Source: a phage
Length of the DNA: 64,000 nt
Sequence record: NC_101842.1
Direction: 5' to 3' (one strand)
Shown: positions 1-64,000 of the stretch, piece by piece
Layout: every line of letters starts with the position of its first letter
How positions within the stretch are numbered: position 1 is the first letter of the stretch
Notes under the pieces: model-generated
Told to the model about the DNA's origin: nothing
Seen by the model: the letters and a program-made list of their open reading frames with translations, nothing else
Database searches by the model: none
Translations under genes and position numbers: made by a program

Positions 1-280
1 ATGACGGTACAACAGAGTACTACGGATTCGAGGGTATCCGGTGCGGTGAGCTTGCTCGCGACCTTAAGGAAGATCCAGACCTGGAGGATCTACCCATAAC
101 CGTGAACGGTAAAGCTTACGTTAACCGTTAACCGTGAAAAAGATAATCATTACCTTGGGGATTGTGGCGGGATCGCTGGCGCTCTTTCCCCTTATGGTTA
201 GATATGTGCTGATCAGTATTGTCCTGGTGGTCAGTGATCTACTAGAAACGGTTGGCACCTTGTTTTAAAGAGCGATAAAA

Positions 281-472
281 ATGAATGTTGAACAAGTTAG
301 AAAGGTATTGGCGGTACTGCGTTATCATAATCATAGAAAGGTCATAGACGATCCTGATTATGTTGATTCAAGTCTGGAAGAGGATACACTACAAGCCATA
401 AGTAACATGCAAGAATTGCTAAAGCGCATGACAGAGAAAAACCGACCGGACTACATAGGCGAAAAAATATAA
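281..472 (+). CDS. hypothetical small protein (63 aa)
   Basis: ORF track; ATG at 281; followed by hairpin plus T-run at about 489-517. Confidence 0.4.
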   Translation: MNVEQVRKVLAVLRYHNHRKVIDDPDYVDSSLEEDTLQAISNMQELLKRMTEKNRPDYIGEKI

Positions 473-488
473 TCCTTATTAACTAGAA

Positions 489-517
489 AACAGGGCTTGC
501 AATGGTCCTGTTTTTTG
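489..517 (+). terminator. rho-independent terminator-like hairpin (acagg...cctgt + TTTTTT)
   Basis: 5-bp stem with T6 run directly after stop of ORF 281-472. Confidence 0.5.
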
Positions 518-600
518 TTATACTTATTACACGGCAGGCACCTGGCGACGGGGGGAGACAATCACCGGGCCTGCCTGTCATATAAGAACTATAAAAACCG

Positions 601-629
601 TTGACATCTGCCAGGTGGTGGGGTAACAT
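601..629 (+). promoter_or_regulatory. sigma70-like promoter candidate (TTGACA-17-TAACAT)
   Basis: TTGACA at 601, 17-nt spacer, TAACAT; upstream of ORF 684-956. Confidence 0.35.
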
Positions 630-683
630 TTATCTTGAAGGGGCAAAAGTGCCCACACAACAACCAGAAGAGAGGAAAACATT

Positions 684-956
684 ATGTCAAGCTGGATTAA
701 TCAAGAAGTCGAATCACGTTTTAATGCTATTTGGGATCTCATCGAAAAAGAGGACGGAACATCAAGCCCTTATCTCAATAATCTTGAATTCCATTTCGTG
801 GAAGCGATGAACGCAGAACATGATCACGAAGGTGGTGCGGATGAGTTCGCTAAATGGTATGGCTTCAACAATGCCAACGAAATGATCGAGGCGGTTGTAC
901 TCCAGGCTGAGGAAGATTATCAATTAAAAACGCTTGAATTCTGCCGCCGTAAGTAA
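684..956 (+). CDS. hypothetical small acidic protein (90 aa)
   Basis: ORF track; RBS-like agaggaaaa upstream of ATG. Confidence 0.45.
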   Translation: MSSWINQEVESRFNAIWDLIEKEDGTSSPYLNNLEFHFVEAMNAEHDHEGGADEFAKWYGFNNANEMIEAVVLQAEEDYQLKTLEFCRRK

Positions 957-1018
957 TAAGATAATGACACGGGCCAAAAGGCCCACTAAACAAAAACCAC
1001 ATAAAGAGGAAAAACATC

Positions 1019-1282
1019 ATGAAACGTCTTGACCAGCTCAAACTAGTTCAATATATGGCTTATCGTGTTCTGGAAGTCCAGAAAGGTAGCAAAAAAGAGG
1101 TTTGCGAGAAAGCTTATAAGATCTTTACCCGCAAAAAAGATGACTGGATGCTACGCCAGACCAAAAAGGCTGACATCTTGGGGTACCTGGAAGAAGAGAT
1201 CCGACTTGAAGAACAAGAAGAGATCCGCCGTAGTGAGGCAGATTATCAGGCAGCTTGGGAAAACTGGATGAGCAACAAATAA
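1019..1282 (+). CDS. hypothetical small protein (87 aa), charged
   Basis: ORF track; RBS-like aagagg upstream; terminator directly downstream. Confidence 0.45.
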   Translation: MKRLDQLKLVQYMAYRVLEVQKGSKKEVCEKAYKIFTRKKDDWMLRQTKKADILGYLEEEIRLEEQEEIRRSEADYQAAWENWMSNK

Positions 1283-1301
1283 TACAACAAGATGAACGGT
1301 C

Positions 1302-1327
1302 AGGGGCTTAAAGCCCCTTTCTTTTTG
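1302..1327 (+). terminator. rho-independent terminator (aggggc-ttaa-gcccct + T-run)
   Basis: 6-bp GC stem, tetraloop, T-rich tail immediately after stop of ORF 1019-1282. Confidence 0.65.
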
Positions 1328-1934
1328 TCTTCTCTTTTCCTACCATAAACGGCCCTACCTGGCAAGTGGAATAATTGACGAGCCATCAATCCCACACACT
1401 GTACAAATATACATGGAAAATAACTATTGCATAATTTTTCATTGTGTGGTAGCAAGGCCATTTTTACCCGTTTTACCTTCCAAAATTGCACGTAATGCCG
1501 CTATTGCACAAATTTTAACCTGATGCACATCTCCAATATCTTGTCAACAACTAAAAATCTTTATAAGTCATGCACTTACATAACCACAAAAGCGTGTTCT
1601 ACGTGAAAAATCGAGTATAACTATAGCCGCCAGATCTCAGAATTTACGTACGCTCACCAGTCTATAGCCTGCTAAGTATTTATTCCAACCATAGAATAAC
1701 GGAATAGTCAATACCTGCATAAAATAATTATTCGTGTAAACTGCATAACATAAATCGGCTAGGATGTCAACATTTTTCGTAAACAGCTCGAAATTATAAC
1801 GGTGAGTTATAATAAACAGAGAAATCTTTAGTCGTCTAATGTTTACTGTACATTACTATACTGACTGGAATCATTAGATGACTAAGAGAAAGATAAGAAA
1901 TCATTAACAATGCAATTGTTTTATTCGTAACAAT

Positions 1935-2112
1935 AAGGCAACTATGCAAACGAATGGCATGGCGCGACGGAGTCGCGACATAATATAAAAGCAGTAACCA
2001 TCACCCCCGTGATAGTTTGTCTGCAAACTATTAATCAGATCATAGTTGCCTTGTATTTAGTTAATCATGACATAACAAGCAAGGCAACTATAGATCTGCT
2101 AATAGTTGCCCT
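1935..2112. repeat. two inverted-repeat pairs of AAGGCAACTAT / ATAGTTGCC
   Basis: AAGGCAACTAT at 1935-1945 and 2071-2081; inverse ATAGTTGCC(T/C)T at 2042-2052 and 2102-2112. Confidence 0.7.
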
Positions 2113-2194
2113 GCTTTTATATTATGTCATGCTAATTATAATCAGTGCGATTATTGTCATGTATAATTATTGTCATGCAAACGAATGGCATGGC
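1944..2194. repeat. 20-bp perfect direct repeat ATGCAAACGAATGGCATGGC (two copies)
   Basis: copies at 1944-1963 and 2175-2194; second preceded by tandem ATTATTGTCATG x2. Confidence 0.7.
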
Positions 2195-2204
2195 TGATTA
2201 TCGG

Positions 2205-2296
2205 TGTGTAAACAGTCAATCATGTAAATGGTTAGCATGTGAACAATCAGGAATGTAAACAATCCAGTGTGTAAACTAATAGGTGTGTAAAAGTGT
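2205..2296. repeat. six iteron-like direct repeats of consensus RTGTAAAC
   Basis: gtgtaaac, atgtaaat, atgtgaac, atgtaaac, gtgtaaac, gtgtaaaa spaced about 15 bp. Confidence 0.6.
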
Positions 2297-2854
2297 CATG
2301 TTGTGTCAGTTAGGTCACATTATGTCAGACAAGTTTTTCCCCTCTTTGTCAAGTGCTGCATGAAAAATTTACAAGCTTGTATGGTAGCATTTTTGCGGCC
2401 CTGTTTACATTCAGGAGTGTATGTATAATCCTTGGTGTGTGGGCGTTTAGACGTCTAGACGGTTGGAAGTATGCAGGTCAATATCTAATCTATTGGCTGC
2501 TAACTATATCCCACACAAATGATAAGAAATATAATTGTTATATGCGTAAACTGTAACTCATGTTATCAATCCCTGTATGTATCGCCAGTGGTGCGCATAA
2601 TGGGTATTATGTTAAATTGCCCGTAATGATAACTATTCTCACAATGATAGGTATTCTCATTCACCCCCACAAGATAGGTTGCAAATGTTGTGCCACTGTG
2701 TGAACGGCCTAGCCTATTAATTTGCCTCACTGCCTTGATATTTGAGAATTGTTATAAGAATGAGAAGTATTCCCATTTCGTCCGCCTGGCAGCACTCCTG
2801 TAGGTCAGGTCAAAATCGTGGTAGAATTGGGCCTGTTCAGATATTTCTGGCTGA

Positions 2855-4064
2855 CTCTTCAGGTCTGTGTGGGAAAAGCCAACCTCTCCGGCGGGGCATG
2901 GGGTCATGACGGGAAAATTGCAGGTCAATTAAAAAATTTACGTGGTGTATGAAGCGCTCTTCAGGTAAGGCATGTATTATGGGATGAAACCCTCTTCAGG
3001 CAATGATATTTGTGGGTGTGATATTTGCTGGAAAGCCAGATATGACGGGACTCCCGGCGGGGCAGGGGTAGTACAGACAGGGAAAATATGGAGGATGTGG
3101 TTGGGTAAATTGATCAGGCAGGTAGAGTATGGAATATGTTACAGGTATGTTAAATAGGGAGGCTGAATATCTGTAGGATTTGTGTGTAAAATCAAAGACT
3201 TAAGTGGTGTTGTGGTATTTTCTATAAATAATTCAAGTTTAATAGGTAATATTTGTCTCTATTCGCTTTGTGTGGTAAACAGATTCAGATGAGATTGGTT
3301 TACAAGTGTATACATAATATACAAATTAAAGATACAAGAAACCCCCCTCCCCCTTCGGCTACCATTCACCTTTTCCTCTGACTGGTACTTAAACACTTAT
3401 TCAGACTCTTCAGGTTATCACCCATATATCATATGGCAGTGACTGGTGTCCTCCGGCCCCTCTTTCGTCACCCGTCCGCTTCGCCATGCTAATGCCATAG
3501 CCAATGGTTCGGTTGTTCACCCTGCTCACTCAGGTGTATCTCCATACCCCTTCAAACCGAAGAGAACAGAAAACCCGAATTACTCGGTAAAAGAAAAGAG
3601 AAGAACTTAATTTTATCAGGATAGGCAAGAATGTCAAGGCATGACTGCTCACTAAACAAGCAAACAGTCATGTGTGGGAGGTAAGTGATTGTGGTGGTGG
3701 GAAATTTAGTTGAAAGATGTGCTACAGGTGCGCTTCCAGCACTTTAGCAGGGCAGCTAATTGTGTGTCAGTCCAGCGGTTCATCCTCTACTTCACTGAAA
3801 TCAATGTTCATGGTCTCTTCCCAACCATCGATCTCAGCACAAGAGTGGAGTTCTTTAGGACTTACTCCCAAAGCATCAGCAACAGAGTCCATATTTAACA
3901 CCTCTGGCAGGTATGATTCATCGAATTCAAGGTAAATCAGGCCACGAGTGTTGTCAGCTCCACCAAATATTTCTATCTTCATGAAATCTCCTCTGGAAAT
4001 GAGAGTGTGAACAGGGTTTTATACGTTCCGATGCACAGGAATTATGCACGTTTGCCTCTTCAGG
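2855..4064. repeat. dispersed 9-mer CTCTTCAGG (5 copies) plus duplicated CCGGCGGGGCA(T)GGGG block
   Basis: CTCTTCAGG at 2855, 2957, 2992, 3406, 4056; ccggcggggcatgggg at about 2886 and ccggcggggcagggg at about 3052. Confidence 0.65.
3767..3982 (-). CDS. hypothetical small acidic protein (71 aa)
   Basis: ORF track; N-terminus MKIEIFGG resembles other MK(I/V)E(I/L) small proteins in the array. Confidence 0.4.
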   Translation of the reverse strand: MKIEIFGGADNTRGLIYLEFDESYLPEVLNMDSVADALGVSPKELHSCAEIDGWEETMNIDFSEVEDEPLD

Positions 4065-4103
4065 TCATGCTTTAGCATGAGGAACCTGTGTGGGCTCGGT
4101 GCT

Positions 4104-4316
4104 TCATAGTCTACCACCCCTGAACTCTTCGTGCTCAGGCATAATAGAGAACCAGATATCTACGATGTCCTCCCACGTCAGGTCATCAGCCTCAGGATCT
4201 GTCTGGGACGAAGATGAAGAGTCCTCAGAATATAAGTTTTCCTCTTTAACTGGCTCATCCAAGGGACATATGGTCACTCCTTCGGATGTCTCTTCAGATA
4301 CATGTGTGTTGATCAT
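4104..4316 (-). CDS. hypothetical small acidic protein (70 aa)
   Basis: ORF track; very acidic, Ser-rich. Confidence 0.35.
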   Translation of the reverse strand: MINTHVSEETSEGVTICPLDEPVKEENLYSEDSSSSSQTDPEADDLTWEDIVDIWFSIMPEHEEFRGGRL

Positions 4317-4402
4317 GTTCCACCCGTGAGTATTCCGGCAACAGCCGCTATGGAAGTAATGATCATCAGGATCACCACTAAAACTTCAGACAATGTTCTC
4401 AT
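4313..4402 (-). CDS. putative 29-aa single-pass hydrophobic peptide (MRTLSEVLVVILMIITSIAAVAGILTGGT)
   Basis: hand-translated; ATGA start/stop overlap with ORF 4104-4316; promoter-like TTGACA-17-TAGTAT upstream on minus strand. Confidence 0.3.
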   Translation of the reverse strand: MRTLSEVLVVILMIITSIAAVAGILTGGT

Positions 4403-4618
4403 TGTGTATTCCATATTCTCCAAACTGTGTGGATACTATCACGGTAGCGGTAATGTGTCAACAGAAACGCCGCGAGGGTTTGGTTAAAATCCGAGCGTAT
4501 GGTGATTTGGGTCAAAACGGACGTGCGTTCTCGCTACGCTCGAAAGAGAGATTTGTTTGTAGGAAGCTCTTAAACGCTCTGTAATGAGATTATCTGTCCA
4601 AGGTATGCAATCGTGCAC

Positions 4619-4650
4619 CAGATAAAGAAAAGGACGCCACAGAGCGTCCT
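4619..4650 (-). terminator. rho-independent terminator-like hairpin (minus strand)
   Basis: 7-bp stem aggacgc/gcgtcct; T-rich tract follows on minus strand; after ORF 4675-4986. Confidence 0.45.
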
Positions 4651-4674
4651 AGGTGTCTTAAATTTGATATTTTG

Positions 4675-4986
4675 CTATACCCATGAGGGCTTATCAAGGT
4701 TGGAGTAGCTGAAAGGTGTCAAAAGGTGACTGTCAAAATCTCTCAAACTATCTAAATCTTTTTCCTCGTCCTGACACCATCTGTGCCTACATTTATTGTT
4801 GTAGTGCATAGAATGCATAGCGTTCTGCAATTTAACAGGCACAAGTGATTCAGGAGTAGATAGTATTGTTGGGTATGCCAGAACCACCTCAAACAGTGGA
4901 AACACATCGAAACTAAAGTCTACCTCTGCAGAGGTTGATGGCATGTAAGAGTATTTAGCCGCCTTTGTAGACATAATCCACCTCAC
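4675..4986 (-). CDS. hypothetical protein (103 aa)
   Basis: ORF track; 4-nt overlap with upstream ORF. Confidence 0.4.
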   Translation of the reverse strand: MRWIMSTKAAKYSYMPSTSAEVDFSFDVFPLFEVVLAYPTILSTPESLVPVKLQNAMHSMHYNNKCRHRWCQDEEKDLDSLRDFDSHLLTPFSYSNLDKPSWV

Positions 4987-5309
4987 ACAGGTTTGATAAT
5001 ACCTTTACCGAATAACTCTTCGTATCTAATCTTATCCGGATCCCACTCCTGGATAATTTCGAAGACAATATCCAACCCTGGGATAATCACTTCTCCAGTG
5101 TCGAGCTTAGCAAGAACAAAACCGGAAGGTTGAATGGTTTCCCAGTTGCGCCGATTGGAATAGAAGACCTCGAAAATATCGCCGACCTTTATCTGTTGAT
5201 CAAGATGTTCAAGATTCTCTTTCATATAGACGCAGCGGATTTTTCGTGCAGGCCATAGACCACCTGCATCACGTTCATTTAGCTCTTTTACAGTAATCGG
5301 TATACCCAT
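4983..5309 (-). CDS. hypothetical protein (108 aa)
   Basis: ORF track. Confidence 0.45.
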   Translation of the reverse strand: MGIPITVKELNERDAGGLWPARKIRCVYMKENLEHLDQQIKVGDIFEVFYSNRRNWETIQPSGFVLAKLDTGEVIIPGLDIVFEIIQEWDPDKIRYEELFGKGIIKPV

Positions 5310-5332
5310 CTCAAATCTCCTTCATAGATAGT

Positions 5333-5362
5333 AAAAAGAGGGGCCCAAGCCCCCCCTCTTTG
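5333..5362 (-). terminator. terminator-like GC hairpin flanked by A-run and T-run (possibly bidirectional)
   Basis: aaaaagagggg-cccaagcc-cccctcttt between ORFs 5366-5671 and 4983-5309. Confidence 0.45.
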
Positions 5363-5365
5363 TCA

Positions 5366-5671
5366 TTATTCTACAGAGCGTTTGAACAGAATGTCTGCCT
5401 CAGACATGTGCTCAACCTCTTCTTCGATTTTAGCGCGACGTTTTTCAGCCTCATAGCGAATATCGAACTCGGTAGCCACCAGAGATTTGATGAATTTAGG
5501 AGAATACAGGTGATCCTGCTTCTCAACGAGAATGATATCCTTAATGGCATCTTTCAGATCTTTAATCTGAAGTTGGAGTTCTACCAGTTCTTCGATTGTT
5601 TTGCGAAGGCGATCACGCTCTGCAGTGTCAGAAGGAAGAGAGGTGAACAGTTCAACTTTAGATTTAGCCAT
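5366..5671 (-). CDS. hypothetical coiled-coil protein (101 aa)
   Basis: ORF track; charged heptad-like sequence. Confidence 0.45.
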   Translation of the reverse strand: MAKSKVELFTSLPSDTAERDRLRKTIEELVELQLQIKDLKDAIKDIILVEKQDHLYSPKFIKSLVATEFDIRYEAEKRRAKIEEEVEHMSEADILFKRSVE

Positions 5672-5699
5672 AGTAAGAGTCTCCTTATATTGTTTTAAA

Positions 5700-5951
5700 T
5701 TAACGTTCTACAAAAATACCGTTCAGTTCAATAACCAGGAATTTCTGGTCTTCACTATCGTCTCGTGCCAGCACCTCACAGACGTATCGGTCATCCCCAT
5801 CATCATCGCAGTCAAATACAAGACTGAGGACTTTATCATGGTAAACCTTCGCCACTACCGCCTCGTAAGTATTGCCGATTGTGAATCCAAGATAATCTCC
5901 GATGCATTTGACAACAACATGGTCTCCAGCATTTAAGTCAATCTTCGTCAT
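5700..5951 (-). CDS. hypothetical protein (83 aa, start refined to MTKIDLNAG)
   Basis: internal ATG preceded by aaggag RBS; listed longer ORF start lacks RBS. Confidence 0.4.
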   Translation of the reverse strand: MTKIDLNAGDHVVVKCIGDYLGFTIGNTYEAVVAKVYHDKVLSLVFDCDDDGDDRYVCEVLARDDSEDQKFLVIELNGIFVER

Positions 5952-6106
5952 TACTGCGCTCCTTGGGTAATAATACTGTATGTAAAACTTTAACCAGAGA
6001 TGTGAATAACGCCCCAAAACACACCGATAGCGCTAAAACAGACAAGGCCATCATTAAAGCTTCAGTAAAATCAGTCATTCCTCACCTCTTGTTAGTCACT
6101 ATACTA

Positions 6107-6370
6107 TCATTTATCCTTGTCGTCAAGAACTTTTTTAAATCTTTCAGGGATATCTCCCGTTCTTAGATAGTTCATGACCTCGCAAGGTTCCCACTTGAAT
6201 TTCTTACAGAGCAGGGCGGCTGAGATTGTTTCATTGCGAAAAGAAAGGATATTAATATCCCACTCTGAGAACCCCAACTTCCGAAGGGTAGCTACAGAAA
6301 TCCTCACCGCAACCCAGCAGCAAAAACATGCAACAAACGCCACTGCTACAACCCACATCAGGATGTTCAT
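6107..6370 (-). CDS. hypothetical membrane protein (N-terminal TM helix)
   Basis: MNILMWVVAVAFVACFCCWVAV hydrophobic N-terminus. Confidence 0.4.
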   Translation of the reverse strand: MNILMWVVAVAFVACFCCWVAVRISVATLRKLGFSEWDINILSFRNETISAALLCKKFKWEPCEVMNYLRTGDIPERFKKVLDDKDK

Positions 6371-6459
6371 ATAAGCACCTTACTGAAATACAAGACACAG
6401 TGTTAAGGTTACTGACCAGCAAATAATTAGCAGGACCATTGCAACCTTGGCAAGATTTA

Positions 6460-6747
6460 TCATAGTGCCTCTAAGATTTCATATCCTTCAGGTCGAAATA
6501 CAAGCCACTCCGTGGCTCCGTTTGGTCGATACGCTTTATACAGAACAACCTGATCTCGGCACATGCACATGGCTACATAGTTTTCATCCACACCTGCAGC
6601 CTGCATTGCATCTTCTTCTCCGGCAACTGCTTTGCTTACAACTTCCTTGGTAGGCAGGTGTGCGATCAGCTCGTCACCATCATTAATTCCAAAATGACTG
6701 AGTTCTCCATTGGTATCTTTAATCTTAATCTTAACCAGATCTTTCAT
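6460..6747 (-). CDS. hypothetical small acidic protein (95 aa)
   Basis: ORF track; start codon overlaps upstream stop. Confidence 0.45.
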   Translation of the reverse strand: MKDLVKIKIKDTNGELSHFGINDGDELIAHLPTKEVVSKAVAGEEDAMQAAGVDENYVAMCMCRDQVVLYKAYRPNGATEWLVFRPEGYEILEAL

Positions 6748-7076
6748 TAGTCTTTCTCCAGGTTCAAAGGTCCTAAGATTTCATATGCCAGATTAGAAGT
6801 TACCAGAGGGTCTTCTGCATCTTTAGTATTGTACCACCCGTGAATAACCAGAGTCCCACTTTGTTTCATATCCAACTGGAACTGTTCTGCAGTTTCCTCA
6901 TCCAGCTCCAAGATTTCCATAAGGTATTTGATGTTAGGAAGGTATGCAGCTGTTACAGTTCCCTCCACCAAACCTTCGGGCCAACCTACATCCGGATGAC
7001 AAGTAGGAACCAGGTTGGTCAACTTAATGGTGTACGCTTTTTCTGCACGAGCCTTCAGTAACGGGTCAATCTTCAT
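6747..7076 (-). CDS. hypothetical small acidic protein (109 aa)
   Basis: ORF track; start codon overlaps upstream stop. Confidence 0.45.
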   Translation of the reverse strand: MKIDPLLKARAEKAYTIKLTNLVPTCHPDVGWPEGLVEGTVTAAYLPNIKYLMEILELDEETAEQFQLDMKQSGTLVIHGWYNTKDAEDPLVTSNLAYEILGPLNLEKD

Positions 7077-7426
7077 TATTCGTCCTCCTCTTCGGTGCCT
7101 GCTTCCAGTAATAAGTTAAGAATATCTTCTGCACAAGGCTCATAGAACTCTTGGCCTTCATTATCGATGATTTTGTAGTCATCTCCACGAATAATCAGGG
7201 GATCACTCTCAAAATTATCGAGACCTTTAACAACGACAACACGATCGATTGCCATCATTGTAAGAACTTTATCGACATCTTCCTCTGCTACACCATACTG
7301 CAGCAGAATGTCTTTGGTAGGAGGAACAGCATCCACCACAACGCCGTTACCAAAACCTTCTGGAAGTTTAGCTAAAATATCTTCCGGAACCACATTCACA
7401 TCAAAACCGGTAATTTCTACTTTCAT
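7076..7426 (-). CDS. hypothetical small acidic protein (116 aa), MKVEITG N-terminus, acidic C-tail
   Basis: ORF track; resembles neighbours 7427-7687 and 8851-9120. Confidence 0.5.
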   Translation of the reverse strand: MKVEITGFDVNVVPEDILAKLPEGFGNGVVVDAVPPTKDILLQYGVAEEDVDKVLTMMAIDRVVVVKGLDNFESDPLIIRGDDYKIIDNEGQEFYEPCAEDILNLLLEAGTEEEDE

Positions 7427-7687
7427 TTACAGCACCTCTTCGTCAACTACTTCATAAAAATGGCCTGGGATTGCAATAGCGTTCTCACCTTCACCTACAA
7501 ACACAGTTCCGTCAAGAATCAACATCATAAGAATTTCTGTAATATCCTCTTCCGGAACGTTGCCAAAACCTTTAATCAGCTCGTAGGTTGGAATATTTAC
7601 CTCTAAGATGTCACCATCTTTAGAACGGAAATCAACACCGTCCTGAATCTCTGCCGTTTCAAGGTTTTTCAATTTAATCTTCATCAA
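7427..7687 (-). CDS. hypothetical small acidic protein (86 aa)
   Basis: ORF track; MMKIKLKNLE start, EVVDEEVL end. Confidence 0.5.
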   Translation of the reverse strand: MMKIKLKNLETAEIQDGVDFRSKDGDILEVNIPTYELIKGFGNVPEEDITEILMMLILDGTVFVGEGENAIAIPGHFYEVVDEEVL

Positions 7688-7763
7688 TCGGTCTCCTGTC
7701 TTGTTAAGATGAAGGTATTATTTCACACAGGGTTGGCGTTGTCAACACCTGTGTGCAAGAAAA

Positions 7764-8159
7764 TTACTGAAACAGTGCGGATAAATTACCTTCTGGTGGG
7801 AACTTATCTGCCAAAAACGGTGTTAGCACAGTAGCCTTCTGAAGATCTGGGGTCCACTCGTTGTTCAGAACATCCCAGTAGTACGCAATGTTGCTGTGTG
7901 GGTGCCGCATTACGAACTTTTTCCCTTCGTAGTCGTCTGAAACCTCTACAGAAGAAATAACAACAGAATCTTCAAGGGTTTCTTCATAGAAAGATCCCCC
8001 TTCAAATTTCCAACGAGATGCAAGAGCCCCTGCCTTGAACGCTGCAGATAACGGACTGTCGGCAAGAACATACATTTCTTGCACTCTGTCGCTGCGATCT
8101 TTGCTTCTTACGTTGTATACAGTATCTGAGCTATACTCAACACGGTATAGGCTTACCAT
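7764..8159 (-). CDS. hypothetical protein (131 aa), paralogue of 9966-10364
   Basis: shared motif HP(H/D)S..YYW/HYW....(E/K)TWTP with ORF 9966-10364. Confidence 0.5.
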   Translation of the reverse strand: MVSLYRVEYSSDTVYNVRSKDRSDRVQEMYVLADSPLSAAFKAGALASRWKFEGGSFYEETLEDSVVISSVEVSDDYEGKKFVMRHPHSNIAYYWDVLNNEWTPDLQKATVLTPFLADKFPPEGNLSALFQ

Positions 8160-8518
8160 TACCGCACCTCCTCAATAACTTCCACATCTGAACCTACCAC
8201 AAATGCAAAAGGACAGGTTTCATGAAAGACATCTGGATCGCCGCCAAGCTTGCTAACAATCTCTCCACCACTAATAAACACAAGCTCACCGATATTCATC
8301 AGATTGCTGAAATAGTACCCATAATGATTAAAGAATGCAGCAGGGTCAGGTAGACTGGTAGCCTCAAGCACTACATCGGTTGAGGTTACTTTCTTATCAT
8401 AACCTCTCGCCTTTTGAGATGCAAGATCTGCAGAATCCTCAGGAGACCGGAGATGCACAGGAATTGTTTCACCAATAAAGCGTACTTTCATATTATCACC
8501 CAACAACCATAGCTTCAA
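8159..8518 (-). CDS. hypothetical small protein (119 aa), member of MK(V/L)-...VEVIEE family
   Basis: C-terminal GSDVEVIEE resembles GSDADIVEL and GEDVEIVED of ORFs 10377-10631 and 10621-10848. Confidence 0.5.
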   Translation of the reverse strand: MKLWLLGDNMKVRFIGETIPVHLRSPEDSADLASQKARGYDKKVTSTDVVLEATSLPDPAAFFNHYGYYFSNLMNIGELVFISGGEIVSKLGGDPDVFHETCPFAFVVGSDVEVIEEVR

Positions 8519-8759
8519 AAGGAGTCATGAACGAATAAACGGCATCATCATCTGCTTCAGGGAATGCTCCCAAAGACTTCATATCTGAACCCTTGACAAA
8601 TACAAGGTTTTGATCAAAGGCTTCTTGGGGGTCAATCCGATACATATTTCGTAGAATATCGCTTACCTCCTCATCAAGAGGTGAGTATGCTGTGCACGTT
8701 TTTCCGATCAAGCTTTGAGAATCAGGGTATCCACCTGAAGTTTTAAAATAAACAATCAT
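8496..8759 (-). CDS. hypothetical small protein (87 aa)
   Basis: ORF track; overlaps upstream ORF by 23 nt. Confidence 0.4.
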   Translation of the reverse strand: MIVYFKTSGGYPDSQSLIGKTCTAYSPLDEEVSDILRNMYRIDPQEAFDQNLVFVKGSDMKSLGAFPEADDDAVYSFMTPFEAMVVG

Positions 8760-8850
8760 ATAGTATCACCTCTGGTAAGAGATTGGGATTCCTTTCCCAC
8801 AAATAATTACAAATCTTCCTTATCGAGGAAGTATGCTAATCCAAGCAGGA

Positions 8851-9120
8851 TTATTCCTCTACAATCTCATACACATCAGGAGTTACAATCAATTCTTCTC
8901 CGTTACCCGGTGCAACAAACACCACCAAACCTTCAGGTGTGTGCTTTTTAGCCATCTCGATAACATCTTCTCGCAGAGCTGGCTCCATCAGATCAAAACC
9001 TTCACCCAGGGCATCACGAACCACCTTCATATAGTCCACTGGTTGTGCTTCAACAATCATGCCTTCAACCAGTCCACAGTTTTTGTCTGCCAGCTCAGTT
9101 TTGAATAATTTAATTTTCAT
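8851..9120 (-). CDS. hypothetical small acidic protein (89 aa)
   Basis: ORF track; MKIKLFKTEL start, YEIVEE end. Confidence 0.5.
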   Translation of the reverse strand: MKIKLFKTELADKNCGLVEGMIVEAQPVDYMKVVRDALGEGFDLMEPALREDVIEMAKKHTPEGLVVFVAPGNGEELIVTPDVYEIVEE

Positions 9121-9257
9121 TTAGAGGTCTCCTCAATTATTTGATATTAATAGCCGTAACCTAACACATTAACTACAACTGCGATTGCAAACATAATTTC
9201 AAAGCATGCAATCTCTACATTTGGGACTAATTTCTTAATCACACCCATTGTAGCACC

Positions 9258-9575
9258 TCATTCTCCAAAGTCAATCTTTACTTTGCCTTTCCCCTTACCT
9301 TTCTTTCCACCGCATTTAGCCAGCTGACGTGCTGCAACATCTACCATACGGTCAGTTGCCTCGTAAGCATCACTACCTTTAGCCTTGGCAATAACTTCTT
9401 TTCCAGAATTGTCAAAAATGAACGCCATAACTTCCTGGTGATCATTTTCAACTTTTACACTCACACGTGCATAGTTGGCAGAGGGGTGCAAACGCTCCAG
9501 TTTAGACATTTTGTTGGAAATGAAAGACACCATACCTTCAGTGATTTCTACGTTGCCAGTGATTTCAATTTGCAT
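9258..9575 (-). CDS. hpf: ribosome hibernation promoting factor / RaiA (YfiA) family homologue
   Basis: MQIEITGNVEIT...KLE...VSVKVE...KAKGSDAYEATDRMVDVAARQL aligns along its length with E. coli HPF (MQLNITGNNVEIT...KLEQY...VVLKVEK...SAEGQDMYAAIDGLIDKLARQL); Lys/Gly-rich C-tail. Confidence 0.75.
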   Translation of the reverse strand: MQIEITGNVEITEGMVSFISNKMSKLERLHPSANYARVSVKVENDHQEVMAFIFDNSGKEVIAKAKGSDAYEATDRMVDVAARQLAKCGGKKGKGKGKVKIDFGE

Positions 9576-9657
9576 AACGTGTTCCTTTTAAAGAAGAGGG
9601 AACCAAACCCTCTTTGAAAACAATGATACTAAATCTGAAGCGTTGTGTCAACAGTTT

Positions 9658-9948
9658 TTACAGATTGTTGTCGATAGTTTTTAAAATATCCACAGCAAGA
9701 TCTGCCATTTTTCGAACATACTCTGCAAACTCAACAGGATCCTTGATCAAAGAATTCACAGGGTCGTACCCTAGAGCGTTCAAAATGGCTGCAGCATCTA
9801 CAACCTTCTCATCATTTGCGAAGATCTCTCCATCAAACTTGTAGGTCCATTTTGAGTCAATCTTGGCAGGGAAGGATTGGTCAACGCTTGTTACACCATC
9901 CTTTTTAAACGCTCCGGTGTTATCAGTGTCCAGAACTAAATCCATCAT
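9658..9948 (-). CDS. hypothetical protein (96 aa)
   Basis: ORF track. Confidence 0.45.
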   Translation of the reverse strand: MMDLVLDTDNTGAFKKDGVTSVDQSFPAKIDSKWTYKFDGEIFANDEKVVDAAAILNALGYDPVNSLIKDPVEFAEYVRKMADLAVDILKTIDNNL

Positions 9949-9965
9949 GTTAGTACCCCACTGTT

Positions 9966-10364
9966 TCAGTTTAGCTTTTCTTCAACAACCCCATAGCTCG
10001 GGACAGAGTCAAGAGCTTTCTGGTTTAAAAGTGGTGTAGCAGAATCTGCAAACGGTGTCCAAGTTTTTGTTCTGGCATTCCAGTAATGCTTCACTCTGGA
10101 ATCTGGATGCACTATAACAAAAACTTTTTCACTTGTCAACACATTAATTTCTTCTACACCCTTGCTGATAATTTCTCCGTCATAGCCCCCAGTCTGGTAT
10201 CCTTCGTACCAGGTTCTTGCATAGGCATAGCCAGCTTGCCAGCATGCAGCCTCCTCCGAGGTGGAGACTACGTAGAAGTCTTTCTCAAATTCTGGAATAC
10301 GCCCTTGCTTTATGCTCCAAGCTCCGCGAATTTTCATTGTAACTTTGAACAGTTTATTTTTCAC
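9966..10364 (-). CDS. hypothetical protein (132 aa), paralogue of 7764-8159
   Basis: shared HPDS..HYW....TWTP motif. Confidence 0.5.
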   Translation of the reverse strand: MKNKLFKVTMKIRGAWSIKQGRIPEFEKDFYVVSTSEEAACWQAGYAYARTWYEGYQTGGYDGEIISKGVEEINVLTSEKVFVIVHPDSRVKHYWNARTKTWTPFADSATPLLNQKALDSVPSYGVVEEKLN

Positions 10365-10376
10365 AACGGTTACCCA

Positions 10377-10631
10377 TCACAGCTCTACAATATCTGCATC
10401 TGACCCTACCCCAAAGGCATAATAGGACTCTTCCCCGAAATAATATTCAGGTGCACCAGCGGTGATCAGGTCTGCTCCTAAGATAAACACTACGTTGTGG
10501 CCTACATAACTGTGATGTTGCCGAACAGGATCATCCCACGGCAACCCTTCAAAGTATACCGCAGGAACGACCTTTCCCTTCAGGAAGGATTGTCCCAAGT
10601 AGACGTTAGAATCAAGAATTTTAACCTTCAT
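10377..10631 (-). CDS. hypothetical small protein (84 aa), MKVKILDS family
   Basis: near-identical N-terminus pattern to 10621-10848 (MMKVKVLDSSFYIGQ) and 14279-14512. Confidence 0.5.
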   Translation of the reverse strand: MKVKILDSNVYLGQSFLKGKVVPAVYFEGLPWDDPVRQHHSYVGHNVVFILGADLITAGAPEYYFGEESYYAFGVGSDADIVEL

Positions 10632-10848
10632 GATTGTCCTCCACTATCTCTACATCCTCACCTAGGGCAAAGTTGTAGGTCCACTGACTGTCAAAGCATT
10701 CCTGAGATGCACCAGCGGCAATAAGATCTGCCCCTTTTATTTTTAAAAGGTCGGGGTAATCTTCGTTAGGGACAGCAGTAAACACTTTCCCCACTAAGGG
10801 CTCCTGACCAATATAGAAGCTTGAATCTAAAACTTTAACTTTCATCAA
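10621..10848 (-). CDS. hypothetical small protein (75 aa), MKVKVLDS family
   Basis: paralogue of 10377-10631. Confidence 0.5.
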   Translation of the reverse strand: MMKVKVLDSSFYIGQEPLVGKVFTAVPNEDYPDLLKIKGADLIAAGASQECFDSQWTYNFALGEDVEIVEDNHEG

Positions 10849-11132
10849 CGGTCTCCATCAGGTGGTTGTGGGACGTAAACACTGTTACGAATATCGTCCG
10901 CAGTATAGTAATAAGTGTCTCCAACCCTATCTCTGGCTGCAATGTACTCTGCTATACCAATAAGTGCCATTGATTTGGTGGCGTATCTTCCCCACTCGTT
11001 AGCTCCCCAGTAGAATTTAGACCAGTAAGGAATAAGACCGAACAAATATACCTTTTGACGAACTTCCCAGTAAGTGCCTTTTCCGACAAGTTTAAACTCG
11101 ACTTCACTACTGTTAATCTTTTTCATTATCAA
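10845..11132 (-). CDS. hypothetical protein (95 aa), aromatic-rich
   Basis: ORF track. Confidence 0.45.
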   Translation of the reverse strand: MIMKKINSSEVEFKLVGKGTYWEVRQKVYLFGLIPYWSKFYWGANEWGRYATKSMALIGIAEYIAARDRVGDTYYYTADDIRNSVYVPQPPDGDR

Positions 11133-11425
11133 TCTCCCTCTACCGTGGTAGGATTGTCAGTAAGAAATTGAGCATTGGCTGGAGGCACGCCTGACATTTT
11201 CCACACAACCATAAGTTTGTAACCAGGCACTCTATTAAGTGCAGATCGAGTAGAGTTTGTGCACGTATACTTTCGCTTTCCAAACCCGTTCTCCATCATA
11301 ATCCAGTACCCAGTATCTTTGTCACCAGGTATCGGTAGACCACCTTCATCAACCCACTGAATGGACCACGGCACGATGGCTACAGCTTTATATTTAAACT
11401 TTTTAAACCACTCAAAAAGTTTCAT
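11129..11425 (-). CDS. hypothetical protein (98 aa)
   Basis: ORF track. Confidence 0.45.
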   Translation of the reverse strand: MKLFEWFKKFKYKAVAIVPWSIQWVDEGGLPIPGDKDTGYWIMMENGFGKRKYTCTNSTRSALNRVPGYKLMVVWKMSGVPPANAQFLTDNPTTVEGD

Positions 11426-11520
11426 AATTCAGCCTCGCATAGACATAATCACTATAAACAGGCAAACAATGAATCCGAATGCCACGCCACCCATAAACGT
11501 TAATATTGATGCAATCATAG

Positions 11521-11706
11521 TCAATCAGCCTCGCTTGGCAACTCTTCTACCTTAACATGCCGAAAAGTGTTACCGTAATGGTTGATCCATGACATCAGCT
11601 CGCTTTCTTGCTCTTCCTCTGGGATGAACTCTCGAATGCTGACAAGTTTTAAGAAAACCCAATCACAATCTGCACCCATTCTACCAGACAGGCAATAGTG
11701 CTTCAT
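11521..11706 (-). CDS. hypothetical small protein (61 aa)
   Basis: ORF track. Confidence 0.35.
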   Translation of the reverse strand: MKHYCLSGRMGADCDWVFLKLVSIREFIPEEEQESELMSWINHYGNTFRHVKVEELPSEAD

Positions 11707-11724
11707 AAAACCCTCCCGCCTGGT

Positions 11725-11919
11725 TTAGAATATTGCTTCTTCCATTGCGCCTGAGAGCAACAAAGAGGTGATCTGGCTAACATTCATCTCAGACTCTACT
11801 TCCTCCCCTTTGAAAGGTTCGCGGCAGAATAGGACTGTTTCAGGACTTTTACTTCGAACAATATAATACAAATCATTCAATGTGTTGTAGTAATAAGTGT
11901 TAAAACGTAAGTTTTTCAT
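11725..11919 (-). CDS. hypothetical small protein (64 aa)
   Basis: ORF track. Confidence 0.35.
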   Translation of the reverse strand: MKNLRFNTYYYNTLNDLYYIVRSKSPETVLFCREPFKGEEVESEMNVSQITSLLLSGAMEEAIF

Positions 11920-12203
11920 TTTCTAGTCCTCTTCTTAGATTTTTGGGGAGAAACGCTTTCTGCAATACGAGACAGACGTTCTTCTGAAGCCTTACCTACT
12001 CCAGGTTTTTTGAGTGGATTATCTTTATGACCACAATCCAACTGGATATTGGATACCTCTCCAACTTTGTAAGTCAATTCTAGCAAAAGGTTGTCGTCCT
12101 TGTCAAATGTTTTTACGATAAATTTTTTATCGTTCTCCTGAACTTCATATCTGGTACCTGCAGTATACAGCATGGTGCCATCAGCATAGGATATCCAAAT
12201 CAT
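11916..12203 (-). CDS. hypothetical protein (95 aa), basic C-tail
   Basis: ORF track. Confidence 0.45.
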   Translation of the reverse strand: MIWISYADGTMLYTAGTRYEVQENDKKFIVKTFDKDDNLLLELTYKVGEVSNIQLDCGHKDNPLKKPGVGKASEERLSRIAESVSPQKSKKRTRK

Positions 12204-12547
12204 TGAGCCTCCTTTTGCTGCAACAGCATTAACTCTTTGTTAGAAATCTTTACTGCTGTTTTTATTGTTCCATCTTCACGAAACCACGACCAGAACTCTA
12301 CAGTGTCACCACTATCAAGTAAAGCATGCCCATGGTAAAAATCTTTGTCCTTAGACAGTTTCTCATCTATATCTGCATCAACACATTCGTGATCCATAGC
12401 ATTTTGCCTGAACGCATCGGTTATGCCAATGCACGCCTTGCTCTCAAGACTGGTATATCCGATATCTTTTAATTCAGTTTCCCAAGTCCAGTACCCTATA
12501 AAAGCTAAAACAGCTACCCACAGTAATAACGTTTTAATCTTTGGCAT
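12200..12547 (-). CDS. hypothetical exported or membrane-anchored protein (N-terminal signal anchor)
   Basis: MPKIKTLLLWVAVLAFIGYWTW hydrophobic N-terminus. Confidence 0.45.
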   Translation of the reverse strand: MPKIKTLLLWVAVLAFIGYWTWETELKDIGYTSLESKACIGITDAFRQNAMDHECVDADIDEKLSKDKDFYHGHALLDSGDTVEFWSWFREDGTIKTAVKISNKELMLLQQKEAQ

Positions 12548-12609
12548 TCTCTCTACCTCTTTCTTAGTTTATTTCACTATGGCACATCCTTTGTGCCATA
12601 TCTCAACTA

Positions 12610-13080
12610 CTATTTAAATAGTAGTTCAAAATAGTGCAAAATTAACAGAAGTTGAACTACACCTAGTGCAACGGCGAGTATGTTAATCTTAGAATCGAAA
12701 AACTTCTTAACTTTTACTCTAAAAGGTTCCTTAATGTCCTTTACGATCCTATCTATAGATGACCTCATATCTCTGATTACCATCCTGAACATTAAAGACG
12801 GATGCTCCCCCATCTCTGTAACGGAATCGAAAACATACTCTCTTCGGTCATAAGGGCCGCCAGCTCTGCGTATTAACCTCTCCACAGAGACCTCGAACGT
12901 CACACCTGTAACGTAATCATCTATAACAAGTCGTGACGGGTCTTTACCTTTACTATCAAGAGGTATCAAAGTTATCTTTCCAGATTTTGTTAAAATTTCC
13001 CCTTTTTCAAGCAAGGTGTACCAATGCTCTCTGCCAAGACTGTTGAGGCACGTTTTTACATATTTAACAAACATCGTCAC
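12610..13080 (-). CDS. hypothetical tail-anchored membrane protein (C-terminal TM helix)
   Basis: C-terminal ILAVALGVVQLLLILHYFELLFK. Confidence 0.45.
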   Translation of the reverse strand: MTMFVKYVKTCLNSLGREHWYTLLEKGEILTKSGKITLIPLDSKGKDPSRLVIDDYVTGVTFEVSVERLIRRAGGPYDRREYVFDSVTEMGEHPSLMFRMVIRDMRSSIDRIVKDIKEPFRVKVKKFFDSKINILAVALGVVQLLLILHYFELLFK

Positions 13081-13280
13081 CCCTCATCGCACGTCTGATA
13101 TAACCACTCTATAAAATCTTGATACCATTCGCCCTCTGAGCGCTCCGTAGGCCAATAATCTTCACCCTCTCGTGCATTAAAATCTGAGTATTCAACTTTC
13201 CACTCCTTTACCAGCTCGTGGAGAAGGTTTTCAGCCTGCTCTAAAGATTTATTTTTTACCATTGCTGTCTCCTTTTTCAA
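13077..13280 (-). CDS. hypothetical small protein (67 aa)
   Basis: ORF track. Confidence 0.4.
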   Translation of the reverse strand: MKKETAMVKNKSLEQAENLLHELVKEWKVEYSDFNAREGEDYWPTERSEGEWYQDFIEWLYQTCDEG

Positions 13281-13481
13281 GATAGTTATACATCAGAACT
13301 GCACCACCTAAGATGGCTACCAGTAACAATACCCCAGATAGCATCTCAATAAACATGGCTTGAAACACTGGAAGGCCTCCCTAAATTAACGCACCATTTT
13401 AAATACATGCTCTTTTCCCATAAAGGTGCCTGGCTAAGATCTGCGTAGAACGCAATCTCTTTAAGAACAGTATAAACAGTT

Positions 13482-13718
13482 TTAGGTGCGGTCTCCATCC
13501 CTACCCTCCTTTTTCTCCTTACGGATATTCTTGTAGTAATCAACCAGGCACATTATCACGATGAAGATAACAACAGGCCAAAAAGGTGCAGCAGTGATGA
13601 TGGTGATAAAATCATCAAACTTCACCCTTCGTCTGGACACGATGCATACACCTGTCAAGAATACCGCTGTTATAACGGACATTACCAGGTAACCTATTAG
13701 CACAACATTTATACTCAT
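13482..13718 (-). CDS. small two-TMD membrane protein with charged C-terminus (holin-like topology)
   Basis: two hydrophobic segments then KNIRKEKKEGRDGDRT; not adjacent to the endolysin. Confidence 0.3.
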   Translation of the reverse strand: MSINVVLIGYLVMSVITAVFLTGVCIVSRRRVKFDDFITIITAAPFWPVVIFIVIMCLVDYYKNIRKEKKEGRDGDRT

Positions 13719-13748
13719 TGGTCCTCCCTTTGTAGGTTAAATTGTATA

Positions 13749-14282
13749 CTACAAATGGCAACTGAGGGTGTCAAGAAAATTATCCCGTTCTTTCTCAGAG
13801 TTTTCATGGGTGTAGCTGAAAAACATATCGAGAATAACCTTATTGATATATTCCAGCTCCTCTGTGTTCAGATGCTTAGCAGGATCTACAATGACATCCC
13901 AAATATCATACAGACCACACTCATGATACCCATAACGCCACTCAATTGTCAAGCTGAGCGGCAAATCTTTACCGTCACAAACAACCTTCCATCTACATAT
14001 GTTGGTATCTGGTCGTATCTGTGCACGGTACACCTGTACAAAATCCAATTTGAATTTGAGGTACTCGTCATACAATTTAAGCACAAAGCTCTCGATTTGT
14101 GGAGACACTTTTGCAGCAAACTGTGCGTATTTGTACTTGCACTGGATGATCTTTCTGCGTTTTGCAGTTAAATTTTTTGCCGCCAGTTGTTCTTCAGTGT
14201 ATCTCCACCTACGATCAACAAACGCAACAGGGTCTTTGTCCCCATAGAGGTCTTCCCAGTTAATCAGAAGCATACCTGTCAC
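13749..14282 (-). CDS. hypothetical protein (177 aa)
   Basis: ORF track. Confidence 0.45.
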   Translation of the reverse strand: MTGMLLINWEDLYGDKDPVAFVDRRWRYTEEQLAAKNLTAKRRKIIQCKYKYAQFAAKVSPQIESFVLKLYDEYLKFKLDFVQVYRAQIRPDTNICRWKVVCDGKDLPLSLTIEWRYGYHECGLYDIWDVIVDPAKHLNTEELEYINKVILDMFFSYTHENSEKERDNFLDTLSCHL

Positions 14283-14512
14283 TCCTCCACAACTTCAAGG
14301 CCTTTACCGCCTCGCTCTGGCAGATTACTTAAAGATAGGTAATACATATAATCAGGAGAGATCCTGCCAGACTCTGCACCTGCAGCTAGTAAATCCTTCC
14401 CTTTAACCAGGACAACATTCTCGTTTGCAGATAGCTGTTTTGCTTCCACAATTTTACCAACACAGTCAACCAAGGAAGGGTACCCTAAATCTGTAAGAAA
14501 TTTAACTTTCAT
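14279..14512 (-). CDS. hypothetical small protein (77 aa), MKVKFLTD family
   Basis: MKVKFLTDLGYP...LEVVEE resembles 10377-10631 family. Confidence 0.5.
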   Translation of the reverse strand: MKVKFLTDLGYPSLVDCVGKIVEAKQLSANENVVLVKGKDLLAAGAESGRISPDYMYYLSLSNLPERGGKGLEVVEE

Positions 14513-14551
14513 GCTACCTCCTGCTTCTACCGTCCCTGGTAAGATAAATTA

Positions 14552-14953
14552 TTACTGAACAGAGCGCGGGGCTAGGAAGGATAACTCTTCTAAAGAGAAG
14601 ATTTCATTTCCTACCACCCAAGTTGCTGGATCATCTGGGTCAACAGGCTGGATAATCATTACCTCATCCGCCTCGCACACACGTTTCCCACCTATAGTAG
14701 CGGAGTCAGCCACTAGCATACGAGGCTCTTCAGAAATGCACAGGTAACCTCCTCGGCCCACTGTTCCTTCCACAGGATCCTGCCCTTTGACCACAATGAA
14801 TACCTTCTCTCCTGTGGCGATATTACTTTGCACACTAACAGTTTGACCAACTTTAGATGTACCGATCTTGGTGGCTTCAAACATTAAATCCCGAATTACT
14901 GTTGCATAGTTGCCGGACACTTTCTTACCTTCTTTAGTAATCTCAATCTTCAT
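14552..14953 (-). CDS. hypothetical protein (133 aa), MKIEITKEG N-terminus
   Basis: ORF track. Confidence 0.45.
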   Translation of the reverse strand: MKIEITKEGKKVSGNYATVIRDLMFEATKIGTSKVGQTVSVQSNIATGEKVFIVVKGQDPVEGTVGRGGYLCISEEPRMLVADSATIGGKRVCEADEVMIIQPVDPDDPATWVVGNEIFSLEELSFLAPRSVQ

Positions 14954-15225
14954 AATCTAGGCTCCTTAAATGAATCTATGTAATCAATTAAATCCCAAGC
15001 ATCGCGATGGGCTGTCAGAGGGTATACTTCTCCGAGAGGGATCATAGCAATAAGTCTATCAAAAACCCAGTCTGGACGCAACATTTTATGGTGATATTCC
15101 CACTCACCTTCCACAGATTTTTTCTGAGTGATCAGGATCTCTGTGTAGTGTTTCGACTGTCTTGAGTAGATTGAAAATGACTTGTACATAAATGACCCCC
15201 TCTTGTTGAAAACAACAATACACAA
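14950..15225 (-). CDS. hypothetical protein (91 aa)
   Basis: ORF track. Confidence 0.4.
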   Translation of the reverse strand: MCIVVFNKRGSFMYKSFSIYSRQSKHYTEILITQKKSVEGEWEYHHKMLRPDWVFDRLIAMIPLGEVYPLTAHRDAWDLIDYIDSFKEPRL

Positions 15226-15510
15226 CTACCAGGTTACTGTCAAGTAGGCAACCGTATTATTTTTCTCTGGGGAGATGCCAACAACATCTACCTGCAGACC
15301 TCCTGCCCTTAAATCTCCAACAATGTGCGGGAAGTAATCTGAGAGATGCGATGGTAGATTTATCGAAAATCCGCACCCCAGAAAGCCTGCTAACGCTTTA
15401 TTTTGTATCTCCCCTACAATCGCATCATAAATAGAGTTAAGCTCGTCAGGAAGCGTTACAGGACGTTTTAGCGCTAACTGGTGTAATTTGTCCTTAGCAC
15501 TCATTTTCAT
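15226..15510 (-). CDS. hypothetical protein (start refined to MKMSAKDKL, ATGA overlap with upstream stop)
   Basis: upstream gene ends at 15507, so start at 15510 is the first ATG compatible with coupling. Confidence 0.4.
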   Translation of the reverse strand: MKMSAKDKLHQLALKRPVTLPDELNSIYDAIVGEIQNKALAGFLGCGFSINLPSHLSDYFPHIVGDLRAGGLQVDVVGISPEKNNTVAYLTVTW

Positions 15511-16040
15511 TTCAGGTCTACCTCTGGAGGTGCCAACCACATAAATGGCGGCAAGTCTAAACGGTTTTTCTTATCCCAGACAAAATATGCATATGCTTGC
15601 CCGTCAGTTCTGCCATTTGATTGAAAAGATGGACGCTTAGATATTGTGATCACAGTGGTAGGTGCATTATCAAGCCACCATTCAAATCTGGCTTTGCTTT
15701 CCAGAAAATTAAGACGCAAAAGCATAATAACTACGTCAGCATCTTTCAACGCCTTGTCTACAAACTCACGAGCCAAACTGTATGGTGGGTTGGTGATAAT
15801 ACAGTCAACATGGTTGTATTCTGTATTCAGATAGTCAACACCTTCTTGGATTTCTCCCCATGCAGATCCTAACGGCATACGTGAGTAGAACACACCTGAG
15901 GCACTATTCCTGCAAGGCTCTAAATAGGTCCAGTCTTCTGGGAACGTAATAAGGTCATACAGCCCTTCTGCACACCACTCCGGTGTCACATACTCATCGT
16001 AAGCGTTACGTTGTTCATCAGGTTTTCTAGCACAAGTCAT
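15507..16040 (-). CDS. DNA N6-adenine methyltransferase (small, NPPY motif)
   Basis: YVTPEW, EPCRNSASG, IITNPPYS motifs. Confidence 0.6.
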   Translation of the reverse strand: MTCARKPDEQRNAYDEYVTPEWCAEGLYDLITFPEDWTYLEPCRNSASGVFYSRMPLGSAWGEIQEGVDYLNTEYNHVDCIITNPPYSLAREFVDKALKDADVVIMLLRLNFLESKARFEWWLDNAPTTVITISKRPSFQSNGRTDGQAYAYFVWDKKNRLDLPPFMWLAPPEVDLK

Positions 16041-16055
16041 GCAAATCTCCAGATC

Positions 16056-16081
16056 ATAAAAGCCCTCCGAAGAGGGCTTTA
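16056..16081 (-). terminator. intercistronic GC hairpin (aagccctc-cgaa-gagggctt)
   Basis: 8-bp stem, tetraloop, between ClpP-like gene and methyltransferase. Confidence 0.4.
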
Positions 16082-16091
16082 GAATTAATGT

Positions 16092-17138
16092 TTAAGCTTC
16101 TTCGACAATTCCTGCACCCAGGATTTTTTCATTGAGCTCTTTTGCTGTTTTAATAATATTGTCCACCAGACGCTTGCGAGTCTTATCTTTTACCTTAACC
16201 TCTTCACCGCCGTTCAGGGTTGTCTTCAATTGGGACAGAATGTCTTGAAGTTCAACGACAGAGAATCGCTGCAGATCTTCTGAGGTAATCTCACCTAAGG
16301 CAATCTTAATGGTCTCACCACTTTCCATCTGCAGATTTAGGAACACAGTGTGAACATCACCTTTCGAACCAACCGCTTTCGCAGATTCAACAGCATGAAC
16401 TAGCTCATCTAAAGAGGTGCACTGGTGAATCTCAGGAAGACCTGCTTCACCTAACACGCCTTCATCACCTTTTGCCAGAAGCTTTTTAGGTTTTTGTCCG
16501 TTCTGGATGCGCTGTATGTTACCTTCATCCAGAATGATGGCTCCAGTTCGAGCTGCCAGCTCCTCTCCGTCCAACCACACTTCACCACCAGCTGTGATGG
16601 ATGCGATCTCATCTTCTGTCAGCACCCCACCGTAGTATTTTTCGATCAGGCGTTCAAAACGTTTTTTCCAGTAGCTGACCTGAGTATTCATGTTCACACC
16701 GTTACCATAAGTGCCACCTTGATAGTAGTGGAACATAAATTCTGTGTCCGGAGCCACAGTGCGTTCTTTACAACCCAGCCATAAGATTGTTCCCGCAGAG
16801 CAGCACATCCCTTCAGCATGTGCAACAACGCTTGCCTGAGACTCGCGGAATGCCTGTAGATAAGCCATTGCAATGTGCACGCAACCACCAGGGCTATTGA
16901 TGATCACCCGAATGCTTTCTTCCGGCTGAGCCATACGGATCGTCTGCAGACGAGACATATGATCCTGCAGGTCTTCCAAATCGTCGATATAAAGAACGTG
17001 GTCAACAACAGGTGTTGGGTAGCTGTATGTTTCCATGATACCGCCCGGCATACCAAACATTTTATTACTCATAGGTTCGAAACCGTTCTGTTTTTCTTTC
17101 ATGCCGTGTACCATGGTGCTGCGAGGTGTTAAATTCAT
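16092..17138 (-). CDS. ClpP / S14-family serine peptidase homologue with about 150-aa C-terminal extension
   Basis: VIINSPGGCV...GMCCSAGTILWLG...FMFHYYQGG aligns with E. coli ClpP INSPGG...GQAASMGAFLL...VMIHQPLGG. Confidence 0.65.
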   Translation of the reverse strand: MNLTPRSTMVHGMKEKQNGFEPMSNKMFGMPGGIMETYSYPTPVVDHVLYIDDLEDLQDHMSRLQTIRMAQPEESIRVIINSPGGCVHIAMAYLQAFRESQASVVAHAEGMCCSAGTILWLGCKERTVAPDTEFMFHYYQGGTYGNGVNMNTQVSYWKKRFERLIEKYYGGVLTEDEIASITAGGEVWLDGEELAARTGAIILDEGNIQRIQNGQKPKKLLAKGDEGVLGEAGLPEIHQCTSLDELVHAVESAKAVGSKGDVHTVFLNLQMESGETIKIALGEITSEDLQRFSVVELQDILSQLKTTLNGGEEVKVKDKTRKRLVDNIIKTAKELNEKILGAGIVEEA

Positions 17139-17198
17139 GAGAAATCCTTAATATTGGAAGTTGAAAGCTATTTATTTAAACCTGATTCACATTTACCT

Positions 17199-17510
17199 TT
17201 ATTTAGCAATCACTATGGAATACTTACGATTGTCAGAAGCATCACAACTCAATGATTGCCAGTCTACCACATACCACGTATCATTGTCAACAATTACTTT
17301 ATCGCCTGTTCTGTAGCAGGTGCTGCTTTCAATAATTCGAGACTCGATAAAGAATCTGTGTCGGCGCTCACGTAGCAACGCTAAGTTGATTATATTACCA
17401 CCACTGTCCTTGATCCACACATTCTTGGATCCTTTATTTGCCAAAATTGTCTCACCGTTGTAGACGAACAGGCAGTATATTTTATTCAGTCTCTCTTGTA
17501 TTGTAGCCAT
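17199..17510 (-). CDS. hypothetical protein (103 aa, start refined to MATIQERL)
   Basis: aaggagaaggag RBS immediately upstream of internal ATG. Confidence 0.4.
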   Translation of the reverse strand: MATIQERLNKIYCLFVYNGETILANKGSKNVWIKDSGGNIINLALLRERRHRFFIESRIIESSTCYRTGDKVIVDNDTWYVVDWQSLSCDASDNRKYSIVIAK

Positions 17511-17614
17511 ACTATCTCCTTCTCCTTGTTTTGTCCGATGATAATATCTAAAGCTTACCTGTTTGTCAACAACTGTTTTAGATATTTTAAGGGTGGAATA
17601 ACCACCCTTCTGTA

Positions 17615-18403
17615 TTACTCGGAAACAGGGGTCCAAATATGATTTGCACGATCTTCAATAAGATTGAGTGCAATCTGACGACCCAACCCGGAACGAACGA
17701 CATCGTCTGGACTATCAAAGCTAATCATTCCAACCTCAGGATCTGGATGACGAGTAAAGAAATCCGTCACCCATGCGAGGCCAGATTTACCAGGGATGTC
17801 ACGTTGGCTATTATCACCCATAATTACAAGGGTGGCTTGATCAGAGATCCTTGTGATAATTGACAACATTTCTTCAGGGTTAGTTTGCTGTGCCTCGTCA
17901 ATCAGGACAAAGCATCGCTCATCGAAACTACGACCACGAATGCTTTCAACTTCACAAATCTCGATACGACTGTTCTGACCGTCTCCCAGCATTGCGGTAA
18001 AAGCACCTTTGCCAACACGACGACAAATCGTGTCCATCATGCTTCGAAGATAGGGCCACAGTTTCTGCATTGCATTTCCGGGTTTAAATCCTGAAGTCTT
18101 TCCTGTCTGGACGTAAGGACGTGCAACAATGATCTTATCAATCTCGTTCTTACGCAGAAGATCACCTGCATATGCAGATGCCATAAATGTCTTACCGGAT
18201 CCAAACACACCGTTTACAATAATAATCTTACGTGACCCTAGATAATCAAGATACTTTTGCTGCTTCTTATTCATTGGTCGGAGAGCTGGAGCGGTGTGCT
18301 CTCTTTCGTCAGCAAATTTCTCAGCAGCCTTACGCAGGCGATCAGATTTGCGAGCCTCTCTAGCTTCATCACGCATGCGTTTTGTTTCTTTAGCTCGACC
18401 CAT
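17615..18403 (-). CDS. phoH: PhoH-like ATPase
   Basis: Walker A GVFGSGKTF, LIDEAQ motif, PhoH-like length. Confidence 0.8.
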   Translation of the reverse strand: MGRAKETKRMRDEAREARKSDRLRKAAEKFADEREHTAPALRPMNKKQQKYLDYLGSRKIIIVNGVFGSGKTFMASAYAGDLLRKNEIDKIIVARPYVQTGKTSGFKPGNAMQKLWPYLRSMMDTICRRVGKGAFTAMLGDGQNSRIEICEVESIRGRSFDERCFVLIDEAQQTNPEEMLSIITRISDQATLVIMGDNSQRDIPGKSGLAWVTDFFTRHPDPEVGMISFDSPDDVVRSGLGRQIALNLIEDRANHIWTPVSE

Positions 18404-18441
18404 GTTGGGACTCCTTTCAGATTGAGATGTGCCAAGTACTT

Positions 18442-18792
18442 TTACTGCAACAGTTTTTCAATAGCCGCTTCCATGCTGCTTGCAACAGCCTGAACTCGGA
18501 TATTCATCTCTTCTTGGTGGATCAGCTCCTTAAGCTCTTTAATGGTAAATTCTTTAGAGAAACCTTCCACCATAATCTTGTGCAAGGCTTCTTGCGTGTC
18601 TACTTGCAAGAACTTTTCCAGTTTGTTGGCAGAGGCTTCTAAATCAGCCCGAATACGAGGGTCATCTGTGCGATTCAGCATTAGGCGTAAGCCATCAAGA
18701 TTAGTAGAAATAGCATCTGCATGTTGAGTAACTAACCGTGGCAAAATGAGATCTACAAACTTATTAGCCAAATCGATACGTTCTTGTGTCAC
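18442..18792 (-). CDS. hypothetical protein (GTG start)
   Basis: ORF track; small Lys-rich upstream ORF ends with GTGA overlap. Confidence 0.4.
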   Translation of the reverse strand: MTQERIDLANKFVDLILPRLVTQHADAISTNLDGLRLMLNRTDDPRIRADLEASANKLEKFLQVDTQEALHKIMVEGFSKEFTIKELKELIHQEEMNIRVQAVASSMEAAIEKLLQ

Positions 18793-18964
18793 TGTTGCAC
18801 CCCCTCTTCATCTTCATGATGTTTATTTTCACGCTTGTGTTTTTTCTTAAGCTCAAGCGCAATCTCTTTCTTGTACGCCTTCTTCAAGGCTTTTTTAGCC
18901 ATTTGGCACCTCCTCTGCTTTCATTACGACAATTATAACCGACTTAACAAAGCTTTGTCAACGA

Positions 18965-19438
18965 TTAGTCAACCTGAACCCAACCATCTGCTACCTTTTT
19001 AAACATTCTTTGGTTATCACTGCCTCTAAAGGGTTTTTTGGTGGGGTTATCTTTTTCGTACTTACCGTCCATAATGTAATCAACACTATCTTTAATGTAA
19101 TCGGGGACTTCTTCAAACAAATACCCTGTGTACACCCAGATAGTTTTTGTGTTGCCGAAGCGTTCACGGATAGCGCAAATGATTGAATACATACCATCAA
19201 TATTGTAAGGTGCTAAAGGCTCTCCACCGCATAATGTAACGCCGGTAATATGGTTTGGTTCTATAGAGCTAAGTATGCTCTCGATTGTGTCATTTGTTAA
19301 CGGTTCCCCTTTAGCGGGGGACCAAACACTTTTGTTTTGGCAACCGACGCAGTGATGTGGACAACCAGAACAGAACACCGTTGTCCTGATACCTGGGCCG
19401 TCAACCATGCTACACTCTATAATATTGACAACATTCAT
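18965..19438 (-). CDS. nrdG: anaerobic ribonucleotide reductase activating protein (radical SAM)
   Basis: Cys cluster FCSGCPHHCVGC near N-terminus; about 157 aa; adjacent to nrdD. Confidence 0.75.
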   Translation of the reverse strand: MNVVNIIECSMVDGPGIRTTVFCSGCPHHCVGCQNKSVWSPAKGEPLTNDTIESILSSIEPNHITGVTLCGGEPLAPYNIDGMYSIICAIRERFGNTKTIWVYTGYLFEEVPDYIKDSVDYIMDGKYEKDNPTKKPFRGSDNQRMFKKVADGWVQVD

Positions 19439-19671
19439 TCCTTACCCTCTTTGAGATAGGGATATTCAGGCCCACAATAAGCTCTATCTAAGAAAACAGC
19501 TTCTTCCCCTCTGGAATCAGTAGATCTATAATACCCATCACCCTGGTAACTAACGAACCAGTAGCACCCATCATTACTTTCTACTGTTGTGGCTCTGTCC
19601 GAATGAAAGATAATTTCGTAATCCTTACCGAATGTAAACCATCTGTTAGCTTTTACACAGACACCTATCAT
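19435..19671 (-). CDS. hypothetical protein (78 aa)
   Basis: ORF track; ATGA overlap with nrdG. Confidence 0.4.
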   Translation of the reverse strand: MIGVCVKANRWFTFGKDYEIIFHSDRATTVESNDGCYWFVSYQGDGYYRSTDSRGEEAVFLDRAYCGPEYPYLKEGKE

Positions 19672-19822
19672 AAGGAACCTCTCTTCTGTGGTGTGCTTCT
19701 ATTCAAGATAAACTTATAAAAGTCCATTTGATGAAGCCGTATAACTTTTTATACTTACGCTTCAGTGCTAACAATTTTATCTTGATTTTCTTGATAGATT
19801 TCCGCATTTCGACCCCTTATGC

Positions 19823-19939
19823 TTATAAGTACTCCGCATCGCATTCAGGGCAATGCCAAATAAAATCGTCCAGTGCCTTGCACCAACGAAGATTGCAATG
19901 ACAGCCGCACTTGCAAATTTTATAAATACCTGTAGACAT
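19823..19939 (-). CDS. putative 38-aa Cys-rich zinc-ribbon peptide
   Basis: hand-translated MSTGIYKICKCGCHCNLRWCKALDDFIWHCPECDAEYL; strong RBS aggaggtg; between nrdD and nrdG. Confidence 0.35.
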   Translation of the reverse strand: MSTGIYKICKCGCHCNLRWCKALDDFIWHCPECDAEYL

Positions 19940-20008
19940 ACTGCACCTCCTACTCCTAGCTCACTGTGTGTCAATAATATGCCACATCCTTGTGGCTTTT
20001 GTCAAGTA

Positions 20009-22132
20009 TCAGCAACCACAACTTCCGTAGTGCTTAACTCGCTCGATAACTTCCGCTTGCTTACCTTTATTGTAAGGACGAGAGTTAGGACTGGAAAGGT
20101 ATCCAGACACACGTCGAATTACGCTGATCGTTCCCTCTTCATGGTTTCCACACTCTGGGCATACAAAGCCTTTAGCTGTTGCACTGAACTCACCAGAGAA
20201 ACCACACTTGAGACATTTATCCACAGGCTGGTTGATACCAAAATACATAATGTGTTTATATCCGAAATCAACAAGAGCTTCCAAAGCATCTAAGTTGTTT
20301 TTCAGATTTGGTGTCTCTACGTATCCGATGTTGCCACCAGAGGAGATCATAGCAAAACCTTCCTCATACTCCCACTTATCAAAAGGAGAGCTATTGATCC
20401 ATACTGGCTGATGGAAACTGTTGGTGAGATATTCATGCTCGTGCTTCAACACTTCAGGATATTCACGATCCAGACAGGTTGCAGCTTTATAGCATAGACT
20501 CTCAGAAGGGGTGCCGTACAAGCTAAACGCTAGTCTACTTTCCTTCTTGTATCTCTCACAAGCATCTCTCATGTGCTGAAGTATTCCAAGAGCTAAAGCC
20601 TTGTCACCCTCCCTGCCCAAAATCTGACAGGTTTCATACACACCAATATACCCAATACTGATGGAAGCGTACCCGTCGTAGAAGAGTTTATCAATACTCT
20701 CTTCAGGGTCCAGGCGAGCAAGAGCGCCTTCACACCACATGATAGGGTTCTGCCCTGCCTTTGTCCCTTTTAGACGATTAACCCTTACAAGGTGAGCCTC
20801 GTATGCAAGATCCAGGTATTCGTCAAGAACTGCAAAGAAATCAACACCTTCCGTTTTAGCTTTTGCCGCAATCATTGGCAGATTAAGGCTAACAACGCCT
20901 AAGTTAAATCTGCCAAGGTATTTCTCCTCGCCTGTTTCCAAGTCATTGTATTTGCTAAGAAAACTCCGGCAACCCATGCTCGTTACTTTACCATCTGTCG
21001 AGCCTGTCACTTTACGATTTAGTGGAACAGAAACAAAGTCAGGATAAATCCGCTCTGCAGAGCATTCCAGAGCTAATCGTTTCAAATCATAGTTAGGATC
21101 TCCAGGGTTCATGTTGACACCCTCTTCTAGGAAGAACAACACTTTAGGGAACACAGGTGTGATACGTTCTTCACCAAGACCCATTTTGTGGACTTTCAAG
21201 TAGTTTTTGGTAATCATTCTACCAAAGACTGAGGTGTCCAGACCTAAACTTAATGTGATGAATGGGGTTTGCCCGTTGACAGAAGTTAACGTATTGATTT
21301 GATAGAGTAAAGTCTGCATGCTGTCAAATACGTCTTTATCTGTCATCTGCATTGCAACAGTCTCAGCATCTGGCAACCAATGTTCCTGGCAAAATTTAAG
21401 GTTCTTCTCATAAGTCGCCTCAGCATACTGTGCCAGATAATGATCAATATGGCTCATAGTCTGACCCCCATATTGAGCACTAGCTACCGCACTAGAGATT
21501 TGGCTAAGGATTGTTGTTGCAACCCCTATTGACTTCGGCTTACTGACATGGGCGTTACCAATGTTGAATCCGTTTTCCAACATATCTGGATAATTTACCA
21601 AACAACAGTTTGTTAACGGACTGATCAAGTAGTCAAGATCATGCACATGGATGAAGCCTTTATTGTGCTCTTCTGAGACACGGTCTGGCAGGATCTGTGT
21701 TGATGCAAGGTGTTTGCTAAGGATGCCTGCAAGCAGGTCACGATGAGTGTGTACATGATTGGTAGGCTTATTTGCGTTTTCTTTTGTAAATTCATCACAA
21801 GTTCGATCCAAGAAGCCACTAATATCTGCAAGCAGTTTTCCACCTGCCTCTCTGTTATTATCTCTTGTCTGTCTATACTGGATGTATTCTCTGGCTGCAC
21901 ATTTTAAACCCATATCCATAAGAGCATCTTCAACAAGGATATGGATATTTTTTACAGAGATCGTGCACTGGTCGGTTGGTAGATTGTTAGCAACAACTTC
22001 ATTAACCGCACAAGCGATCCGGTAAGCTTCTTCTTCAGTATGTCCAGACTCAAGTAAGGCGGACTCTGCCGCCTTGATCACCTTAATTCCGTTATAGAAC
22101 TCTTCTCTACCGTCCCGTTTTACAACTTTCAC
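20009..22132 (-). CDS. nrdD: anaerobic ribonucleoside-triphosphate reductase (class III)
   Basis: N-terminal ATP-cone (MKVVKRDG), C-terminal glycyl-radical motif RRVSGY and Cys zinc ribbon; 707 aa. Confidence 0.85.
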   Translation of the reverse strand: MKVVKRDGREEFYNGIKVIKAAESALLESGHTEEEAYRIACAVNEVVANNLPTDQCTISVKNIHILVEDALMDMGLKCAAREYIQYRQTRDNNREAGGKLLADISGFLDRTCDEFTKENANKPTNHVHTHRDLLAGILSKHLASTQILPDRVSEEHNKGFIHVHDLDYLISPLTNCCLVNYPDMLENGFNIGNAHVSKPKSIGVATTILSQISSAVASAQYGGQTMSHIDHYLAQYAEATYEKNLKFCQEHWLPDAETVAMQMTDKDVFDSMQTLLYQINTLTSVNGQTPFITLSLGLDTSVFGRMITKNYLKVHKMGLGEERITPVFPKVLFFLEEGVNMNPGDPNYDLKRLALECSAERIYPDFVSVPLNRKVTGSTDGKVTSMGCRSFLSKYNDLETGEEKYLGRFNLGVVSLNLPMIAAKAKTEGVDFFAVLDEYLDLAYEAHLVRVNRLKGTKAGQNPIMWCEGALARLDPEESIDKLFYDGYASISIGYIGVYETCQILGREGDKALALGILQHMRDACERYKKESRLAFSLYGTPSESLCYKAATCLDREYPEVLKHEHEYLTNSFHQPVWINSSPFDKWEYEEGFAMISSGGNIGYVETPNLKNNLDALEALVDFGYKHIMYFGINQPVDKCLKCGFSGEFSATAKGFVCPECGNHEEGTISVIRRVSGYLSSPNSRPYNKGKQAEVIERVKHYGSCGC

Positions 22133-22407
22133 TTTTTCTCTCCAAAACCATTCTTAACAAAAGAGATGAAATCGTCGGCACCGCCTATATGGATACTGTC
22201 AAGATCGCTTTCTAAGAAGATCTGCGGCAACGTTCTGGGGACGATTGGACTACACTTCTCAATAAGCTCTTCTTTTGTGTATCCCTCGCCAAGTGTCTTA
22301 TATACAAAAGGCAGACCTTTGCTGATTGCAAATTCTTTTGCTCTGACACAATGTGGGCAGTTATCCTTACCGTAAATGATGATGAAAAAAGATTTTTCGC
22401 AGCTCAT
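22129..22407 (-). CDS. glutaredoxin-like redoxin (CPHC)
   Basis: NCPHCVRAKEF, TLPQIF, HIGGADDF resemble T4 NrdC-type redoxin. Confidence 0.75.
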   Translation of the reverse strand: MSCEKSFFIIIYGKDNCPHCVRAKEFAISKGLPFVYKTLGEGYTKEELIEKCSPIVPRTLPQIFLESDLDSIHIGGADDFISFVKNGFGEKK

Positions 22408-22410
22408 ATA

Positions 22411-23499
22411 TTAAAACTCCCAAATTTCTTCTTCAGCGTCGTTAACAGTTGTGTTGACGCGGTAGTCAGTGTTCGACATTTCTTGGTTCGCCGTCTGTTG
22501 CAATGAAGGTTTCATCCACACCTGCATAAACGGTAGCGGGTCCTTTGTTGGCGGCACAAAGTCTTTGTCGATGTCGTAGTAATCATAAATCGGTGAACAG
22601 TTATAGTCAACCCATTCTTTAAGCAACGGTGAGTTAAGACCTATAATCGCTCTTCCTTCGCTGAAAATATAGTCACTCCAACCGTACTCTTTGGTTCGTA
22701 CTTCATCAAGAATCTCTTTTAACTCCCCTTTTATCTCCAGGAAGCTTTTCTCCCATGCGGGATCGTTAAGCAAGATATCAATGATGGCAAAATCACCTTT
22801 CGAATGTAGCATTTCGTCAAGCATGATTTTTTGAACAAGCTGCGCCACCTGAACAAAAATACCCTGTTCAGCTACTGCGAAAGTGCATGCAAAACTTGCA
22901 ATAAACTCAATACTTTCCAGGGCTAAAAGTGCAAAAAGCGCTCTAAGAATGCATTTCCGCACAATATCTTCTTCAACACTAGAAGGATCCAGTCGGTATT
23001 TTGCACCAATAACCTCAAGCTCTTGCATGTATTTGACAATAACGCCAGATCTGCTCAGAACGTTTTGGTTTTCCTGAATCTCTTCTATAATCTCACGGGC
23101 ATTGGGGAGGCATTGTCTAACAATCTCTGAGTAAGTTAGTGCGTGAAGAACTTCAATCTCTGACTGTTTCATCAATAGAGTGAAAAGCTCACTATTAGTG
23201 ATGAATGGTGAAAAGAGGCAGATGATCGATCTTGCCGCAACGCTATCAGCCTCCCATTGCCACATCAAGGTCTGCACCATCACGTCATAAGTTGACTTTG
23301 AGCATGTTACAAAATCTGAAATAGATTGCGACAAATCCACTTCATCCTCTGCCCAATCTTGCTCTTTTTGTTTTTTGTATAGTTCAAACAGTTGTGGATA
23401 TTTTTTGTTGATAGAGTCGTACATACCCATTTGCTGTCCCAGAAACAGCGGATAGTCACCAGTTTTATGAGCGGTGTTCTCAGCATTAAATACAGCCAT
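22411..23499 (-). CDS. nrdB: ribonucleotide reductase class Ia beta subunit
   Basis: ferritin-like R2 pattern; start refined to MAVFNAENT at RBS. Confidence 0.8.
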   Translation of the reverse strand: MAVFNAENTAHKTGDYPLFLGQQMGMYDSINKKYPQLFELYKKQKEQDWAEDEVDLSQSISDFVTCSKSTYDVMVQTLMWQWEADSVAARSIICLFSPFITNSELFTLLMKQSEIEVLHALTYSEIVRQCLPNAREIIEEIQENQNVLSRSGVIVKYMQELEVIGAKYRLDPSSVEEDIVRKCILRALFALLALESIEFIASFACTFAVAEQGIFVQVAQLVQKIMLDEMLHSKGDFAIIDILLNDPAWEKSFLEIKGELKEILDEVRTKEYGWSDYIFSEGRAIIGLNSPLLKEWVDYNCSPIYDYYDIDKDFVPPTKDPLPFMQVWMKPSLQQTANQEMSNTDYRVNTTVNDAEEEIWEF

Positions 23500-23537
23500 T
23501 ATTCTACCTCTAAAATGGGGCCGAAGCCCCTTTAAAA

Positions 23538-25853
23538 TTATAGTGCACAGCTTTCGCAATACGGATCTTCAACTGAACTATCTGCAATCAAAGGATAGTT
23601 CTTTCTGGTTTCATCTTCAGCCTGTTTCTTGGCATGAAGTTCCTCTGCCAAGGAGTCACCAGCACCAACCCTAGAGTTTAAATAATACCATGTCTTCATC
23701 CCGAATTTAGTGGCACGGATAAGGTACCCTAGCTGCTCCTTCATTGAAATTTTACCATCTTTCAACTTGGTGTAGTCTATGTATAAATCCGCGCTGATTG
23801 CCTGACCTGTGAATTTTTGAATCACAGCATACATATCGATCATGTCGTTAGTATCAACGTCCCAAGCCGAAGTGTAATACTCTTTCAACTCATCGTATTC
23901 AGGAACGATAAACAGCACCTGCCCTTGTGGCGACTTTTTAAAGATAATGTGCTCACGGACAGGATAAACCCCGTTAGTGGTGTTTGTTGCCAGCGAAGAG
24001 CTTTCATTAGGCATATATGCTTCAAGAACGCTATTACGTAGCCCACCATTTTCAATGATTTCTTTACGTAACCCTTCCCAATCCTGTTTAAGAGAAGGAT
24101 CTTTCACCACACTATCGACCTCTTTGTTATAAGTGTCGATTGGTAACCAACCTTCTGGATATTTTGTTTTATACATCCACTCGCAGACACCACGCTCTTT
24201 TGCCAACCGTAAACTTGCCTTATGCAAGCTGTAGCTGTGAAGTTCTGCAAGATCGTGAACAAGCTGTTTACTTTCAGGAGATCCGTAAGTAACCTTGTGG
24301 CTGGCAATAAAATGTGCAACATTGGTAAGGCCAACCCCGATGGATCTGCGTTTTTTAACAGTACTCTCCATGTTTTCATACGGATATGTCATGATTTCCA
24401 TAACATTGTCAATCATAAGCACCGTGTAGTATGCAACATCCTCATACTCCTCTGGGGTAACCCTTCCAGCTACAAGAGATGACAGGAAGCACAATGCAAC
24501 CTCACCATCATCAACATCGTACTTGAAGATATTACGCATATCTGAATAGCCTTTTGTCGGGAGGGCTATTTCTGCACACAGGTTGCTTGAATAGATCACA
24601 TCTTTAAAAGGTGTATGTCTATTCATCTCATCTGTCCAGTATACGTACAGCCTTCCCACCTCAGTACGCTGCGTGATCAGCTCAACAGCAAGATCTCTAG
24701 CCCGGATCCATGTCTTAGGAATACTGTCATCTTTAGCAATACGCTCAACCTCTGCATCGAACTCCTCCATAGACATGGTGAAGATACCCTCATGCAGTTG
24801 AGGAGCGTGCTTATAAGAAACAAGCATCCAATCTAAATTCTTAGCCACACGGTTGATAAACGACCTATTAATACCGATGGAGTAGTCCATGGTGTTGATT
24901 CTTTTTGAAGCAACAGTCATAGGGTTTCTCAAACGGATTAGCTCATCAATCTGCGGGTCCAGTGCAAGGAATGATACTGTTGCAGAACCGCCACGTGATT
25001 GTTGTCTGTTCTCCTTAACACCAGCATCAATACCTCGATAATATGGAATCTTACCCATGTGTTTAATAGTGTTACCGCGAACACCATCACCTGCAGATCT
25101 TGATGATAAATAGTAGCCGATACCTGCTTGGTTAACCGTCATTGTGTACGCAACTTCACGTGCCACACCAATAGATTTTGCTGTATCGTCAGCTTTTATT
25201 ACACAACAAGATGCATACCCTGTCTTACCTGTGCGCAGCCCGTTTAAGTACGGTGTCGGGGCATTGATCTTTAAGTCGGACAGATAAGTGTATAATTTTA
25301 CAACATCGTTGATACGACGTTCTTTCGGCATATTCTTCATGACAGCCATTGCTATCCCCATAAACATCATCTGGGGAGATTCAAACAAGGTGTCTTTAAG
25401 AGTATCCTTGATCCCGTATTTGTCGCGAAACTGTTTAAGGACTGCATAGCCATAACCGAGATCTTTACTGTGGTCAATAACAGCGTCTAAAGTGTTTAGC
25501 TCGGTAAAGCTATATCCCATATCCTCCCAATACCCTTTCTCAACCATGTCGTTGTAAAATGATGGTAAGGAAGGGATCTTTGTAAACCCTCCAAAAGCCT
25601 CTTTATAAATCTGACCAATAAGAACACGACCAGCCATACGGGAATGTGCTTCGTCTTTACGGCTAACACAGGAGTCTATGATAGCTTGGTTAACTTCTTT
25701 GGTTGTACATCCATCATACAGTCGTTTGTATGCATCCAGTGCAATATGTGACCAATTGCCGTTACCGTCGTCACCGAAAATAGCTGCCTTATTTAAACGT
25801 TCTGGATCGAATGCCACTTCACATCCGTTGCTTTTAATTACCTTGGTGATCAA
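23538..25853 (-). CDS. nrdA: ribonucleotide reductase class Ia alpha subunit
   Basis: ATP-cone (VIKSNG), 771 aa, C-terminal Cys pair. Confidence 0.85.
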   Translation of the reverse strand: MITKVIKSNGCEVAFDPERLNKAAIFGDDGNGNWSHIALDAYKRLYDGCTTKEVNQAIIDSCVSRKDEAHSRMAGRVLIGQIYKEAFGGFTKIPSLPSFYNDMVEKGYWEDMGYSFTELNTLDAVIDHSKDLGYGYAVLKQFRDKYGIKDTLKDTLFESPQMMFMGIAMAVMKNMPKERRINDVVKLYTYLSDLKINAPTPYLNGLRTGKTGYASCCVIKADDTAKSIGVAREVAYTMTVNQAGIGYYLSSRSAGDGVRGNTIKHMGKIPYYRGIDAGVKENRQQSRGGSATVSFLALDPQIDELIRLRNPMTVASKRINTMDYSIGINRSFINRVAKNLDWMLVSYKHAPQLHEGIFTMSMEEFDAEVERIAKDDSIPKTWIRARDLAVELITQRTEVGRLYVYWTDEMNRHTPFKDVIYSSNLCAEIALPTKGYSDMRNIFKYDVDDGEVALCFLSSLVAGRVTPEEYEDVAYYTVLMIDNVMEIMTYPYENMESTVKKRRSIGVGLTNVAHFIASHKVTYGSPESKQLVHDLAELHSYSLHKASLRLAKERGVCEWMYKTKYPEGWLPIDTYNKEVDSVVKDPSLKQDWEGLRKEIIENGGLRNSVLEAYMPNESSSLATNTTNGVYPVREHIIFKKSPQGQVLFIVPEYDELKEYYTSAWDVDTNDMIDMYAVIQKFTGQAISADLYIDYTKLKDGKISMKEQLGYLIRATKFGMKTWYYLNSRVGAGDSLAEELHAKKQAEDETRKNYPLIADSSVEDPYCESCAL

Positions 25854-26080
25854 TTTGCTTCCTCCACTTCATCAACGTATTTATCAAGGCAGGTATCAGT
25901 ATCTTGCTGGATAAAGGTATCCTCTTCTACAGAGATATTTATAATTTTGCCTGTATACTCGTCATAATAAACATCATCATACATTTTAATATCGTTTGTC
26001 AGGCCGTTGAACCAAAGCCAACCAACATACTCTGACCGACTTGCAAAACCAAGATCCTTCCACTTGGAGTTATGACTCAT
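25850..26080 (-). CDS. hypothetical protein (start refined to MSHNSKW at aggtgg RBS)
   Basis: ORF track with refined start. Confidence 0.35.
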   Translation of the reverse strand: MSHNSKWKDLGFASRSEYVGWLWFNGLTNDIKMYDDVYYDEYTGKIINISVEEDTFIQQDTDTCLDKYVDEVEEAN

Positions 26081-26090
26081 CTTCACCACC

Positions 26091-26564
26091 TTAGCTTTCA
26101 ATACCGAATAATTTTTCCAGGCGATGCAGATCTTCAAAATTGAAAGGTTCATCAACAATATGAATATCTTCAGCCTTTTCAGATTGTTTTGTATACTTTC
26201 TTACATTAACACGATCCTCTACAGGAATATCATACGGAAGATCTTGAACAAGCATTGCCTCACCAGGTGCTTTATCCACATCTAAAATATCTACACCGTT
26301 ATACATTTGCGGGTATCTAAAGTCTGCACGCATGACACCAGCAAATACATCTGCCTTTCGATAATGTGTTGGCTTATTTTTGCATCGAACGTTTTTTCCA
26401 CGAAGAACATCAATACTTTTTAAATCAAACCCTACGGCAAAGAGTGCAGCTCGGAGACCGTTTCGTGTGCGAACGTTAAACCCGGGAACGGTAGATAGGA
26501 AATCCAAAGTAACTGAAATAAATGTCTTTTTAGGAATCATAACATTACTCATATCTGTCTCCAT
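26091..26564 (-). CDS. hypothetical protein (start uncertain)
   Basis: ORF track; ggtgag SD-like sequence before internal Met. Confidence 0.4.
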   Translation of the reverse strand: METDMSNVMIPKKTFISVTLDFLSTVPGFNVRTRNGLRAALFAVGFDLKSIDVLRGKNVRCKNKPTHYRKADVFAGVMRADFRYPQMYNGVDILDVDKAPGEAMLVQDLPYDIPVEDRVNVRKYTKQSEKAEDIHIVDEPFNFEDLHRLEKLFGIES

Positions 26565-26650
26565 TTCTGGCTCACCAACAAAGTGAGCCATTATTATAGA
26601 TTATCTAATACTATTAGTCAACACAAAAGTTACCTATCGCTGTGATAGGA

Positions 26651-27634
26651 TTAACCTTTCACGAAGTGGTTATTAAGCAGTTGTCTGTGCTGAACCCACC
26701 CACAAAAGTTGGCAGACCAGAATTTACCATCACGGTCTTGATGGGTTACACCTTCCTGCCAAGTACTGATGTCTTGTGTGATTTCACATGAAGACAGGTA
26801 GTAGTTTAAACGTTCCATTGCGTTATCGTGATCCATAGGTGTTGCCTGGTGCTCGTAAGGGCTTGCATGAATACGATCCCCACCAATCAATTTTTTAGCC
26901 ACACTGTCTGCCTTTTCAAACGTGCTGTCAATATTTCGATAAGATACTTGTGCACAGCAACTAGCACTGATAGACAGAGCTTCTTTAGTATCGAGAATGC
27001 AGAGCTTTCCTTCTGTGTCACGTACAGCGTAGTTAAACTCCCCGTCCAAATAAACGTGCTCTACATATGGAGTGTGCCATTGACCCGGTTTAAGGATTTC
27101 AGGAGTGCTATTCACAAGAGCCTCCCACATACAATTAGCTAACATCTGAATCGTAGGATCCGCATCGTGCCAGCAACGGAGGTGGAAAAAATTATTCCAC
27201 TCGGTGCTTGTTACAACTGTTTTCATGCGCTGAAAAGGCTCCACTAAGCGGTTACATACTTGCTTATGGTAACCAGCAAGGGCAAACTTCTCTGCATGCC
27301 AAGCGGCGTTTTTTGCAGCTTCTTTCCAAAACTCTTCCGGAGTTAGCTCCATATCAGTGTACTCTACACGGATCTTTTGATCGTGTTCCCCACCATCTTC
27401 CATTCCTCGCTTATTTACACCGAAGCGAACTGGCATTGCCGGATTCTCCACAATCTGTTGCAGCATCTTTCCGACAGGCACTGCACGGGAAGACATGGCG
27501 TTTCGGCTGAACACTCGGTGCGTCATAAGCTCTGAGTGAATAATTCGAGGATACTCTAGCTCAAAAGTGGTGATGCGCTTACCTTTCTCGGAAATGCTGT
27601 CAGCAATGATCTTTGCAGTGCACAGTTTTAGCAT
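26651..27634 (-). CDS. thyX: flavin-dependent thymidylate synthase ThyX-like, with C-terminal extension
   Basis: THRVFSRNAMSSR matches ThyX RHR-x7-S signature; 327 aa is longer than typical. Confidence 0.7.
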   Translation of the reverse strand: MLKLCTAKIIADSISEKGKRITTFELEYPRIIHSELMTHRVFSRNAMSSRAVPVGKMLQQIVENPAMPVRFGVNKRGMEDGGEHDQKIRVEYTDMELTPEEFWKEAAKNAAWHAEKFALAGYHKQVCNRLVEPFQRMKTVVTSTEWNNFFHLRCWHDADPTIQMLANCMWEALVNSTPEILKPGQWHTPYVEHVYLDGEFNYAVRDTEGKLCILDTKEALSISASCCAQVSYRNIDSTFEKADSVAKKLIGGDRIHASPYEHQATPMDHDNAMERLNYYLSSCEITQDISTWQEGVTHQDRDGKFWSANFCGWVQHRQLLNNHFVKG

Positions 27635-27834
27635 TATTTAGCTCTCCTTGTTTTAATTTTGGAAATTTCGTCTGGGTTTATGTTGGCCTTAAATGCAAGG
27701 TATCTGTTGAACATATCGGAGCACATGTCTTGGGTGATCCTGGAGGCATACACCAGCTTACCTCCCAGATCATACACCTCTAGCCAGTCACCGTATCTGA
27801 CTACAGGATCGCCACCTTTAGAACATCTGCCCAT
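27634..27834 (-). CDS. hypothetical small protein (66 aa)
   Basis: ORF track. Confidence 0.4.
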   Translation of the reverse strand: MGRCSKGGDPVVRYGDWLEVYDLGGKLVYASRITQDMCSDMFNRYLAFKANINPDEISKIKTRRAK

Positions 27835-27835
27835 T

Positions 27836-28429
27836 TCAAATACCTTCTAAAAACTTTCCTATTTTATACCAGCTATTAGCGGTATAGTCAACACTGACCT
27901 TTAACTCCTCAAATTGCTCATAAGGCGTATCTTTTAGGATTTTAATAACTTCAGGGCGTGAAGCGAATTGGTTCAGGTATTCATGCCTGTCGTCAATTAT
28001 AACATCTACAGCCACATTTCCCTTGAAATGCGTGGCGTAGAAGCCGTGACCCTGGGTGTGATCGTCCAGATCCATAAAATCACTAGTCCAACGCTTTAAG
28101 AACCTTGATTTAGATGCAAGGTGACCTTTCTTGCATACCGAGATAAATGCAAGCTTGTGACCACGAGCCACCAAATCTTTCATAACCTCAATAGCCCCCT
28201 CTTCAGGCTTAAGAAAGTCGTAGAGGAACGGGTCACTCCAGAAATCAAAAGGCCCTATGATGTTTTCTTTGGGGCGATCAGGCCAATACTTTGACAGATC
28301 GTAATACATTAACCCATTAGAAGGTTTAGTGACTGTCTTACTGGCTGGACCATATAAACGCTCCAACCACTCCCACCATGCTGTTCCTGAATCTACCAGT
28401 GTCAAATCTACATCAATACCGATTAACAT
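27836..28429 (-). CDS. HAD-superfamily phosphatase (putative nucleotidase)
   Basis: N-terminal IGIDVDLTLVDS DxDxT motif. Confidence 0.55.
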   Translation of the reverse strand: MLIGIDVDLTLVDSGTAWWEWLERLYGPASKTVTKPSNGLMYYDLSKYWPDRPKENIIGPFDFWSDPFLYDFLKPEEGAIEVMKDLVARGHKLAFISVCKKGHLASKSRFLKRWTSDFMDLDDHTQGHGFYATHFKGNVAVDVIIDDRHEYLNQFASRPEVIKILKDTPYEQFEELKVSVDYTANSWYKIGKFLEGI

Positions 28430-29040
28430 TCTTCTTGGGCCTCTTTAGCATCAATATACTTGCACACAATCTCCGATGCACATTCCCAAGGTGCACCTTC
28501 AGGGTTTACAACATCGAACTCAATTCCTTTTATTCCGTTCTTTTCCAGACTTAGATAGGTTCTGGAATCATTTCCCCAGTCATATCCGACACGGTGAATA
28601 CGGAACAACAACAGATCTCCACCTGTGCTGTACGCGTACTCGCTAAGGCATGCCAGCTCCTCTTTGAATCCACCATCGGAGTAAACAACAACCCCTTTAC
28701 CTTTAGGGAAATCTTTCTTCAAAGATGCGACTGCGGCTTTACCGAAAGCATCTTCACCAAAGATAGGTTTAATCAGATTTTCACTACAATGGATCATCCA
28801 TTCTCGCGGAGAAACATGCTTGCCGTCTATCATTAAGAAAGGGCAAGGCTCTTCTTTGTAGTGGCGGTCATAAAGTGCATTCCAGAGTTGAGGAGTTACA
28901 CCAGCTGCCTTAATTGCCACACTGAAGAGCATCTCCTTAACCTCACGGTGGTGTGAGTTAGGAATAGCTTCCAACAAGAGATCTGCAATGTGATCCTTAC
29001 CACTGCTGGGTGGGGCGTTAAGAACAATAATATCCATCAA
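28423..29040 (-). CDS. P-loop nucleotide kinase, dNMP-kinase-like
   Basis: N-terminal LNAPPSSGKD P-loop as in T4 gp1 (SGVKRSGKD). Confidence 0.5.
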   Translation of the reverse strand: MMDIIVLNAPPSSGKDHIADLLLEAIPNSHHREVKEMLFSVAIKAAGVTPQLWNALYDRHYKEEPCPFLMIDGKHVSPREWMIHCSENLIKPIFGEDAFGKAAVASLKKDFPKGKGVVVYSDGGFKEELACLSEYAYSTGGDLLLFRIHRVGYDWGNDSRTYLSLEKNGIKGIEFDVVNPEGAPWECASEIVCKYIDAKEAQEEC

Positions 29041-29240
29041 AAACCTCCGTGGTATTCTTCAACTGCATCAATAATACTTTTACACTTATCTACCAGCTCG
29101 TTAGCCACTACAGCATCGTCTTCCCAAACAGCTTCCTCGATCTGATCAAGCAATGATCGCATCTTACCCATCATTTCTGGGATAAAGTCTTCTGAAAAGC
29201 TGTCTGGAATTGTTAACTTTAGTGTCATTGCGTTCTCCAA
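29037..29240 (-). CDS. hypothetical small acidic protein (67 aa)
   Basis: ORF track. Confidence 0.4.
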   Translation of the reverse strand: MENAMTLKLTIPDSFSEDFIPEMMGKMRSLLDQIEEAVWEDDAVVANELVDKCKSIIDAVEEYHGGF

Positions 29241-29255
29241 TCATACTATGCGTTA

Positions 29256-29714
29256 TTAGAAGTTTGTTTTTACACGTCCCTTTTCATCAACCTCGTTGTT
29301 GGCTAGAAGCGTTACAAAGTCTGTGAAACGGACATGAAGAACTCTTTTCTTATCAAGGTATCCTAAAGCCACCCCTGAGAAATTTAGCATCAAAGGGGCT
29401 AAAGAAGCTCTGGCACTGAAATGCTGTTGTTCTACCCTTCCAACACCCTTAGTGTAGGATGGGTTAAGATTGTAAGTTCTGAATCCCAGTTTTGTTGGAG
29501 CTTTAGAATTAAAAACAACTTTATAGCGTTTCTTACTCAACTTATGCTCCAGGATAAGCATTCCCTTATCACCCTTGATAAGTTGAAAATCTGTAAAGTG
29601 CTCTTTTAATACGAAAGGTAGTGCCAGTCCCATCGCCTGCCCCCTTTGTACCGCTGTCTCACCAAAAGCTTTTGCATCAGTAAGTTCTTTGGTCAAGTCT
29701 ATGCTTTTGATCAT
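29256..29714 (-). CDS. hypothetical protein (152 aa)
   Basis: ORF track; start may be internal. Confidence 0.4.
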   Translation of the reverse strand: MIKSIDLTKELTDAKAFGETAVQRGQAMGLALPFVLKEHFTDFQLIKGDKGMLILEHKLSKKRYKVVFNSKAPTKLGFRTYNLNPSYTKGVGRVEQQHFSARASLAPLMLNFSGVALGYLDKKRVLHVRFTDFVTLLANNEVDEKGRVKTNF

Positions 29715-30525
29715 ACCTAGTCTCCAAAATGTATTGTAGTTCTTTCTTACCTATACTCTTCATTCCGGCAGTCTTACCTGCTTCTTCTTGAAAAGAAGAA
29801 TAGCATTCAGCAAACACTCTGTCAACACCGTCAACTAAAGATTTTATGAAATATGTTGATTCTTCAGATTTTGGGTCATCCTCCCCCAATACTTTTCCAG
29901 CATTATACCCAACACGTCTTACACAGAAGTCGTAGTCATCTGGAGTGCTAAAAGAAAATAACTTATTCTCCCCAATCTCTACAGGATCCCTGTTGCACGC
30001 CTTTTTCTCCCAAATTTGGAAAACACACGGCACGTCATAAGGTTTGCCATTAAGTAGAAACGAGTTCTTAGGGCACCTTTCACTGTAGACAAGGTGCATC
30101 GACATGTCCAGTTTGTTTGCAAAAAATATTTTTTCAAATGTCCGTGGCAAGATGAAGGCTATAGCCCCTCCAAGCTCTAGCAATGATGCACAATGGTTAA
30201 AGAATTTGCAAGCTAAAGATGAATTCTTGCCAAATGGTGGGTTACCTATGAAGACATCTGCCTTGGGATGCACCTCCAAGAAGTTTGCCTGAATGCACGG
30301 TGTTGGTCCTTCAAATTCAGGATCTGGTACTAGATCGTAAGACAGTATCTCTGAAAATAGTTTTGAAAAAGAACCCCTTCCAGCAGAAGGCTCAACGTAT
30401 GCACAATTTCCATACTTATCTTTTACTTTACCAACAAGATATTCTGCATACTCAGGGTTTGTGTAATATTTGTCGTTGGACTCTTTCTTGCTCAAAGTGC
30501 CTCCAAAAGGAAAAGGGAGGCGCAA
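29677..30525 (-). CDS. DNA N6-adenine methyltransferase (second)
   Basis: YYTNPEYAEY, VEPSAGRGSF, FIGNPPFG motifs. Confidence 0.7.
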   Translation of the reverse strand: MRLPFPFGGTLSKKESNDKYYTNPEYAEYLVGKVKDKYGNCAYVEPSAGRGSFSKLFSEILSYDLVPDPEFEGPTPCIQANFLEVHPKADVFIGNPPFGKNSSLACKFFNHCASLLELGGAIAFILPRTFEKIFFANKLDMSMHLVYSERCPKNSFLLNGKPYDVPCVFQIWEKKACNRDPVEIGENKLFSFSTPDDYDFCVRRVGYNAGKVLGEDDPKSEESTYFIKSLVDGVDRVFAECYSSFQEEAGKTAGMKSIGKKELQYILETRYDQKHRLDQRTY

Positions 30526-30541
30526 GCCTCCCTATACTTGA

Positions 30542-31531
30542 TTAGATTATCTGAATCAGGGTGTTTTTCATTTCTTCTCTGGTACGGATGTTGTTACGGT
30601 CACGAACAACAGATCCACAACCTTCGCAGCGATATGTTTTAAATGCACTCAGTTGAGTATACGCCAAAGCTTCTTCCTCGTGAAGGTGTTCTCCACCGCA
30701 GCGTGGGCAACGAACTTTTGGCTCCTCATCCTGGTAGTACAATGACATGTTGGGGTGCTGCTTAGCAAACGGGCGTGCCAGCAAATACAGGCCTTCCAGA
30801 GATAGGATATCACCAACATTGTACTCCCGCATCTGTTTAAACGCCTCAAGATCACCATGAACACACTTGATCCACATTTCAAATGTGTGGTCAATCAGTT
30901 TCTGTCGGGCAAGTTGGAAGTATTTGCATGCATACTCCAAAGTGTTTGCATTCAAACGGAATGCCTTCTTGATCATTTTAAGGGTGTCAACCTCTTTGTA
31001 TGGGCTTGTTGGAGGCAACCCGTGAAATGCAAATCGTTGGTTTGCCCACCCACAGTCAAAACCTGAATTGTGGGCTACTGCGACATCACATTTATCCAGA
31101 TAATACCACAAGTCCTGAATCAATTCGAGGTCATTGTGAATATCCTCATCCCACATTTTGTAATCGGGAAGAGCGCAGTCAACCACACTAGGACTGTCTA
31201 ACCACTTACCTGCGAAAGTTAGCATATAGGGCATAATTTCAATACCGCAGGTTTGAATGTTGGTCTTATAGTGCCCAAAGAACCAGCCGTTTGTTGGTGA
31301 TGTTTCTGTATCATACACCCAAACTTTAGCTCCTTTGTGTTCTTCAAGGAAGCGCTCCGTTGCTTCTCCTACAATCTCTGACATATTCTCTTGTGCACGT
31401 TTAAGCTGTAGTCGGATCCAACTCTCACGTGACTCACGGCCTAAAAATTCACGAGCAATTTGTCTATTAGTGTATCCCTGCTGCTTTAGTGTTAAAATTT
31501 GCTCAAGAGTTAACTTTGTCATCATCGTCAA
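30542..31531 (-). CDS. DEDD-type 3'-5' exonuclease with N-terminal HTH and C-terminal Cys4 zinc ribbon
   Basis: VWVYDTETS, HNSGFD, CPRCGG...CEGCG. Confidence 0.5.
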   Translation of the reverse strand: MTMMTKLTLEQILTLKQQGYTNRQIAREFLGRESRESWIRLQLKRAQENMSEIVGEATERFLEEHKGAKVWVYDTETSPTNGWFFGHYKTNIQTCGIEIMPYMLTFAGKWLDSPSVVDCALPDYKMWDEDIHNDLELIQDLWYYLDKCDVAVAHNSGFDCGWANQRFAFHGLPPTSPYKEVDTLKMIKKAFRLNANTLEYACKYFQLARQKLIDHTFEMWIKCVHGDLEAFKQMREYNVGDILSLEGLYLLARPFAKQHPNMSLYYQDEEPKVRCPRCGGEHLHEEEALAYTQLSAFKTYRCEGCGSVVRDRNNIRTREEMKNTLIQII

Positions 31532-31537
31532 AATTCC

Positions 31538-31759
31538 TTAGTAAAACTGAAGAATGTCTTTTAAAGCGAAGTCACGATATTCGCCCTTGTCTACATCAAA
31601 GGCATGCATCAACCACTGCTCTTCTTTATGATACTCTGTAGAGCCAAACCATAAATTAGGCTCAGTAACGCAGCGATCTGCAACAACACCTTTCCAGTTA
31701 CGGTATTTCATCCTGATCAGGACTGAGTCGCAAGGATTGAATACCTTTTTCATCCCCAT
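31538..31759 (-). CDS. hypothetical small protein (73 aa)
   Basis: ORF track. Confidence 0.35.
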   Translation of the reverse strand: MGMKKVFNPCDSVLIRMKYRNWKGVVADRCVTEPNLWFGSTEYHKEEQWLMHAFDVDKGEYRDFALKDILQFY

Positions 31760-32303
31760 AGAAATCTCTCTCCTCAGTTTTCTTTATAAACTCCTGCATG
31801 TAGGACTCAATAGCCTCATGCTTGGTGCACTCTGGATTAATGACAAGATTGAGATCTGATTCTGCTCGTGCAATAATCGTAGCTTTAGAGCATCTCCTCA
31901 AGAACTTTGTCATATCATCTCTGTAGTTTTTGTGGAGCGGGAAGTCGCTGTAGTCTTTCTCCAGATAGTCAGCCATCCGGCGCAACGCCTCTGATAAACT
32001 GCAATCTGTATACTCGTTACAGTATTTCATCCAGTATTTAAGCACATACCCCTCAAAGGTATTAGTGCACTGAGACAAAACACCCCTGCAACGACCAGTC
32101 AGATGATCATGATCTAAACAAGGCTTACGAAGTGGCTCGCACAAGATCGGATCAAGACCATCCTGCTCCTCTGACAATTCTTTTCGAAAGTTGGCTATGT
32201 CCTTAGAATCTTTTAGCCACCCGCTATGAACGGGGGCTTTGACAGCTTTCTTTCTTATTTTACGCTTTGCGATAACCCCTCCAGATGCGCCCTGCCTATC
32301 CAA
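31698..32303 (-). CDS. recombination endonuclease VII-like Holliday junction resolvase
   Basis: CLDHDHLTGRCRGVLSQCTNTFEG matches T4 endonuclease VII HLDHDH...RGLLCNLCN core; start uncertain. Confidence 0.65.
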   Translation of the reverse strand: MDRQGASGGVIAKRKIRKKAVKAPVHSGWLKDSKDIANFRKELSEEQDGLDPILCEPLRKPCLDHDHLTGRCRGVLSQCTNTFEGYVLKYWMKYCNEYTDCSLSEALRRMADYLEKDYSDFPLHKNYRDDMTKFLRRCSKATIIARAESDLNLVINPECTKHEAIESYMQEFIKKTEERDFYGDEKGIQSLRLSPDQDEIP

Positions 32304-32884
32304 TAAGCATCTGCGAGATCGGCCTTACCTTGTACCAAATTGATCCCATCTAGGAACCCAGGTTCAGATACTTCGCAGGCCTTAACCATCAACTTTTTAT
32401 CCATCGTAACAGGTTTCTTCACAGTATGCTCTTTACCTGTCTTTTTGTCAAGCTTTTTCTTCTCCTCAAAAGCAAGTTCCTCAGGAAGATGACTACGAGC
32501 AAACTTTTTGGCAGTTGTTGGTGTCACGGTGTGGACCTTAAACAGGCCGTCATTTTCACAATCAGCTAAAGCATCCCAAAGCATAACTTCAAGACCGTAA
32601 AACAACCCAGCCAGTTCGCGTGTGGCATCCCCGCGTGATCCAAAGGAAAGCCCTTCCATAACCACGGTGTCAACGCCGTGCGTGTGGATGTAATATCTGA
32701 CCTGTTTGCAGATCCAGTCAATACGCTCAGCAGCTGTTGCAAAAGAAACCGTCCCTGGTTTCTTCTCTTTTGCAGATGAGCTTTGAGTTCGTAACACAAC
32801 CTTATGAACAGGCTTTCCATCGTCCCATACAACGCAAGCTGTGTGTGTCAACGACTGGTCTATGGATAATAGACGCTCTCTCAT
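32255..32884 (-). CDS. RuvC-like resolvase (RNase H fold)
   Basis: LSIDQSLTHTACVV, MEGLSF, ADLADAYWIG parallel RuvC motifs. Confidence 0.5.
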   Translation of the reverse strand: MRERLLSIDQSLTHTACVVWDDGKPVHKVVLRTQSSSAKEKKPGTVSFATAAERIDWICKQVRYYIHTHGVDTVVMEGLSFGSRGDATRELAGLFYGLEVMLWDALADCENDGLFKVHTVTPTTAKKFARSHLPEELAFEEKKKLDKKTGKEHTVKKPVTMDKKLMVKACEVSEPGFLDGINLVQGKADLADAYWIGRAHLEGLSQSVK

Positions 32885-33213
32885 GCTTCCTCGTCCTCCT
32901 CTCCTTCATCAGGAGCATAAGCCTTATCTTTGAACAAGACGAGAGAGCAAAGCTTAACATCTGTTTCCACACTGGTGAACATGCATAACCGCTCGCCCTC
33001 AATCAGCTCACAATCCTCTTTTAAAACAGCAGACCATACACGGTCATCTGCGTAATCATCCGTGTACAGGATGTATGAAATGGTGTCATCTTCATACAAC
33101 CGCCACATACCTGTGGCAACAACGAATGTATTTTTTGTTTTAAGTGTCCCTGTTGTGTGATCATCCTCAAAAACAGCTTCCATAATTGCGTTATCTACAG
33201 CATTTTTAGTCAT
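32881..33213 (-). CDS. hypothetical acidic protein (110 aa)
   Basis: ORF track. Confidence 0.45.
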   Translation of the reverse strand: MTKNAVDNAIMEAVFEDDHTTGTLKTKNTFVVATGMWRLYEDDTISYILYTDDYADDRVWSAVLKEDCELIEGERLCMFTSVETDVKLCSLVLFKDKAYAPDEGEEDEEA

Positions 33214-34352
33214 CAGATTGCTCCAACATTTCTAAGAACGTTAACAAGTTTTGTCTGGTCATTAAATGTCCGCTTCATATACAAACAGTCAAAAATTATA
33301 CTCATCCATTGACCTACGGAAATTCTACGATCAATACCATTGAAGTCAGTATACTTAACAACACCTTTCGGGAACCACTTCTTGTACTGATCAATAATAG
33401 CCACCCACATCTCCTTTGGAGTGCTGCACTGAGACAGTAGGTAGAATGCTGAGGCATCCCCGAACTTACCCTTACCGATAAGTCCTTGATACGGCTTGAT
33501 GTTGTCAGCAGAGTCACCACACAGCATTTGGTATCCGAAGAACAGCATACCGTAACCGCCAACCTCTCCATTAGGCTTCATGAAGATGTTCCCCATACCG
33601 TTATCGATCAGCATAGGGGTTTCCCTTACAAAATCTCCCTTATCGTTTCGCATGGGATCGAACACAAGCCCCGGTAGTGTTCTTTGGTCCTTATCAATAG
33701 AGATAATAAACTTGTTGAACTTACCTGTTTTTTGGTAGTGGTTCCAACCTTCAAATTGCTGGATAGCTAACCAGTCGTCAGCCTCGATACCGTTGATCAC
33801 TTGAGCATTGTACTGCTTTTGGAGATACTGTCTTGCATCTCCAAGCAGCAGTGGTCGAAGAGTATTGTTACGGTTGGCTTTATATCTTTCCGGCATGGGA
33901 AGATCTAGTCTGAAATTACCTGTGCCTCCAAGTACCCCCACGCACCGATCTTCCGGAATACCGAGATAATTAAGGACTGCATTAGCTTTACACTTAATTG
34001 TGTGCAAGCAGTTCTCTACAGGATCAGGGGTTTGGATATCCAAGACATCGAAATCTTCTCGTGTCCACGGAATAAACTCCTTGCCAGCCTTTTTACATGC
34101 AGCTTCACGGTTGGTATTCTCAGCTTTTAACCAACCACCAACGGTGTTCTTCTGCCGCCCCCAGAACTCTGTTCGTGTTTTAAACATCTTCTTACGTCCG
34201 GAGGCTTTGTGTGTTACCTCAATTGTCCTTTTTTCACAACTTGCTGCAGCTTGATATGCAACCTGATCGAAGTCATAATAAACTATAGCGTCAGGTTCAA
34301 GAAGATCAGCTAGACAATCTATGGACTCAATAAGTGGATATTCTCTACTCAA
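33213..34352 (-). CDS. 5'-3' exonuclease / flap endonuclease-like nuclease
   Basis: GIEADDWLA, ISIDKDQ, CGDSADNIKPYQGLIGKG resemble T5 D15 / T4 RNase H motifs. Confidence 0.55.
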   Translation of the reverse strand: MSREYPLIESIDCLADLLEPDAIVYYDFDQVAYQAAASCEKRTIEVTHKASGRKKMFKTRTEFWGRQKNTVGGWLKAENTNREAACKKAGKEFIPWTREDFDVLDIQTPDPVENCLHTIKCKANAVLNYLGIPEDRCVGVLGGTGNFRLDLPMPERYKANRNNTLRPLLLGDARQYLQKQYNAQVINGIEADDWLAIQQFEGWNHYQKTGKFNKFIISIDKDQRTLPGLVFDPMRNDKGDFVRETPMLIDNGMGNIFMKPNGEVGGYGMLFFGYQMLCGDSADNIKPYQGLIGKGKFGDASAFYLLSQCSTPKEMWVAIIDQYKKWFPKGVVKYTDFNGIDRRISVGQWMSIIFDCLYMKRTFNDQTKLVNVLRNVGAI

Positions 34353-34653
34353 AGACCCTCCTGTTAGTTATTCTGCAAGATGGTTGGATGCTGTAATGAA
34401 ATGCATCATCACTCTCTGCAATAAGTGACTCAACATCCCAATACTTTTCAAAAAGGAACGGATTAGACCCCCAGTGGTGGGTTATTTTCATCAATGAGTC
34501 TGGTAGCAGATAGCCACAGATCTTAATTACATCACCAGGTTGAATTGTGTTTTCATAGAGGTTGCTTTCCTTCTTCAGAATAATACCTTTATGATTCTCG
34601 TTTGCATACAACTGGACAATATCTTTATCTTCAACAATAAAAATTTTAAGCAT
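34345..34653 (-). CDS. hypothetical protein (102 aa)
   Basis: ORF track; promoter with overlapping palindrome upstream. Confidence 0.45.
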   Translation of the reverse strand: MLKIFIVEDKDIVQLYANENHKGIILKKESNLYENTIQPGDVIKICGYLLPDSLMKITHHWGSNPFLFEKYWDVESLIAESDDAFHYSIQPSCRITNRRVFE

Positions 34654-34683
34654 GTCTAGTTCTCCTAGTTTATAAATATCTGA

Positions 34684-34716
34684 CTGATAATATCAGATTA
34701 ATAACACTTTTGTCAA
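34684..34716 (-). promoter_or_regulatory. minus-strand promoter (TTGACA-17-ATATTA) overlapped by palindrome CTGATA-A-TATCAG
   Basis: rc of 34711-34716 is TTGACA; 13-bp palindrome at 34684-34696 covers the -10 region. Confidence 0.4.
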
Positions 34717-35009
34717 GACTTTTTAGTCTTTCTTGGAGAGCTTTTTGTTGATCTTTTCCTTTTGTGGTAGATTCCAAGTGCAGCGTTTTCTTGGGCGCAC
34801 GTTTTAACAGTTCTCAGAGAAGAACTTTCAGCTTTAGGCAGGTTTAACTCCCACCAACCGAGCCAGTAAAGTTCTGATTCCGACAGCTGCTCAGATTCAG
34901 CCTTCCGATACAATGATTGCATACCTCTAATGATGTCGTCCAGAGGTGTATCGAATACAAAAGCTGTCTTATCAAATTTCTCTTTTACAGGTTTCTTAGC
35001 CATGCTCAC
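34713..35009 (-). CDS. hypothetical basic protein (98 aa)
   Basis: ORF track. Confidence 0.45.
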   Translation of the reverse strand: MSMAKKPVKEKFDKTAFVFDTPLDDIIRGMQSLYRKAESEQLSESELYWLGWWELNLPKAESSSLRTVKTCAQENAALGIYHKRKRSTKSSPRKTKKS

Positions 35010-35880
35010 CTCTCACACAATCATCCACTGACTTCATAAACTCTTGCACCCAAAGTGCCCCTATTTGAGGAACTATGGCGTTACCGAAGCCTTTGTGGCG
35101 AGACAATCCCATTGGGGTGGATAGCCCATCAACCAACAAGGGAATGCCGGGTTCAGGAAGTTTACGCCATTTTCCGTCTCGGCATAGATACTGTCTTGTA
35201 TGCTCCCACACCCGTAATACATCCTCACCTGCTCCCACAGATTCCCAGGACTTAATGACTTCCTGCCAGTTGCTAAGCGTTGTTGCTTGCGCCTTTCCAT
35301 CGCTTCCTGAGATCTGCACCCTACCTGAGTTACCGTAGGGGTTAACCACGTTGCTAACTGCCCCGAAGTAAAGTCGTTCGCGGCGGTGCGGGGCGTTGAG
35401 GATTGCAGCATTAAGTATGGAAGCCCCGAAGCTGTAACCAGCGTTTTCCATTTCATTCTGCATATCGTCGAGCCATCCGGATTCAATCGCTTTTGCAACC
35501 TGCTCTCCAAACATGAACTCAGGTTTAAGCTGTTTAACGAGCCGGAGGTATGTTGGTGCAAGATGTCTTGGGTCAAATTTTCCACGTTGCTTACCTGCTT
35601 GAGAGAAAGGTTGGCAGCACGGAGATCCTGTGCATACCGACCAAGTTTCTGGAATGCCAGCAAGTTTCAAGGCCAAAGGCCATCCACCTATGCCAGCGAA
35701 GAAGTGCCACTGTGTGAAACCTCTAAGATCTTCTACAGTAACCTCTGTAATAGAACGATCATCCACCTCGCCTTGAGGAAGTAGTCCTAAAGATATTAGA
35801 TTCTTCAACCAAGCAACTGCATCTTTATCATTGTCATTGTAGTATACCACACTTAATTCTCCAAATACTGATGTATCCAA
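34996..35880 (-). CDS. DNA cytosine-5 methyltransferase
   Basis: motif I FAGIGG, motif IV GSPCCQPFS, ENV-like FGEQV, HRRERLY, GFGNAIVPQ. Confidence 0.8.
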   Translation of the reverse strand: MDTSVFGELSVVYYNDNDKDAVAWLKNLISLGLLPQGEVDDRSITEVTVEDLRGFTQWHFFAGIGGWPLALKLAGIPETWSVCTGSPCCQPFSQAGKQRGKFDPRHLAPTYLRLVKQLKPEFMFGEQVAKAIESGWLDDMQNEMENAGYSFGASILNAAILNAPHRRERLYFGAVSNVVNPYGNSGRVQISGSDGKAQATTLSNWQEVIKSWESVGAGEDVLRVWEHTRQYLCRDGKWRKLPEPGIPLLVDGLSTPMGLSRHKGFGNAIVPQIGALWVQEFMKSVDDCVRGEHG

Positions 35881-36368
35881 GAAAAGTCAGTCTTCCATTC
35901 CGGAACCTTGCTAAGCTCCCGCCACTCTGCAAAGCAGTCTCGATAATAAGCCTCTGCCATGCCCTTGGTGATCTTATTCACCTTAGCCAACTGATTAACT
36001 GCCTGAGCATACTTTCCACGGATATTTGCTAACCCAGGGTGCACCGATGTGTGACAATCCGGGCACAACGCTATCAGTCCGACAAGACGGATCACTCCAT
36101 CTTCGAAAGTGTAAAGTTCATGACACTCCACTGGGTGTTTGCTGCCCTTACCGCCGCACACCTCACAAGTGTAGTTGGCTTCTCTGTAGCACTTCTTACG
36201 GATCTTATCCCACTCACTCTTCTTCACAGCGTTTCGGAGGTTATTATACCAAGCTGTTTCTGGGATCAGTTGCACAATAAGCCTGCGTTCAGACTTCATT
36301 AAACGTCCGTCTTCCACGTGTTCTCCCTCATTCAAAGAAATGGGTGCGAGGGCAGGAACCTGCCTCAC
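35853..36368 (-). CDS. HNH endonuclease-like protein
   Basis: CEVCGG...HPVECHELY...CPDCH; overlaps start of C5-methyltransferase gene. Confidence 0.55.
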   Translation of the reverse strand: MRQVPALAPISLNEGEHVEDGRLMKSERRLIVQLIPETAWYNNLRNAVKKSEWDKIRKKCYREANYTCEVCGGKGSKHPVECHELYTFEDGVIRLVGLIALCPDCHTSVHPGLANIRGKYAQAVNQLAKVNKITKGMAEAYYRDCFAEWRELSKVPEWKTDFSWIHQYLEN

Positions 36369-36534
36369 CTTGTTTCACAAGCTCGTAGAGCTCACCTTGG
36401 CTTGTCTCATAAAGGCAAATACGTTTACCATTGTCCCGATATACATCGACAAGATACGCTGTTTCACCTGCAAACACGACACCACAGGCCAGACATGCTG
36501 TCATGAACAAAATTGCCAACAGAAAATCTTTCAT
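36328..36534 (-). CDS. small secreted or lipoprotein candidate (68 aa)
   Basis: hydrophobic N-terminus with Cys (MTACLACG); directly downstream of lysozyme. Confidence 0.4.
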   Translation of the reverse strand: MKDFLLAILFMTACLACGVVFAGETAYLVDVYRDNGKRICLYETSQGELYELVKQGEAGSCPRTHFFE

Positions 36535-36597
36535 GGTTAAACCCTCCTAAACATTTTATGAGGTAACAATACCACGTCCGTGTGGTTATGTCAATGA

Positions 36598-37068
36598 TCA
36601 ATCCAGGACAACGCCACCTGCTTTTTTAAACACATCGATCAACTTCTCGATCTTCTGTTCATGCTGACCATATCCAGCACCAGGTAACGAAGCCCAGCGG
36701 GAACGGCATTTGTGGATAGCTTCGTGGATACGCCCTTCGTCAATGTCAGCGAGAGCCTTGCACTCACGGATCAGTTGCAACGCAATCTTGTCCTGACTGG
36801 CAGGGCCAAAATCTGGTAATCCTAGCTGCTTCATATAGTGTTTAGCGAACTTCTCCAAAACCTGGTAACGCCCAGCAGCGGAGGAGGTAAGTTTAGCATT
36901 TAGCTTAACGTAAACACCGGGATGCTTGCTGTAATCGCTGAACAGCTTGCCACCGACTATGACATCGTATCCACGATCCTTGGTAGGTTGTCTACCATTA
37001 TCTGTGCCTTCCGAATATGCGATCATATCCAAGAAAGCTTTTCGTTGAACATTTTTATCAAGTTTCAT
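36598..37068 (-). CDS. endolysin, lambda R-type lysozyme (lytic transglycosylase)
   Basis: QRKAFLDMIAYSEGTDNGRQ...YDVIVGG...AAGRYQVL...RWASLPGAGYGQ closely parallels lambda R. Confidence 0.9.
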   Translation of the reverse strand: MKLDKNVQRKAFLDMIAYSEGTDNGRQPTKDRGYDVIVGGKLFSDYSKHPGVYVKLNAKLTSSAAGRYQVLEKFAKHYMKQLGLPDFGPASQDKIALQLIRECKALADIDEGRIHEAIHKCRSRWASLPGAGYGQHEQKIEKLIDVFKKAGGVVLD

Positions 37069-37136
37069 TTTTCATACTCTCCAGTTTACTCATAACTAAC
37101 CCGATCAACAACACTGCATAGTGTGGTTATGTAGGT

Positions 37137-37165
37137 GCCAATTGAAAAACCATCATTCAATTGGC
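37137..37165. promoter_or_regulatory. perfect 10-bp inverted repeat GCCAATTGAA-N9-TTCAATTGGC
   Basis: between ligase stop and lysozyme start. Confidence 0.4.
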
Positions 37166-37192
37166 TACCGTTGCCTACTAAACCTTCCTACA

Positions 37193-38476
37193 TCATTCCA
37201 GAACCTCCCAAGTGTCTGGGTTAACATTCCGGACGCAGATACCGACAGGGAATTGGTAGTTGTTGTCTTCTGTCCTTGCTTGATATTTGAAGGTGACAAA
37301 CTTGCCGATCATTTCCTGCATTCTGTCATAGCTACGCTCCTCGTGCGTACCTTTCATCTTCATTTTAACAACAACACCTTCCTTGTCAACACAGATAAGA
37401 ACACCTTCATCATTCTTATCTTTCTCAACGTCAATAACTTTCACCTCTGCGTCGTTGAACTTTTTCCATTTCAATGCTTCAGATGTTCGCTGACCATACT
37501 CATATTTACCGCAGAAATTACGCATGATAGTACCTTCATATCCTTCGGACATGAATATACCAACAGATTCTTCGCAATGATCAACTGTGTACGCAAGCTC
37601 TGCGTCAACAACCTTGATATGATCAAGCATCAGAGTGGTAACGGTATCCTCTGCATCCATAAGATCCTTGCAGCGTCCAGACTCTGTTTCTGGATCCCAC
37701 CACACCTTGTCGCTAGGAATATCAAAAATGTGATACTCCAGATCGTAGCTACAGTATCCACCGTAACGCAAATCATCACGAACAGGCTCAACATCGACAG
37801 GAATATCTACCTTGTTGAAGTTTTTGTATGTTGATAAGCCTGCCTTAATTGCTGCATGACGGCGTTTTTTATCTGCCTCATAGTCTTTATCGATCTCGGC
37901 CTGAATCTCTTCCTGTGTGCGCCACCGTTTAGCAAGAGACACTATTTTCTGCAAAGGAAGACCATGAATGTATAGTTCCCCGTCAAGTTGTTTAATCCCA
38001 GTGGTAGAATGGAAAGAACGAAGTTGCTCTAAAAGCTTTCCTTGAATAGGGTAGGACTTATTACCACGGGAAATAAATTTAGGCTCACCATTTTGGAAAA
38101 CAACAAGCAGACGAAGGCCATCTAACTTACGCAAGATCCAGCAAGGTAATTTAAGTGCCTTGCCACGCTTCAGGTAGTCATGCACCAGCATAGGTAAAAG
38201 ATCAACACCCTGCTCGCAATCTTCCATGTTTTCAACATACCCCAGACGGACTTGTTTTTCCCACTTGCTGATAGCCTCAAGCTCGGCCTGTTGCTCAGCT
38301 GTAGTCTCGTTGGCACGACCTACGTTTTTAGGTGTGCATACCGTCTCTTTGTACTGCAATTTACCGTCAAGCTTGCCAAACTCTACGATAACCTTTTCGC
38401 CATCAGTGAATACTTTCCACTGTTGGTAGCTGCCATCTTTGTTCAGTGCGTACAGTGTTGTTTTGATTTGATGCAT
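37193..38476 (-). CDS. ATP-dependent DNA ligase
   Basis: motif I KLDGLR, motif III DGELYIHG, motif IV EGTIMRNF, motif V KWKKF. Confidence 0.75.
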   Translation of the reverse strand: MHQIKTTLYALNKDGSYQQWKVFTDGEKVIVEFGKLDGKLQYKETVCTPKNVGRANETTAEQQAELEAISKWEKQVRLGYVENMEDCEQGVDLLPMLVHDYLKRGKALKLPCWILRKLDGLRLLVVFQNGEPKFISRGNKSYPIQGKLLEQLRSFHSTTGIKQLDGELYIHGLPLQKIVSLAKRWRTQEEIQAEIDKDYEADKKRRHAAIKAGLSTYKNFNKVDIPVDVEPVRDDLRYGGYCSYDLEYHIFDIPSDKVWWDPETESGRCKDLMDAEDTVTTLMLDHIKVVDAELAYTVDHCEESVGIFMSEGYEGTIMRNFCGKYEYGQRTSEALKWKKFNDAEVKVIDVEKDKNDEGVLICVDKEGVVVKMKMKGTHEERSYDRMQEMIGKFVTFKYQARTEDNNYQFPVGICVRNVNPDTWEVLE

Positions 38477-38745
38477 TACTCGGCCTCTTCCTTAAAAATT
38501 TTAAACATCTCTTCTTTACTCATTACCAACCAGTCTCCCATAAAGTCAACTAACCAATCTCCCTGGTACAAAACCAAGTTGCCAAACGGCTCAACAAGCT
38601 CACACATGCGACGAATATCTCTGGTCCGAACAGGTGACGATGTAAACACACCTGTATCAATCCACCGTTGCAGATCAGATACTGATGAAGAGCTTCCATC
38701 AAACTGGTGTGCTTCTACAGGTTTAGCAAGATTAAATAACGGCAT
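38476..38745 (-). CDS. hypothetical protein (89 aa)
   Basis: ORF track. Confidence 0.4.
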   Translation of the reverse strand: MPLFNLAKPVEAHQFDGSSSSVSDLQRWIDTGVFTSSPVRTRDIRRMCELVEPFGNLVLYQGDWLVDFMGDWLVMSKEEMFKIFKEEAE

Positions 38746-39040
38746 TGCAGTCCTCCTTCTGTAGTAGGTCTTTTATAGGATAAACAAGTAAGTGTGGATC
38801 GGAATAACGTATAGTCCTATTCTGCCACACTATGAACTTTATTACAACCAAATTTACAATATCTTTATCACCATGTAGCCCAACACACACATTTGTCCAT
38901 ATTTTGTGGTTGAAGATCTTGCTATCGATGTAGATTTTAGTGTCAAACTTATCTTCCATTCTACCTATAAGTTTGATCAGCTCCTTCATCTGGTCGCCAA
39001 ACACAGCATCTTTTTCAAGATCTCTGGAATGCTTGTACAT
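38732..39040 (-). CDS. hypothetical protein (102 aa)
   Basis: ORF track. Confidence 0.4.
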   Translation of the reverse strand: MYKHSRDLEKDAVFGDQMKELIKLIGRMEDKFDTKIYIDSKIFNHKIWTNVCVGLHGDKDIVNLVVIKFIVWQNRTIRYSDPHLLVYPIKDLLQKEDCNAVI

Positions 39041-39102
39041 AACTAACTACCTCACTGCATACTTTCCATAATAAGTAAAGCCGGGTAATCCCGGCTATGT
39101 TG

Positions 39103-39816
39103 TTAAATATACTCTGTTACATCCTTGAAGCTCGAAGGCTTCATAATCTTACCTTTACTGTCAAGGAATATAATAACTTTATTACCGTTGTAGAACTCCT
39201 CTTTAGCAACGAAACCTTCGTAGCGACCACCAAAACGACGCTCAAGATCTTCAATCTCTAACTCTATGAGCAATTCAGTAGACATATCTGCACTGGCACC
39301 GTGAGAATATCGTAGATGGTTGATCCGTGCAAACTTGCTGTCATTAGATTTGAGAACCTTCCGCATCATCCCACACACATCGCCGCGAAGCTGGAACAGC
39401 AAAGCTGTTGACAACTCCGCTAAGCGGTAAGCTGACGCTCTTTGCTTGGATGTGTTTTTCGCAGCGATCAGTGTATCATAGAACTCACCGATCTTGAACT
39501 TAAGACCTCGTGGATTATCAAACAGGTTTGACCACTTTTCGTGATTATCATTAACAAGATAAGCGGCATAACTTGTGACAACGTGAAGATCGCAGGCCTC
39601 TTTTAGCAGGTGATCTCCACCATCACCTTTCTCCAGCTCTTCCAAAACCTCATTGAACTCTTCCTCAATGAAGCTAAGCTGTAATTCGAATGGTGTGTAT
39701 GATTTTTTCACTTTAGCTGCCACACGGTTCCAGTTTTCCACCCAGTTGGCAGACCAAAGGTAGTTTTCAGGCTGAGACAGTTTTTCCAGGTTGTCGATCA
39801 GTTTAGTATTCAGCAT
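39103..39816 (-). CDS. MazG-like / all-alpha NTP pyrophosphohydrolase-like protein
   Basis: FIEEEFNEVLEEL...EACDLH resembles EExxE...ExxD metal-binding pattern. Confidence 0.4.
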   Translation of the reverse strand: MLNTKLIDNLEKLSQPENYLWSANWVENWNRVAAKVKKSYTPFELQLSFIEEEFNEVLEELEKGDGGDHLLKEACDLHVVTSYAAYLVNDNHEKWSNLFDNPRGLKFKIGEFYDTLIAAKNTSKQRASAYRLAELSTALLFQLRGDVCGMMRKVLKSNDSKFARINHLRYSHGASADMSTELLIELEIEDLERRFGGRYEGFVAKEEFYNGNKVIIFLDSKGKIMKPSSFKDVTEYI

Positions 39817-39829
39817 TAAAGGTCTCCTT

Positions 39830-40591
39830 TTAAAGTTCCATAAAGTTTTCTACAGTTTCAATAAATGCTTTATCAGAGAAAGCGTCAACAGCACCGTTAA
39901 ACCATACAGGGATCCCGCGATCCTCATATTGATAAAGGTCGCTACGTGAAATGCCACTTCCATCTGCACTCTGCGAGTCATACTTGTTTACAATCAGCAG
40001 TTTTGTGCCTTTACAAGTAGCAGGAAACAATTCCCAGTTAAAATTAATAACTGTGTTAGAACAACCTACTAGGATCACCATATCATTGCTTGTGAGAGAT
40101 GTCAACAGGTCATACATGTCTGTATACTTAGGAGCAACCTCACCGAAGAACACTACATTGGGCTTAACCCAGGTATACTTGCCTGTATCTACCTCCGTGT
40201 ATCCGATATTTTTAATTACATCATTACCTTCAGCATCTTCGTAGGTGATTTCAGGCAAATACCCGTGGACATGTAAAATATCTTCATGTTTTACACCAGC
40301 ACGCTCCAGCAAATCATCTACATTGGTGGTAAGGTTGATCACACGACCAGACCAGCGGGAATACCACTCAGCGATCCGAAGATGTGCAAGGTTAGGATCA
40401 ACACTGCCCAGAGCTACACGACGTGCATTGTAAAAGTCATGCACCTTATAGTAATTCTTGGCAAAGGTGTGGATGTTGCACACCTCATCGATGCTGAAAT
40501 TCTCCCACATTGCAGTGCTACCAGATCGGAAAGTGGGAATACCAGATTCAGCGCTCAAACCAGCACCGGAGATAATAATCAGTCGTCGCAT
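39830..40591 (-). CDS. Sir2/CobB-family NAD-dependent sirtuin-like protein lacking zinc-ribbon cysteines
   Basis: GAGLSAESGIPTFR, FYNARR, TTNVDDLLERAG, HVHG, PNVVFFGE parallel E. coli CobB; no CxxC pairs where the Zn module should be. Confidence 0.75.
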   Translation of the reverse strand: MRRLIIISGAGLSAESGIPTFRSGSTAMWENFSIDEVCNIHTFAKNYYKVHDFYNARRVALGSVDPNLAHLRIAEWYSRWSGRVINLTTNVDDLLERAGVKHEDILHVHGYLPEITYEDAEGNDVIKNIGYTEVDTGKYTWVKPNVVFFGEVAPKYTDMYDLLTSLTSNDMVILVGCSNTVINFNWELFPATCKGTKLLIVNKYDSQSADGSGISRSDLYQYEDRGIPVWFNGAVDAFSDKAFIETVENFMEL

Positions 40592-40599
40592 AAGTGTCC

Positions 40600-40950
40600 T
40601 CAGTAGATGTTTTGTTTAATCTCTATTCCAAACTTCTTGAATGAGTCAGCAGCAAGCATAAATTTACGAGCTGCCGATGGATTAGAAGTATGCACGAAAA
40701 TAATCACGTTGTCAATAAGTGGTGGCTTTCCGAATACAAGTTTCTCCTCTAGCGCAGAGAAGCAGTCGTACCCTTCAAGCACTTCACCTAGATCATTGTC
40801 AAAATACCACTCAGATACGCGTCTGTAGAGCTTTCTCTTATCATTAAGAAAATCCATAAACTCAGAAGAATTCTTTAGCCACAGAGCGTCTAGGAGTCCA
40901 TAATCTGACGGATCTCTAAAATCATCAAGCCACACAATCCACTTCTTCAT
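40600..40950 (-). CDS. hypothetical protein (116 aa)
   Basis: ORF track; ATGA overlap with upstream gene. Confidence 0.45.
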   Translation of the reverse strand: MKKWIVWLDDFRDPSDYGLLDALWLKNSSEFMDFLNDKRKLYRRVSEWYFDNDLGEVLEGYDCFSALEEKLVFGKPPLIDNVIIFVHTSNPSAARKFMLAADSFKKFGIEIKQNIY

Positions 40951-41882
40951 TGCATATAGTCCTCGTTGTGGAAATAGCAGTCAAGTATCTCACGGCGTTC
41001 CTGCTCCAGGAGGCAGTTCCATACATCCTCTGTGTAGTTGTTACGAATGAAGTTTACCATGCCGTAAAACTCTTCGTCAACACGTTTAAAGATATCATCA
41101 TCCCAAATCTTCCAAGCTTTACCCCTCATTACGGCCTTTCGTGCCAGATAGTATGGAGACTTGATCTTCAACTGCAGATCATAAGGGTAGTAAGGCTTAC
41201 GAATCATATATCCTTCACCTCTTGTTTCTGCAGCTAACTCTTTTGCATAGCTGAACGGAATTTCACGCACAGTGTGAGGACGTTTTGCACCAAGGTATTT
41301 GGCAATCCCATCTAAAGCGGCTTCTGGTAGCATTATTCCAGAATCATTATATCTGCAACCTATCAAATATGCGCCATGATCTTCCTGAACAATATGCGGA
41401 TCTGAAGGGTGACAAATTTCAAACATGAATGTCATGTTTTCATTGCCCATAACCTTCTTGATAAGATCTAAATTACCGCATTGCTCCTGGATGGTTTCCT
41501 TTGCAAGGTTACAATATGGGGAATCAAGAGACCCGGTTGTTGAGAACAATAGTTCACCTTTATGAGATGACACCACACCAAGGAATCCGTTCTTTTTCTC
41601 TACCGCCGTCACAAGCTTATTGTCAGGCAGGTTGGTGGAGTTTTCTCCCAAGTTAAACACTTTTGTGAAGGGCCATGCCACAACATTTCCTTCATTACCG
41701 ACAACAATGCCTCGGCACTCCAGTAATCGAGGAGACAAATGCCATAAGTTGTTGTAGAATACTTTTCTGGCATATTTATAGATCTTTAACCCAAGATCTG
41801 GGTAATATCTGCTGGTTACAAGACCTTTGTCAACTAGGTCGTCTGCATTAAAATACTTCATCATACGTTCCTCATTTGTCAT
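40947..41882 (-). CDS. RNA ligase, T4 Rnl1-like
   Basis: LSPRLLECRGIVV and KVFNLGEN match T4 Rnl1 LPDALECRGIMF and KFFNLNEN; motif I lysine in VEKKNGFLG. Confidence 0.7.
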   Translation of the reverse strand: MTNEERMMKYFNADDLVDKGLVTSRYYPDLGLKIYKYARKVFYNNLWHLSPRLLECRGIVVGNEGNVVAWPFTKVFNLGENSTNLPDNKLVTAVEKKNGFLGVVSSHKGELLFSTTGSLDSPYCNLAKETIQEQCGNLDLIKKVMGNENMTFMFEICHPSDPHIVQEDHGAYLIGCRYNDSGIMLPEAALDGIAKYLGAKRPHTVREIPFSYAKELAAETRGEGYMIRKPYYPYDLQLKIKSPYYLARKAVMRGKAWKIWDDDIFKRVDEEFYGMVNFIRNNYTEDVWNCLLEQERREILDCYFHNEDYMQ

Positions 41883-41925
41883 TTTGTCCCTTTATCCTGC
41901 CACACAAATAACCCAGTGTCAACAC

Positions 41926-41954
41926 TTGAAATTAACAAAACAGTTAGGTATACT
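41926..41954 (+). promoter_or_regulatory. sigma70-like promoter TTGAAA-17-TATACT
   Basis: consensus-like hexamers, 17-nt spacer, about 30 nt upstream of kinase start. Confidence 0.55.
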
Positions 41955-41982
41955 ATCATTGAAATTAAAACGGAGGGTTACT

Positions 41983-42390
41983 ATGTCTAAAATGCTATAT
42001 ATCGTGCGTGGTCTACCAGGGTCTGGCAAATCAACACTGGCAAATGCGCTATCTTTAGAAGGTCTGTACCCACATTTTGAGAACGACATGTTCTGGTACG
42101 ACGATGACGGCAATTACAACTGGGATGCAAGTAAAGTAACACTTGCAGCAAAATGGTGCAAAGATCACGTAGAAGATATGATGCGTATGGGATACGACCG
42201 TATCGTGGTAAGTAATACGTTTACAAAAGAAAAATACGTGCAAAAATATATTGACATGGCAATCAGCTATGGGTATAGTTATACCGTAATCGTGGTTGAA
42301 AACCGCCACGGTAATAAAAGCATTCATGCTTCAGACGAGGTTGTGGATCGTATGGAGCGCCAGCTTAAAAACTGCATCAAACTTAAATGA
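41983..42390 (+). CDS. polynucleotide 5'-kinase-like P-loop kinase
   Basis: LYIVRGLPGSGKST resembles T4 Pnk kinase N-terminus; start refined to ATG after acggaggg RBS. Confidence 0.65.
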   Translation: MSKMLYIVRGLPGSGKSTLANALSLEGLYPHFENDMFWYDDDGNYNWDASKVTLAAKWCKDHVEDMMRMGYDRIVVSNTFTKEKYVQKYIDMAISYGYSYTVIVVENRHGNKSIHASDEVVDRMERQLKNCIKLK

Positions 42391-42397
42391 GGAATGT

Positions 42398-42952
42398 ATG
42401 AAATACTTTGTAACAAGCGACACACACTTTCTCCACCAGCGGGTCATGGAGTTTGATTCATGTCAAAAACACAGATCTCAATATGATCACAATCTTGACA
42501 GTATGAATGCGGGAATCATCACCAAGTGGAACTCTGTTGTGTCACCTGCAGACACTGTGTTCCACCTGGGAGATATTGCGTGCACTAATGATAAGAATAT
42601 CAACAACTTACTTCCAGATATTCTAAATATGTTGAACGGACATATTATTCTTGTTCGTGGCAACCATGACACAAGGACGACTGTCAGAATTATGAAAGAG
42701 TTCGGTCATGAGGTTGTAGATTATTACGAGCTTCGCCACAACAAGAATTTGATCTGTATGAGCCATTACCAGTTTGCAAAGTGGAACAGAAAGCCTCACG
42801 GATCAGTCCAACTGTTCGGTCATGCTCACGGAACCACACAACAGTTGTTTGGCAGACAGTTTGATGTCGGTTGGGATGTGTGGGGGAGACTCTTACCATT
42901 AGAAGAGGCATACCGTATTGCAATGAGTTTTGCTATTGACAGCGGGGAGTAA
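42398..42952 (+). CDS. calcineurin-like metallophosphoesterase
   Basis: SDTHF, GDIACTN, GNHD, GHAHG motifs; start refined to MKYFVTSD. Confidence 0.7.
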   Translation: MKYFVTSDTHFLHQRVMEFDSCQKHRSQYDHNLDSMNAGIITKWNSVVSPADTVFHLGDIACTNDKNINNLLPDILNMLNGHIILVRGNHDTRTTVRIMKEFGHEVVDYYELRHNKNLICMSHYQFAKWNRKPHGSVQLFGHAHGTTQQLFGRQFDVGWDVWGRLLPLEEAYRIAMSFAIDSGE

Positions 42953-42999
42953 TCCCTGCTATTTTAAAGAAAATTGCCACACAAGGAGAATCAGGAGAT

Positions 43000-43350
43000 A
43001 TGAAAGATGGGGATAAGCTGCTATATCTTAAAGTCCCCCTTGAAATACTATCTATGTCAAAAGTTTTGAATGACACAACTGGGGAGGTTGTTGTTCTTGA
43101 CTTGTATGACAAGATCGTATACTGCTACCTGCACAACTGGTATAAGCTTGGAGGAAGTTCACGCTTCACACCCAGCACAAGGAAAATTGCAGCAGATGTT
43201 GGAATAAAGAAAACAAAAGCAGCAGCGTGCGTTAAAACTTTAGAATGTGCGGGAGTGGTTGAAATATCCACACAAGGGAGAGGTAAAAGATGCACATTTT
43301 CCAAAGTTTTGCCACCAGAAGAAGTTATTCGAATGTCAACAACTGGTTAG
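43000..43350 (+). CDS. small putative HTH DNA-binding protein (116 aa)
   Basis: helix-turn-helix-like segment TRKIAADVGIKKTKAAACVKTLE; tandem palindromic repeats immediately downstream. Confidence 0.4.
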   Translation: MKDGDKLLYLKVPLEILSMSKVLNDTTGEVVVLDLYDKIVYCYLHNWYKLGGSSRFTPSTRKIAADVGIKKTKAAACVKTLECAGVVEISTQGRGKRCTFSKVLPPEEVIRMSTTG

Positions 43351-43425
43351 ACCAGTAAAAACTTAAATATCTGTACTATAAGGATTCGTATGTTTTATGT
43401 TCGCTCTGGAGCAGAGGTTAGTAAC

Positions 43426-43507
43426 TGTCCGTGATACGGACACTACTGTCCGTCACGCGGACACATCTGCCCGTAATACGGACACTAACTGTCCGTGATA
43501 CGGACAC
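43426..43507. repeat. four tandem 18-bp palindromic iterons (TGTCCGT-N-ACGGACAC), period 21-22 bp
   Basis: copies at 43426-43443, 43447-43464, 43468-43485, 43490-43507. Confidence 0.8.
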
Positions 43508-43640
43508 ATAAAGAATATAACTAAAATAACTAAATAATAAAAAATAAAAGATCTAGTACTTATGGTACTAAGTACATATACTTAACTTATGTAGAATATA
43601 CTAGATCCTAAGTACCATGTTTTAAATTTATTACTTACTA
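43508..43640. other. AT-rich tract with short inverted repeats, adjacent to iterons
   Basis: strongly A+T-biased with TAGTAC/GTACTA and CTAAGTAC repeats. Confidence 0.5.
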
Positions 43641-43905
43641 TGGGCAGTGTCGGCCCTTCATTGGCACTCGCCTACGAGGGGCGAGATGCCGGGCCTCTTT
43701 GGTGCACACAATAACAGAAGTTCATACATACAGGTCTGTTAACATGTGTGGGAGCGAAGCGATAGCGCAGGCCAAAGGCCGAGCACTGATGTGGACCACC
43801 GACGAAAGCTTGCCAGCGCCGTAAGGAGTCGGTTGAGAGTCTCCCGCGCGAGCTTGGATGAAGTTTATGTGTGGAAACTGACAAGAAGGCCCCTAAATCG
43901 CTCCA
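43640..43905 (+). ncRNA. candidate structured non-coding RNA (G+C-rich island with nested stems); strand unknown
   Basis: G+C-rich relative to flanks; nested pairings ggccc/gggcc, ggca/tgcc, ctcgcc/ggcgag at about 43650-43695; only ORF is an antisense low-complexity frame. Confidence 0.25.
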
Positions 43906-44010
43906 CAGCTATATAAACTATACCAGGTAATGCAATCGCACCAGTTTGGTAGAAAAGCTCGTTACAAAGCGATACAGTGAGTTTTTCTATAACTTGAAGA
44001 GGAGGCAGCT

Positions 44011-44589
44011 ATGGGTTCACGCAAAGATGACCGTGAAAAGATTGCAAAACGTTATCAGAATGAAGAACAGATGGAGAAAACTTTCAAGTGGAAGCCCGGT
44101 TTCCAGCGTAATCATTCTAACGCTCGTGATCGTAAGCATCCGGATAAGTGGCTAACACCGCCAAATGATGGCATGCAGGTTGGGGATGAGAAGGAGATGT
44201 CGCCTGGAAAAGATGGCAACTACATTCGCACTAAGGACGCTGGTCCAAAGGATGACAGCTATCTTGTAGATAAGGTTCTTGATGGTATCAATGTAGATGT
44301 TGACACTGCACGAAACCTTTTTCTTGGGTGGTATCGCACAGGTTTTTTCGACATCAAGGCTATTCGTCGTGTTTGTGATATTAAAAAGTCTGCATATGAT
44401 GACGACTCGTTACATCGCACCCTGAGACAATATTCAGAAAGATATGGTCATCCGGTTATCACTCTTGACGATGTTAACGAAGTGATGTATCATGCAGAGG
44501 TTGTTGCAGGAAGATTTGGTGATGCATATCTTGATATCCTTTCTGCAAAGGATGAGGTAATGTTAAATAAGATTTACTATGAACGCTGA
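44011..44589 (+). CDS. hypothetical protein (192 aa)
   Basis: ORF track; strong RBS gaggagg. Confidence 0.5.
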   Translation: MGSRKDDREKIAKRYQNEEQMEKTFKWKPGFQRNHSNARDRKHPDKWLTPPNDGMQVGDEKEMSPGKDGNYIRTKDAGPKDDSYLVDKVLDGINVDVDTARNLFLGWYRTGFFDIKAIRRVCDIKKSAYDDDSLHRTLRQYSERYGHPVITLDDVNEVMYHAEVVAGRFGDAYLDILSAKDEVMLNKIYYER

Positions 44590-44788
44590 GGAGCGCTTAA
44601 TGAACAACCCGGTAGCAAAGAACTGTAATAAGTTCAACAAGTCTGCAATTCACACTGACAGGAAAAAGAGCTGGTCTCCTGACATTGACGAGGAGCTTGA
44701 GAGTTACTTTGAAGACCTGGTCACTAATGCAGATGAGGTTGCGATTAAAGAATACGCAGACAGGAAGGATAAGGCCGGAATCTGTTGA
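44579..44788 (+). CDS. hypothetical small protein (69 aa)
   Basis: ORF track. Confidence 0.4.
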   Translation: MNAEERLMNNPVAKNCNKFNKSAIHTDRKKSWSPDIDEELESYFEDLVTNADEVAIKEYADRKDKAGIC

Positions 44789-44864
44789 CAAAAATAGTGT
44801 TACCTGATAAGATCTGCAATATGATGTGATGCAATTTTAACTTACGAGGTCTACAGGTAATGCT

Positions 44865-45107
44865 ATGTTTAAGGTTAAGCTCGTTTTTCGTTCCATGAAT
44901 GAGGATTATTTAGAAGATGAAGGTGAATTTCGTGCACTGGATGATGCAATAGATTTTGCCAACGACTTAGCTTGTATGAATACGGGTTATGGGCTATGCT
45001 GTTGGGATGGTGGTGTTCAGATCGGTGATAGCAAGATCTTCTACTTCTACCCTGAGCCTGATAACAAACAAATTAAGTATGTTTTATTTATTTGTGCTTT
45101 ACAATGA
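44865..45107 (+). CDS. hypothetical small protein (80 aa)
   Basis: ORF track. Confidence 0.4.
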   Translation: MFKVKLVFRSMNEDYLEDEGEFRALDDAIDFANDLACMNTGYGLCCWDGGVQIGDSKIFYFYPEPDNKQIKYVLFICALQ

Positions 45108-45139
45108 GGTTGTTTTCGTGTATCATGATGAATATCCAA

Positions 45140-45420
45140 TTTAAAGATGAATTTGATGGCTTTATCTCCGGATGCTTTGAAACAGGGTTCGGAGAAGGCT
45201 GAGTTCCCCTTAGAGGGCTTGATAGTGCACCACACTTAAAATGGTAGGGGCAGCCAGCACATGACGATGTGACCCCGGCCAACCTGTAATAAGGTCGAGC
45301 CAAAGTGCGGTAATGGGCTCTGGTAACCCACTTGTTGGGTCTTGCTGGTCCAGGACGCTGGACAAGTCGCATGGAATACCACCCTGCGGCGAACTTGACA
45401 ATCAGTATTTGCTATGATAA
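45140..45420 (+). ncRNA. candidate structured non-coding RNA (second G+C-rich island); strand unknown
   Basis: four overlapping minus-strand ORFs in different frames over the same span indicate stop-codon depletion from composition. Confidence 0.25.
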
Positions 45421-45452
45421 AATCCACCTATCACGTGATAATGGAGGAAACA

Positions 45453-45790
45453 TGGCGGATACAACTAAAAAGCGTCGCCGTAGAGGCAGACCTCTGAAAG
45501 AGGAGTCCAACGCCATTCAGCTAGAGAAGAACATCCTTGATATGAAGGAATCTTTTATAGCGATGGTTCCAGAAGCTCACAAAGTTTTAAGAGAGCTGAT
45601 GTTGGACCCGAAAACCAAACAAAATATTCGTCAAAGCATTGCAGAGTATGTTCTTGATAAGGCAGACCGAATGCAGGAAGAATATGATGAGATGTTTGGT
45701 GAAGAGGAAGAGGTGGTAGTAGAAGAGGCTGAAAAACCAGCACCTTTTATGCCATTTACCACAGAAATACAACCTGTTAGCAATAGCTAA
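45453..45790 (+). CDS. hypothetical protein with N-terminal basic RGRP (AT-hook-like) motif and acidic C-tail
   Basis: MADTTKKRRRRGRPLKEES...; RBS ggagga. Confidence 0.5.
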
Positions 45791-45799
45791 AATATTTTC

Positions 45800-45828
45800 T
45801 TGACAAACTTTGCTTAACAGTGTAATAT
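45800..45828 (+). promoter_or_regulatory. sigma70-like promoter TTGACA-17-TAATAT upstream of tRNA cluster
   Basis: consensus -35, 17-nt spacer, TG immediately before -10. Confidence 0.6.
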
Positions 45829-45886
45829 TGTAAACATGGTCTCCCACCTTTTCTGGCGGCTAAGGTGTAAAAGAAAGCCACCCAGT

Positions 45887-45961
45887 GCCCTGTTAGCTTA
45901 GTGGATAAAGCAGCGGCCTTCTAAGCCGTTGACACTGGTTCGAGTCCAGTACGGGGTGCCA
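45887..45961 (+). tRNA. tRNA-Arg (anticodon TCT)
   Basis: hand-folded cloverleaf: acceptor gccctgt/acggggt, anticodon loop cttctaa, T-loop ttcgagt, encoded CCA. Confidence 0.7.
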
Positions 45962-45965
45962 AATT

Positions 45966-46052
45966 GGGGAGTTATCCCGTAGGGGTAGCGGTGTAGACTG
46001 TAAATCTATTGTCATTGCGACTCGGGTGGTTCGACTCCACCACTCCCCACCA
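45966..46052 (+). tRNA. tRNA-Tyr (anticodon GTA), long variable arm
   Basis: acceptor ggggagt/actcccc, anticodon loop ctgtaaa, T-loop ttcgact, encoded CCA. Confidence 0.75.
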
Positions 46053-46166
46053 AATTTATAGTTTTAAATGCATAAATCATACAGATAATGGCATTGATAT
46101 TTATCGTCGTTTATACTAGTCACTAACTGCTCGAAAATCAGTGTCATTATTAGTATTGTTTATAAA

Positions 46167-46257
46167 TGAGGGTAGGGAGCAATGGTGCTCAAGCGGTCTT
46201 GAAAACCGTCCCGTTGAGGATGACTTGATGATGGTTCGATTCCATTACCCTCAGCCA
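46167..46257 (+). tRNA. tRNA-Ser (anticodon TGA), long variable arm
   Basis: acceptor tgagggt/accctca, 3-bp D stem, anticodon loop cttgaaa, T-loop ttcgatt, discriminator G, encoded CCA. Confidence 0.65.
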
Positions 46258-46355
46258 TATTGTTGACCTTGTAATTAAGCGAAAGCCGGAAGCAGAACCG
46301 GATTATCAAATGTTACAGTCGTCATCGCCGACTAGCAACATGGTCAACATACTGA

Positions 46356-46452
46356 GCTAGGTAAGCCCTTTGGCAAGGGCGAGGATTTTTAATCCTGAAA
46401 ATAGACGAGGTAGTCGTTGAATACATAGGTGGTTCGATTCCATCACCTAGCA
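46356..46452 (+). tRNA. atypical tRNA-like element (97 nt)
   Basis: perfect 7-bp acceptor gctaggt/acctagc, canonical T-arm, D-arm-like hairpin, but irregular anticodon arm and about 29-nt variable region; no CCA. Confidence 0.4.
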
Positions 46453-46459
46453 CCTTTTT

Positions 46460-46535
46460 GCTGATGTAGCACAATTGGTAGTGCAATTGATTTGTAATCA
46501 ATAGGTTGCAGGTTCAAGTCCTGCCATCAGCACCA
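46460..46535 (+). tRNA. tRNA-Thr (anticodon TGT)
   Basis: acceptor gctgatg/catcagc, anticodon loop tttgtaa, T-loop ttcaagt, encoded CCA. Confidence 0.75.
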
Positions 46536-46536
46536 T

Positions 46537-46611
46537 GGCCCTGTAGCTGGAAGGTTCAAGCAAGCGACTCATAATCGCCAGACGGTGGTTCAATTCCACC
46601 CAGGGCCACCA
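46537..46611 (+). tRNA. tRNA-Met or tRNA-Ile2 (anticodon CAT), elongator type
   Basis: acceptor ggccctg/cagggcc with G1-C72, anticodon loop ctcataa, T-loop ttcaatt, encoded CCA. Confidence 0.65.
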
Positions 46612-46622
46612 AATAATAAATA

Positions 46623-46699
46623 CTCCGCGTAGCTCAGCTTGGTAGAGCGCCTGATTTGGGATCAGGAGGTCGAGTGTTCGAATCACTCCGTGGAGACCA
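46623..46699 (+). tRNA. tRNA-Pro (anticodon TGG)
   Basis: C1-G72 start, D-loop agcttggta, anticodon loop tttggga, T-loop ttcgaat, encoded CCA. Confidence 0.75.
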
Positions 46700-46745
46700 C
46701 TTTCAGTTATACTTTAAACATATACAAACAAAAGGAACCTTTAAA

Positions 46746-47015
46746 ATGTATACACTTAAAATTGTAGAGCGTGTAAATCCAACCCATACCGTAGATTTTC
46801 GTGACGATTTCAATCCTCTGGCTGTAAATCTTCGAGAGTCATATCATGAACTCAGCTGCGATGCAGTGGTGGTCTTTTTTGAAGACAACTCTGAAGGGGC
46901 GGTAGCTTGTGTTGTTGATAGTGAGCAGAAGTTTTATATTTACAGAGATGTAGATGCATACTTGATGAATGAAAATGCAGTTACTGTTAGAATCATCCAC
47001 CGAGTGCCTCGATAA
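46746..47015 (+). CDS. hypothetical protein (89 aa, start refined after tRNA-Pro)
   Basis: listed ORF start overlaps tRNA-Pro; internal ATG has aaggaa RBS. Confidence 0.45.
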   Translation: MYTLKIVERVNPTHTVDFRDDFNPLAVNLRESYHELSCDAVVVFFEDNSEGAVACVVDSEQKFYIYRDVDAYLMNENAVTVRIIHRVPR

Positions 47016-47071
47016 GTATTAGTCTCCTTTTAGTTAGTTTCGATCTATTTAGGTTACTCAATTTTAACCCG

Positions 47072-47103
47072 CCCCGTTAGCTGTATAGCTGCGGGGTTTT
47101 TTC
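47072..47103 (+). terminator. rho-independent terminator (ccccg...cgggg + TTTTTT)
   Basis: GC stem enclosing inner agct/agct palindrome, then T6. Confidence 0.65.
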
Positions 47104-47120
47104 GTTTCTGGAGCCTTAAA

Positions 47121-47519
47121 ATGATTTCAGTTTTAACATGGCTGAGCAGGTATAGAGGGATCATAAAAGGTTTAGTTTTTGCAGCTGCGATAGGTACAGC
47201 TTATCTTGGGGCCGTGTATTGGTTTAACTCTAAGCTTAATGATGCCTACCAAGAAGGTGTGTCAGCAACAGAGTTAAAGTGGGAACGGATCCTTGATCAG
47301 CAACAAAAGCAGGCCGACAAAATTAAAATGGGCCACGCAGAGGAGGTTAAAAACCTTGAAAAATCCCTTTCTGATCTACAGGATAAATTAAATATGGCTG
47401 AGAAGGCAGGTAAAGAAAAGCAGATTATTTACCTCCAGTCACCTGAGGGTAAGAAGTCAACACTCCCTGATCAGCTTATAGATATTTATAATGAGAGTAT
47501 TAATCAGGAGGGTAGATGA
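47121..47519 (+). CDS. i-spanin-like protein (N-terminal TMD plus coiled coil)
   Basis: TM helix GLVFAAAIGTAYLGAVYWF then charged helical region; ATGA overlap with next gene. Confidence 0.55.
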   Translation: MISVLTWLSRYRGIIKGLVFAAAIGTAYLGAVYWFNSKLNDAYQEGVSATELKWERILDQQQKQADKIKMGHAEEVKNLEKSLSDLQDKLNMAEKAGKEKQIIYLQSPEGKKSTLPDQLIDIYNESINQEGR

Positions 47520-47803
47520 GAGTTGCTACACTGTTTATTGTGTGCTTGTTATTATGTGGGTGTGCAACCAGCGTTGAGAGAGAATACAAGATTGACCCTC
47601 CGGATGTAGGAAGGTTGATTGTTAAACCCCCGGAAGGTGCCATGAAACCACCTGCTAAAGCTATGCCTTTGAAGAAAGGTGCGCCAGATGCAGTGAATTC
47701 TGGCATTATGAGGGATAATAATCTGTCTTGTAGCAATGATAGAGCTAAATTGATCATTTTGCAAGACTATATTAGAACACTGTTTCCAAAGGAGAGAGGT
47801 TAA
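47516..47803 (+). CDS. o-spanin-like outer-membrane lipoprotein (Pro-rich)
   Basis: signal with LLLCGC lipobox-like site, Pro-rich mature region. Confidence 0.55.
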   Translation: MRVATLFIVCLLLCGCATSVEREYKIDPPDVGRLIVKPPEGAMKPPAKAMPLKKGAPDAVNSGIMRDNNLSCSNDRAKLIILQDYIRTLFPKERG

Positions 47804-49350
47804 TGTCTAAGATTTACGGACCGTGTTCTGAAAAGCAGAAGATGATCCTAGAAAACGATGCAGATATTTTGGTAATCGGCGGTGCCGCAGGGTCTGGCAA
47901 GTCGTTCCTCTTGCAGTTGATGCCACTTAAAATTATTGATGACCCCCACAGCTCTGTGGTTATGTTCCGAAGAACAACCCCACAGTTGGAAGGTGAGGGT
48001 GGACTATGGCCTAAAGCAGTAGCTATTTATAGTGATCTGCCTGAAAACATTAAGCCAAAGTTCAGAGAGAAGGATCATAAGTTCATTTTTCCACGGTTTG
48101 ATCCGAACACTGGTAAGTGGGATAGAAGCAAAAAGGGAGCTGTTGTAAAATACTGCCATATGGAGTATGTACAAGATAAGCTTAACCATCAGGGGCTTGA
48201 GTACACCATGGTTTGCTTCGATGAGGGCACGCAGTTCGAATGGGAGCAGATAGACTATCTGATGTCTCGTCTGCGATCTCAGTCAAAGTATCCATCAAGA
48301 ATGGTTATCAGCTGTAACCCCGATTCAGAACACATGCTTGCCAAACTGGTTAGATGGTGGTTGGACGATGAAGGGTATCCAGATCCGGAGAAATGCGGTA
48401 AGAAAAGATATTTTATCCGACGCGACGGTGAATTTATCTGGGGAGACTCTAAAGAAGAGTTGATAGAGAAATACACCACGGTTAACGGACTTGGCGTAGA
48501 GATCAAGCCAAGACCGTTGTCATTCTCGTTCATAGGCGCAACAATATTCGATAATCCTGTCTGTTTGAGAGACAACCCAGAATACCTTGCTTTCCTCGAA
48601 GGTCTACCAGAGCTGGAAAAAGCTCAGCTTCTCCATGGTAACTGGTTTGCAAAGCCTGAGGGTGCAAACTATTTTCAAAGATCTTTCCTTCGTGATGCCG
48701 ATAGAGTACCTCTTGGGTCAGTATCTTGCAGGGCATGGGATAAGGCAGGAACCGAGAGAACTTCCGGTAATAAATTTCCTGACTTTACTGCCAGTATTAA
48801 GGTAAGTAAAGATAGCGACGGCTTTTATTACCTGTCCGGTGATTATTGTCCTGAGAACGTGGATGACGGGAGGTATTCCACAGGTCTGGAAGGCAAGTTC
48901 TGTAAAAAGGCTGGTGAACGAGATGTGATCATCAGGAAACAGGCGCAGTTCGATGGTGATGATTGCATAATCGTCTTCTCTGTGGACCCAGGGCAGGCAG
49001 GTAAGAGTGAGTTCTTAACCTCCTCCAGATCCTTGCTTGCCGAAGGGTTCAGGGTTGAAGAAGACCCAATGCCTTCCAACAAGTCTAAACTGACAAGGTT
49101 CTCACCTTTTGCCAATCTTGCCCAACAAGGAATGGTGAGGATTGTAAAATCCAGTTTCCATCCTGATACTCTGGAAGCATTTCTGACTGAACTTGAAAAA
49201 TTCAACGGGGAAAGATCAACATTTAACAGAAAAGACGACTGGGCCGACTGTGTAGCTTCTGCGATTAATTTCCTAGAGAAAGAGGAGGTAGCACTTCCTT
49301 GTGTGATTCCATCAATCTCATCACCTTCTATGTTCAAGCGTTTTATCTAA
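47803..49350 (+). CDS. terminase large subunit
   Basis: Walker A GGAAGSGKS near N-terminus, 515 aa, directly upstream of portal. Confidence 0.8.
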   Translation: MSKIYGPCSEKQKMILENDADILVIGGAAGSGKSFLLQLMPLKIIDDPHSSVVMFRRTTPQLEGEGGLWPKAVAIYSDLPENIKPKFREKDHKFIFPRFDPNTGKWDRSKKGAVVKYCHMEYVQDKLNHQGLEYTMVCFDEGTQFEWEQIDYLMSRLRSQSKYPSRMVISCNPDSEHMLAKLVRWWLDDEGYPDPEKCGKKRYFIRRDGEFIWGDSKEELIEKYTTVNGLGVEIKPRPLSFSFIGATIFDNPVCLRDNPEYLAFLEGLPELEKAQLLHGNWFAKPEGANYFQRSFLRDADRVPLGSVSCRAWDKAGTERTSGNKFPDFTASIKVSKDSDGFYYLSGDYCPENVDDGRYSTGLEGKFCKKAGERDVIIRKQAQFDGDDCIIVFSVDPGQAGKSEFLTSSRSLLAEGFRVEEDPMPSNKSKLTRFSPFANLAQQGMVRIVKSSFHPDTLEAFLTELEKFNGERSTFNRKDDWADCVASAINFLEKEEVALPCVIPSISSPSMFKRFI

Positions 49351-49353
49351 GTG

Positions 49354-49382
49354 TTGCCAATCTTAATTAGATGTGGTACAAT
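49354..49382 (+). promoter_or_regulatory. promoter candidate TTGCCA-17-TACAAT
   Basis: between terminase and portal; followed by hairpin agccctc/gagggct with T-run at about 49399-49424. Confidence 0.4.
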
Positions 49383-49450
49383 AAAGTAATTGGAGATACT
49401 AGCCCTCTGACGAGGGCTATTTTGTTATACTGTTTTGAGGGGTAAAGCTT

Positions 49451-51007
49451 GTGTCCAAAAAGAACCGCAGGAAACACAACGCCACAGCCAAAACTGTGAA
49501 TAAATCTGGGAACGCAGGCGCACCAACTCATAATGTTCGTATGAGTGAGATCGGTTCTGGCGCACTTTCCCAAATTATGGCAGAATCGCAATCTATGATG
49601 GTTGAGGAATTGCGTTGGCCTCAGCTGATTGCCACAGTGGAGACTATGAAATGTGATTCCACAGTTGCTACTGCCTTAGATACAAAATATGTTTTCATCA
49701 CGAAAGCATTCAATGATTTTAAGATCCTTTATAATGTTAAAAGTGAAGACTCTAAGAAAGCTGCCGAGCTTATAGAGTATTCTTTGCGTAATTTGGCAAA
49801 CCAACAAACTCTTCGAGATATTGCAAGAAGCGCAGCTACCTTTAACGAGTATGGTTTTTCACTGTTTGAGAAAGTATACCGCAGAGAGAAAGAAGGTAAA
49901 TATGCCGGGATGCTTCTTATCGATAAAATTGCATTCCGACCTCAGGCCAGCCTGTCCAGATCAGAGCCGTTTGTTTTTGATAAGAATAGCAGAACACTGA
50001 CAGGTATTTATCAGTCACCTAATGCATTTCTAAACACTCAGAATGCACGCTGGGCTGGACCTCTTGCTGCAATGCCTTCAAAAGGCTTTAATGAGCCTGA
50101 AATTTTCATCCCTGCTAAAAAGCTTATGCTCATGACCCTGTCAGGAACAGAATCTAACCCTGCAGGTGTGTCACCTATGATAGGTTGCTACAGATCTTTC
50201 CGTGAGAAAGTTCTGATTGAAAACCTTGAGGTTGTTGGCTGTTCCAAAGACCTTGGTGGTGTGCTTGAGCTGAAAATTCCTTCCAATATTTTGAACAAGG
50301 CCAGCATTGACCCGAATTCAATGGAAGGGAGAATGGTTGCAGACCTTATGCTTGACGCAGCAAACGCCCATAGTGGTGAGCAAAGTTTCTTTATACTTCC
50401 GTCTGATAGAGATAAGTCTGGTAAAGAGCTTTACTCCATGACCCTGAAGGGGGTTGACGGTATGGGTAAGCAGTATTCCACTAAAGATTTGATTGATGCC
50501 CGTAAGAAGGCGATTCTTGACCGTTTCGGTGCTGGCTTTATTAACCTCGGTAACGATAACGTTGGATCCTTCTCTCTGTCTGAGTCAAAACAGTCTATCC
50601 ATGGTCATTTTGTTCAGCGTGATATAGATATTATCACTGAAGCCTTCAATAAGGATCTTATTCCACAGCTTCTGGCATTGAATGGTATCATCCTTGAAGA
50701 TGATGATATGCCTAAACTGAAACCTGGTCTGATTGAAGAAGTGGATATGGAGAGCTTCTCCAAGTTTGTCCAGAGGATCGGTGCTGTAGGTTACTTGCCA
50801 AAAACTCCTGCAGTAATTAATAAGATTCTTGAAGTAGGCGGGTTTGATGAAAGATTTGACGAGGACATGGATCAGGAAGAGCTGATGAAGCTCTTGGGCC
50901 AGGACATCAGTAGAGCTGGTGATGGAATGGCTGCAGGATCCACTGGCAACGGCACTTCTAAGATATCATCAACCAGAGATAATTCCATATCCAACATGGA
51001 AAATTAA
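49451..51007 (+). CDS. portal protein (putative; GTG start)
   Basis: 518 aa immediately after large terminase, acidic C-terminus; assignment by synteny and size. Confidence 0.55.
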   Translation: MSKKNRRKHNATAKTVNKSGNAGAPTHNVRMSEIGSGALSQIMAESQSMMVEELRWPQLIATVETMKCDSTVATALDTKYVFITKAFNDFKILYNVKSEDSKKAAELIEYSLRNLANQQTLRDIARSAATFNEYGFSLFEKVYRREKEGKYAGMLLIDKIAFRPQASLSRSEPFVFDKNSRTLTGIYQSPNAFLNTQNARWAGPLAAMPSKGFNEPEIFIPAKKLMLMTLSGTESNPAGVSPMIGCYRSFREKVLIENLEVVGCSKDLGGVLELKIPSNILNKASIDPNSMEGRMVADLMLDAANAHSGEQSFFILPSDRDKSGKELYSMTLKGVDGMGKQYSTKDLIDARKKAILDRFGAGFINLGNDNVGSFSLSESKQSIHGHFVQRDIDIITEAFNKDLIPQLLALNGIILEDDDMPKLKPGLIEEVDMESFSKFVQRIGAVGYLPKTPAVINKILEVGGFDERFDEDMDQEELMKLLGQDISRAGDGMAAGSTGNGTSKISSTRDNSISNMEN

Positions 51008-51074
51008 AAATTATCAACACAGGGGGTTGCAAAACCTCCTTTGGCGTGATAAAATAATCCACATGGGGAATAAG

Positions 51075-51494
51075 ATGCCACAGGAAGAAATGATTTCCTA
51101 CGAAATCATCTACGAGCCTGACACTAAAGATGCTCACGGTGAGTGGATGAGTAAAGACACCATCAAAAAGGCTAAAGATAACTGGGACGCAGCATACGCT
51201 GCAGGCCTAGTTTCTGAAAACCTTTTCCACTTGACCTCTACAGATGCTTTCACTATTGAAAAGACGTGGATTCAAGAAGAGTTTGATGTTGTAGTAATTG
51301 GCACTGAGCAGGTCATCAAGGCTGGCTCTTGGGTTGCTAAAGTTAAATACAATAATCCTGAATTATGGGAAGCTAAGAAGGCTGGCATTGTTGGTGGCCT
51401 AAGCATTCAGGCAACAGGTAATGTTGATGAAGAAACTGGTGAAATTACCAACGTAAACTTCGGGATCAGTGTTGTAGAAGAGGGCAATGAATAA
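51075..51494 (+). CDS. hypothetical head-module protein (about 139 aa; start uncertain, 51063 also possible)
   Basis: ORF between portal and scaffold; no protease motifs recognised. Confidence 0.4.
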   Translation: MPQEEMISYEIIYEPDTKDAHGEWMSKDTIKKAKDNWDAAYAAGLVSENLFHLTSTDAFTIEKTWIQEEFDVVVIGTEQVIKAGSWVAKVKYNNPELWEAKKAGIVGGLSIQATGNVDEETGEITNVNFGISVVEEGNE

Positions 51495-52471
51495 TGTCTG
51501 AAAAAACGATTACTATTAAAGAGAAGGGGATTGCCCTGTGCCATAAGGCGCAAGGCTATAGCGCTAACAACAGACCTGTATCTCTTTTGATGAAGAGTGA
51601 TCTTAAGCCTGAGCAGTTAACAGACGATATTGTTAAGGCACTTCGCCAAGTTACTGTGGAGCTTAGTTTTGAAGAATACCTGCGTCGTTTCTTCGATATG
51701 TGGTATGATGATGCTAAAGCACTTGCACACATGCTTGGTTTTGAGATTGAAGAGGAGGCTTGGGCTAAAGAGCATCCTGATTGGGAATGGGCGCAAGCTG
51801 ACGCAGAGTCTTGTATTGCATGGCTGGAAGAGCGTTGTGATAACGTGACCATTCATAAGGCTGCAAAAGAAGGCAAGCAGCTTAGTGTAGTAGATCAGTA
51901 CAGCCTGTTAAAAACACAACAGATTTTTGAACAAGTAACCGCTGATCTCTTCGATAAAGAAGGGAACCTGATCAAGGCGGTACAGGAACCTGCTGAGGTG
52001 GATAAAACTACCGAGGTGGATGATGTTGCAAAATCCGCAAATACCGAGGAGAATCCGGTGGACGTAACCAAAACTAAAGAGTATCTGGATCTGCTGAAGC
52101 AAGTAGAAGAGCTGAAAGCAACCCAGAGTAAAGCTGAAGAAATCATCAAGGCCCAGGTTGAAGTTGAAAAAGCTAAAATGCTGACTAAGGCTCAAGCTTT
52201 AAGCTTTGTTGGTGAAGAAGATCATGCAACCCTGGTTGACTTCATGCTGGAAAAAGCTAACGAACCTATCGTAGCTATGCTGGAGAAAGCTCAAGCAAAA
52301 ATTGAAGAGCTGGAAGCAGAGGTGCATAAAACCAAAGAAGAGTTTGCCACCACTGAACATGGTAATGATGGCGAACCTGTTGTGGATGATATTGCAAAAT
52401 CCGCAGAAGAAATTCTTGCTGAAAACGTTGCAAAAGCACTTGCTCGTGCACGTGCAGAATCTACCAAATAA
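51494..52471 (+). CDS. capsid scaffolding protein (putative)
   Basis: acidic, helical, E/K/A-rich with repeated VDD(V/I)AKSA motif; between portal and major capsid. Confidence 0.55.
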   Translation: MSEKTITIKEKGIALCHKAQGYSANNRPVSLLMKSDLKPEQLTDDIVKALRQVTVELSFEEYLRRFFDMWYDDAKALAHMLGFEIEEEAWAKEHPDWEWAQADAESCIAWLEERCDNVTIHKAAKEGKQLSVVDQYSLLKTQQIFEQVTADLFDKEGNLIKAVQEPAEVDKTTEVDDVAKSANTEENPVDVTKTKEYLDLLKQVEELKATQSKAEEIIKAQVEVEKAKMLTKAQALSFVGEEDHATLVDFMLEKANEPIVAMLEKAQAKIEELEAEVHKTKEEFATTEHGNDGEPVVDDIAKSAEEILAENVAKALARARAESTK

Positions 52472-52491
52472 GACATTAACGGGGGAAATAA

Positions 52492-52881
52492 ATGATTACC
52501 GCTCAATATTCTGATATCGTGCTCGGCAAAGTTGATTCTAGCGATGCTGGCTACAATTTTAAAGAGATGGAAATTACACTGACAGAGCACCATCATGCTG
52601 GCACGGTAGTGACAAAAGATGGTAGCATTGCCAATCAGGACGGTTCAGACGCATATGGCGTTCTGGTGGATCGTGCTTTAATTCCAGACTCTGCTGGTAA
52701 AGTACATATCGCTGAACCTCTTGGCACAAAGAAATATAAACTGGTTGTTGCTGTGCGTGGTGTTACTTTTGCCAAGGATAAATTACTGGCAACTGGTGGC
52801 GCTAAAGCAGCACAGGCTGTGTTAGACAAGCTTGAGGCTCTGGGTAACAAGGTTCAAGTCCAGACCCTTGGTGATGAGTAA
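52492..52881 (+). CDS. hypothetical capsid-associated protein (possible decoration protein)
   Basis: 129 aa directly upstream of major capsid gene. Confidence 0.35.
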   Translation: MITAQYSDIVLGKVDSSDAGYNFKEMEITLTEHHHAGTVVTKDGSIANQDGSDAYGVLVDRALIPDSAGKVHIAEPLGTKKYKLVVAVRGVTFAKDKLLATGGAKAAQAVLDKLEALGNKVQVQTLGDE

Positions 52882-52929
52882 GCCCTAAATTGTTCGGGAA
52901 AATATTTAAGTTTTACTTTGGAGAAATAA

Positions 52930-53940
52930 ATGATTACTCGTAAAGATGAATTCGGCATTGTTGATTTAGGTGCTACTCTGGACCTTGTTCCTCGCCAATT
53001 CCGACCGATTACCGGTATGGATCTGTTCGAAACCCGTCTCGGCACCTCAACGATTGCTCAGATCGAGCGTGTTGATGAAGTTGTAACCGACATTCCGGCA
53101 CGCCGTCGTGGTGGTGAGCGTAACTACGTTGGTAGTGAACGTGCTCAGGTTAAAAACCTGAACATCCCGTTCTTCCCTCTGGACAAAGGCATCACTGCCG
53201 CAGATGTTCAGAACTTCCGTCGTTACTTCACCCCTGATGCTCCGAAAACTGTTCAGGACGTAGTAACCCGCGTTGTTCGCCGTATCCGTGTTTCTCATGA
53301 AGCACTGCGTGAGAAAGCGCTGTTCCAGGCTATTCTGGGTAAATCCTATGCACCTGGTGACACCACTTGTCAGTATGATTACTACACTCTGTGGGGTGTG
53401 TCTCAGAAATCTGTTGAAATTGATCCTGCAAAAGCAGATCAGGATCCTATGGAGGTTCTGGAAGAAGCTCGTCTGCACATCGCGCTGCAGGCTGGCGATA
53501 ACGCAGCTGGCTATCGCATCGTAGCCCTGTGCTCACCAGAGTTCTTCAGTGCTATTACCCATCACCCGCTGGTAGAACTGGCATACACCTATTATGGCTC
53601 TGCTCAGGAACCTCTGCGTCGCCGTCTGGGTGCTGGCGGTCAAGACAGCGTATACCGTGTGTTTGAGCATAAAGGTATCACCTTTATCGAAGATATCTCT
53701 GGCAATATTCCGAAGAAAGAAGCTCGCATTCTGCCGATGGGTATTGATCAGATGTTCCAGCTGCACTTTGCTCCGGCAGACGATGTTAACGAAGCAAACA
53801 CTCCAGCACAGGAACTGTACATGTGGTATAAACACTCTGCATACCTGCGTGAAGAGAAGATCGAATCTGAAACTTCTATGCTGGCAGTTAACACCCGTCC
53901 AGAGCTGGTTGTTAAAGTAACTCTGAAAAACGGTGACTAA
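52930..53940 (+). CDS. major capsid protein (putative)
   Basis: 336 aa after scaffold, strong terminator downstream, codon usage shifted relative to early genes. Confidence 0.65.
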   Translation: MITRKDEFGIVDLGATLDLVPRQFRPITGMDLFETRLGTSTIAQIERVDEVVTDIPARRRGGERNYVGSERAQVKNLNIPFFPLDKGITAADVQNFRRYFTPDAPKTVQDVVTRVVRRIRVSHEALREKALFQAILGKSYAPGDTTCQYDYYTLWGVSQKSVEIDPAKADQDPMEVLEEARLHIALQAGDNAAGYRIVALCSPEFFSAITHHPLVELAYTYYGSAQEPLRRRLGAGGQDSVYRVFEHKGITFIEDISGNIPKKEARILPMGIDQMFQLHFAPADDVNEANTPAQELYMWYKHSAYLREEKIESETSMLAVNTRPELVVKVTLKNGD

Positions 53941-53964
53941 TCACTAAGGTGATTCATCCCATAC

Positions 53965-53995
53965 GGGGAGGGGGTTCTCCCCTCCCCTTTTTATT
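53965..53995 (+). terminator. strong rho-independent terminator (ggggaggggg-ttct-cccctcccc + T-run)
   Basis: about 9-bp GC stem, tetraloop, T-rich tail after capsid gene. Confidence 0.8.
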
Positions 53996-54020
53996 TATTA
54001 GGGCTTAACAGGAGTGTCCC

Positions 54021-54866
54021 GTGAAGAGAGCTGTATATCCAGTTGAGTATGATCCTCTATTAAGAGTTTTCAACAATCAGTTAAGTTTTTATCAATTTTT
54101 AGCACAATATAACCCAGAAATCAATGTTGGTTTATCAGCCCTGCTGCCACCAACAGAATTCGTTATTGGCAGTGTTCACTATCCATGCAGAACGATTGTA
54201 GACTTCTTCGAGAAGATTGCAAAACATACAGGTCTGCCAATTGATACTGGTATTTCAACTATCCGTATGGGTGTTATTCTTCTGTTCTTCACAGAGAACC
54301 TTGATGAAAGCACTTTAACACTGCAAAGCGGGGATGTCAATATCACCCTCACCCCGTCAGTGTTTAAAGAGGTAGATGCTGCTTTCCAAGTTTCCGTGGC
54401 AGAGGGGCATCTATGGGACCCTGTAGGGATGCCTAAAAAAGTGACCATAAACGATGAGCAATGCAACATTGTTTATGAAGAAGATACCCAAACTTTCACC
54501 ATTGAGTGGCCTAAGAAACGTTCTCAGGTTGTAAATCTTGGACTGGTTTCTACGATAGCTCCACCGCCTGAACCGGAACCGGAGCCGCCTGTAGGTCCTA
54601 CTGAACCTGGTGGTGACGGTGAAGAATCCCCAGATCCGGCTGCACCGGGAGGCACTGAGCAGGATCCTGAACAGGCACAAGAATCAAGATCTTCTCGCAG
54701 TGATATTGATGCTATACTACAGCATGCCGCAGCTCTTAACAACGAAGATGACAAAAGTGGTTCAAAAGATGCACTTCAAGCCTTCGCTAAAGAGTACGGT
54801 GTTACCTTAAGTAAGGCAAAAACTTTCCAAAATATGATGAAAGATTTTGAGGCTGCACTGGCATAA
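54021..54866 (+). CDS. hypothetical structural protein with Pro/Glu-rich linker (GTG start)
   Basis: PPPEPEPEPPVGPTEPGG linker between two domains. Confidence 0.45.
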   Translation: MKRAVYPVEYDPLLRVFNNQLSFYQFLAQYNPEINVGLSALLPPTEFVIGSVHYPCRTIVDFFEKIAKHTGLPIDTGISTIRMGVILLFFTENLDESTLTLQSGDVNITLTPSVFKEVDAAFQVSVAEGHLWDPVGMPKKVTINDEQCNIVYEEDTQTFTIEWPKKRSQVVNLGLVSTIAPPPEPEPEPPVGPTEPGGDGEESPDPAAPGGTEQDPEQAQESRSSRSDIDAILQHAAALNNEDDKSGSKDALQAFAKEYGVTLSKAKTFQNMMKDFEAALA

Positions 54867-54875
54867 TTTTGTTAA

Positions 54876-54910
54876 GGCCCCTTCCAAATCAGGAATGGGG
54901 CTTTATTTTT
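54876..54910 (+). terminator. rho-independent terminator (gcccc...ggggc + T-run)
   Basis: hairpin then ctttattttt. Confidence 0.55.
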
Positions 54911-54925
54911 ACGAGGTATTTTCAA

Positions 54926-55546
54926 ATGGCATGGTATGAAGATGAAGAGATTATCCCGTCCCCGCCTAACCATGATGGTGTAGTCGATACCCCAGAAGAA
55001 CCACCAAAAGAAGATCCTGTACTTCCGGAACCTGATCCAGACCAACCTCTTATTAATATTATGAGGTTGTTGCTCGGCAATGTTGATGAGGAAACTCTCC
55101 CTGATGAGGTAATTAAAACATTCCTTGACATGGAGAAGTTGAAACTAAATTATCCGGCAGACCCTGATAAGCTACCTCTGCTTAAGTACAATGTACTTGT
55201 GCAGCTTGTGCGGTGGCTAATGATGCAGGAAGTGTCCAGCGGTAATGCAAGTATAACTTCCCGTCTGGAAAAAATAGGTGATGAGACCATAGAGATTCGT
55301 GGAGGATCTTCCTACGCCCAATGGAAAGATTTCCTTGATTGGCTGCTGGCACACCCAGACTATGTAGATTCTGAGCTAGATGCTTACAGCAGAATGATTA
55401 TCATTGGTGGTGTTCGTGTAGATGAAGGAATTCGGGTTAAATTTAATGAAAACAGCAACGGACCGTTCGATGTCCAGGGGATTACACCTATCAGTGGTCT
55501 AAATAACCAACCTCCTCGACACCCAAGACGCAAACGCAGTTTTTAA
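54926..55546 (+). CDS. hypothetical structural protein (start refined to MAWYEDEE)
   Basis: listed start lies inside terminator; refined ATG has gagg RBS. Confidence 0.45.
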   Translation: MAWYEDEEIIPSPPNHDGVVDTPEEPPKEDPVLPEPDPDQPLINIMRLLLGNVDEETLPDEVIKTFLDMEKLKLNYPADPDKLPLLKYNVLVQLVRWLMMQEVSSGNASITSRLEKIGDETIEIRGGSSYAQWKDFLDWLLAHPDYVDSELDAYSRMIIIGGVRVDEGIRVKFNENSNGPFDVQGITPISGLNNQPPRHPRRKRSF

Positions 55547-55552
55547 AAATTG

Positions 55553-55581
55553 TTGCTTTTGATGTATCTTTGTGGTAAAAT
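55553..55581 (+). promoter_or_regulatory. promoter TTGCTT-17-TAAAAT with TGG immediately upstream of -10
   Basis: -10 context tgGTAAAATAC shared with promoter at 59074-59102. Confidence 0.5.
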
Positions 55582-55599
55582 ACATTAGTGAGGGATATA

Positions 55600-56058
55600 A
55601 TGCTAAAGGTTAAATGTCAAACAAGGTTCAACCTAAAGCGTTTAGATCGCTTCTACAAAGAACTTGTGAGACTTGAAAGTAAAACAATAACCTACGGCTT
55701 TTATGACGAACCTCACCCGTCAGGCTTAAATATGGCAACATTGGCAGCCATTCACAACTTCGGTTGGAACGGGCTGCCTGTTCGCAATTTCATGGAGACA
55801 GCTTTTGCATTTCACAGCACTCAACTACAGACCTTGACAGAAAAATTGTTGAGAGCTATGGCTAGAGGATCAAGTGCAGAGGCTATTCTTAAGCAGATGG
55901 GGGACACAGGGGCCAAAGCTATCCAGTTTGTTATTGAGGCTGGGCAGTTTAGTAATCCTACTGTTAGTGAGCAGTGGGCACAAGAGAAAGGCTTCAACGA
56001 GGCTATGCGGCATTACGATGTGCTGCTTGAATCTGCAACCTTTAAAATCGGACAGTAA
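55600..56058 (+). CDS. hypothetical head-tail joining or structural protein (start refined to MLKVKCQ)
   Basis: ATG with gaggga RBS. Confidence 0.4.
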   Translation: MLKVKCQTRFNLKRLDRFYKELVRLESKTITYGFYDEPHPSGLNMATLAAIHNFGWNGLPVRNFMETAFAFHSTQLQTLTEKLLRAMARGSSAEAILKQMGDTGAKAIQFVIEAGQFSNPTVSEQWAQEKGFNEAMRHYDVLLESATFKIGQ

Positions 56059-56073
56059 AAATAAGGGGGTTGA

Positions 56074-56499
56074 GTGGCAGCAGGTTATAAGCTGATAGGA
56101 AAGAACAGACTAATACCTCGTAAAACATTCAAAGGTCGCCACAGAGTGTATAACAAAACAGTTGGTGGCCCTTTTGCCAACGAGGGGTTAGAACTTGAGT
56201 ATGAAGAGTTTGATGTCTTAGAGTGTGTTGTGCAGCCGTTGACAGGAAGGGCAGCTAAAGATTACTCCTCTCAAATAAACCCCGAAGGTGACAGACAGTA
56301 CGAGGCTTTTACAGTTTACTCCTCAACCAAGTTGTATAGTCCGGACGAAGGAACATATGCAATGGCTGACCAAATTCAGCTGCCTGACATTCGTGGTGAC
56401 TTGAAATGGTTTACCGTTTTAAAATGCGATGCATATGTTACCTCTGGTGGTGGAAGATATAGATTTTTTGTGGTAGAAGAGCCTGAAGGAGAAAACTGA
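56074..56499 (+). CDS. hypothetical structural protein (GTG start)
   Basis: ORF track; RBS aaggggg. Confidence 0.4.
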   Translation: MAAGYKLIGKNRLIPRKTFKGRHRVYNKTVGGPFANEGLELEYEEFDVLECVVQPLTGRAAKDYSSQINPEGDRQYEAFTVYSSTKLYSPDEGTYAMADQIQLPDIRGDLKWFTVLKCDAYVTSGGGRYRFFVVEEPEGEN

Positions 56500-57050
56500 T
56501 GGAAGCTTTCGAAAAAGTTTTTTCTGATCTTGAAACAACCATTGCTAAGCTCGTCAAAGTTGCCACAGGAAGAACTGTAGTTCTGGCAGAAAGCTCTACC
56601 ATACCGAAGCCGGAAGGTGAGTTTGTACTTTTACAAACCTTGGCGATCAATCCCACCACTTGGGAAGATAATGAGTTTCAAGATGCGGAGGGTAATGCTT
56701 ACGTCACCCACAGCTACACTGTTACTTATCTGTTAACAGCTTATCGTGGCAGGGCATATGCTGCACTTAGCAGAGTATTGCAAGCAATAAACCTTCCAAT
56801 GTTTTATGACAAGTATTTCCCTCTGGGATCGTGCTTTGCCTACTCTAACAATTCAACAATCTCACCTCAAAGAGTGCCGTTGAATAAACAGACGTATGAA
56901 AATAGAGCCACTGTGATGCTGACATTTAACGTAAGGTTTGTTGAAACAGACATTGGGGCTTTTGAGGATCTTCAGGGAATTAAGGCTGAAATAACCACAC
57001 ACTTCCCTTCACCCAATTCTGGTAAAGCGGTTACAGACAGTGGTCAGTAA
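56499..57050 (+). CDS. hypothetical structural protein (183 aa)
   Basis: start codon overlaps upstream stop. Confidence 0.45.
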   Translation: MEAFEKVFSDLETTIAKLVKVATGRTVVLAESSTIPKPEGEFVLLQTLAINPTTWEDNEFQDAEGNAYVTHSYTVTYLLTAYRGRAYAALSRVLQAINLPMFYDKYFPLGSCFAYSNNSTISPQRVPLNKQTYENRATVMLTFNVRFVETDIGAFEDLQGIKAEITTHFPSPNSGKAVTDSGQ

Positions 57051-57122
57051 TCGTTATAATTGTGTAGTGTAATGATTACACTGCGTGTTTGATATCCGTG
57101 CACAGATATTAAGAGGAAACAA

Positions 57123-58499
57123 ATGCCATATTTAGATAAAGTGGTAGATGTTACAGTTAACCTCGGAACCCAGCCTATTGACACTGTAGGTTTCGAAACT
57201 CCCCTGTTCATCGCTATCCACAACAACTTTACTGAGCGAGCTCGCGTATATGCAGAGCTGGATCAGATGGTGGAAGATGGTTTCGCACAAGGCTCTGCAG
57301 CGTATGAGTTTGCAGCAAAAGCTTTTGGTGGTGTATTCCCTCCACAATACGTTATGATCGGCAGACAGGCCAAAGAAAAGACCACTGTAGATTTTAAAGG
57401 TATTGCTGCCGCAGCTGATACCGATGTCGTAATGACTATTGCAAAAGGTAGCTACAATACCTCTTTGATAGTCCCTATCTCTGGTGGAACAGCTGCAACT
57501 CAGATTGCAGAGTCAATGAAGGCTAAAATCGAAGCAGATGATAACTTGGACGATATCACTGTAGAGGCTGCTGATGGTGTTATCACCATCACTGGTGACT
57601 GTACTGTTGGTTACCATACTGGTAACTATACAATCAAAAATATCGCCAATGCTGAAAAACCTTCTACAGTAGTTGATAAGATCAATGCTGAGCGTGACAA
57701 TTGGTACTTCCTGTGCCATGAAGACCACACCGACATTGAAGCATGTGCTAAGTGGGCTCAGGCTAACTACAAGCTGCATGTCTACTCTACTGCAGAAGAT
57801 GTGACTGGTAAAGATAATAACATCGCCACCAAACTGAAAGCTGCACAATATGACAGTGTCGGCATGTACGATCCTCGTGCAGATAAGGACTTCCCGGAGG
57901 GTGGTATCATAGGTGCTATGGCATCCAACGATCCGTCTTACGGCGACAGCTTGCACTTAAAACAGATGCCAGGTGTGATTGCACCGTCTCTGACTTTAAC
58001 TCAGCGTATGGCTATTTGGGAAAACCACGTTAACTTCTACAGAATGATTAACGGTGTTGGCGCTTTCTGGGAAGGTAAGTGTGCTTCAGGTCAGTATGCA
58101 GACGCTATTCGTTTTGCACACTGGATCAAGTTCAGATCTGAAGAATCTATGTTTGGGTACATGCATCGTCGCTCCAACATGGGTTTAAGCATGAAGATGT
58201 CTGATGATGATCTTCCGGTTATCAAGTCTGTCCTGATGAACAACCCAATCAACACTGGCATTAAGAATGGTGCGATCCTGACAGGTTTCGACGAAGACAA
58301 TAATGTATTCTACGACCCGATCATCACAGTTCCTAAACGTGCAGAAATCCCAACCAATCAGTTGGCTGCTCGTGTTCTGGAAGGTGTGAAAGTAGAACTG
58401 GTGTATAACAACGCCCTGCACTTCGTTCGTATCCGGATCAACGTCCTTCTGGACAAAGTTGGTTCTAAATCCACCAATGCTGTTGCAATGACTGAATAA
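57123..58499 (+). CDS. large tail or virion structural protein (possible major tail tube protein), 458 aa
   Basis: position between head-tail genes and chaperone/tape-measure block; codon usage like capsid gene. Confidence 0.4.
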   Translation: MPYLDKVVDVTVNLGTQPIDTVGFETPLFIAIHNNFTERARVYAELDQMVEDGFAQGSAAYEFAAKAFGGVFPPQYVMIGRQAKEKTTVDFKGIAAAADTDVVMTIAKGSYNTSLIVPISGGTAATQIAESMKAKIEADDNLDDITVEAADGVITITGDCTVGYHTGNYTIKNIANAEKPSTVVDKINAERDNWYFLCHEDHTDIEACAKWAQANYKLHVYSTAEDVTGKDNNIATKLKAAQYDSVGMYDPRADKDFPEGGIIGAMASNDPSYGDSLHLKQMPGVIAPSLTLTQRMAIWENHVNFYRMINGVGAFWEGKCASGQYADAIRFAHWIKFRSEESMFGYMHRRSNMGLSMKMSDDDLPVIKSVLMNNPINTGIKNGAILTGFDEDNNVFYDPIITVPKRAEIPTNQLAARVLEGVKVELVYNNALHFVRIRINVLLDKVGSKSTNAVAMTE

Positions 58500-58509
58500 G
58501 GAAGACTAG

Positions 58510-58983
58510 ATGGAAACTCAAATTTTAACTCCTTATGCTTATGATCCTAAAAAGGTCAAACTGTATCTGATGCAGCAGCGTGTCACTGGCTTCGCTGCTG
58601 ACACCAAGATCGTTGTTTCAAGAAACGAAGACAACATCTACCCTCACGTTGGTGTGGATGGCGAAATGTCTGCTGCCCTGTCTCGTAACCAATCTGGTGT
58701 TATGACTGTATCTTTGCAGAACACTTCTGTATGGAACGCTTACCTTTCTGACTGGCAGAAACAGGCATCGATTACTGGCCTGGTATTCTTCCCGGTTCTG
58801 CTGGAAGGTAGCCAGGGCCCTGGTATTTCCACAATTGGTTGGATCCAGAAACAGCCTGACCTGACTTACGGAACCGAAGTAGGTCAGCTGGACTGGGATA
58901 TCGGTATTCTGGATGCATGGCTCAACCGTGATAACATCACTGGTGCTCTTACTGGCCTCGCAGGTCTTGCAGGTATTATCTAA
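58510..58983 (+). CDS. tail structural protein (possible major tail subunit), 157 aa
   Basis: followed by terminator and new promoter before chaperone genes. Confidence 0.35.
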   Translation: METQILTPYAYDPKKVKLYLMQQRVTGFAADTKIVVSRNEDNIYPHVGVDGEMSAALSRNQSGVMTVSLQNTSVWNAYLSDWQKQASITGLVFFPVLLEGSQGPGISTIGWIQKQPDLTYGTEVGQLDWDIGILDAWLNRDNITGALTGLAGLAGII

Positions 58984-59002
58984 GGGCACACTTTAGCATA
59001 CG

Positions 59003-59027
59003 CCTCACCTTCGGGTGGGGCTTTTTG
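59003..59027 (+). terminator. rho-independent terminator (cctcacc-ttcg-ggtgggg + T-run)
   Basis: 7-bp stem with two G-U pairs, tetraloop, T5. Confidence 0.6.
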
Positions 59028-59073
59028 CTTTTATGGTTTTGACACACGTTCTTGAATTGCTTGAAAGGTTAAA

Positions 59074-59102
59074 TTGACAATGCACCATAATCATGGTAAA
59101 AT
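59074..59102 (+). promoter_or_regulatory. promoter TTGACA-17-TAAAAT with TGG upstream of -10
   Basis: consensus -35, 17-nt spacer; -10 context catgGTAAAATAC. Confidence 0.6.
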
Positions 59103-59145
59103 ACACAAATATGGTGCACAACATGACTAATAAGGATGCTATAAA

Positions 59146-59619
59146 ATGGCTATAAACTTTAGACCTACAACAGAGATTGATTTAGCAGGGCACAACTTTG
59201 TGATCACCCACTGGGGACCGATGAAAGCAATGAAAAACATGCCTAAAATCGGTAAGATTGTGGCTGTCCCGCTAGGTGCTATCGGTGGATCTATTATCTC
59301 TGGTGGTCAGAATATGGCAGAGGTCCTTCCTACTGCTCTGGCTTACCTGTTCCAAGAACTTGATGATAGCTCTATTGAAGAGTTATTTAAAATCTTGTTC
59401 GAAGATATTACCGTAGATGGTGTGGATAAGCTTAACCCAGATGTTGTGTTTGCAGGGCATCTGCTGGAGATGATTAAGCTGGCAGGTAAGGTTCTGGAGG
59501 TTAACTACGGCTGTTTTTTCACACAAGACGGTTTAGGAAGCCTTCTGGAGATGTTACAGCAGATGGGTATGATTCAGCAGGTGAACAACCTGGATCAGAC
59601 TCCGGAAGAGCAGGAATAA
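59146..59619 (+). CDS. tail assembly chaperone (G-like)
   Basis: 157-aa acidic protein immediately upstream of tape measure; contains slippery heptamer near 3' end. Confidence 0.6.
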   Translation: MAINFRPTTEIDLAGHNFVITHWGPMKAMKNMPKIGKIVAVPLGAIGGSIISGGQNMAEVLPTALAYLFQELDDSSIEELFKILFEDITVDGVDKLNPDVVFAGHLLEMIKLAGKVLEVNYGCFFTQDGLGSLLEMLQQMGMIQQVNNLDQTPEEQE

Positions 59620-59879
59620 GCAAGGTTGTTGTGAGGGCCAGTGAGTGGGCAGCCAAGAACAGTTCACTCAACTGGTTCGACTTTCTTTGGTGTAGGGTGC
59701 TCAAGAATTTCAAAGGGGAAAATTTTGAATCGCTAAATCTTGCAGATATGGCGTATTTCCTGAAGCTCTGTGAGTATCTTGATATCGAAGAATTCCTAGA
59801 TACCGTCCAAAACAGGGAAATGGAGCGGGAGCAGAAGGCTGCCGCAGCTGCTGCGAAAGCTAAGCGCAGGAGAGGATAA
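59146..59879 (+). CDS. tail assembly chaperone -1 frameshift product (GT-like fusion), slip at TTTTTTC 59514-59520
   Basis: T_TTT_TTC in the zero frame; -1 frame open from 59505 to stop at 59879. Confidence 0.5.
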
Positions 59880-59884
59880 TCTAA

Positions 59885-59921
59885 GGGCCGGATTCCTTTT
59901 CTGGGATCTGGCCCTTTTTAT
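59885..59921 (+). terminator. terminator-like hairpin (gggcc...ggccc + T-run)
   Basis: hairpin followed by ttttta after frameshift product stop. Confidence 0.45.
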
Positions 59922-59933
59922 TATGAGGAAACC

Positions 59934-62270
59934 ATGGCTACAAACAAAATAGTTGCCACAACAGTCAACAAGATTGGCTTTGAGATAGAGAACTCCTCCT
60001 ACAAAAAAGCTGTAGAGAAAATTCGCAGTATTGGGAGGGAGTTCAGGAAACTGGGCGAGGATTTTAACTCAGCCAACCCCATGAGTAGATGGCAGGCGGT
60101 AGCTGTTAAAACCCAGCAGACAATGCAGAGGGTTGCCAGACAGCAATCTCAGGCAAATGCTAAACTGCACAGAGAGAGCGTAGCACAGGCCAAGAAAGAG
60201 GCTGCAGTAAGGGCTGCAATAGAACGTAGGGAGAATGCGAGACGTAAACAAGCTGTAGGTAATCTTACCGCTAAAAATCCAGAAATGGCTAGGATGCGTA
60301 AGTTCTACCAGCAGCAAGCTAAAGAGGCCAAAAAGGCTGCCAAATCTGCACCAGTGTCTTACGGTGGTTATAAGGCACCTAAGGCAAGAGTTTTGGCTAA
60401 TGCCAAATCTTTCAAATATATCCCCGGTAACCCTAATATGGGTGGTGTGGCTTCCGACCCTAACCTTGTAAAAGCTCAGACAGCCGCTATGAATCGTTAT
60501 CATAGACAGCTAAGAAGAGACAGTAAAGCTGGTATGGATAATAGGCTTATGTCGGATCGTGAGGCAAGGAGAACCCACCTATACAACTCCGCGATAAGAC
60601 TTTCTGCCAAGTATGGGGCCGGATTCCGTGGAAGCTTGCCAGGATACTCAGAGTTAGAGTCCAGGTTTGCTCGCGGGGAGATGAAGAAGTCAACCTTTAA
60701 CGCCCACCTGTCAGCGCTGCAGTCTGGGTTTAAAAGCGCCACCAGCCAAACGCTTACACTAGGCGATGCCATGAGAGACTTACGTAGATCTGTTATTAAT
60801 GCAACAGCTGCGTATACAGCTTTTTCTGGATTTGCTGCGGTTAACAGATCCGGTCACATGATGGAGGGGGCAAGTGCTGCTCTTACTGCTGTTACTGGAG
60901 ATCCAAACAAAGCCAACAGTGAGGTTGCGTTTGTCCAGCAAGAGGCTATGCGTCTTGGTTTTGATCTCAAATCTGGTCTTCAAGGTTACGCCCAGATGTC
61001 GGTAAACGCCAAAAACCAGATGACAAATCAGGAAGTGCATGAGCTGTTTTCTGCATACTCCCAGTATGCTGCTGCTTATGGTGCCGATGAGGTAAAATAC
61101 CAGCGCGGTATTATGGCAATCCAACAGATGCTCGGTAAAGGGCAAGTAATGTCCGAAGAACTGAAGCAACAACTTGCTGAAGCATTGCCTGGTGCATACG
61201 AACCTTTTATCAAGGCCACCAAAGAGGCTTTTGGTCTTTCTGAACTCTCCATGGATCAGTTCATGGACATGATGAAGAAAGGTGAGGTTAAAACAGCCAA
61301 GATCATGAAGTATGTGGCTAAGTACATGAACGAGGCATCTGCAGCTGGTTATGAAAGAATGCAGAAGTCTAACGTGCTGGCAGAAAACAGGCTGAAAACC
61401 TTCATCGAACTGACTCGTCAGAAACTGTTCACCCGTTGGTCTGACGAACTAACAGAGTTCTATTATACACTAATCCGCACTGGTGAGACTCTGCAATTTG
61501 TGTGGGATGCCTCTGGTGATTTTGTTAGCGGGTTTGTGAGAGGCCTTAACTGGGTAGTTGGTGAACTAAACAACACTATAGTCAAGATCCGCATGTTTTT
61601 CCTTGAATGGGGGATTAAATGGGGATTCATAACAGCTAAGACGAAGGAATATTCTGAAGAGCTTCATGACACCTTTAGCTATGCTAAATGGGCAGGGTTT
61701 GCTGCTGCCATCATGCTGGTAGTCAATGCCCTAACAAAAGGTTTTGTCATGGCATCCATGCTTGTAAAAACCTTTAAATTCCTTAACTCTCTAAGGGGTG
61801 CAGCTGGAGCAGCGGGTGCCGCTACTACAGAAGGATCTGGTGGTGGAGCTCCGGCAGGAAAAGGTGGTGGTGGCCTCAAGACACCTGGTGGCAAAGTTGG
61901 TCTGCTCGGTAAGCTGGGCATTATCGGTACAATACTAAGCGCCGGGGAATTATTTAATGACCGTTACAACCCACTAAGTGAAAGAAATCAGCAGCTGGAT
62001 ACTATCAGCGATATGATTCGCAAAGATATCATATCGGGAGGTAACGGGTTTGTTAATCCTTTGGACACCTTACCGGGCGGGACTCTTCCGTTGCCGGGTG
62101 GCCCTGGTTTTGCTTCTCAATTAAGAACTATGGAAATGCTACCTTTAGAGATCAGTGATGGGAAAATCACGATTTCAATAGATGAGGGTGAGTTTAACAA
62201 AATATTTGATGCAAAACTTGAGTGGGAGAACAATAAAGATATCAACTTCATGTCTACCGACCTTTGGTAA
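59934..62270 (+). CDS. tail tape measure protein
   Basis: 778 aa, helical and Ala/Gln/Lys-rich, Gly-rich hydrophobic segment, directly after chaperone pair. Confidence 0.8.
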   Translation: MATNKIVATTVNKIGFEIENSSYKKAVEKIRSIGREFRKLGEDFNSANPMSRWQAVAVKTQQTMQRVARQQSQANAKLHRESVAQAKKEAAVRAAIERRENARRKQAVGNLTAKNPEMARMRKFYQQQAKEAKKAAKSAPVSYGGYKAPKARVLANAKSFKYIPGNPNMGGVASDPNLVKAQTAAMNRYHRQLRRDSKAGMDNRLMSDREARRTHLYNSAIRLSAKYGAGFRGSLPGYSELESRFARGEMKKSTFNAHLSALQSGFKSATSQTLTLGDAMRDLRRSVINATAAYTAFSGFAAVNRSGHMMEGASAALTAVTGDPNKANSEVAFVQQEAMRLGFDLKSGLQGYAQMSVNAKNQMTNQEVHELFSAYSQYAAAYGADEVKYQRGIMAIQQMLGKGQVMSEELKQQLAEALPGAYEPFIKATKEAFGLSELSMDQFMDMMKKGEVKTAKIMKYVAKYMNEASAAGYERMQKSNVLAENRLKTFIELTRQKLFTRWSDELTEFYYTLIRTGETLQFVWDASGDFVSGFVRGLNWVVGELNNTIVKIRMFFLEWGIKWGFITAKTKEYSEELHDTFSYAKWAGFAAAIMLVVNALTKGFVMASMLVKTFKFLNSLRGAAGAAGAATTEGSGGGAPAGKGGGGLKTPGGKVGLLGKLGIIGTILSAGELFNDRYNPLSERNQQLDTISDMIRKDIISGGNGFVNPLDTLPGGTLPLPGGPGFASQLRTMEMLPLEISDGKITISIDEGEFNKIFDAKLEWENNKDINFMSTDLW

Positions 62271-62280
62271 TAAACTGTGC

Positions 62281-62306
62281 AGGGGGCTCCGGCCCCCTTT
62301 ATTTTA
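62281..62306 (+). terminator. rho-independent terminator (agggggc-tccg-gccccct + T-run)
   Basis: 7-bp GC stem, tetraloop, T-rich tail after tape measure gene. Confidence 0.7.
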
Positions 62307-62374
62307 TCGGTGTTGTAAAAACAGCTATTTTATGATACAATATCTAGATGGTATAGGAGTGTCCTGGAGAGGTT

Positions 62375-63259
62375 ATGCCAAGCAATATAGTTGATGAAAA
62401 AGACCTGTACAAGCCTCAAGAGGTTAAATCTCCAAAGGCTGAAAAGGCAGAGCAGCAAACTGAAAGCGATGTAAAGTATACTATGTTTGTCAGCGGTCTT
62501 AACTATGGTGGTCGCAATACGGAGATGAAGGGTAAAAACTTTACTAACGATCTTGCCATTATCTTCGACCAGGTTGAGAACTATTCTTTCAAACATTCTG
62601 TTGATAAAACTGGTTTTGCAGTGGAAGATAAATCTACCATGTCAGACCACGCTGTAATTAAAGATGGTGTATTTTCTTTTACTGGTAGGGTAAATACATC
62701 CCCACATATAATTTATGAGCAAAACTACATTGATAGGAATACTGACTCTAAAAACCCTGCAGCATCTATGCGACCAGGTGCCGCACTGGAGGCTTTGACT
62801 GAGATCATTAATAAGCGACAGTTGGTTTCTTTGGTTACCGAGGAGAGACTTCTTGAGAACTACATCATAACCAGCCTTTCTGCCAGCAAGTCTGTTGGTG
62901 AAGGTGCTGCAATGGTTTTTGATGTAGAACTTACAGAGTTCCGCACATTCTACTTGAACAAGGTTGTTAATGCAACCGTATACAGCAACCCTAAGAAAGT
63001 AGGCAAGACCCAACAAAAAGGTGCTGTCAACGACTGTAAGAATGGTAGTAACGTAGGTAACAAGAGGGACACAGGGGCATTTGCAGACACTGCATCCACA
63101 AATGCTGCAGAGGAGTGGCAGCCATATAAATCTATGATGTGGACAGATGAAAACGGTGTCACCCAATCGGCTGCTGATTGGTATTATCAAGAATATGGAA
63201 GACCTTCTACCATAGTCCCATCTGAGCAGGGAAACTACGACAAAGTTAACGGGAAATAA
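62375..63259 (+). CDS. distal tail protein candidate (294 aa)
   Basis: first gene after tape measure; assignment by synteny only. Confidence 0.4.
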   Translation: MPSNIVDEKDLYKPQEVKSPKAEKAEQQTESDVKYTMFVSGLNYGGRNTEMKGKNFTNDLAIIFDQVENYSFKHSVDKTGFAVEDKSTMSDHAVIKDGVFSFTGRVNTSPHIIYEQNYIDRNTDSKNPAASMRPGAALEALTEIINKRQLVSLVTEERLLENYIITSLSASKSVGEGAAMVFDVELTEFRTFYLNKVVNATVYSNPKKVGKTQQKGAVNDCKNGSNVGNKRDTGAFADTASTNAAEEWQPYKSMMWTDENGVTQSAADWYYQEYGRPSTIVPSEQGNYDKVNGK

Positions 63260-63271
63260 GGGGAGCGTATA

Positions 63272-63652
63272 ATGGAGCTTAAAGATTGGTGCATAATCAC
63301 CTTTGTGTGGGACATTGACGGCTTTCCTGATCAAACCATGCGTGTTGTTTTAGACAACGAAACGTATGAAATGCGTATGCAATGGAATGAGAGGGATGAG
63401 TCCTGGTGGTTATCTCTTGGCCCAGTAGGTGACAGCCCTTTAGTAACTAGAAAAGTAACAGCTTGCCAAGATATTTTAGACGGACTGCATTACAGAGATG
63501 ATTTACCGAAAGGTAGACTGATGGTGCTGTCGTTTAAAGACGATCAATATTGGGGTAGGGTTGGAAGATATAACCTTGGTGCGAGATCTGAGCTACAACT
63601 TGTATACGGCACCCCGGTTGATCTTTACAAGGAACAGCAAGGGTTAGAATAA
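63272..63652 (+). CDS. hypothetical tail protein (126 aa)
   Basis: ORF track. Confidence 0.4.
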   Translation: MELKDWCIITFVWDIDGFPDQTMRVVLDNETYEMRMQWNERDESWWLSLGPVGDSPLVTRKVTACQDILDGLHYRDDLPKGRLMVLSFKDDQYWGRVGRYNLGARSELQLVYGTPVDLYKEQQGLE

Positions 63653-64000
63653 TGGCAGAGTACAGACGTAGAACATGGCGATTATTGTTTGGTCGTCCGG
63701 TAGAGCATGGCGGTAAATCAAAAACCAATATCCCAAAATCTGTTGAAAAGAAAGGGGAGAGTGATTCCGGAGTTTATGAAGTTAGCTCAGACACTGGTGC
63801 CGCCAATATAGAGTTTGACATACAAAAGGACAATACCAAAGAGCCAAACAAAGGTTATGTGACAGTTTACAACCTGTCTGACGATACAGTTAACTATCTG
63901 GATATGCATCAGGCTGATGCCCTTGCAGTTATGTTTGAAGCTGGCTATGATGATGAGAACCAGTTGATATTCTCCGGAACTGTAGAGTTTGTTGAAGACA
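63652..64000 (+). CDS. tail protein, 5' partial (runs off window end)
   Basis: ATG overlapping upstream stop (TAATG); open to window end. Confidence 0.4.
   Translation, partial: MAEYRRRTWRLLFGRPVEHGGKSKTNIPKSVEKKGESDSGVYEVSSDTGAANIEFDIQKDNTKEPNKGYVTVYNLSDDTVNYLDMHQADALAVMFEAGYDDENQLIFSGTVEFVED

Follow-up and report, generated by a model that had tools for sequence, protein, structure and literature searches.

What a phage does with a short noncoding stretch crowded with ordered repeats is the question raised by positions 1935 to 2296 of the sequence analyzed here (record NC_101842.1; the whole 64,000-nucleotide stretch is referred to below as the window). A preliminary description made from the letters alone considered this 362-bp block a putative protein-binding hub, and named as its possible function an origin, a regulatory locus, or a region for packaging or for stopping injection. 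The phages concerned are rV5-like, a group widely used as therapy and biocontrol candidates, and their 2.5-kb "non-coding" region has been unexplained since 2013. This region holds the genome termini, and natural variants of it are at hand, with between 2 and 12 iterons in different phages and a palindrome-less form in phage FV3. Practical uses include genome engineering and the opening of assemblies at their true ends.

Both the direct terminal repeat (DTR) of these phages and the noncoding gap around it have already been published. In the literature searched, no account was found of how the repeats are arranged, how they stand to the terminus, or whether they are conserved across genera. According to a 2026 review, the recognition, cutting, and duplication of DTR ends are less well understood than cos or headful packaging.

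An ORF-free gap between convergent gene blocks

Megablast with positions 1500 to 2800 of the window as the query matched 119 phage records, all of them rV5-like (Vequintavirus), with phage naswa as the closest match (99.8%) and HdK5 at 98.7%. On these sequence grounds the window is a Vequintavirus, an rV5-like Escherichia coli phage, and it encodes the expected large terminase, portal gene, and tRNA cluster. Some of the matching records carry the name "Campylobacter phage"; these belong to the same type of virus and differ only in name. The large terminase gene (47803 to 49350) lies 45 kb from the repeat block and has spanin-like ORFs upstream of it, and no small terminase gene was identified in the window.

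The block sits in a gap bounded by the last gene on the + strand (1019 to 1282) and the first gene on the − strand (3767 to 3982). The rV5 paper drew this gap as a grey "non-coding" box and remarked only on a skew change coinciding with the switch in transcription direction, and the Murica genome note mentions a "2,604-bp noncoding region in rv5." Features of the gap outside the block and the terminus are as follows.

1283 to 3766, no strand: ORF-free gap between convergent gene blocks, holding the DTR and both of its flanks
1302 to 1318, + strand: intrinsic terminator closing the + strand gene block, from the terminator scan; also annotated in HdK5 and Gotham
1828 to 1885, no strand: conserved hairpin with 22-nt arms (82% complementary) and a 14-nt loop, from the repeat finder; also present in FV3

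The terminator scan placed a second gene-block terminator at 3587 to 3575, again outside the repeat region. The ORFs flanking the gap (684 to 956, 1019 to 1282, 3767 to 3982, and 4675 to 5309) had no match in Pfam, and their only PHROG assignments are to families of unknown function. A search of Rfam 15 (E value of ≤1) returned no match in 1200 to 3900, and ARAGORN found no tRNA or transfer-messenger RNA (tmRNA) in the gap, the nearest tRNA being at 45.9 kb. Within the block, the promoter scan gave no convincing promoter, a manual search for −35/−10 pairs around the palindrome arms described below gave nothing consistent, and the only terminator-like hairpin was a weak one on the − strand (2017 to 1996).

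The block abuts the mapped genome terminus

Three relatives, HdK5, EdH4, and Gotham, have records that open at the physical ends of the genome. "Short terminal redundancies of 458 bp" were published for HdK5 and EdH4 and "459-bp terminal repeats" for Gotham, and the HdK5 and Gotham DTRs were determined from virion sequencing. Two of these three records, HdK5 and Gotham, were mapped onto the window, and BLAST of both ends of each led to positions 2786 and 2328. The block, which ends at 2296, therefore stops 32 bp from the genome terminus, and in a concatemer it forms the left flank of the junction. In other words, the block is the subterminal (inner) flank of the virion DNA, next to the DTR at each concatemer junction. 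The terminal features are as follows.

2294 to 2327, + strand: four (T/G)GTCA motifs, at −34, −24, −15, and −5 from the DTR, read in the sequence
2328 to 2786, no strand: DTR of the virion DNA, 459 bp, present as a single copy in the circularly assembled window; from the HdK5 and Gotham ends, and a repeat_region in the Gotham record

The (T/G)GTCA copy at −5 is present in 11 of 11 genomes and ends exactly on the border, TGTCA^GACAAG (the caret marks the border here and below). Measured from 2328, these motifs span −34 to −5 and the iterons of the block span −43 to −122, so that both lie within about 100 to 150 bp of the presumed cleavage position. No array of this kind accompanies the other DTR border (2786), where only GGTCAGGTCA occurs, at +19.

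Anatomy of the repeat block

The block contains the following elements.

1935 to 2112, no strand: four copies of AAGGCAACTAT, at 1935 (+), 2042 (−), 2081 (+), and 2102 (−, with one mismatch), from the repeat finder
1944 to 1963, + strand: copy 1 of the 20-bp direct repeat ATGCAAACGAATGGCATGGC, left of the palindrome, from the repeat finder
1963 to 1977, no strand: small GC hairpin, CGCGAC-GGA-GTCGCG, read in the sequence and folded
1977 to 2128, no strand: giant branched palindrome of 152 nt, with perfect 18-mer outer arms at 1977 to 1994 and 2111 to 2128
2150 to 2177, + strand: doublet of ATTATTGTCATG in a variable linker segment, from the repeat finder
2175 to 2194, + strand: copy 2 of the 20-bp direct repeat ATGCAAACGAATGGCATGGC, conserved in all relatives examined
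2206 to 2295, + strand: iteron array of six units with the 11-bp core RYGTRAAYWRT, starting at 2206, 2222, 2237, 2253, 2269, and 2285

The repeat block is real and far beyond chance. Repeated 9-mers cover 184 of its 362 bases, which is the highest value among 2,546 scanning windows over the 64 kb (median, 12; 99th percentile, 97), and 2,000 shuffles of the block reached a maximum of 78 bases; the density of ordered repeats emphasized in the preliminary description is thus borne out. Four of the five matches to AAGGCAACTAT in the 64 kb, allowing one mismatch, fall in the block. A pair of the 20-mer ATGCAAACGAATGGCATGGC has an expectation of zero by chance, and a 20-mer scan of IMG/VR found only two loci.

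All of the repeats reported from the letters were confirmed. The two inverted-repeat pairs of AAGGCAACTAT are present, as is the perfect 20-bp direct repeat with its copies 231 bp apart, the tandem doublet of ATTATTGTCATG (2150 and 2166, with starts 16 bp apart), and the hairpin first given as GCGAC-GGA-GTCGC, which extends by one pair. Six RTGTAAAC iterons at about 15-bp spacing had also been reported; the six units and a spacing of 15 to 16 bp stand, but RTGTAAAC is exact in only three of them and off by one base in the other three. The statement that no ORF of at least 60 amino acids is present was incorrect, since a mechanical 62-amino-acid ORF with a GTG start runs from 2009 to 2197. In rV5, Murica, JEP1, and phita32, an insertion of 43 bp shifts the frame of this ORF, and FV3 does not have it at all; it was therefore rejected as a gene.

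Missed in the first reading were the perfect 18-bp inverted repeat at 1977 to 1994 and 2111 to 2128 and the way in which the AAGGCAACTAT pairs form the inner arms of a single palindrome of 152 nt. The 18-bp repeat is the only perfect inverted repeat of at least 14 nt with a 30- to 400-nt spacer in the 64-kb window. The palindrome has a side hairpin at 1996 to 2017 and a long inner stem that carries the AAGGCAACTAT copies, and two AACTAT-N10-ATAGTT units, 60 bp apart, each have GATC at their center. As single-stranded DNA it folds with −52.2 kcal/mol (z = −10.2), and as RNA the folds have z values of −8.1 and −7.4. The 20-bp direct repeats bracket the palindrome, the right edge of which is 199 bp from the DTR border.

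Conserved and variable elements among relatives

Nine relatives were aligned over 1860 to 2367, iteron arrays were taken from eleven genomes, and conservation was profiled over the gap. The region from 1860 to 2130, including the palindrome, is nearly invariant in the aligned relatives, and the palindrome itself is invariant in 10 Vequintaviruses. Conservation is poor from 2131 to 2174, a hot spot for indels, and some phages carry additional hairpin cassettes, of 33 bp and 43 bp, inserted after positions 2072 and 2130. In FV3 only one 20-mer is present, the sequence between the two copies is missing, and no palindrome occurs anywhere in its 5-kb locus. This absence reflects either repeat-mediated deletion or loss during cloning or assembly. 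Should the absence be genuine, the palindrome is dispensable.

The iterons show a different pattern. Across the arrays, 39 distinct units share the 11-bp core RYGTRAAYWRT, with a period of 15 to 16 bp or multiples of it, and the 4- to 5-nt linkers between cores vary. Position +8 is T in 38 of the 39 units, although it lies outside the search pattern. A conserved core, varying linkers, and strict phase together form the pattern expected of a bound motif and not of recent duplication. The copy number ranges from 2 to 12 among relatives with genomes 90 to 99% identical elsewhere, and the array is the least conserved stretch of the gap (identity of 0.57 to 0.73, versus 0.9 to 1.0 elsewhere). Such variation in number and sequence between near-identical phages indicates that the constraint is loose. 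Related motifs extend past the block: 6 of the 10 matches to GTAAACWG in the 64 kb fall within 1736 to 3282, including two inside the DTR (2401 and 2546) and one beyond it (3275).

Conservation in related phages and the mapping of termini had been proposed as checks on the block, with the absence of both counting against a role. The repeats are conserved, and the DTR border maps 32 bp from the end of the block; these outcomes favor a real function.

A giant palindrome beside the terminus in four genera

A DTR of 514 bp at a stated position has been published for KPP-1 (Mydovirus). As in the window, the KPP-1 DTR lies within a convergent ORF-free gap, and the equivalent region of PVP-SE1 (Seunavirus) does likewise, both being oriented opposite to the window. 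The sequences of both DTR borders are recognizably conserved in KPP-1 and PVP-SE1. One border reads CACTTGACAAAGAGGGGAAAAACTTGTC^TGACAT in the window (reverse complement), AGCTTGACAAGGAGAGAGAATTGTGTT^TAGCAA in KPP-1, and CACTTGACAGGGAGGGAAAATTGTGTTTAGCAA in PVP-SE1, and the opposite border reads GTGCT...^GRCGGAC. An IMG/VR locus taken as Erwinia phage Hena1 starts exactly at GACGGACA. No 16-bp iteron array was found in KPP-1 or PVP-SE1, the array being confined to Vequintavirus; because these two phages share the DTR borders without it, the array is no general requirement for cutting.

The palindrome has a wider distribution. Mydovirus, Seunavirus, and Henunavirus each have one giant palindrome per phage on the block's side of the DTR; across the genera the perfect arms are 18- to 22-mers, the spacer is 116 to 204 nt, and the distance from the border is 199 to 394 bp. 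The arms are GACATAATATAAAAGCAG in the window, AGCGACACAATAACACGGGAG in KPP-1, GACACTATAACACGAGAG in PVP-SE1, and AGCCACCTATAAACGCTGATAG in Hena1; they differ between phages, yet both arms always change together. The KPP-1 palindrome folds with −60.6 kcal/mol (z = −9.2), and the consensus fold of eight palindromes has 63 pairs, 20 of which show compensatory double changes, side hairpins included.

In all nine palindromes compared, the RNA fold of the strand reading away from the DTR is the better one by 7 to 18 kcal/mol, and this strand is G+T rich. It has 25 G·U versus 5 A·C pairs, and it is also the strand to which the structure was fitted. The ATCAC...GTGAT side hairpin is DTR distal in the window and DTR proximal in KPP-1, PVP-SE1, and Hena1, a flip/flop arrangement. 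Because of the G+T richness, the strand used for fitting, and the flipped side hairpin, the strand asymmetry was not relied on.

Two other approaches to cross-genus comparison were set aside. Synteny through a conserved 101-amino-acid phrog_639 protein failed, with the gene placed elsewhere in PVP-SE1, KPP-1, and CR3, and the Proteus phage Mydo record was opened arbitrarily, so that it does not show the termini.

A candidate region for concatemer processing and packaging

Among the functions first offered for the block, packaging or a terminus is the only one to gain direct positional support, because the block abuts the mapped DTR border. The more general idea of a protein-binding hub survives in the form of an ordered cis-acting hub, which fits the conserved iteron core and the matched changes in the palindrome arms. 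Given where the block lies with respect to the mapped DTR, its anatomy, its pattern of conservation, and the likeness of its layout to that of T7, we infer with roughly even confidence that the block is a cis-acting concatemer-processing and packaging region, working like the M-hairpin and short-repeat flank of T7.

The T7 sequence provides the closest layout for comparison. Its DTR is 160 bp, with about 13 CCTAAAG heptamers at 13-bp spacing just inside; similar heptamers lie ahead of the right DTR (repeating at 12 to 13 bp), and three are within the DTR. An imperfect 19-nt inverted repeat at 39,568 to 39,608 begins 30 nt after gene 19.5 and lies 170 nt before the right DTR. To our knowledge, the T7 short repeats have no known function. 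In a model reportedly put forward by Chung, Nardone, and Hinkle in 1990, the T7 hairpin helps to duplicate the terminal repeat.

By analogy, a packaging protein (terminase or an accessory DNA-binding protein) could bind the phased 11-bp iterons and the (T/G)GTCA motifs about 10 bp apart. Such binding would position a nuclease to nick at the border TGTCA^GACA. The giant palindrome, as an extruded or single-stranded hairpin, might then assist in duplicating the terminal repeat or in resolving it, the role suggested for the M-hairpin of T7.

Several likenesses with T7 go beyond the presence of a hairpin. Both layouts run from the last gene through a hairpin and then phased short repeats to the DTR, the hairpin is at a similar distance from the DTR (170 bp in T7 and 199 bp here), and the repeated motif recurs within the DTR and beyond it in each phage. 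According to PMC2680503, which refers to work by Kim & Chung (1996) and Kim et al. (1997), the T7 M-hairpin beside gene 19.5 is nonessential, its deletion giving small plaques and "defects in concatemer processing." The hairpin thus appears to be dispensable in both systems, with a viable deletion in T7 and a palindrome-less FV3 here.

The differences are also clear. There is no sequence homology, the short repeat being GTRAAY here and CCTAAAG in T7 and the arms being unrelated on inspection, and BLAST of the block returned Vequintavirus records only. The palindromes here are 152 to 250 nt and branched, with perfect 18- to 22-bp arms; the hairpin of T7 measures about 41 nt and has imperfect pairing. 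DTR lengths are 459 bp here and 160 bp in T7, and a large array is found on only one flank here. Finally, the phage here is a myovirus that uses host RNA polymerase, and the link between transcription pausing and packaging in T7 therefore need not apply.

Repeats beside a cut site are familiar from other packaging systems. The lambda cosB R-elements, the P1 pac hexamers, and SPP1 pacL/pacR are terminase-binding repeats beside the cut site. The block resembles them in having phased short repeats within about 120 bp of a defined cleavage position, with a core of about one helical turn. It differs in that those phages have cohesive or headful ends and adjacent terminase genes, whereas the ends here are exact DTRs and the terminase is 45 kb away.

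Alternative explanations

The leading alternative, a replication origin, is possible, though unlikely. In such an origin, an initiator on the iterons would melt the AT-rich DNA, and the palindrome hairpins would load a primosome or primase, as at RSF1010 oriV or the palindromic herpesvirus origins. RSF1010 oriV combines iterons with a large inverted repeat, and the block likewise has direct iterons beside a large inverted repeat in AT-rich noncoding DNA. The phased iterons with a conserved core, the very stable hairpin-forming palindrome, and the low GC content (29 to 39% across 1400 to 2350, versus about 42 to 43% for the genome) all agree with an origin, although the lowering is broad and includes no discrete AT-rich element. 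A T7-type primase-helicase and a polymerase, annotated in relatives, require a loading site, and according to the rV5 paper no origin has been defined so far for rV5-like phages. Several features fit an origin of the oriV type poorly, however. No initiator-like gene adjoins the block, where the flanking ORFs are tiny and without family matches; the iterons are unstable in close relatives, with number and sequence drifting among phages that are >95% identical, and the array is missing from sister genera. A scan for DnaA boxes found no cluster; under relaxed matching, the block yielded the last iteron and nothing else. An origin would also leave unexplained why the array runs up to the terminus and why the (T/G)GTCA motifs are phased up to the exact DTR border. 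Cumulative GC skew has its peak, a terminus-like extreme, at the block and its minimum near 42 kb, and this is weak evidence either way because skew in these phages follows the direction of transcription. A T5-like signal that stops injection or controls ejection, the other end-associated function first suggested, is barely credible. In T5 the stop signal is found roughly 8% of the way along the genome, within a repeat about 10 kb long, at the boundary of first-step transfer. Dense repeats and palindromes near a genome end give the block a superficial likeness to the T5 locus, but it sits outside a short, 459-bp DTR and within 400 bp of its border, whereas the T5 signal is kilobases deep in its repeat. 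We know of no two-step DNA transfer in rV5-like phages, which also counts against this option, and nothing in the data bears on ejection.

The remaining explanations turn on the palindrome and on the instability of the array. A structured noncoding RNA gene or an element controlling transcription (such as a barrier acting in both directions between the convergent units, with the repeats as operators) would account for the very stable RNA fold, the compensatory changes in several helices of the consensus branched structure, the better folding of the strand away from the DTR in every palindrome compared, and the location between convergent gene blocks. The AACTAT-N10-ATAGTT units and the TGATAA-N4-TTATCA units of KPP-1 also resemble operators of dimeric proteins. 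We consider this explanation improbable: there is no Rfam family match, no convincing promoter, and no U-tract terminator flanking the hairpin, and the gene blocks are already closed by the terminators at 1302 to 1318 and 3587 to 3575. The strand evidence is inconsistent, with the side hairpin flipped in KPP-1, PVP-SE1, and Hena1 and G+T richness able to explain the energies, and a DNA palindrome predicts matched arm changes equally well. A literature search for Vequintavirinae transcriptomes gave nothing relevant. A distinctly doubtful further reading combines structure with packaging: the branched palindrome would be a structure-selected Vequintavirinae element working as a single strand, either a DNA hairpin that primes or resolves the DTR or a packaging-associated RNA like phi29 pRNA, with the hypervariable iterons tuning recruitment of a protein. 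If so, these phages would provide a tractable set of cis elements, with natural variants, for the mechanism that generates DTRs.

A host-derived repeat or miniature inverted-repeat transposable element (MITE) was rejected, as the block had no match in 5,426 complete E. coli genomes and is present in one copy per phage genome. Quite improbable, finally, is a block with no specific function, in which a subterminal hot spot of recombination or slippage gathers minisatellite-like arrays, indels, and a selfish or tolerated palindrome. The low conservation of the array relative to the rest of the gap, its wide range of copy numbers, the 33-bp and 43-bp hairpin cassettes that come and go, and the loss in FV3 of everything between the 20-bp repeats are all consistent with such a hot spot. 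The same comparisons also hold evidence against it, in that the iteron core is selectively conserved over 39 distinct units while the linkers vary, and the phase is strict. The palindrome, moreover, is invariant in Vequintavirus and keeps perfect arms across four genera despite complete sequence turnover; because long perfect palindromes are normally unstable, this persistence implies selection.

Possible deletion and insertions in and beside the giant palindrome

Relatives of the phage differ in what they retain of the repeat-dense block at 1935-2296. Just left of the block lies a conserved element that is kept in phage FV3:
1828-1885, hairpin with 22-nt arms

At the corresponding FV3 locus (L007 2541-2713), a single copy of the 20-mer remains, and the entire 231-bp segment carrying the giant palindrome is absent. 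The pattern resembles loss of the DNA between the two direct repeats that flank it, either as a natural event or as an artefact of cloning or assembly. Four other relatives carry extra sequence here. A 33-bp GC-rich hairpin cassette is inserted after position 2072 in rV5 and phita32 and a 43-bp one after position 2130 in rV5, Murica, JEP1, and phita32. Both cassettes share GGCATAGCC and may be small inserts of mobile or recombination-derived origin.

In KPP-1 (L021 3442-3901) and PVP-SE1 (L022 5311-5491), three or four operator-like palindromes of the form TGATAA-N4-TTATCA sit within the giant palindrome of each phage and just past its edge. A TTGACA-N14-17-TATGCTCAA motif, also found three times in KPP-1 and PVP-SE1, may represent a phage-specific promoter type.

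Repeats and conserved sequence in and beyond the direct terminal repeat

Repeats also occur inside the direct terminal repeat (DTR):
2626-2659, tandem 17-mer AATGATAACTATTCTCA / CAATGATAGGTATTCTCA, a repeat_region in the annotation of naswa

The palindrome TTAGACGTCTAGACG, at 2444-2461 in the DTR, resembles two MetJ-box octamers. On the far flank (2853-3415), CTCTTCAGG is present four times and CCGGCGGGGCAKGGG twice, and the CTCTTCAGG / CCTGAAGAG motif recurs near the DTRs of PVP-SE1 (L022 3693-4056) and KPP-1 (L021 2602 and 2818).

Across nine Vequintaviruses, positions 3300-3700 are approximately 100% identical, with the rest of the ORF-free gap less conserved, and near 3300 there is an abrupt flip in G/C strand skew. 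Of the sigma-70-like promoters in the region, the best lies in this stretch, followed by a hairpin:
3637-3610, minus strand, sigma-70-like promoter, TTGACA-16-TAAAAT with TG
3587-3575, hairpin

The stretch has no match in Rfam and is a candidate noncoding RNA or regulatory element.

Genes elsewhere in the window

Two small features were recorded outside the gap:
5366-5671, minus strand, 101-aa protein, phrog_639 ("transcriptional regulator")
46356-46454, 99 nt, called "tRNA-???" by ARAGORN, anticodon of four bases (atcc)

Several genera are represented among the 224 phage records in which the phrog_639 protein is conserved, but its map position differs; one record labels it a double-stranded DNA-binding protein. 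The 99-nt feature falls inside a cluster of seven tRNA genes. At 47121-49350, no small terminase gene was evident, and spanin-like ORFs precede the large terminase gene. This gene is uninterrupted; that of rV5 is split by introns (rV5 paper).

Follow-up and report, generated by a model that had tools for sequence, protein, structure and literature searches.

A genus-conserved array of a nine-base word on one side of the terminal repeat of Vequintavirus genomes, a possible recognition array

The phage and its terminal non-coding box

Judged by nucleotide identity, the window (the whole 64,000-nucleotide stretch of DNA analysed here) is from a Vequintavirus, that is, an rV5-like Escherichia coli myophage: its region 2400–4600 matches 121 phage records at 90–98% identity, every one of them belonging to this genus. 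About 19 GenBank records named 'Campylobacter phage' (MG0656xx) are 89–97% identical to the same region, and are probably mislabelled or contaminant assemblies. Genes on the + strand stop at 1282 and are followed by a terminator at 1302–1318, those on the − strand stop at 3767, and between the two sets lie ~2.4 kb without a credible ORF (Table 1). The rV5 counterpart of this box is found between genes 163 and 164 (locus L014), and the only published remark on it is that it holds no ORFs (PMC3606486). The region that is the subject of this report has 41% G+C, like the remaining window, and so is not the A+T-rich sequence it was first taken for; GC skew merely tracks the direction of transcription in the window (compare PMC3606486).

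The small proteins encoded near the array are without a Pfam domain, no initiator gene is recognisable there, and a tRNA scan of the array region returned no tRNA. The 87-aa product of 1019–1282, called 'DNA translocase FtsK' in the naswa and B9-1 records, has neither an FtsK domain nor any other Pfam domain, and its label appears spurious. Our literature search found no transcriptome or terminus study for the region, and no description of the motif, of the position of the terminal repeat within the non-coding box or of the near-invariant block reported below.

The physical genome ends lie inside this box. Terminal redundancies of 458 bp were reported for the vequintaviruses HdK5 and EdH4 by Korf et al. 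(PMC6563267), and terminal repeats of 459 bp for Gotham by Dias et al. (PMC7471380). In the HdK5 record the first 459 nt are the same as the last 459 nt and map to 2328–2786 of the window with 96.5% identity, and the last base of the EdH4 record falls at the same position. From this mapping, virion DNA would begin at 2328 in the orientation of the window, which places the first copy of the motif (2855) 69 bp to the right of the inner boundary of the direct terminal repeat (DTR). Between 12 and 32% of the columns per 50 nt are variable within the repeat (14 aligned genomes). Immediately to its right, at ~2795, there is an indel hot spot of up to ~50 bp, because of which the distance from the repeat to copy 1 shifts by up to ~50 bp among phages.

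Table 1 Features of the terminal region (positions in the window; DTR, direct terminal repeat)
Feature	Position	Strand	Remarks
Terminal non-coding box	1320–3766		Between convergent transcription units; grey 'non-coding' box of the rV5 map
Equivalent of the 459-bp DTR	2328–2786		From HdK5/EdH4 mapping; physical genome ends, concatemer junction
Motif copy 1	2855–2863	+	CTCTTCAGG; 69 bp right of inner DTR boundary; tenth base T or C
G+C-rich block 1	2884–2925	+	Core CCGGCGGGGCATGGGG at 2888–2903; long form lineage-specific
35-bp tandem pair ATGAAnCnCTCTTCAGGyAA...	2949–3018	+	Carries copies 2 and 3; 85% identity
Motif copy 2	2957–2965	+	Copy kept least often
Motif copy 3	2992–3000	+	CTCTTCAGGC; overlaps weak − strand sigma-70-like site
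Copy 3 promoter-like site, TTGCCT-16-CATAAT	3003–2976	−	Weak, 9/12 matches
G+C-rich block 2	3051–3095	+	Core CCGGCGGGGCAGGGG at 3054–3068; conserved copy
Near-invariant block	3340–3690	−	~340 bp, contains copy 4; candidate ncRNA or cis element
G-run CCCCCCTCCCCC	3342–3353	−	Left edge of near-invariant block; then A+T-rich stretch
Motif copy 4	3406–3414	+	Within near-invariant block
Orphan strong sigma-70 promoter, TTGACA-16-TGaTAAAAT	3610–3637	−	11/12 consensus positions plus TG; no ORF after it
Motif copy 5	4056–4064	+	Intergenic spacer between two − strand CDSs of leftward operon
Copy 5 promoter-like site, ATGACC-16-CATAAT	4068–4041	−	Weak, 9/12 matches
Degenerate sixth copy CTCTTCAGA	4290–4298	+	Inside CDS 4104–4316 (− strand)

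A nine-base word clustered to the right of the terminal repeat

The preliminary description had pointed to five copies of CTCTTCAGG between 2855 and 4064, four of them extended to CTCTTCAGGT, and this holds: exact copies start at 2855, 2957, 2992, 3406 and 4056, all on the + strand, with only copy 3 reading CTCTTCAGGC instead. Including two more exact copies (20699 and 28199), the window contains seven, compared to 0.60 ± 0.67 (maximum 3) expected from 100 dinucleotide-preserving shuffles. The complete genome of HdK5 (139,328 bp, 97.6% identical) has eight copies on both strands, five of which are in the cluster; for five of eight random sites to fall within 1.21 kb has p ~1.5 × 10^-6, and the frequency in the genome does not match the local density, the outcome that the preliminary description had named as refuting its observation. 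No other 9-mer of the terminal region is as locally enriched as CTCTTCAGG. The copies at 20699 and 28199, as well as most one-mismatch copies, are antisense to coding DNA, and the strand bias of the one-mismatch matches marks CCTGAAGAG as a favoured sense-strand word in this phage's coding DNA.

The copies are irregularly spaced (102, 35, 414, 650 and 234 bp, with the degenerate sixth copy included), and lie at 69–215 bp (copies 1–3) and at 620, 1270 and ~1500 bp (copies 4, 5 and 6) from the boundary of the repeat. The flanks of the sixth copy match those of copy 1 at 17 of 23 bases, and Murica has an exact CTCTTCAGG at this site. The 1.2 kb spanned by the five copies had been described as non-coding, which does not hold throughout: a 71-aa CDS on the − strand (3767–3982) separates copies 4 and 5, the latter standing in a spacer of the leftward operon. 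To the left of the repeat, the non-coding DNA at 1320–2327 has no CTCTTCAGG even with one mismatch allowed. An IMG/VR scan for pairs of the 9-mer 15–45 bp apart gave >120 unrelated matches and was judged uninformative.

The array is conserved throughout the genus

The comparison covered 16 Vequintavirus genomes with 89–99% identity in this region, 14 of them in a full alignment and two, L141 and EdH4, by inspection of the copies. All 16 carry 3–5 copies at orthologous positions and in the same orientation, so that in the window, as in the 15 other genomes, every clustered copy is on the + strand. Copies 1 and 5 are invariant (16/16), copy 3 is kept in 15 genomes (B9-1 has CTCTTCAGA), copy 4 also in 15 (L141 has CTTTTCAGG), and copy 2 in 13, having been changed by one substitution each in FV3 (CTCTTCGGG), L140 (ATCTTCAGG) and L141 (CTCTTCAGA). 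Different phages have lost different single copies, a scatter that would be expected of redundant sites.

Variable columns make up 3 of the 36 motif columns, compared to 36% of the surrounding non-coding columns outside the near-invariant block (binomial p = 2 × 10^-4; p = 0.019 in a block permutation using random sets of four 9-mers). The conservation signal is modest (p ~0.02) because only one genus, at ≥89% identity, could be compared. The proposal that the word is a recognition site, made in the preliminary description among others, is consistent with the retention of position and strand in 16/16 genomes and with the lower variability of the motif columns, and it is the reading that we favour below.

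Which part of the repeated sequence is conserved can also be told from the relatives. Copies 2 and 3 stand 35 bp apart wherever both survive, and the other spacings drift through indels, copies 1 and 2 being 82 to 102 bp apart in different phages. The tenth base of copy 5 is T in the window only and C elsewhere, and neither the tenth-base T nor the long form of the first G+C-rich block is conserved in the relatives, which indicates that the conserved unit is the 9-mer rather than the 10-mer or the first block. These two elements, on which the preliminary description laid stress, are thus the non-conserved parts.

A distant blastn search of 2787–3766 against 50,697 phage records retrieved Vequintavirus only, at ≥89% identity, and synteny via a nearby DsbA-like gene is not kept in the other genera examined (Seu621, GAP31 and CR3). 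The Seu621 record begins at rIIA and not at a terminus.

Duplication accounts for part of the array

The G+C-rich block reported as duplicated is indeed so, and its similarity extends beyond the two cores to a gapped ~45 nt (2884–2925 and 3051–3095), with a local score of 36 (shuffles: mean 15, maximum 25). The long form of block 1 is found in the window, in HdK5 and partly in FV3 only, and most relatives have a shorter CCGGCGGCGGGGA...GGGG form at this position. Local duplication has left other traces as well: within the 35-bp tandem unit, 17 of the 20 bases around the word match between copies 2 and 3, and one of the related G+C-rich blocks follows copy 1, the other copy 3. Copies 4 and 5, by comparison, have only the 9-mer plus one or two flanking bases in common with the others. 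A degenerate tandem duplication, as was suggested at the outset, would therefore partly explain copies 1–3, but not copies 4 and 5; given the unrelated flanks of the latter and the maintenance of the copies across the genus, duplication alone does not account for the array.

A near-invariant block with an orphan promoter at its right edge

Copy 4 is embedded in a block that is more conserved than the genes next to it, with 0–12% variable columns per 50 nt compared to 4–32% in adjacent CDS (14 aligned genomes). Its right edge is a strong leftward promoter that is nearly invariant in 13 genomes, differing by one spacer base in rV5 and by one base of the TGn element in B9-1, and that has the form of the rV5 early promoters in Table S4 (for example, P074). 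The list of rV5 promoters has none within the non-coding box, because the search behind it was limited to gene-upstream DNA. No conserved ORF follows the promoter, as the few substitutions present break short ORFs or add a stop. The left edge of the block, 3342–3353, reads C6TC5 on the + strand and G5AG6 in the sense of a leftward RNA, a run which we take to resemble closely the human mitochondrial CSB II. In the mitochondrial element, G-runs stop transcription and stabilise primer R-loops (PMC3488243).

Two further observations concern the DNA between the block and copy 3. LL12, MiataMamis, A135 and C7 have unrelated sequence in place of the A+T-rich stretch at 3258–3336. At 3190–3202, AATCAAAGACTTA fits the IHF consensus WATCAANNNNTTR within a conserved sub-block, and varies in B9-1 only (one base, at an N position).

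A scan of 1000–5000 on both strands against Rfam 15 gave no match at E ≤ 1, and the RNA of the block folds no better than shuffled sequences on either strand. E. coli genomes have no similarity to the block or the region, and host mimicry is therefore unsupported. Scans of IMG/VR and metagenomes with words from the block retrieved four contigs, all of them Vequintavirus, which makes a deeper comparison impossible. We consider the block a candidate for a new phage ncRNA or for a core cis element. It may matter more than the array itself, whether as an ncRNA gene, an R-loop origin or a core packaging signal.

A possible recognition array at the concatemer junction

The array is real, conserved across the genus, confined to one strand and placed on one side of the DTR. 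It is of a known kind, namely the short-word arrays that lie beside phage terminal repeats. A direct parallel is found in T7, where an array of the heptamer CCTAAAG ('SRL') on the same strand lies beside the 160-bp terminal repeat in DNA without genes: the T7 repeat extends to 160 and its array begins at 175, 15 bp inside, and in the window the corresponding positions are 2786 and 2855. A leftward host promoter lies within the T7 array, which is another point of likeness. The differences are in density and extent. In T7 a 7-mer occurs ~12 times within ~165 bp, with most copies separated by 13 bp and with further copies in the terminal repeat, whereas the vequintaviruses have 5–6 copies of a 9-mer, irregularly spread over 1.4 kb, with none inside the repeat. 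The dense and near-regular spacing of the T7 type (about 10 copies or more, at about a helical turn) is thus not seen here. T7 also has a related array at its other genome end, whereas the DNA across the Vequintavirus repeat has TGTAAAC and TGTGTCA families instead of a related array. To our knowledge, the function of the T7 array is also unproven.

Lambda cosB (R3-I1-R2-R1) and the P1 pac hexamers are recognition arrays of the terminase small subunit and, like the T7 array, are thought to mark the side of the junction or to start packaging. As in the window, several copies of a short word stand by the cut site in cosB and pac, on the side that defines polarity, and are redundant. The cosB and pac arrays are compact (~120–160 bp), their repeats are separated by an IHF bend site, and their binding is proven; of the CTCTTCAGG array, only copies 1–3 fall within ~215 bp of the repeat boundary, and the IHF-like match at 3190–3202 lies outside them.

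One-sidedness, restriction to a single strand, redundancy and position at the junction, with T7 as comparison, favour a recognition array. We infer, from the sequence and by analogy, protein binding at the word and a part in packaging or end processing, and we put the probability that the array is a cis-acting protein-binding array at the concatemer junction, serving packaging or end processing, at roughly 0.4. The copies would be redundant sites for a sequence-specific phage protein acting at the genome end, the likeliest candidate being the recognition subunit of terminase or an accessory factor. Such a factor might distinguish the two sides of the junction and build up the complex by which packaging is started or the terminal repeat is duplicated. 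Consistent with this, the 5–6 copies spread over ~1.4 kb are on one side of the DTR only, in the box where convergent transcription units end and concatemers are cut. Several findings weigh against this reading. Known terminase recognition sites are compact and lie within ~200 bp, whereas copies 4–6 would be far (620–1500 bp) for such a site; the spacing is irregular, and copy 1 varies in its distance from the DTR. Moreover, promoter-like sites of the opposite strand extend over copies 3 and 5, and copy 4 is part of a putative transcript; a role in transcription or in RNA would thus fit copies 3, 4 and 5 equally well.

Alternative readings

The overlap with promoter-like sites suggests that the word, CCTGAAGAG on the − strand, could be the binding site of a regulator that switches leftward terminal transcripts, located immediately past the −35 position in weak sigma-70 promoters directed toward the terminal repeat. 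At copies 3 and 5 a −35-like hexamer overlaps the word and CATAAT follows 9–10 nt downstream on the − strand; in relatives the −10-like hexamer has mostly usable forms (TATAAT, AATAAT and CATAGT, all xATAxT), the exception being CCTAAT at copy 3 of C7, whereas the −35-like bases drift. T7, too, has a leftward E. coli promoter (A0) within its repeat array. However, −35 and −10 elements at a spacing of 16–18 bp are found at copies 3 and 5 only, copies 1, 2 and 4 lack an acceptable −10 at the corresponding distance, and the bases that are conserved belong to the spacer, normally not a conserved part of a promoter. Furthermore, the rV5 promoter survey lists none here, and nothing obvious is encoded downstream of copies 1–3. 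We regard a promoter or operator role as unlikely, if one to be taken seriously. A role for the copies in RNA rather than DNA, as a motif (A/G)CCUGAAGAG repeated in a long leftward ncRNA and acting as a processing or protein site or as a decoy, seems to us quite improbable. The operon would read through into the motifs, with only a weak hairpin (3587–3575) and no terminator-like site on the − strand from 3767 onward, and the copies are all on one strand; in phiTE, of the same subfamily, a repetitive ncRNA serves as a defence decoy (PMC3475682). Yet transcription of the region is putative, no Rfam family or significant structure was detected, the copies have no structural context in common, and E. 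coli offers no sequence to mimic.

The features of the near-invariant block would also be compatible with a part of a replication origin, in which RNA from the orphan promoter ends at the G-run and primes via an R-loop, the 9-mers being sites for an initiator or helicase loader. The resemblance to R-loop origins (ColE1 RNA II, T4 oriF/oriG, mitochondrial CSB II) consists in the strong promoter without an ORF, in the G5AG6 run followed by A+T-rich DNA (PMC3488243), and in the conservation of the 340 bp downstream of the promoter above that of adjacent coding DNA; copy 4 is inside this block and copies 1–3 are downstream of it. On the other hand, a 9-bp word with long, irregular spacing is unlike iterons, which are ~17–22 bp long, keep helical phase and go with an initiator gene; no such gene is recognisable nearby, the A+T-rich stretch is replaced in several relatives, GC skew follows the direction of transcription only, and the fold of the RNA is not above shuffles (z = −1.25). 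An origin is accordingly rather unlikely in our estimation. The word may, finally, have no function of its own, its copies being leftovers of duplication plus chance matches in a slowly evolving region. The 35-bp unit holding copies 2 and 3 and the related blocks that copies 1 and 3 precede point this way, as do the loss of single copies without obvious consequence and the preference for CCTGAAGAG in this phage's coding DNA, and with all relatives ≥89% identical, conservation is weak evidence. Against it stand the identical 9-mer of copies 4 and 5 despite their unrelated flanks, the clustering (p ~10^-6), the motif columns that vary less than their surroundings and the strictly one-sided, single-stranded layout, and we think it unlikely that the array is a mere relic.

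A number of other known signals were compared with the copies by eye and set aside: a + strand promoter, a MotA-box-like element, a small ORF, and CsrA, DnaA, Chi and KOPS sites each fit at most one or two copies. The same applies to a ribosome-binding site (AAGAGG plus GTG at copy 5); the ORF in question is broken by indels in relatives. A site-specific nicking motif, the third suggestion of the preliminary description, would show as single-strand interruptions at the word in packaged DNA, as in virion DNA of the T5 or phiKMV type, and draws no support from any of the present results.

Beyond the recognition array that we favour, a broader and quite speculative possibility, which we consider a long shot, is that the array, the orphan promoter and the 340-bp block form a single undescribed terminal control module of Vequintavirus. 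A non-coding transcript ending at the CSB-II-like G-run would then prime or open the DNA next to the terminal repeat. The machinery for replication or packaging would be brought in by the CTCTTCAGG sites, acting either as DNA or within that RNA, and the start of replication would be coupled to end formation at one locus.

Significance

Phages of the rV5 type are widely used, and have been proposed, for therapy and for the biocontrol of E. coli O157. The placing of the repeat and the word array provide targets for finding the packaging signal, for correcting the start of records and for building vectors or transducing particles, and would also help to locate the origin. The motif adds a second example to the unexplained repeat arrays beside short terminal repeats, of which that of T7 has stood for decades.

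Other repeats and neighbouring features

The terminal repeat and the DNA to its left have repeat families of their own. AATGAnAnnTATTCyCA occurs three times within the terminal repeat (2625–2659 and 2759–2775), two of the copies being in tandem with an 18-bp period and annotated as repeat_region in naswa and Alma. To the left of 2328 the sequence differs greatly between phages and has short TGTGTCA and TGTAAAC repeats. Other repeat families are dense in the non-coding DNA at 1928–2291, where ATAGTTGCC occurs as direct and inverted copies, and this part of the genome also holds a perfect 18-nt inverted repeat (1977–1994 and 2111–2128) and a perfect 20-nt direct repeat, ATGCAAACGAATGGCATGGC, at 1944 and 2175. 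There are four 22-mers of the TGTAAAC type, three at 2207–2275 and one at 2545 within the terminal repeat. A perfect 12-nt inverted repeat (1328–1339 and 3593–3604) carries TCTTCTCTTTTC in the sense direction just past the terminator of the rightward operon and where the putative leftward ncRNA would begin; the repeat is of low complexity and may be due to chance.

Elsewhere in the window, at 46356–46454, ARAGORN calls a tRNA-like gene of 99 nt, whose anticodon (atcc) has four bases, within the tRNA cluster, and its counterpart is annotated as tRNA-OTHER in HdK5. The large terminase gene (47803–49350) is intact in the window; in rV5 the protein matches in three pieces, with an HNH homing endonuclease annotated among the features there. 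The large terminase is 33–38% identical to the terminases of Felix O1-like and PAK_P1-like phages and of ICP1.

Follow-up and report, generated by a model that had tools for sequence, protein, structure and literature searches.

What is the function of the dense array of small genes that fills positions 3767-15225 of the minus strand in this phage DNA? The window (the whole stretch analysed, 64,000 nucleotides) comes from a Vequintavirus, i.e. an rV5-like E. coli phage, and is 99.7% identical to Escherichia phage inoa. A long gene block runs on its minus strand, and the array is the promoter-distal third of this block, downstream of nucleotide-metabolism, PhoH, ClpP-like and methyltransferase genes, corresponding to rV5 genes about 120-158. 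Public annotation of inoa, Gotham and rV5 lists 33-40 'hypothetical proteins' in this region.

A block of genuine and conserved genes

The block contains 35 open reading frames (ORFs) of 46-177 aa (median 95), which agrees with the public annotation and with the count of about 35 given by an earlier, sequence-only reading of this DNA. All 35 are genuine protein-coding genes under purifying selection. Using annotated starts, 34 begin with ATG and 30 are preceded by a Shine-Dalgarno motif (GGAG, GAGG or AGGA), and the mean dN/dS, weighted by length, is 0.10 in the comparison with Aya and 0.19 in that with rV5. More than 115 genomes carry orthologues, with 85-100% identity and a nearly invariant gene set. 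The block is thereby confirmed as real and conserved in rV5-like phages; small-gene blocks of this type are ordinary in large lytic phages.

Two general descriptions needed adjustment. The ORFs had been said to be often joined by ATGA overlaps: 12 of the 34 junctions do overlap by 1-4 nt or abut, but only three of the eight 4-nt NTGA overlaps (longest-ORF coordinates) are literally ATGA, and a further three junctions read TAATG and one TAAATG. Similarly, the proteins had been called acidic, and 25 of 35 are net negative, with a median pI of 4.78 in the block versus 5.7 in the rest of the window, but ten are neutral or basic, several of these being membrane proteins; acidity is a moderate enrichment. 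Domain searches agree that enzymatic motifs are absent, though one product, encoded at 9258-9575, clearly carries a Ribosomal_S30AE/HPF domain.

A mixed gene content

Besides the paralogue families described below, the block encodes a homologue of the ribosome hibernation factor HPF, several membrane proteins, a DsbA-like regulator and one product reported as abundant in virion mass spectrometry (MS). The head of the block holds a gene at 14950-15225 (annotated start 15189), followed by genes for a 133-aa protein starting MKIEI (14552-14953), a 177-aa protein (13749-14282) and a hydrophobic, membrane-like protein (13482-13718), a small gene (13346-13543) and a gene for an acidic protein (13077-13280). 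The next gene, 12610-13080, encodes a basic protein of 156 aa that matches phrog_7821 ('virion structural protein') and has a hydrophobic segment at its C-terminus. In rV5, the homologue ORF133 was reported to be abundant in virion MS, so the block is not purely non-structural. Six unrelated small genes follow (10845-11132, 11129-11425, 11521-11706, 11725-11919, 11916-12203 and 12200-12547, the last with a hydrophobic N-terminus), and further downstream lies a gene for a 96-aa acidic protein (9658-9948; phrog_12029) that is among the more variable of the block (82-88% identity in relatives).

Judged by its domain scores, the 105-aa product of 9258-9575 is a clear homologue of HPF/RaiA. As in the short bacterial HPF/YfiA (RaiA) proteins, the full Ribosomal_S30AE domain is matched above the cut-offs of both PF02482 (E 1.1e-12, 48.9 bits against 23.7) and TIGR00741 (41.6 against 40.9). 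It differs from bacterial HPF in being phage-encoded and in its basic, Lys/Gly-rich tail, and its score of 51 bits does not reach the 125 bits required by the E. coli HPF equivalog model. The gene has a sigma70-like promoter of its own.

Towards the end of the block, an 87-aa protein with a hydrophobic N-terminus (6107-6370), a 46-aa hydrophobic, membrane-like protein (5938-6078) and a beta-rich acidic protein (5700-6017, annotated start 5951) precede the most conserved gene, 5366-5671, which is 99-100% identical in all relatives. Its 101-aa coiled-coil product matches the 'transcriptional regulator' family phrog_639 (E 1.4e-19) and is DsbA-like in the Mangalyan annotation. Two genes without assigned function (4983-5309 and 4675-4986, the latter with annotated start 4974; phrog_12418 and phrog_12072) are followed by the least constrained gene of the block (4104-4316; phrog_16356), which encodes a very acidic, Ser/Asp/Glu-rich protein of 70 aa and has a dN/dS of 0.51 against rV5. 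The last gene (3767-3982; phrog_12108) encodes a very acidic 71-aa protein (pI 4.05) that also starts MKIEI.

Three paralogue families

All-vs-all comparison, with leave-one-out HMM tests of B and C against all 719 ORFs of the window, placed 12 genes in three paralogue families (two in A, five each in B and C). The paralogy of 7764-8159 (131 aa) and 9966-10364 (132 aa), proposed from a shared motif, holds: these two form family A, with 27% identity over the full length, an E of about 1e-10 and a conserved HPxS..YW..WTP.

Family B contains the four members previously listed and a fifth that had been missed, each being the top match when left out (E 2e-14 to 3e-5). Two lie in tandem, 10377-10631 (84 aa; E 2.4e-14) and 10621-10848 (74 aa from 10845); the others are 14279-14512 (77 aa; E 2.4e-5), 8159-8518 (110 aa from annotated start 8491, with an insertion of ~45 aa between strands 2 and 3; E 3.3e-5) and the newly added 8496-8759 (87 aa; E 1.3e-5).

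A third set had been proposed on the basis of proteins starting MK(I/V)E(I/L). A third family does exist, with a different membership. Family C comprises 8851-9120 (89 aa; E 3.8e-4), 6460-6747 (95 aa; E 4.7e-4), 7076-7426 (116 aa, extended at the C-terminus by an acidic tail, net charge -21; E 2.2e-3) and 7427-7687 (85 aa from annotated start 7684; E 0.014), each again the top match (E 4e-4 to 0.014), together with the marginal member 6747-7076 (109 aa), still the top match at E 0.14. The gene at 3767-3982 was not recovered in the leave-one-out test, and the all-vs-all comparison paired 14552-14953 with none of the C proteins; because both start MKIEI and fall outside the family, this N-terminus does not define it.

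Part of this paralogy is already implicit in PHROGs, where members of A and B match common families of 'unknown function': both A proteins match phrog_7379 over the full length of that family, and 10377, 10621, 14279 and, weakly, 8496 match phrog_5009. PHROGs keeps 8159-8518 apart as phrog_13661, however, gives each of the five C genes a family of its own (phrog_12155, 12359, 12794, 11868 and 12457) and records no relationship between the folds of B and C.

Across the genus, the copy number is fixed at five B, five C and two A genes. The families are shown to be essentially genus-specific, yet recombining with each other and with neighbours; recombinant chimeras between paralogues exist. The notion of tandem diversification as a continuing arms race is not supported, given the fixed copy number, the 85-100% identity of orthologues and a dN/dS of about 0.1.

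A predicted SH3-like barrel common to families B and C

AlphaFold models of one member each of B (10621-10848; pLDDT 89.7) and C (8851-9120; pLDDT 93.3) predict a five-stranded SH3-like barrel, pointing to a tiny fold shared by the two families. In both models, strand 1 leads into a long loop, strands 2 and 3 are separated by an insertion that varies (helical in C, residues 30-60), and the C-terminal strand reads (Y/E)(I/V)(I/V)E. Common ancestry of B and C is not established at the sequence level (hhalign probability 6%, P 0.006). With pI values of 4.05-5.07 and net charges of -2 to -21, all ten members of the two families are acidic.

A parallel is found in phage T4, itself a large lytic coliphage, where GoF, MotB.1 and Frd.2 (LSm-like) and the KOW/SH3-like N-domain of MotB belong to early proteins that are small and non-essential, have dissimilar sequences with a predicted common small beta-barrel of the SH3/Sm superfold, and have functions that are at most hypothesised (PMC12152347, PMC7827196). 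The rV5-like proteins have no detectable sequence relation to this T4 set; they lack the N-terminal helix of the LSm-like proteins in their models and are strongly acidic, and their sets are larger (5 + 5), partly tandem, and include one subtype that is also present in temperate phages.

Host-type promoters

Eleven strong sigma70-like promoters lie on the coding strand of the block and none on the other strand, compared with 1.5 +/- 1.2 (maximum 6) in 200 shuffles. From the head of the block, these minus-strand sites are TTGACA-17-TATTGT (15215-15243), TTGACA-18-TATCAT (13923-13952, intragenic), TTGACA-17-TAGTAT (13746-13774), TTGACA-18-TAGAAT (12077-12106, intragenic), TTGCCA-16-TATGAT (11514-11541), TTGACA-17-TATAGT (10111-10139, intragenic), TTGACA-17-TATCAT (9623-9651, upstream of the HPF gene), TTGACT-16-TACAAT (9247-9274), TTGACA-17-AATAAT (7717-7745, intergenic), TTGACG-17-TATAGT (6098-6126) and TTGACA-17-TAGTAT (4433-4461). 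Two coincide with promoters annotated in rV5, namely P144 (9623-9651) and P150 (7717-7745). Four relatives (rV5, Aya, Mangalyan and Gotham) share the hexamers even though dS is about 0.4, and the near-consensus sites divide the block into about ten short units. No exact late-promoter motif was found in the block.

This promoter content fits transcription by unmodified host RNA polymerase, and the block is probably expressed early, as the sequence-only reading had supposed. That timing is read from promoters only, and since the rV5 authors described sigma70-type promoters spread across the whole genome, such content is no proof of it; a literature search found no transcriptome of any rV5-like phage.

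Natural deletions, a sister genus and prophages

The viable relative EduardKellenberger carries a natural 3.8-kb deletion equivalent to window positions 10052-13876, which removes 12 genes, including all six small genes of 10845-12547, and V18 shows further losses. The deletion supports the view that parts of the block are dispensable. The sister genus (Seunavirus GAP31) keeps four of the 35 genes in colinear order, among them 12610-13080 and 13077-13280, and 14950-15225 is weakly conserved there; although the position of the block is conserved, nearly all of its content is replaced, and GAP31 has no member of families A, B or C. A family B subtype (P0031) occurs in mEp021-like lambdoid prophages, where it sits between Q and holin as a moron-like gene; this location supports autonomy and mobility of a family B gene. 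Its closest relative in the block is 14279-14512 (48% identity, full length).

Candidate functions of the block

We favour, with a probability of roughly 0.55, a host-takeover or accessory role, in which a block transcribed by the host polymerase supplies host-directed binding proteins. Unmodified host RNA polymerase would transcribe the block soon after infection, and most products would adjust the physiology of the host as stoichiometric binders without enzymatic activity. The acidic SH3-like barrels, which we infer to be host-directed, would bind host proteins rather than nucleic acids, one target per paralogue, and act alongside the HPF homologue in translation, the DsbA-like, DNA-binding regulator in transcription, and small membrane proteins. 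Such a role would matter in natural hosts and be dispensable on laboratory K-12. The strong conservation within the genus indicates that the genes matter but does not distinguish host-directed from phage-directed roles.

Alternatively, the paralogues could be diversified inhibitors of restriction, CRISPR, abortive-infection or signalling systems, making the block a dedicated anti-defence arsenal. Small, acidic, promoter-proximal proteins without enzyme domains would suit this purpose, as would the dispensability of parts of the block on K-12, which lacks most defence systems, the replaced content of the sister genus, the moron-like family B gene of temperate phages and the chimeras between paralogues. 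We nevertheless consider it unlikely. In the BASEL study, Vequintavirinae were exceptionally susceptible to restriction-modification (RM) systems, apparently without effective protection (PMC8594841), which weakens the anti-restriction role proposed from the sequence. In a non-exhaustive search with general profile libraries and with the B and C models, no sequence or fold match to a known anti-restriction, anti-CRISPR or other counter-defence protein, solved or catalogued, was found, and the near-invariance of the gene set is unlike typical hypervariable counter-defence islands. The earlier interpretation is partly supported, by the small, mostly acidic proteins with paralogues and without enzyme domains, the host-type promoters, the dispensable parts of the block, the replaced content in the sister genus and the moron-like prophage gene; arms-race diversification, anti-restriction and counter-defence homology are not supported.

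It is more doubtful still that the B and C barrels are nucleic-acid-binding regulators of gene expression, parallel to the RNA role proposed for T4 GoF, MotB.1 and Frd.2 or to the KOW-type domain of the DNA-binding MotB. This T4 precedent and the neighbouring HPF homologue and DsbA-like regulator speak for such an activity. However, the acidity of all ten proteins disfavours binding to RNA or DNA, the LSm helix is missing from the models, a Sm/LSm or KOW Pfam signal is absent even at E 0.05, and neither wild-type GoF nor MotB.1 showed the RNA effect in the T4 study.

A role in the phage's own biology rather than on host targets, with the proteins as virion-associated components or as accessory factors of assembly or replication, is highly improbable. 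Strong purifying selection, genus-wide conservation and contiguity with DNA-metabolism genes speak for it, but only the 12610-13080 homologue is reported in virions, a phage lacking twelve genes including this one is viable, a family B gene functions in the unrelated setting of lambdoid phages, and 31 of the 35 genes are absent from the sister genus, whose virions have the same architecture. Finally, chance reading frames with compositional-artefact similarities, suggested by short ORFs mostly annotated as 'hypothetical', are refuted by the dN/dS, the Shine-Dalgarno motifs, the orthologues, the first rank of left-out paralogues among 719 ORFs and the confident AlphaFold models.

The favoured accessory block of host-directed binders has counterparts in T4 early regions, T5 pre-early genes and lambdoid 'moron' regions, which likewise contain dense, small and often overlapping genes behind strong host-type promoters, are dispensable in the laboratory and differ in content from one related genus to the next; in mEp021-like phages, the family B gene itself lies in the accessory region from Q to holin. 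The rV5-like block differs in that its early timing is deduced from promoters only and that its genes vary unusually little within the genus (85-100% identity, fixed copy number).

Gene content and coding evidence

Of the 122 deposited phage genomes that a sequence search matched to the 11.6-kb region, 115 align with 80% or more of its length at 90-99.7% identity. Closest is Escherichia phage inoa (99.7%), a member of the genus Vequintavirus (rV5-like myoviruses). Also matched, with 97-98% identity over the block region, are eighteen 'Campylobacter phage' records (MG0656xx, host C. jejuni), whose host assignment looks doubtful. All annotated records carry a same-strand series of 33-40 'hypothetical protein' genes here. 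The block (3767-15225, minus strand) stands at the distal end of a long run of genes on one strand, whose upstream part includes the genes for an exonuclease, thymidylate synthase, aerobic and anaerobic ribonucleotide reductases and PhoH, as well as a 348-aa ClpP-like protease (16092-17138, minus strand) and an adenine methyltransferase (15507-16040). In the rV5 genome paper this transcription unit appears as 'genes 82-163' and is followed by a box marked as non-coding; paralogues go unmentioned (PMC3606486). In the protease, which has homologues in many large phages, e.g. ICP1 and KVP40, the Clp domain spans residues 59-168 only, and no known domain is recognised in the long extension that follows at the C-terminus.

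The 35 minus-strand ORFs of the block (46-177 aa, median 95) are real genes. With the starts of the public annotation, 34 begin with ATG and 30 are preceded by GGAG, GAGG or AGGA, and the length-weighted dN/dS of the block is 0.10 against Aya, the most divergent genome (dS ~0.40), and 0.19 against rV5. An earlier, sequence-only reading had described these ORFs as acidic and often joined by ATGA overlaps, which holds in part: 12 of the 34 junctions abut or overlap by 1-4 nt, but ATGA is uncommon, being the literal sequence at only three of the eight four-base overlaps (other junctions read TAATG, three times, or TAAATG, once). Likewise, acidity is a moderate enrichment, as the median pI is 4.78 versus 5.7 for the 65 other window ORFs, yet the share of net-negative proteins is 71% in both sets and ten block proteins are neutral or basic. 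Lysine at residue 2 is much more common in the block (40% versus 11% elsewhere), which explains why many unrelated ORFs start with 'MK'.

The same reading saw no enzymatic motif, in agreement with Pfam (all 35 ORFs, E 0.05) and NCBIfam, both of which match nothing in the block except a hibernation promoting factor (HPF) homologue. PHROGs returns only families of unknown function, save phrog_639 and phrog_7821, and Rfam finds no RNA family over the block. Hydrophobic segments occur in 5938-6078, 6107-6370, 12200-12547, 12610-13080 and 13482-13718; the rV5 homologue of 12610-13080 is abundant in the virion by mass spectrometry (PMC3606486).

Two genes stand out from this anonymous background. 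The product of 9258-9575 (minus strand) is, judged by its domain scores, a homologue of the HPF/RaiA ribosome hibernation factors: it exceeds the curated cut-off for Ribosomal_S30AE (PF02482, 48.9 bits against 23.7, positions 1-83 of 88) and that of TIGR00741 (41.6 against 40.9). The tail of the protein is rich in Lys and Gly, the gene has a conserved near-consensus promoter of its own (9651-9623), and every relative examined carries it; our literature search turned up no experiments on an HPF from a phage. The most highly conserved gene of the block, 5366-5671, aligns with phrog_639 over practically its full length (E 1.4e-19, profile positions 1-94 of 95) and is labelled 'transcriptional regulator' in rV5 and 'DsbA' in Mangalyan; in Pfam it has only a sub-threshold GapR-like match.

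Promoters and transcription

Requiring at least 5/6 matches in the -35 hexamer and at least 10/12 overall, a scan of 3701-15300 detects 11 near-consensus sigma70 sites on the coding strand, compared with 1.5 +/- 1.2 in dinucleotide shuffles (maximum 6), and none on the non-coding strand. The hexamers are kept in four relatives despite synonymous divergence, the rare changes remaining within the consensus, and two of the sites are promoters already annotated in the rV5 record. The exact form of the rV5 late motif is confined to the plus-strand block, at 55573 and 59094. Together, the conserved promoters and the location of the late motif elsewhere support transcription of the block by the unmodified host polymerase, and the 11 conserved sites make its genes candidate early genes, although the rV5 authors saw sigma70-type promoters genome-wide (PMC3606486). 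No rV5 transcriptome was found in the literature.

Three paralogue families

All-vs-all BLASTP and phmmer comparisons resolve three paralogue groups (genes are named here by their start coordinates), so that the proposed paralogy is borne out by significant mutual similarity and by homologues in other phages. Family A pairs 7764-8159 with 9966-10364 (E ~1e-10, full length, HPxS..YW..WTP conserved). Family B comprises the four genes already proposed as paralogues (10377, 10621, 14279 and 8159) and a fifth that had been overlooked, 8496-8759; when each member is left out in turn and sought among all 719 stop-to-stop ORFs of the window, it ranks first (E 2e-14 to 3e-5). Family C consists of 7076, 7427, 6460 and 8851, which are top-ranked in the same test (E 4e-4 to 0.014), and of the weaker 6747-7076, top-ranked but marginal (E 0.14). 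A third group had indeed been anticipated, but from a shared 'MK(I/V)E(I/L)' start, and this is no family criterion, since 3767-3982 is unrecovered among the 719 ORFs and 14552-14953, which starts MKIEI, matches no family C member in the all-vs-all comparison.

Searching all 719 ORFs with the family HMMs reveals no extra paralogue elsewhere within the 64 kb, and shallow profile comparisons of B with C and of B with A are not significant. PHROGs already unites A (phrog_7379) and most of B (phrog_5009), neither with a function, and scatters C over five families.

Distribution and turnover

In searches of 5.8 billion proteins, 35 clusters were found for family B, 6 for A and 53 for C, almost entirely on contigs of ~135 kb or fragments. 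An exhaustive HMMER search of 1.84 billion representatives with family A added only two diverged full-length homologues, each sharing ~40% identity with one or other Vequintavirus paralogue; no deposited phage offers a closer match to either. Two further candidates, the low-complexity repeat protein P0098 and the eukaryotic Ig-repeat protein P0099, were rejected as repeat artefacts. By tblastn against 50,697 phage records, A and B are confined to Vequintavirus (>93% identity) with one exception, a family B subtype (P0031) that is 48% identical to 14279-14512 over its full length. Temperate coliphages of the mEp021 group encode this subtype, as do 13 of 5,426 complete E. coli genomes; it belongs to a series of small ORFs lying between the genes for the Q antiterminator and the holin, and is the sole gene common to that cluster and the block. 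The existence of a lambdoid copy argues for a function independent of the remaining rV5 genome and points to a self-contained, host-directed role that is open to study in a simpler system.

Within the genus, the block is stable. Across inoa, Gotham, rV5, Mangalyan, Aya and V18 its genes are 85-100% identical, and the copy number is constant at five B, five C and two A; this constancy, together with purifying selection, argues that every paralogue fulfils a distinct, settled function. Losses and fusions also occur. In EduardKellenberger (BASEL Bas59), isolated on K-12, the segment corresponding to 10052-13876 is absent, which takes out twelve whole genes, two family B members among them, and shows that a 3.8-kb portion of the block is naturally dispensable. 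The deletion has left a fusion gene (16869-17336 of that genome, L003) joining the C-terminal tail of 9966-10364 to the head of 13749-14282; the fusion gene, like homologues of 13749-14282 in BASEL phage records, bears the label 'putative glycosidase', and Pfam gives no glycosidase signal for 13749-14282. V18 displays additional losses and fusions.

Chimeras are likewise seen among the database proteins. P0014 combines a 10621-type N-half with the C-half of the adjacent 10377 type and replaces both tandem B genes in place on a 133-kb contig (listed locus L012 3001-3213); P0028 combines a lambdoid-type B N-half with a 10621-type C-half, and P0040 family A with the tail of 9658-9948. In P0092, an unrelated, DUF7399-like N-terminus precedes a 6747-type C-half, and DUF7399 was therefore discarded as a Pfam link for family C. 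Further away, the sister-genus phage GAP31 (Seunavirus) carries more than 40 small genes at the equivalent position downstream of ClpP and keeps only four detectable window genes (14950, 13077, 12610 and 11129) in colinear order; members of A, B and C were not found there.

Predicted structures of families B and C

AlphaFold2, run on the family alignments, gave confident models for one member of B (10621-10845; pLDDT 89.7, pTM 0.78) and one of C (8851-9120; pLDDT 93.3, pTM 0.74). Both have five strands in identical order, and in the C model strands 2 and 3 are separated by three helices (residues 30-60), exactly at the site where the B members 10377, 8496 and 8159 have insertions of growing length. 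With five antiparallel strands and structural matches of the SH3/KOW/PsaE type, both are predicted SH3-like small beta-barrels, a structural class rather than a homologous family. A deeper profile-profile comparison of B and C places strands 1-3 in register and is not significant (P 0.006, probability 6%); common ancestry is therefore plausible but unproven.

Sequence searches of the PDB with the A, B and C profiles yielded nothing at E < 0.08, and a BFVD fold search with C returned only an rV5-like paralogue (E 3e-3) and no characterised relative. Membership of the T4 LSm-like family, which calls for an N-terminal alpha-helix with five bent strands and a relation to GoF, was rejected; the small-barrel early proteins of T4 (GoF, MotB.1 and Frd.2; PMC12152347), together with the KOW-like domain of MotB (PMC7827196), are the closest published analogue.

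Possible functions

Taken together, the facts fit an accessory block of non-enzymatic small proteins driven by the host polymerase. All ten B and C barrels are acidic (net charge -2 to -21), which argues for protein rather than nucleic-acid targets. The observation holds up, is now resolved somewhat further, and concerns a well-known kind of phage feature.

Beyond an accessory role of this sort, the block proteins may possibly act against defence systems other than restriction-modification (RM). The comparison with counter-defence folds lends this no support, as the B and C models have no such match in the PDB or BFVD; neither do PHROG annotations, which include no anti-restriction, anti-CRISPR or counter-defence homologue, or NCBIfam, which finds only HPF. 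Our literature searches turned up nothing specific on anti-defence work or host-takeover screens in Vequintavirus.

A bolder proposal, which we consider improbable, is that B and C belong together in a single, so far unrecognised superfamily of acidic SH3-like decoys or adaptors, each copy neutralising a different host protein. Such a superfamily would have grown to ten copies in Vequintavirus and been exchanged with temperate mEp021-like coliphages, and its targets might be components of non-RM defence or the stress, translation or proteolysis machinery. If true, the block would be a compact library of new host-factor inhibitors. An anti-restriction form of the role proposed from the sequence is weakened by a study describing Vequintavirinae as 'exceptionally susceptible' to RM systems (PMC8594841).

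Whichever applies, rV5-like phages are among the E. coli phages isolated most often and find use in typing and in therapy cocktails, and small 'hypothetical' proteins make up roughly a quarter of their genes. Twelve block genes now reduce to three families and perhaps two folds, ten of them being predicted SH3-like barrels with a defined variable loop. Along with the dispensable segment, this yields a short list of definite targets for functional screens and genome minimisation; current concepts are unchanged, the gain being incremental annotation.

Features outside the block

Past the last block gene lie ~2.4 kb (1300-3766) without any ORF >70 aa, corresponding to the 'non-coding' box of the rV5 paper (PMC3606486), and Rfam finds nothing there. 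A strong sigma70-like promoter (3637-3610, TTGACA-16-TAAAAT with TG) is directed into this region, and in some records (Gotham) the genome terminal repeat is situated just past it. Five plus-strand copies of the sequence CTCTTCAGG lie at 2855-4064; over the whole window it occurs seven times, versus 0.6 expected.

Strong sigma70-like sites cluster again at 40000-48000, with 11 on the plus strand, near a strand switch and the tRNA genes; GC skew flips sign near 42 kb. Among the seven clustered tRNA genes is a 99-nt 'tRNA-???' with a four-base anticodon (atcc), called by ARAGORN at 46356-46454 (plus strand). Its Rfam tRNA score is only 35.5 bits, and it could be an atypical tRNA, one whose anticodon loop is expanded or which contains an intron.

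Follow-up and report, generated by a model that had tools for sequence, protein, structure and literature searches.

A diverged homologue of the bacterial ribosome hibernation factor HPF in rV5-like phages

Bacterial ribosome hibernation factors of the HPF/RaiA type share an S30AE domain and protect 16S rRNA against YbeY and RNase R (PMC7913689). The short HPF of E. coli and other gammaproteobacteria (YhbH) consists of one such domain, about 95 amino acids long, is under stationary-phase control and ends in a basic K-x-K-x-K...H C-terminus that contacts E-tRNA and h23. E. coli RaiA (YfiA/protein Y; 1n3g, 4v8i) has the same fold with a C-terminal extension, a tail that extends to the RMF site and keeps 100S particles from forming (PMC7913689). 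The long HPFs of Gram-positives, Thermus and cyanobacteria, and plastid PSRP1, have a homologous N-terminal domain that occupies the same 30S site (8uu4, 5njt, 5mmj), to which long HPF adds a C-terminal dimerisation domain. A phage member of the family has also been described: the 105-aa protein ABI79209 of phage rV5 was reported, together with five close relatives, as a virus-encoded HPF, with the Pfam domain recognised and a tree grouping the rV5 protein with gammaproteobacterial HPFs (Mizuno et al., 2019; PMC6375957; Nat Commun 10:752). The gene was noted again in five new rV5-like isolates (Mathieu et al., 2020), and full-text searches of the literature after 2019 gave only genome notes that repeat the annotation and no later functional work. 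That rV5-like phages carry an HPF homologue is already known, both from GenBank annotation and from the 2019 publication; what is added here are selection data, an inventory of the basic residues that are kept and lost, the placement of a hairpin in front of the gene, and a re-reading of the published ribosome test.

The gene under study lies on the minus strand of a 64,000-nucleotide stretch of phage DNA (NC_101842.1), the whole of which is referred to below as the window. The 2 kb around it are 100% identical to Escherichia phage MaxTheCat (BASEL Bas57; MZ501094.1; Vequintavirus), where the gene is bas57_0152 and is annotated 'ribosome hibernation factor', and 97–99% identical to about a hundred rV5-like phages. 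In rV5 itself the orthologue (ORF144/ABI79209; record DQ832317), annotated 'sigma 54 modulation factor', differs from the window protein by a single residue (N21H; 99% identity) and has equal length, position and promoter. The following elements make up the gene and its translation start:

9258–9575, minus strand: coding sequence of the phage HPF homologue, ATG start, 105 aa plus TGA stop (from the list of open reading frames)
9312–9575, minus strand: core S30AE/HPF domain, residues 1–88 (AlphaFold2 model and Foldseek; Pfam match over residues 3–88)
9261–9311, minus strand: Lys/Gly-rich C-terminal tail, residues 89–105 (pLDDT and composition)
9583–9587, minus strand: Shine-Dalgarno sequence AAGGA, read from the sequence, 7 nt 5' of the ATG

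The record for phage Murica has an annotated ribosome-binding site at the position equivalent to this Shine-Dalgarno sequence. Within a set of 50,697 phage records, tblastn with the window protein (E ≤ 1e-5) retrieved 118, comprising 117 rV5-like phages (93–100% identity) and one Salmonella chromosomal contig that the phage set happens to contain, where the match is to the HPF of the bacterium itself (42% identity to the window protein). E. coli HPF used as the query found matches in only 129 of the 50,697 records, mostly rV5-like. The names given to the gene in these records vary: 'ribosome hibernation factor', 'ribosome hibernation promotion factor S30AE', 'sigma 54 modulation factor' and 'RaiA' all occur, and some records misname it 'ATP-dependent protease La'.

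The product of 9258–9575 is a diverged phage homologue of bacterial short HPF with a single S30AE domain. In a Pfam profile search the window protein matches PF02482 (Ribosomal_S30AE) with E = 1.1e-12 and 48.9 bits, the gathering score being 23.7, and its residues 3–88 align with profile positions 1–83 of 88; among NCBIfam models it passes the cutoff of TIGR00741 for the HPF/YfiA family (46.1 bits against 40.9). The profile search that a first-pass annotation of this DNA had proposed as a check is thereby positive for both models at their curated thresholds. The top-scoring NCBIfam model is the short-HPF equivalog of the E. coli YhbH type (NF007780), at 56.2 bits and below its cutoff of 125; the RaiA/YfiA equivalog (NF007654) stays below its cutoff too, at 18.2 bits against 158, although many GenBank records call the gene RaiA. 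With phmmer against the PDB the best matches are E. coli HPF (2rql, 4v8h, 6h4n; E about 6e-12 to 3e-11), aligned residues 1–89 on 1–89, and RaiA is reached only at E = 0.17. Pairwise identity is 40% to E. coli HPF versus 21% to RaiA, with tblastn giving 42–44% to the former. Judged by these comparisons of sequence, the phage protein is nearer to HPF than to RaiA. An alignment with E. coli HPF along the 105-aa protein had been claimed before, and it is seen over residues 1–89, after which the tail follows.

The AlphaFold2 model, computed from an alignment of 49 sequences, has a mean pLDDT of 82.9, with 80–94 across core residues 1–88, and the element order beta-alpha-beta-beta-beta-alpha (strand 2–7, helix 13–29, strands 33–43, 46–55 and 60–67, helix 70–89). 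Foldseek against the PDB returned 37 matches at E ≤ 1e-3, all of them structures of HPF, RaiA, pY, PSRP1 or related hibernation factors, the long-HPF and plastid entries 8uu4, 5njt and 5mmj included. V. cholerae HPF comes first (4hei, rmsd 0.9 Å); E. coli HPF from the 100S structure (6h4n_x) matches with a TM score of 0.90 and 41% identity, and the rmsd to the V. cholerae and E. coli proteins ranges over 0.9–1.1 Å. Together with PF02482, TIGR00741 and the phmmer search of the PDB, this bears out the earlier assignment to the HPF/RaiA family. Like the gammaproteobacterial short HPF, the phage protein has one S30AE domain in the same fold (rmsd about 1 Å), and its N-terminus shares MQ(I/L)xITG with the E. 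coli protein; with RaiA it has in common the fold and the expected 30S site.

After C88, a Gly-Gly pair marks the end of helix 2 and the start of the tail; at this point E. coli HPF continues with KHKDKLKQH and the phage protein with GG and a Lys/Gly stretch, so that it is without the basic end typical of short HPFs. The Lys/Gly-rich addition that the first-pass annotation had described is real: residues 89–105 (GGKKGKGKGKVKIDFGE) contain 6 Lys and 6 Gly among 17 residues, and residues 91–105, with pLDDT below 50, are predicted to be disordered. RaiA's C-terminal extension is of comparable length but unrelated in sequence, being mixed and acidic where the phage tail is Lys/Gly. The dimerisation domain of long HPF is missing, which means that the protein cannot make 100S particles by the long-HPF route. 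The tail is encoded in a purine-rich tract, and the 1-nt indels that shift the frame in the G/A run of the APECc02 and Murica records may be sequencing errors.

Other S30AE proteins of phages, from Cronobacter phage GAP32 (AFC21633), the Xanthomonas jumbo phage XaC1 and the family phrog_8990, have the same domain and likewise come from large myoviruses or jumbo phages. They belong to a different PHROG, and tblastn with the window protein did not find them at E ≤ 1e-5; in the published HPF tree the other phage S30AE proteins branch elsewhere (Mizuno et al., 2019). This suggests that the rV5-like genes and the other phage S30AE genes are separate acquisitions.

Ribosome contacts of HPF have been described in cryoEM preprints on E. 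coli, Enterobacter and Pseudomonas ribosomes. According to these, the basic residues K80, R83, K87, K89 and K91 in the second half of helix 2 are strictly conserved contacts; T53 and position 62 touch m2G966, H55 and E60 touch the C-terminus of uS9, K26 and Q29 touch phosphates near m3U1498, R33 and K93 touch the E-site tRNA, and H95 stacks on G693. We compared the phage protein with a 135-member family alignment, which is dominated by proteobacterial short HPFs, so that its percentages are upper bounds for the superfamily. Nine positions in it are Lys or Arg in at least 94% of the 135 members. The phage protein keeps six (K22, K25, R28, R83, K87 and K91) and has lost three, conserved at 94–99%, through the changes R17 to V16, K80 to V80 and K89 to G89. 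In E. coli numbering, phage K22, K25, R28, E60, R83, K87 and K91 correspond to K23, K26, Q29, E60, R83, K87 and K91, and the residues without an equivalent are R17, K80, K89, T53, H55, R33, K93 and H95. T53 is replaced by F52, R33 by S32, and D51 (Glu in most of the sample) by M50; H55 is lost, aligning to F54 or to D55 depending on the alignment, and K93 and H95 have no counterpart, the 17-residue Gly/Lys tail standing in their place. The fold-determining residues G7, T12, D69, Y71 and D75 are kept. Because three 94–99% conserved basic residues are gone, the phage protein is not a plain copy of the host factor. On sequence grounds, losing three near-invariant basic residues together with T53 and H55 could mean that ribosome binding has been lost rather than weakened. 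The subgroup formed by V18 and Murica has an extra Asn, which restores an E. coli-like GNNVEIT.

These changes are shared with a second phage lineage. A 103-aa homologue with 64% identity (P0004), encoded on metagenomic contigs of 124–137 kb whose flanks match Vequintavirus at 73–80% over about one third of their length, is syntenic, lying between homologues of the same neighbours. It lacks the same three basic positions, having V16, T80 and S89, so the changes date from before the two phage lineages separated and were kept afterwards. Its tail has another sequence and is again basic, so that only the basic character is kept between the lineages. Pairwise Nei-Gojobori dN/dS among five Vequintavirus alleles is 0.03–0.09 with dS up to 0.6, which shows strong purifying selection on the gene; from one lineage to the other, synonymous sites have diverged too far for a distance correction to be computed. 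All 118 phage records that include the locus have the gene. The GC content of the gene is 42.1%, that of the phage 43.0%. When 1.84 billion representative proteins were searched with phmmer, 24 matches were found at E ≤ 1e-3, P0004 being the only one below 1e-10; among cellular proteins, HPFs of the Enterobacterales type come closest, with about 40–45% identity. One phmmer match, the 1160-aa protein P0006 with 8 matched stretches, is a spurious hit to a low-complexity repeat protein. A word-indexed homologue search with the single protein gave 5 matches, all phage; the bacterial relatives were found by HMMER and profile searches.

A recent transfer from the host is not supported by the 40–44% identity, the dS beyond correction between lineages, and a GC content that is phage-like and not host-like. 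The low dN/dS, the syntenic P0004, the uncorrectable dS, the phage-like GC and the distance of the cellular relatives make the gene an old, selected resident of this phage group rather than a recent acquisition. The same data bear on the idea that it is a functionless passenger, taken from a host and decaying within a hyperplastic early region. One might think so from its surroundings, which hold dozens of small accessory genes whose function is unknown, and from the two records with tail frameshifts, but a dN/dS of 0.03–0.09 effectively refutes it, and the open reading frame is intact in the 118 records and in the 64%-identical orthologue of the sister lineage, promoter and Shine-Dalgarno sequence are conserved, and the base composition is fully ameliorated. 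We consider decay extremely improbable.

Upstream of the coding sequence two further elements can be placed:

9651 to 9623, minus strand: sigma-70-type promoter, TTGACA-17 nt-TATCAT (promoter scan, 11 of 12 consensus positions)
9594–9614, minus strand: hairpin AAGAGGG-TTTGGTT-CCCTCTT, a perfect 7-bp stem with a 7-nt loop, −9.9 kcal/mol

The stop codon of the upstream gene is at 9658–9660, and the 82-nt gap between it and the ATG holds the promoter, a constitutive-type sigma-70 site where the bacterial short HPF has stationary-phase control. In rV5 (DQ832317) this site carries the annotation 'Sigma70-type promoter; P144', and the −35 box with its flanking bases is invariant in 8 aligned loci including the divergent L002. 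As the first-pass annotation had it, the gene sits in an array of small genes. The array is long and all on the minus strand; several near-consensus sigma-70 promoters occur in intergenic gaps of this array, a pattern that fits a putative early region transcribed by the host polymerase. The ten neighbouring genes that were scanned have no Pfam match and fall only into PHROGs of unknown function, and an RMF-like gene or other translation-related clue was sought among them and none was found. A second promoter-like site (9274 to 9247; 10 of 12 positions) lies over the last codons of the gene and was judged unlikely to serve the next open reading frame, because its −10 box overlaps the ATG of that frame.

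An intercistronic hairpin had been placed at about 9578–9612. A hairpin is indeed present, but at 9594–9614, between the −10 box and the Shine-Dalgarno sequence, and because it lies downstream of the gene's own promoter it is, besides being intercistronic, a 5'-UTR element of the gene's own transcript. It lies 8 nt downstream of the −10 box, and transcription is therefore predicted to begin at about 9614–9618, at the foot of the stem or up to about 4 nt away from it. In E. coli mRNA decay, a 5'-terminal stem-loop protects a transcript from 5'-end-dependent attack by RNase E, and we infer that this hairpin may do the same here. Its folding stability is not exceptional against shuffled sequences (z = −0.87; 40 of 200 shuffled versions reach at least the same stability). 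In V18, Murica and DrSchubert the stem contains one A/C mismatch; Aya has a stronger form of the hairpin, and L002 has none. A role as intrinsic terminator was rejected on account of only three U after the stem, a silent terminator scan and the position downstream of a promoter. That of a conserved structured RNA is not supported, given the z score, the absence from L002, and the lack of compensatory changes and of an Rfam match.

The rV5 protein has been tested on ribosomes. In the study of Mizuno et al. (2019; PMC6375957) it was produced from pBAD24 in E. coli NM522, the cells were harvested at OD600 = 1, and ribosomes were pelleted through a 0.5 M NH4Cl cushion. Mass spectrometry detected the protein in the crude extract and not in purified 70S or 100S ribosomes, and on expression neither the level of 100S nor the stability of 70S changed; the authors proposed that it competes with cellular HPF to keep translation going. 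We re-read the accompanying protein lists. Host RaiA, HPF and RMF are all listed for the extract with the phage protein (Supplementary Data 5; Mizuno et al., 2019), and host HPF and RMF are found in none of the three washed-ribosome lists (Supplementary Data 2, 3 and 4). Because the host's own short HPF was missed as well, the negative result for the phage protein says little on ribosome binding. Host RaiA was detected in washed ribosomes of the bL12 sample (2 peptides, 6 spectra) and of the bS21 sample (1 spectrum), and is absent among the 71 proteins of the phage-HPF ribosome sample, at roughly comparable depth (S14, 6 versus 6 spectra; S15, 8 versus 6) (Mizuno et al., 2019). This absence hints at, and fits, displacement of RaiA by the phage protein, the spectral counts concerned (6, 1 and 0) being single, unreplicated and read post hoc.

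The test also bears on the suggestion of the first-pass annotation that the protein could keep ribosomes in store or skew translation. Spelled out, the protein would on this view be a true hibernation or shut-off factor that binds the decoding centre tightly, so that ribosomes are stored as 70S or 100S in slow-growing hosts or host translation is shut off early. Full-length homology and a fold identical to that of HPF agree with this, as do an early sigma-70 promoter, the retention of R83, K87 and K91 (three of the five strictly conserved helix-2 contacts) and a Lys-rich tail that could raise the affinity for rRNA. However, expression to OD 1 altered neither 70S stability nor 100S abundance, and the phage protein was not in washed ribosomes although host RaiA can survive the wash in the same study (Mizuno et al., 2019). 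Against it, too, are the three lost basic positions of 94–99% conservation and a score of 56 bits where the HPF equivalog cutoff is 125; moreover, a potent early inhibitor would presumably block the phage's own translation. On balance we find this view rather doubtful.

The same failure to find the protein on ribosomes (PMC6375957) would be expected if it had left the ribosome altogether, its dsRNA-binding-like fold and basic tail having been retargeted to phage or host mRNA, to tRNA, or to a component of host defence or an RNase. The substitutions at rRNA contacts are common to both phage lineages and maintained by purifying selection, which suggests a surface that is derived and stable; the tail is new; and the protein is assigned to a PHROG of its own, phrog_12469, with unknown function and distinct from the annotated S30AE PHROG. 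Such a reuse is nevertheless difficult to reconcile with the retention of six of the nine invariant basic residues and of G7, T12, D69, Y71 and D75, the ribosome test that came out negative lacked a positive control that worked for short HPF, and the neighbouring genes suggest no alternative partner. We regard it as unlikely.

To the explanation that we consider best we assign about an even chance: the phage protein would be an early-expressed, diverged HPF that sits reversibly at the decoding channel of idle ribosomes and competes there with the host factors. Host RNA polymerase would transcribe the gene early, to judge the timing from the promoter motif, into an mRNA beginning at the small 5' hairpin. 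The protein would then dock, like HPF and RaiA, in the A/P-site channel of vacant 30S or 70S host ribosomes through K22, K25 and R28 of helix 1 and R83, K87 and K91 of helix 2. Since the R17, K80, K89 and T53/H55 contacts are lost, binding is expected to be weaker and salt-labile. Its flexible tail may run along the mRNA path to the platform, the site of the RaiA tail and of RMF, a placement suggested by length alone. The net effect would be competition with host RaiA and with HPF plus RMF for idle ribosomes, which would stay shielded yet quickly reusable for phage mRNAs, and would not be locked as 100S dimers. Weak or competitive binding agrees with the absence of the rV5 protein from salt-washed ribosomes, with the missing RaiA in that sample and with the competition proposed by Mizuno et al. 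(2019); against the whole explanation it counts that the one published ribosome test was negative.

A bolder version of this competition, which we put forward tentatively and think less than probable, is that the protein acts as an anti-hibernation decoy. In that case a deliberately weakened HPF, made early, would place its core in the decoding channel and its Lys tail over the site of RMF and the RaiA tail. It would displace host RaiA and HPF-RMF or keep them out, stop 100S particles from forming or take them apart, protect 16S rRNA against YbeY and RNase R, and then yield easily to initiation factors and phage mRNA. The loss of three basic residues shared by the two lineages would in that event be adaptation and not decay, and the vanishing of RaiA from the ribosomes of cells expressing the rV5 protein would be its first experimental trace.

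Phage copies of parts of the translation machinery are rare, and such genes may serve to silence, to protect or to wake host ribosomes. For the gene of the rV5-like phages, the published negative cannot count against ribosome binding, and the substitutions V16, V80 and G89 and the tail residues 89–105 stand out among its differences from bacterial HPF. A readily available model exists in the BASEL phage Bas57 on E. coli K-12. Should the protein indeed be a decoy, rV5-like phages could exploit starved or stationary cells with sleeping ribosomes, and this would bear on the infection of non-growing bacteria by phages, a matter of importance to phage therapy.

A published ribosome test covers a phage HPF from rV5 that is 99% identical to the 105-residue protein encoded at 9258-9575 (minus strand). 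In that study (Mizuno et al., 2019; PMC6375957, Supplementary Data 2-5) the crude extract contains host HPF and RMF, both of which are missing from all three salt-washed ribosome preparations, so no positive control backs the negative result obtained with the phage HPF. The same supplementary data record six spectra and one spectrum of host RaiA in the two control ribosome preparations; host RaiA was not detected in ribosomes of cells expressing phage HPF.

Among relatives, APECc02 (locus L008) and Murica (locus L009) have indels of one base within the purine stretch (GGGG/AAAG) coding for the HPF tail (columns ~396-401 of A1, the alignment of homologous loci; ~9275-9290 in the window), which shift the frame and produce shorter, different C-termini. 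Protein cluster P0003 ends in the same way. In the APECc02 record the label 'sigma 54 modulation factor' is misplaced onto the neighbouring gene, and several other records name the HPF gene 'ATP-dependent protease La'.

Two features lie at the 3' end of the HPF gene:
9147-9248, minus strand: hydrophobic ORF of 33 codons (family phrog_15151) with its own GAGG
9247-9274, minus strand: promoter-like match (10/12), TTGACT-16-TACAAT with an upstream TG

The phrog_15151 ORF begins 10 nt past the HPF stop and is probably co-transcribed with the HPF gene. It is annotated in the inspected rV5-like records; no gene is called at its position in the divergent locus L002. The promoter-like match covers the final HPF codons (…KIDFGE*), and its -10 box overlaps the ATG of the next ORF. 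This match probably arose by chance; it could also act as a constraint on the C-terminal codons of HPF.

Small genes of unknown function surround the HPF gene:
7764-8159, minus strand: phrog_7379 member, 131 aa
8496-8759, minus strand: phrog_5009 member
9966-10364, minus strand: phrog_7379 member, 132 aa
10377-10631, minus strand: phrog_5009 member
10621-10848, minus strand: phrog_5009 member

Paralogues of both families, two of phrog_7379 and three of phrog_5009 (one of these three assignments being weak), flank the HPF gene on both sides, which points to local duplication within the early array.

Further features lie elsewhere in the window:
40000-64000: structural genes (portal, terminase, capsid, sheath, tape measure)
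45887-46699, plus strand: seven clustered tRNA genes, one of them an odd call and the others Arg-TCT, Tyr-GTA, Ser-TGA, Thr-TGT, Met-CAT and Pro-TGG
46356-46454, plus strand: the odd call, 99 nt, four-base anticodon 'atcc'

The structural part matches phage I29 best (98.7%, in one piece), and the HPF region is 100% identical to MaxTheCat. The tRNA cluster is the phage's second translation-related feature besides the HPF gene; its 99-nt call may be a pseudo-tRNA or an insert-bearing tRNA.

A more distant HPF homologue (protein cluster P0004, given in one source as an E. coli protein) is found in four metagenomic contigs of 15.7-125.8 kb (the longest in the cluster being 136.8 kb):
4001-4312 of L002-L005: HPF homologue P0004

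This protein is 64% identical to the HPF of the window and is encoded at the corresponding place; its tail is also basic but differs from that of the window protein. These contigs, whose flanking DNA is 73-80% identical to Vequintavirus across about one third of its length, represent a sister lineage of that genus which has not been cultured.
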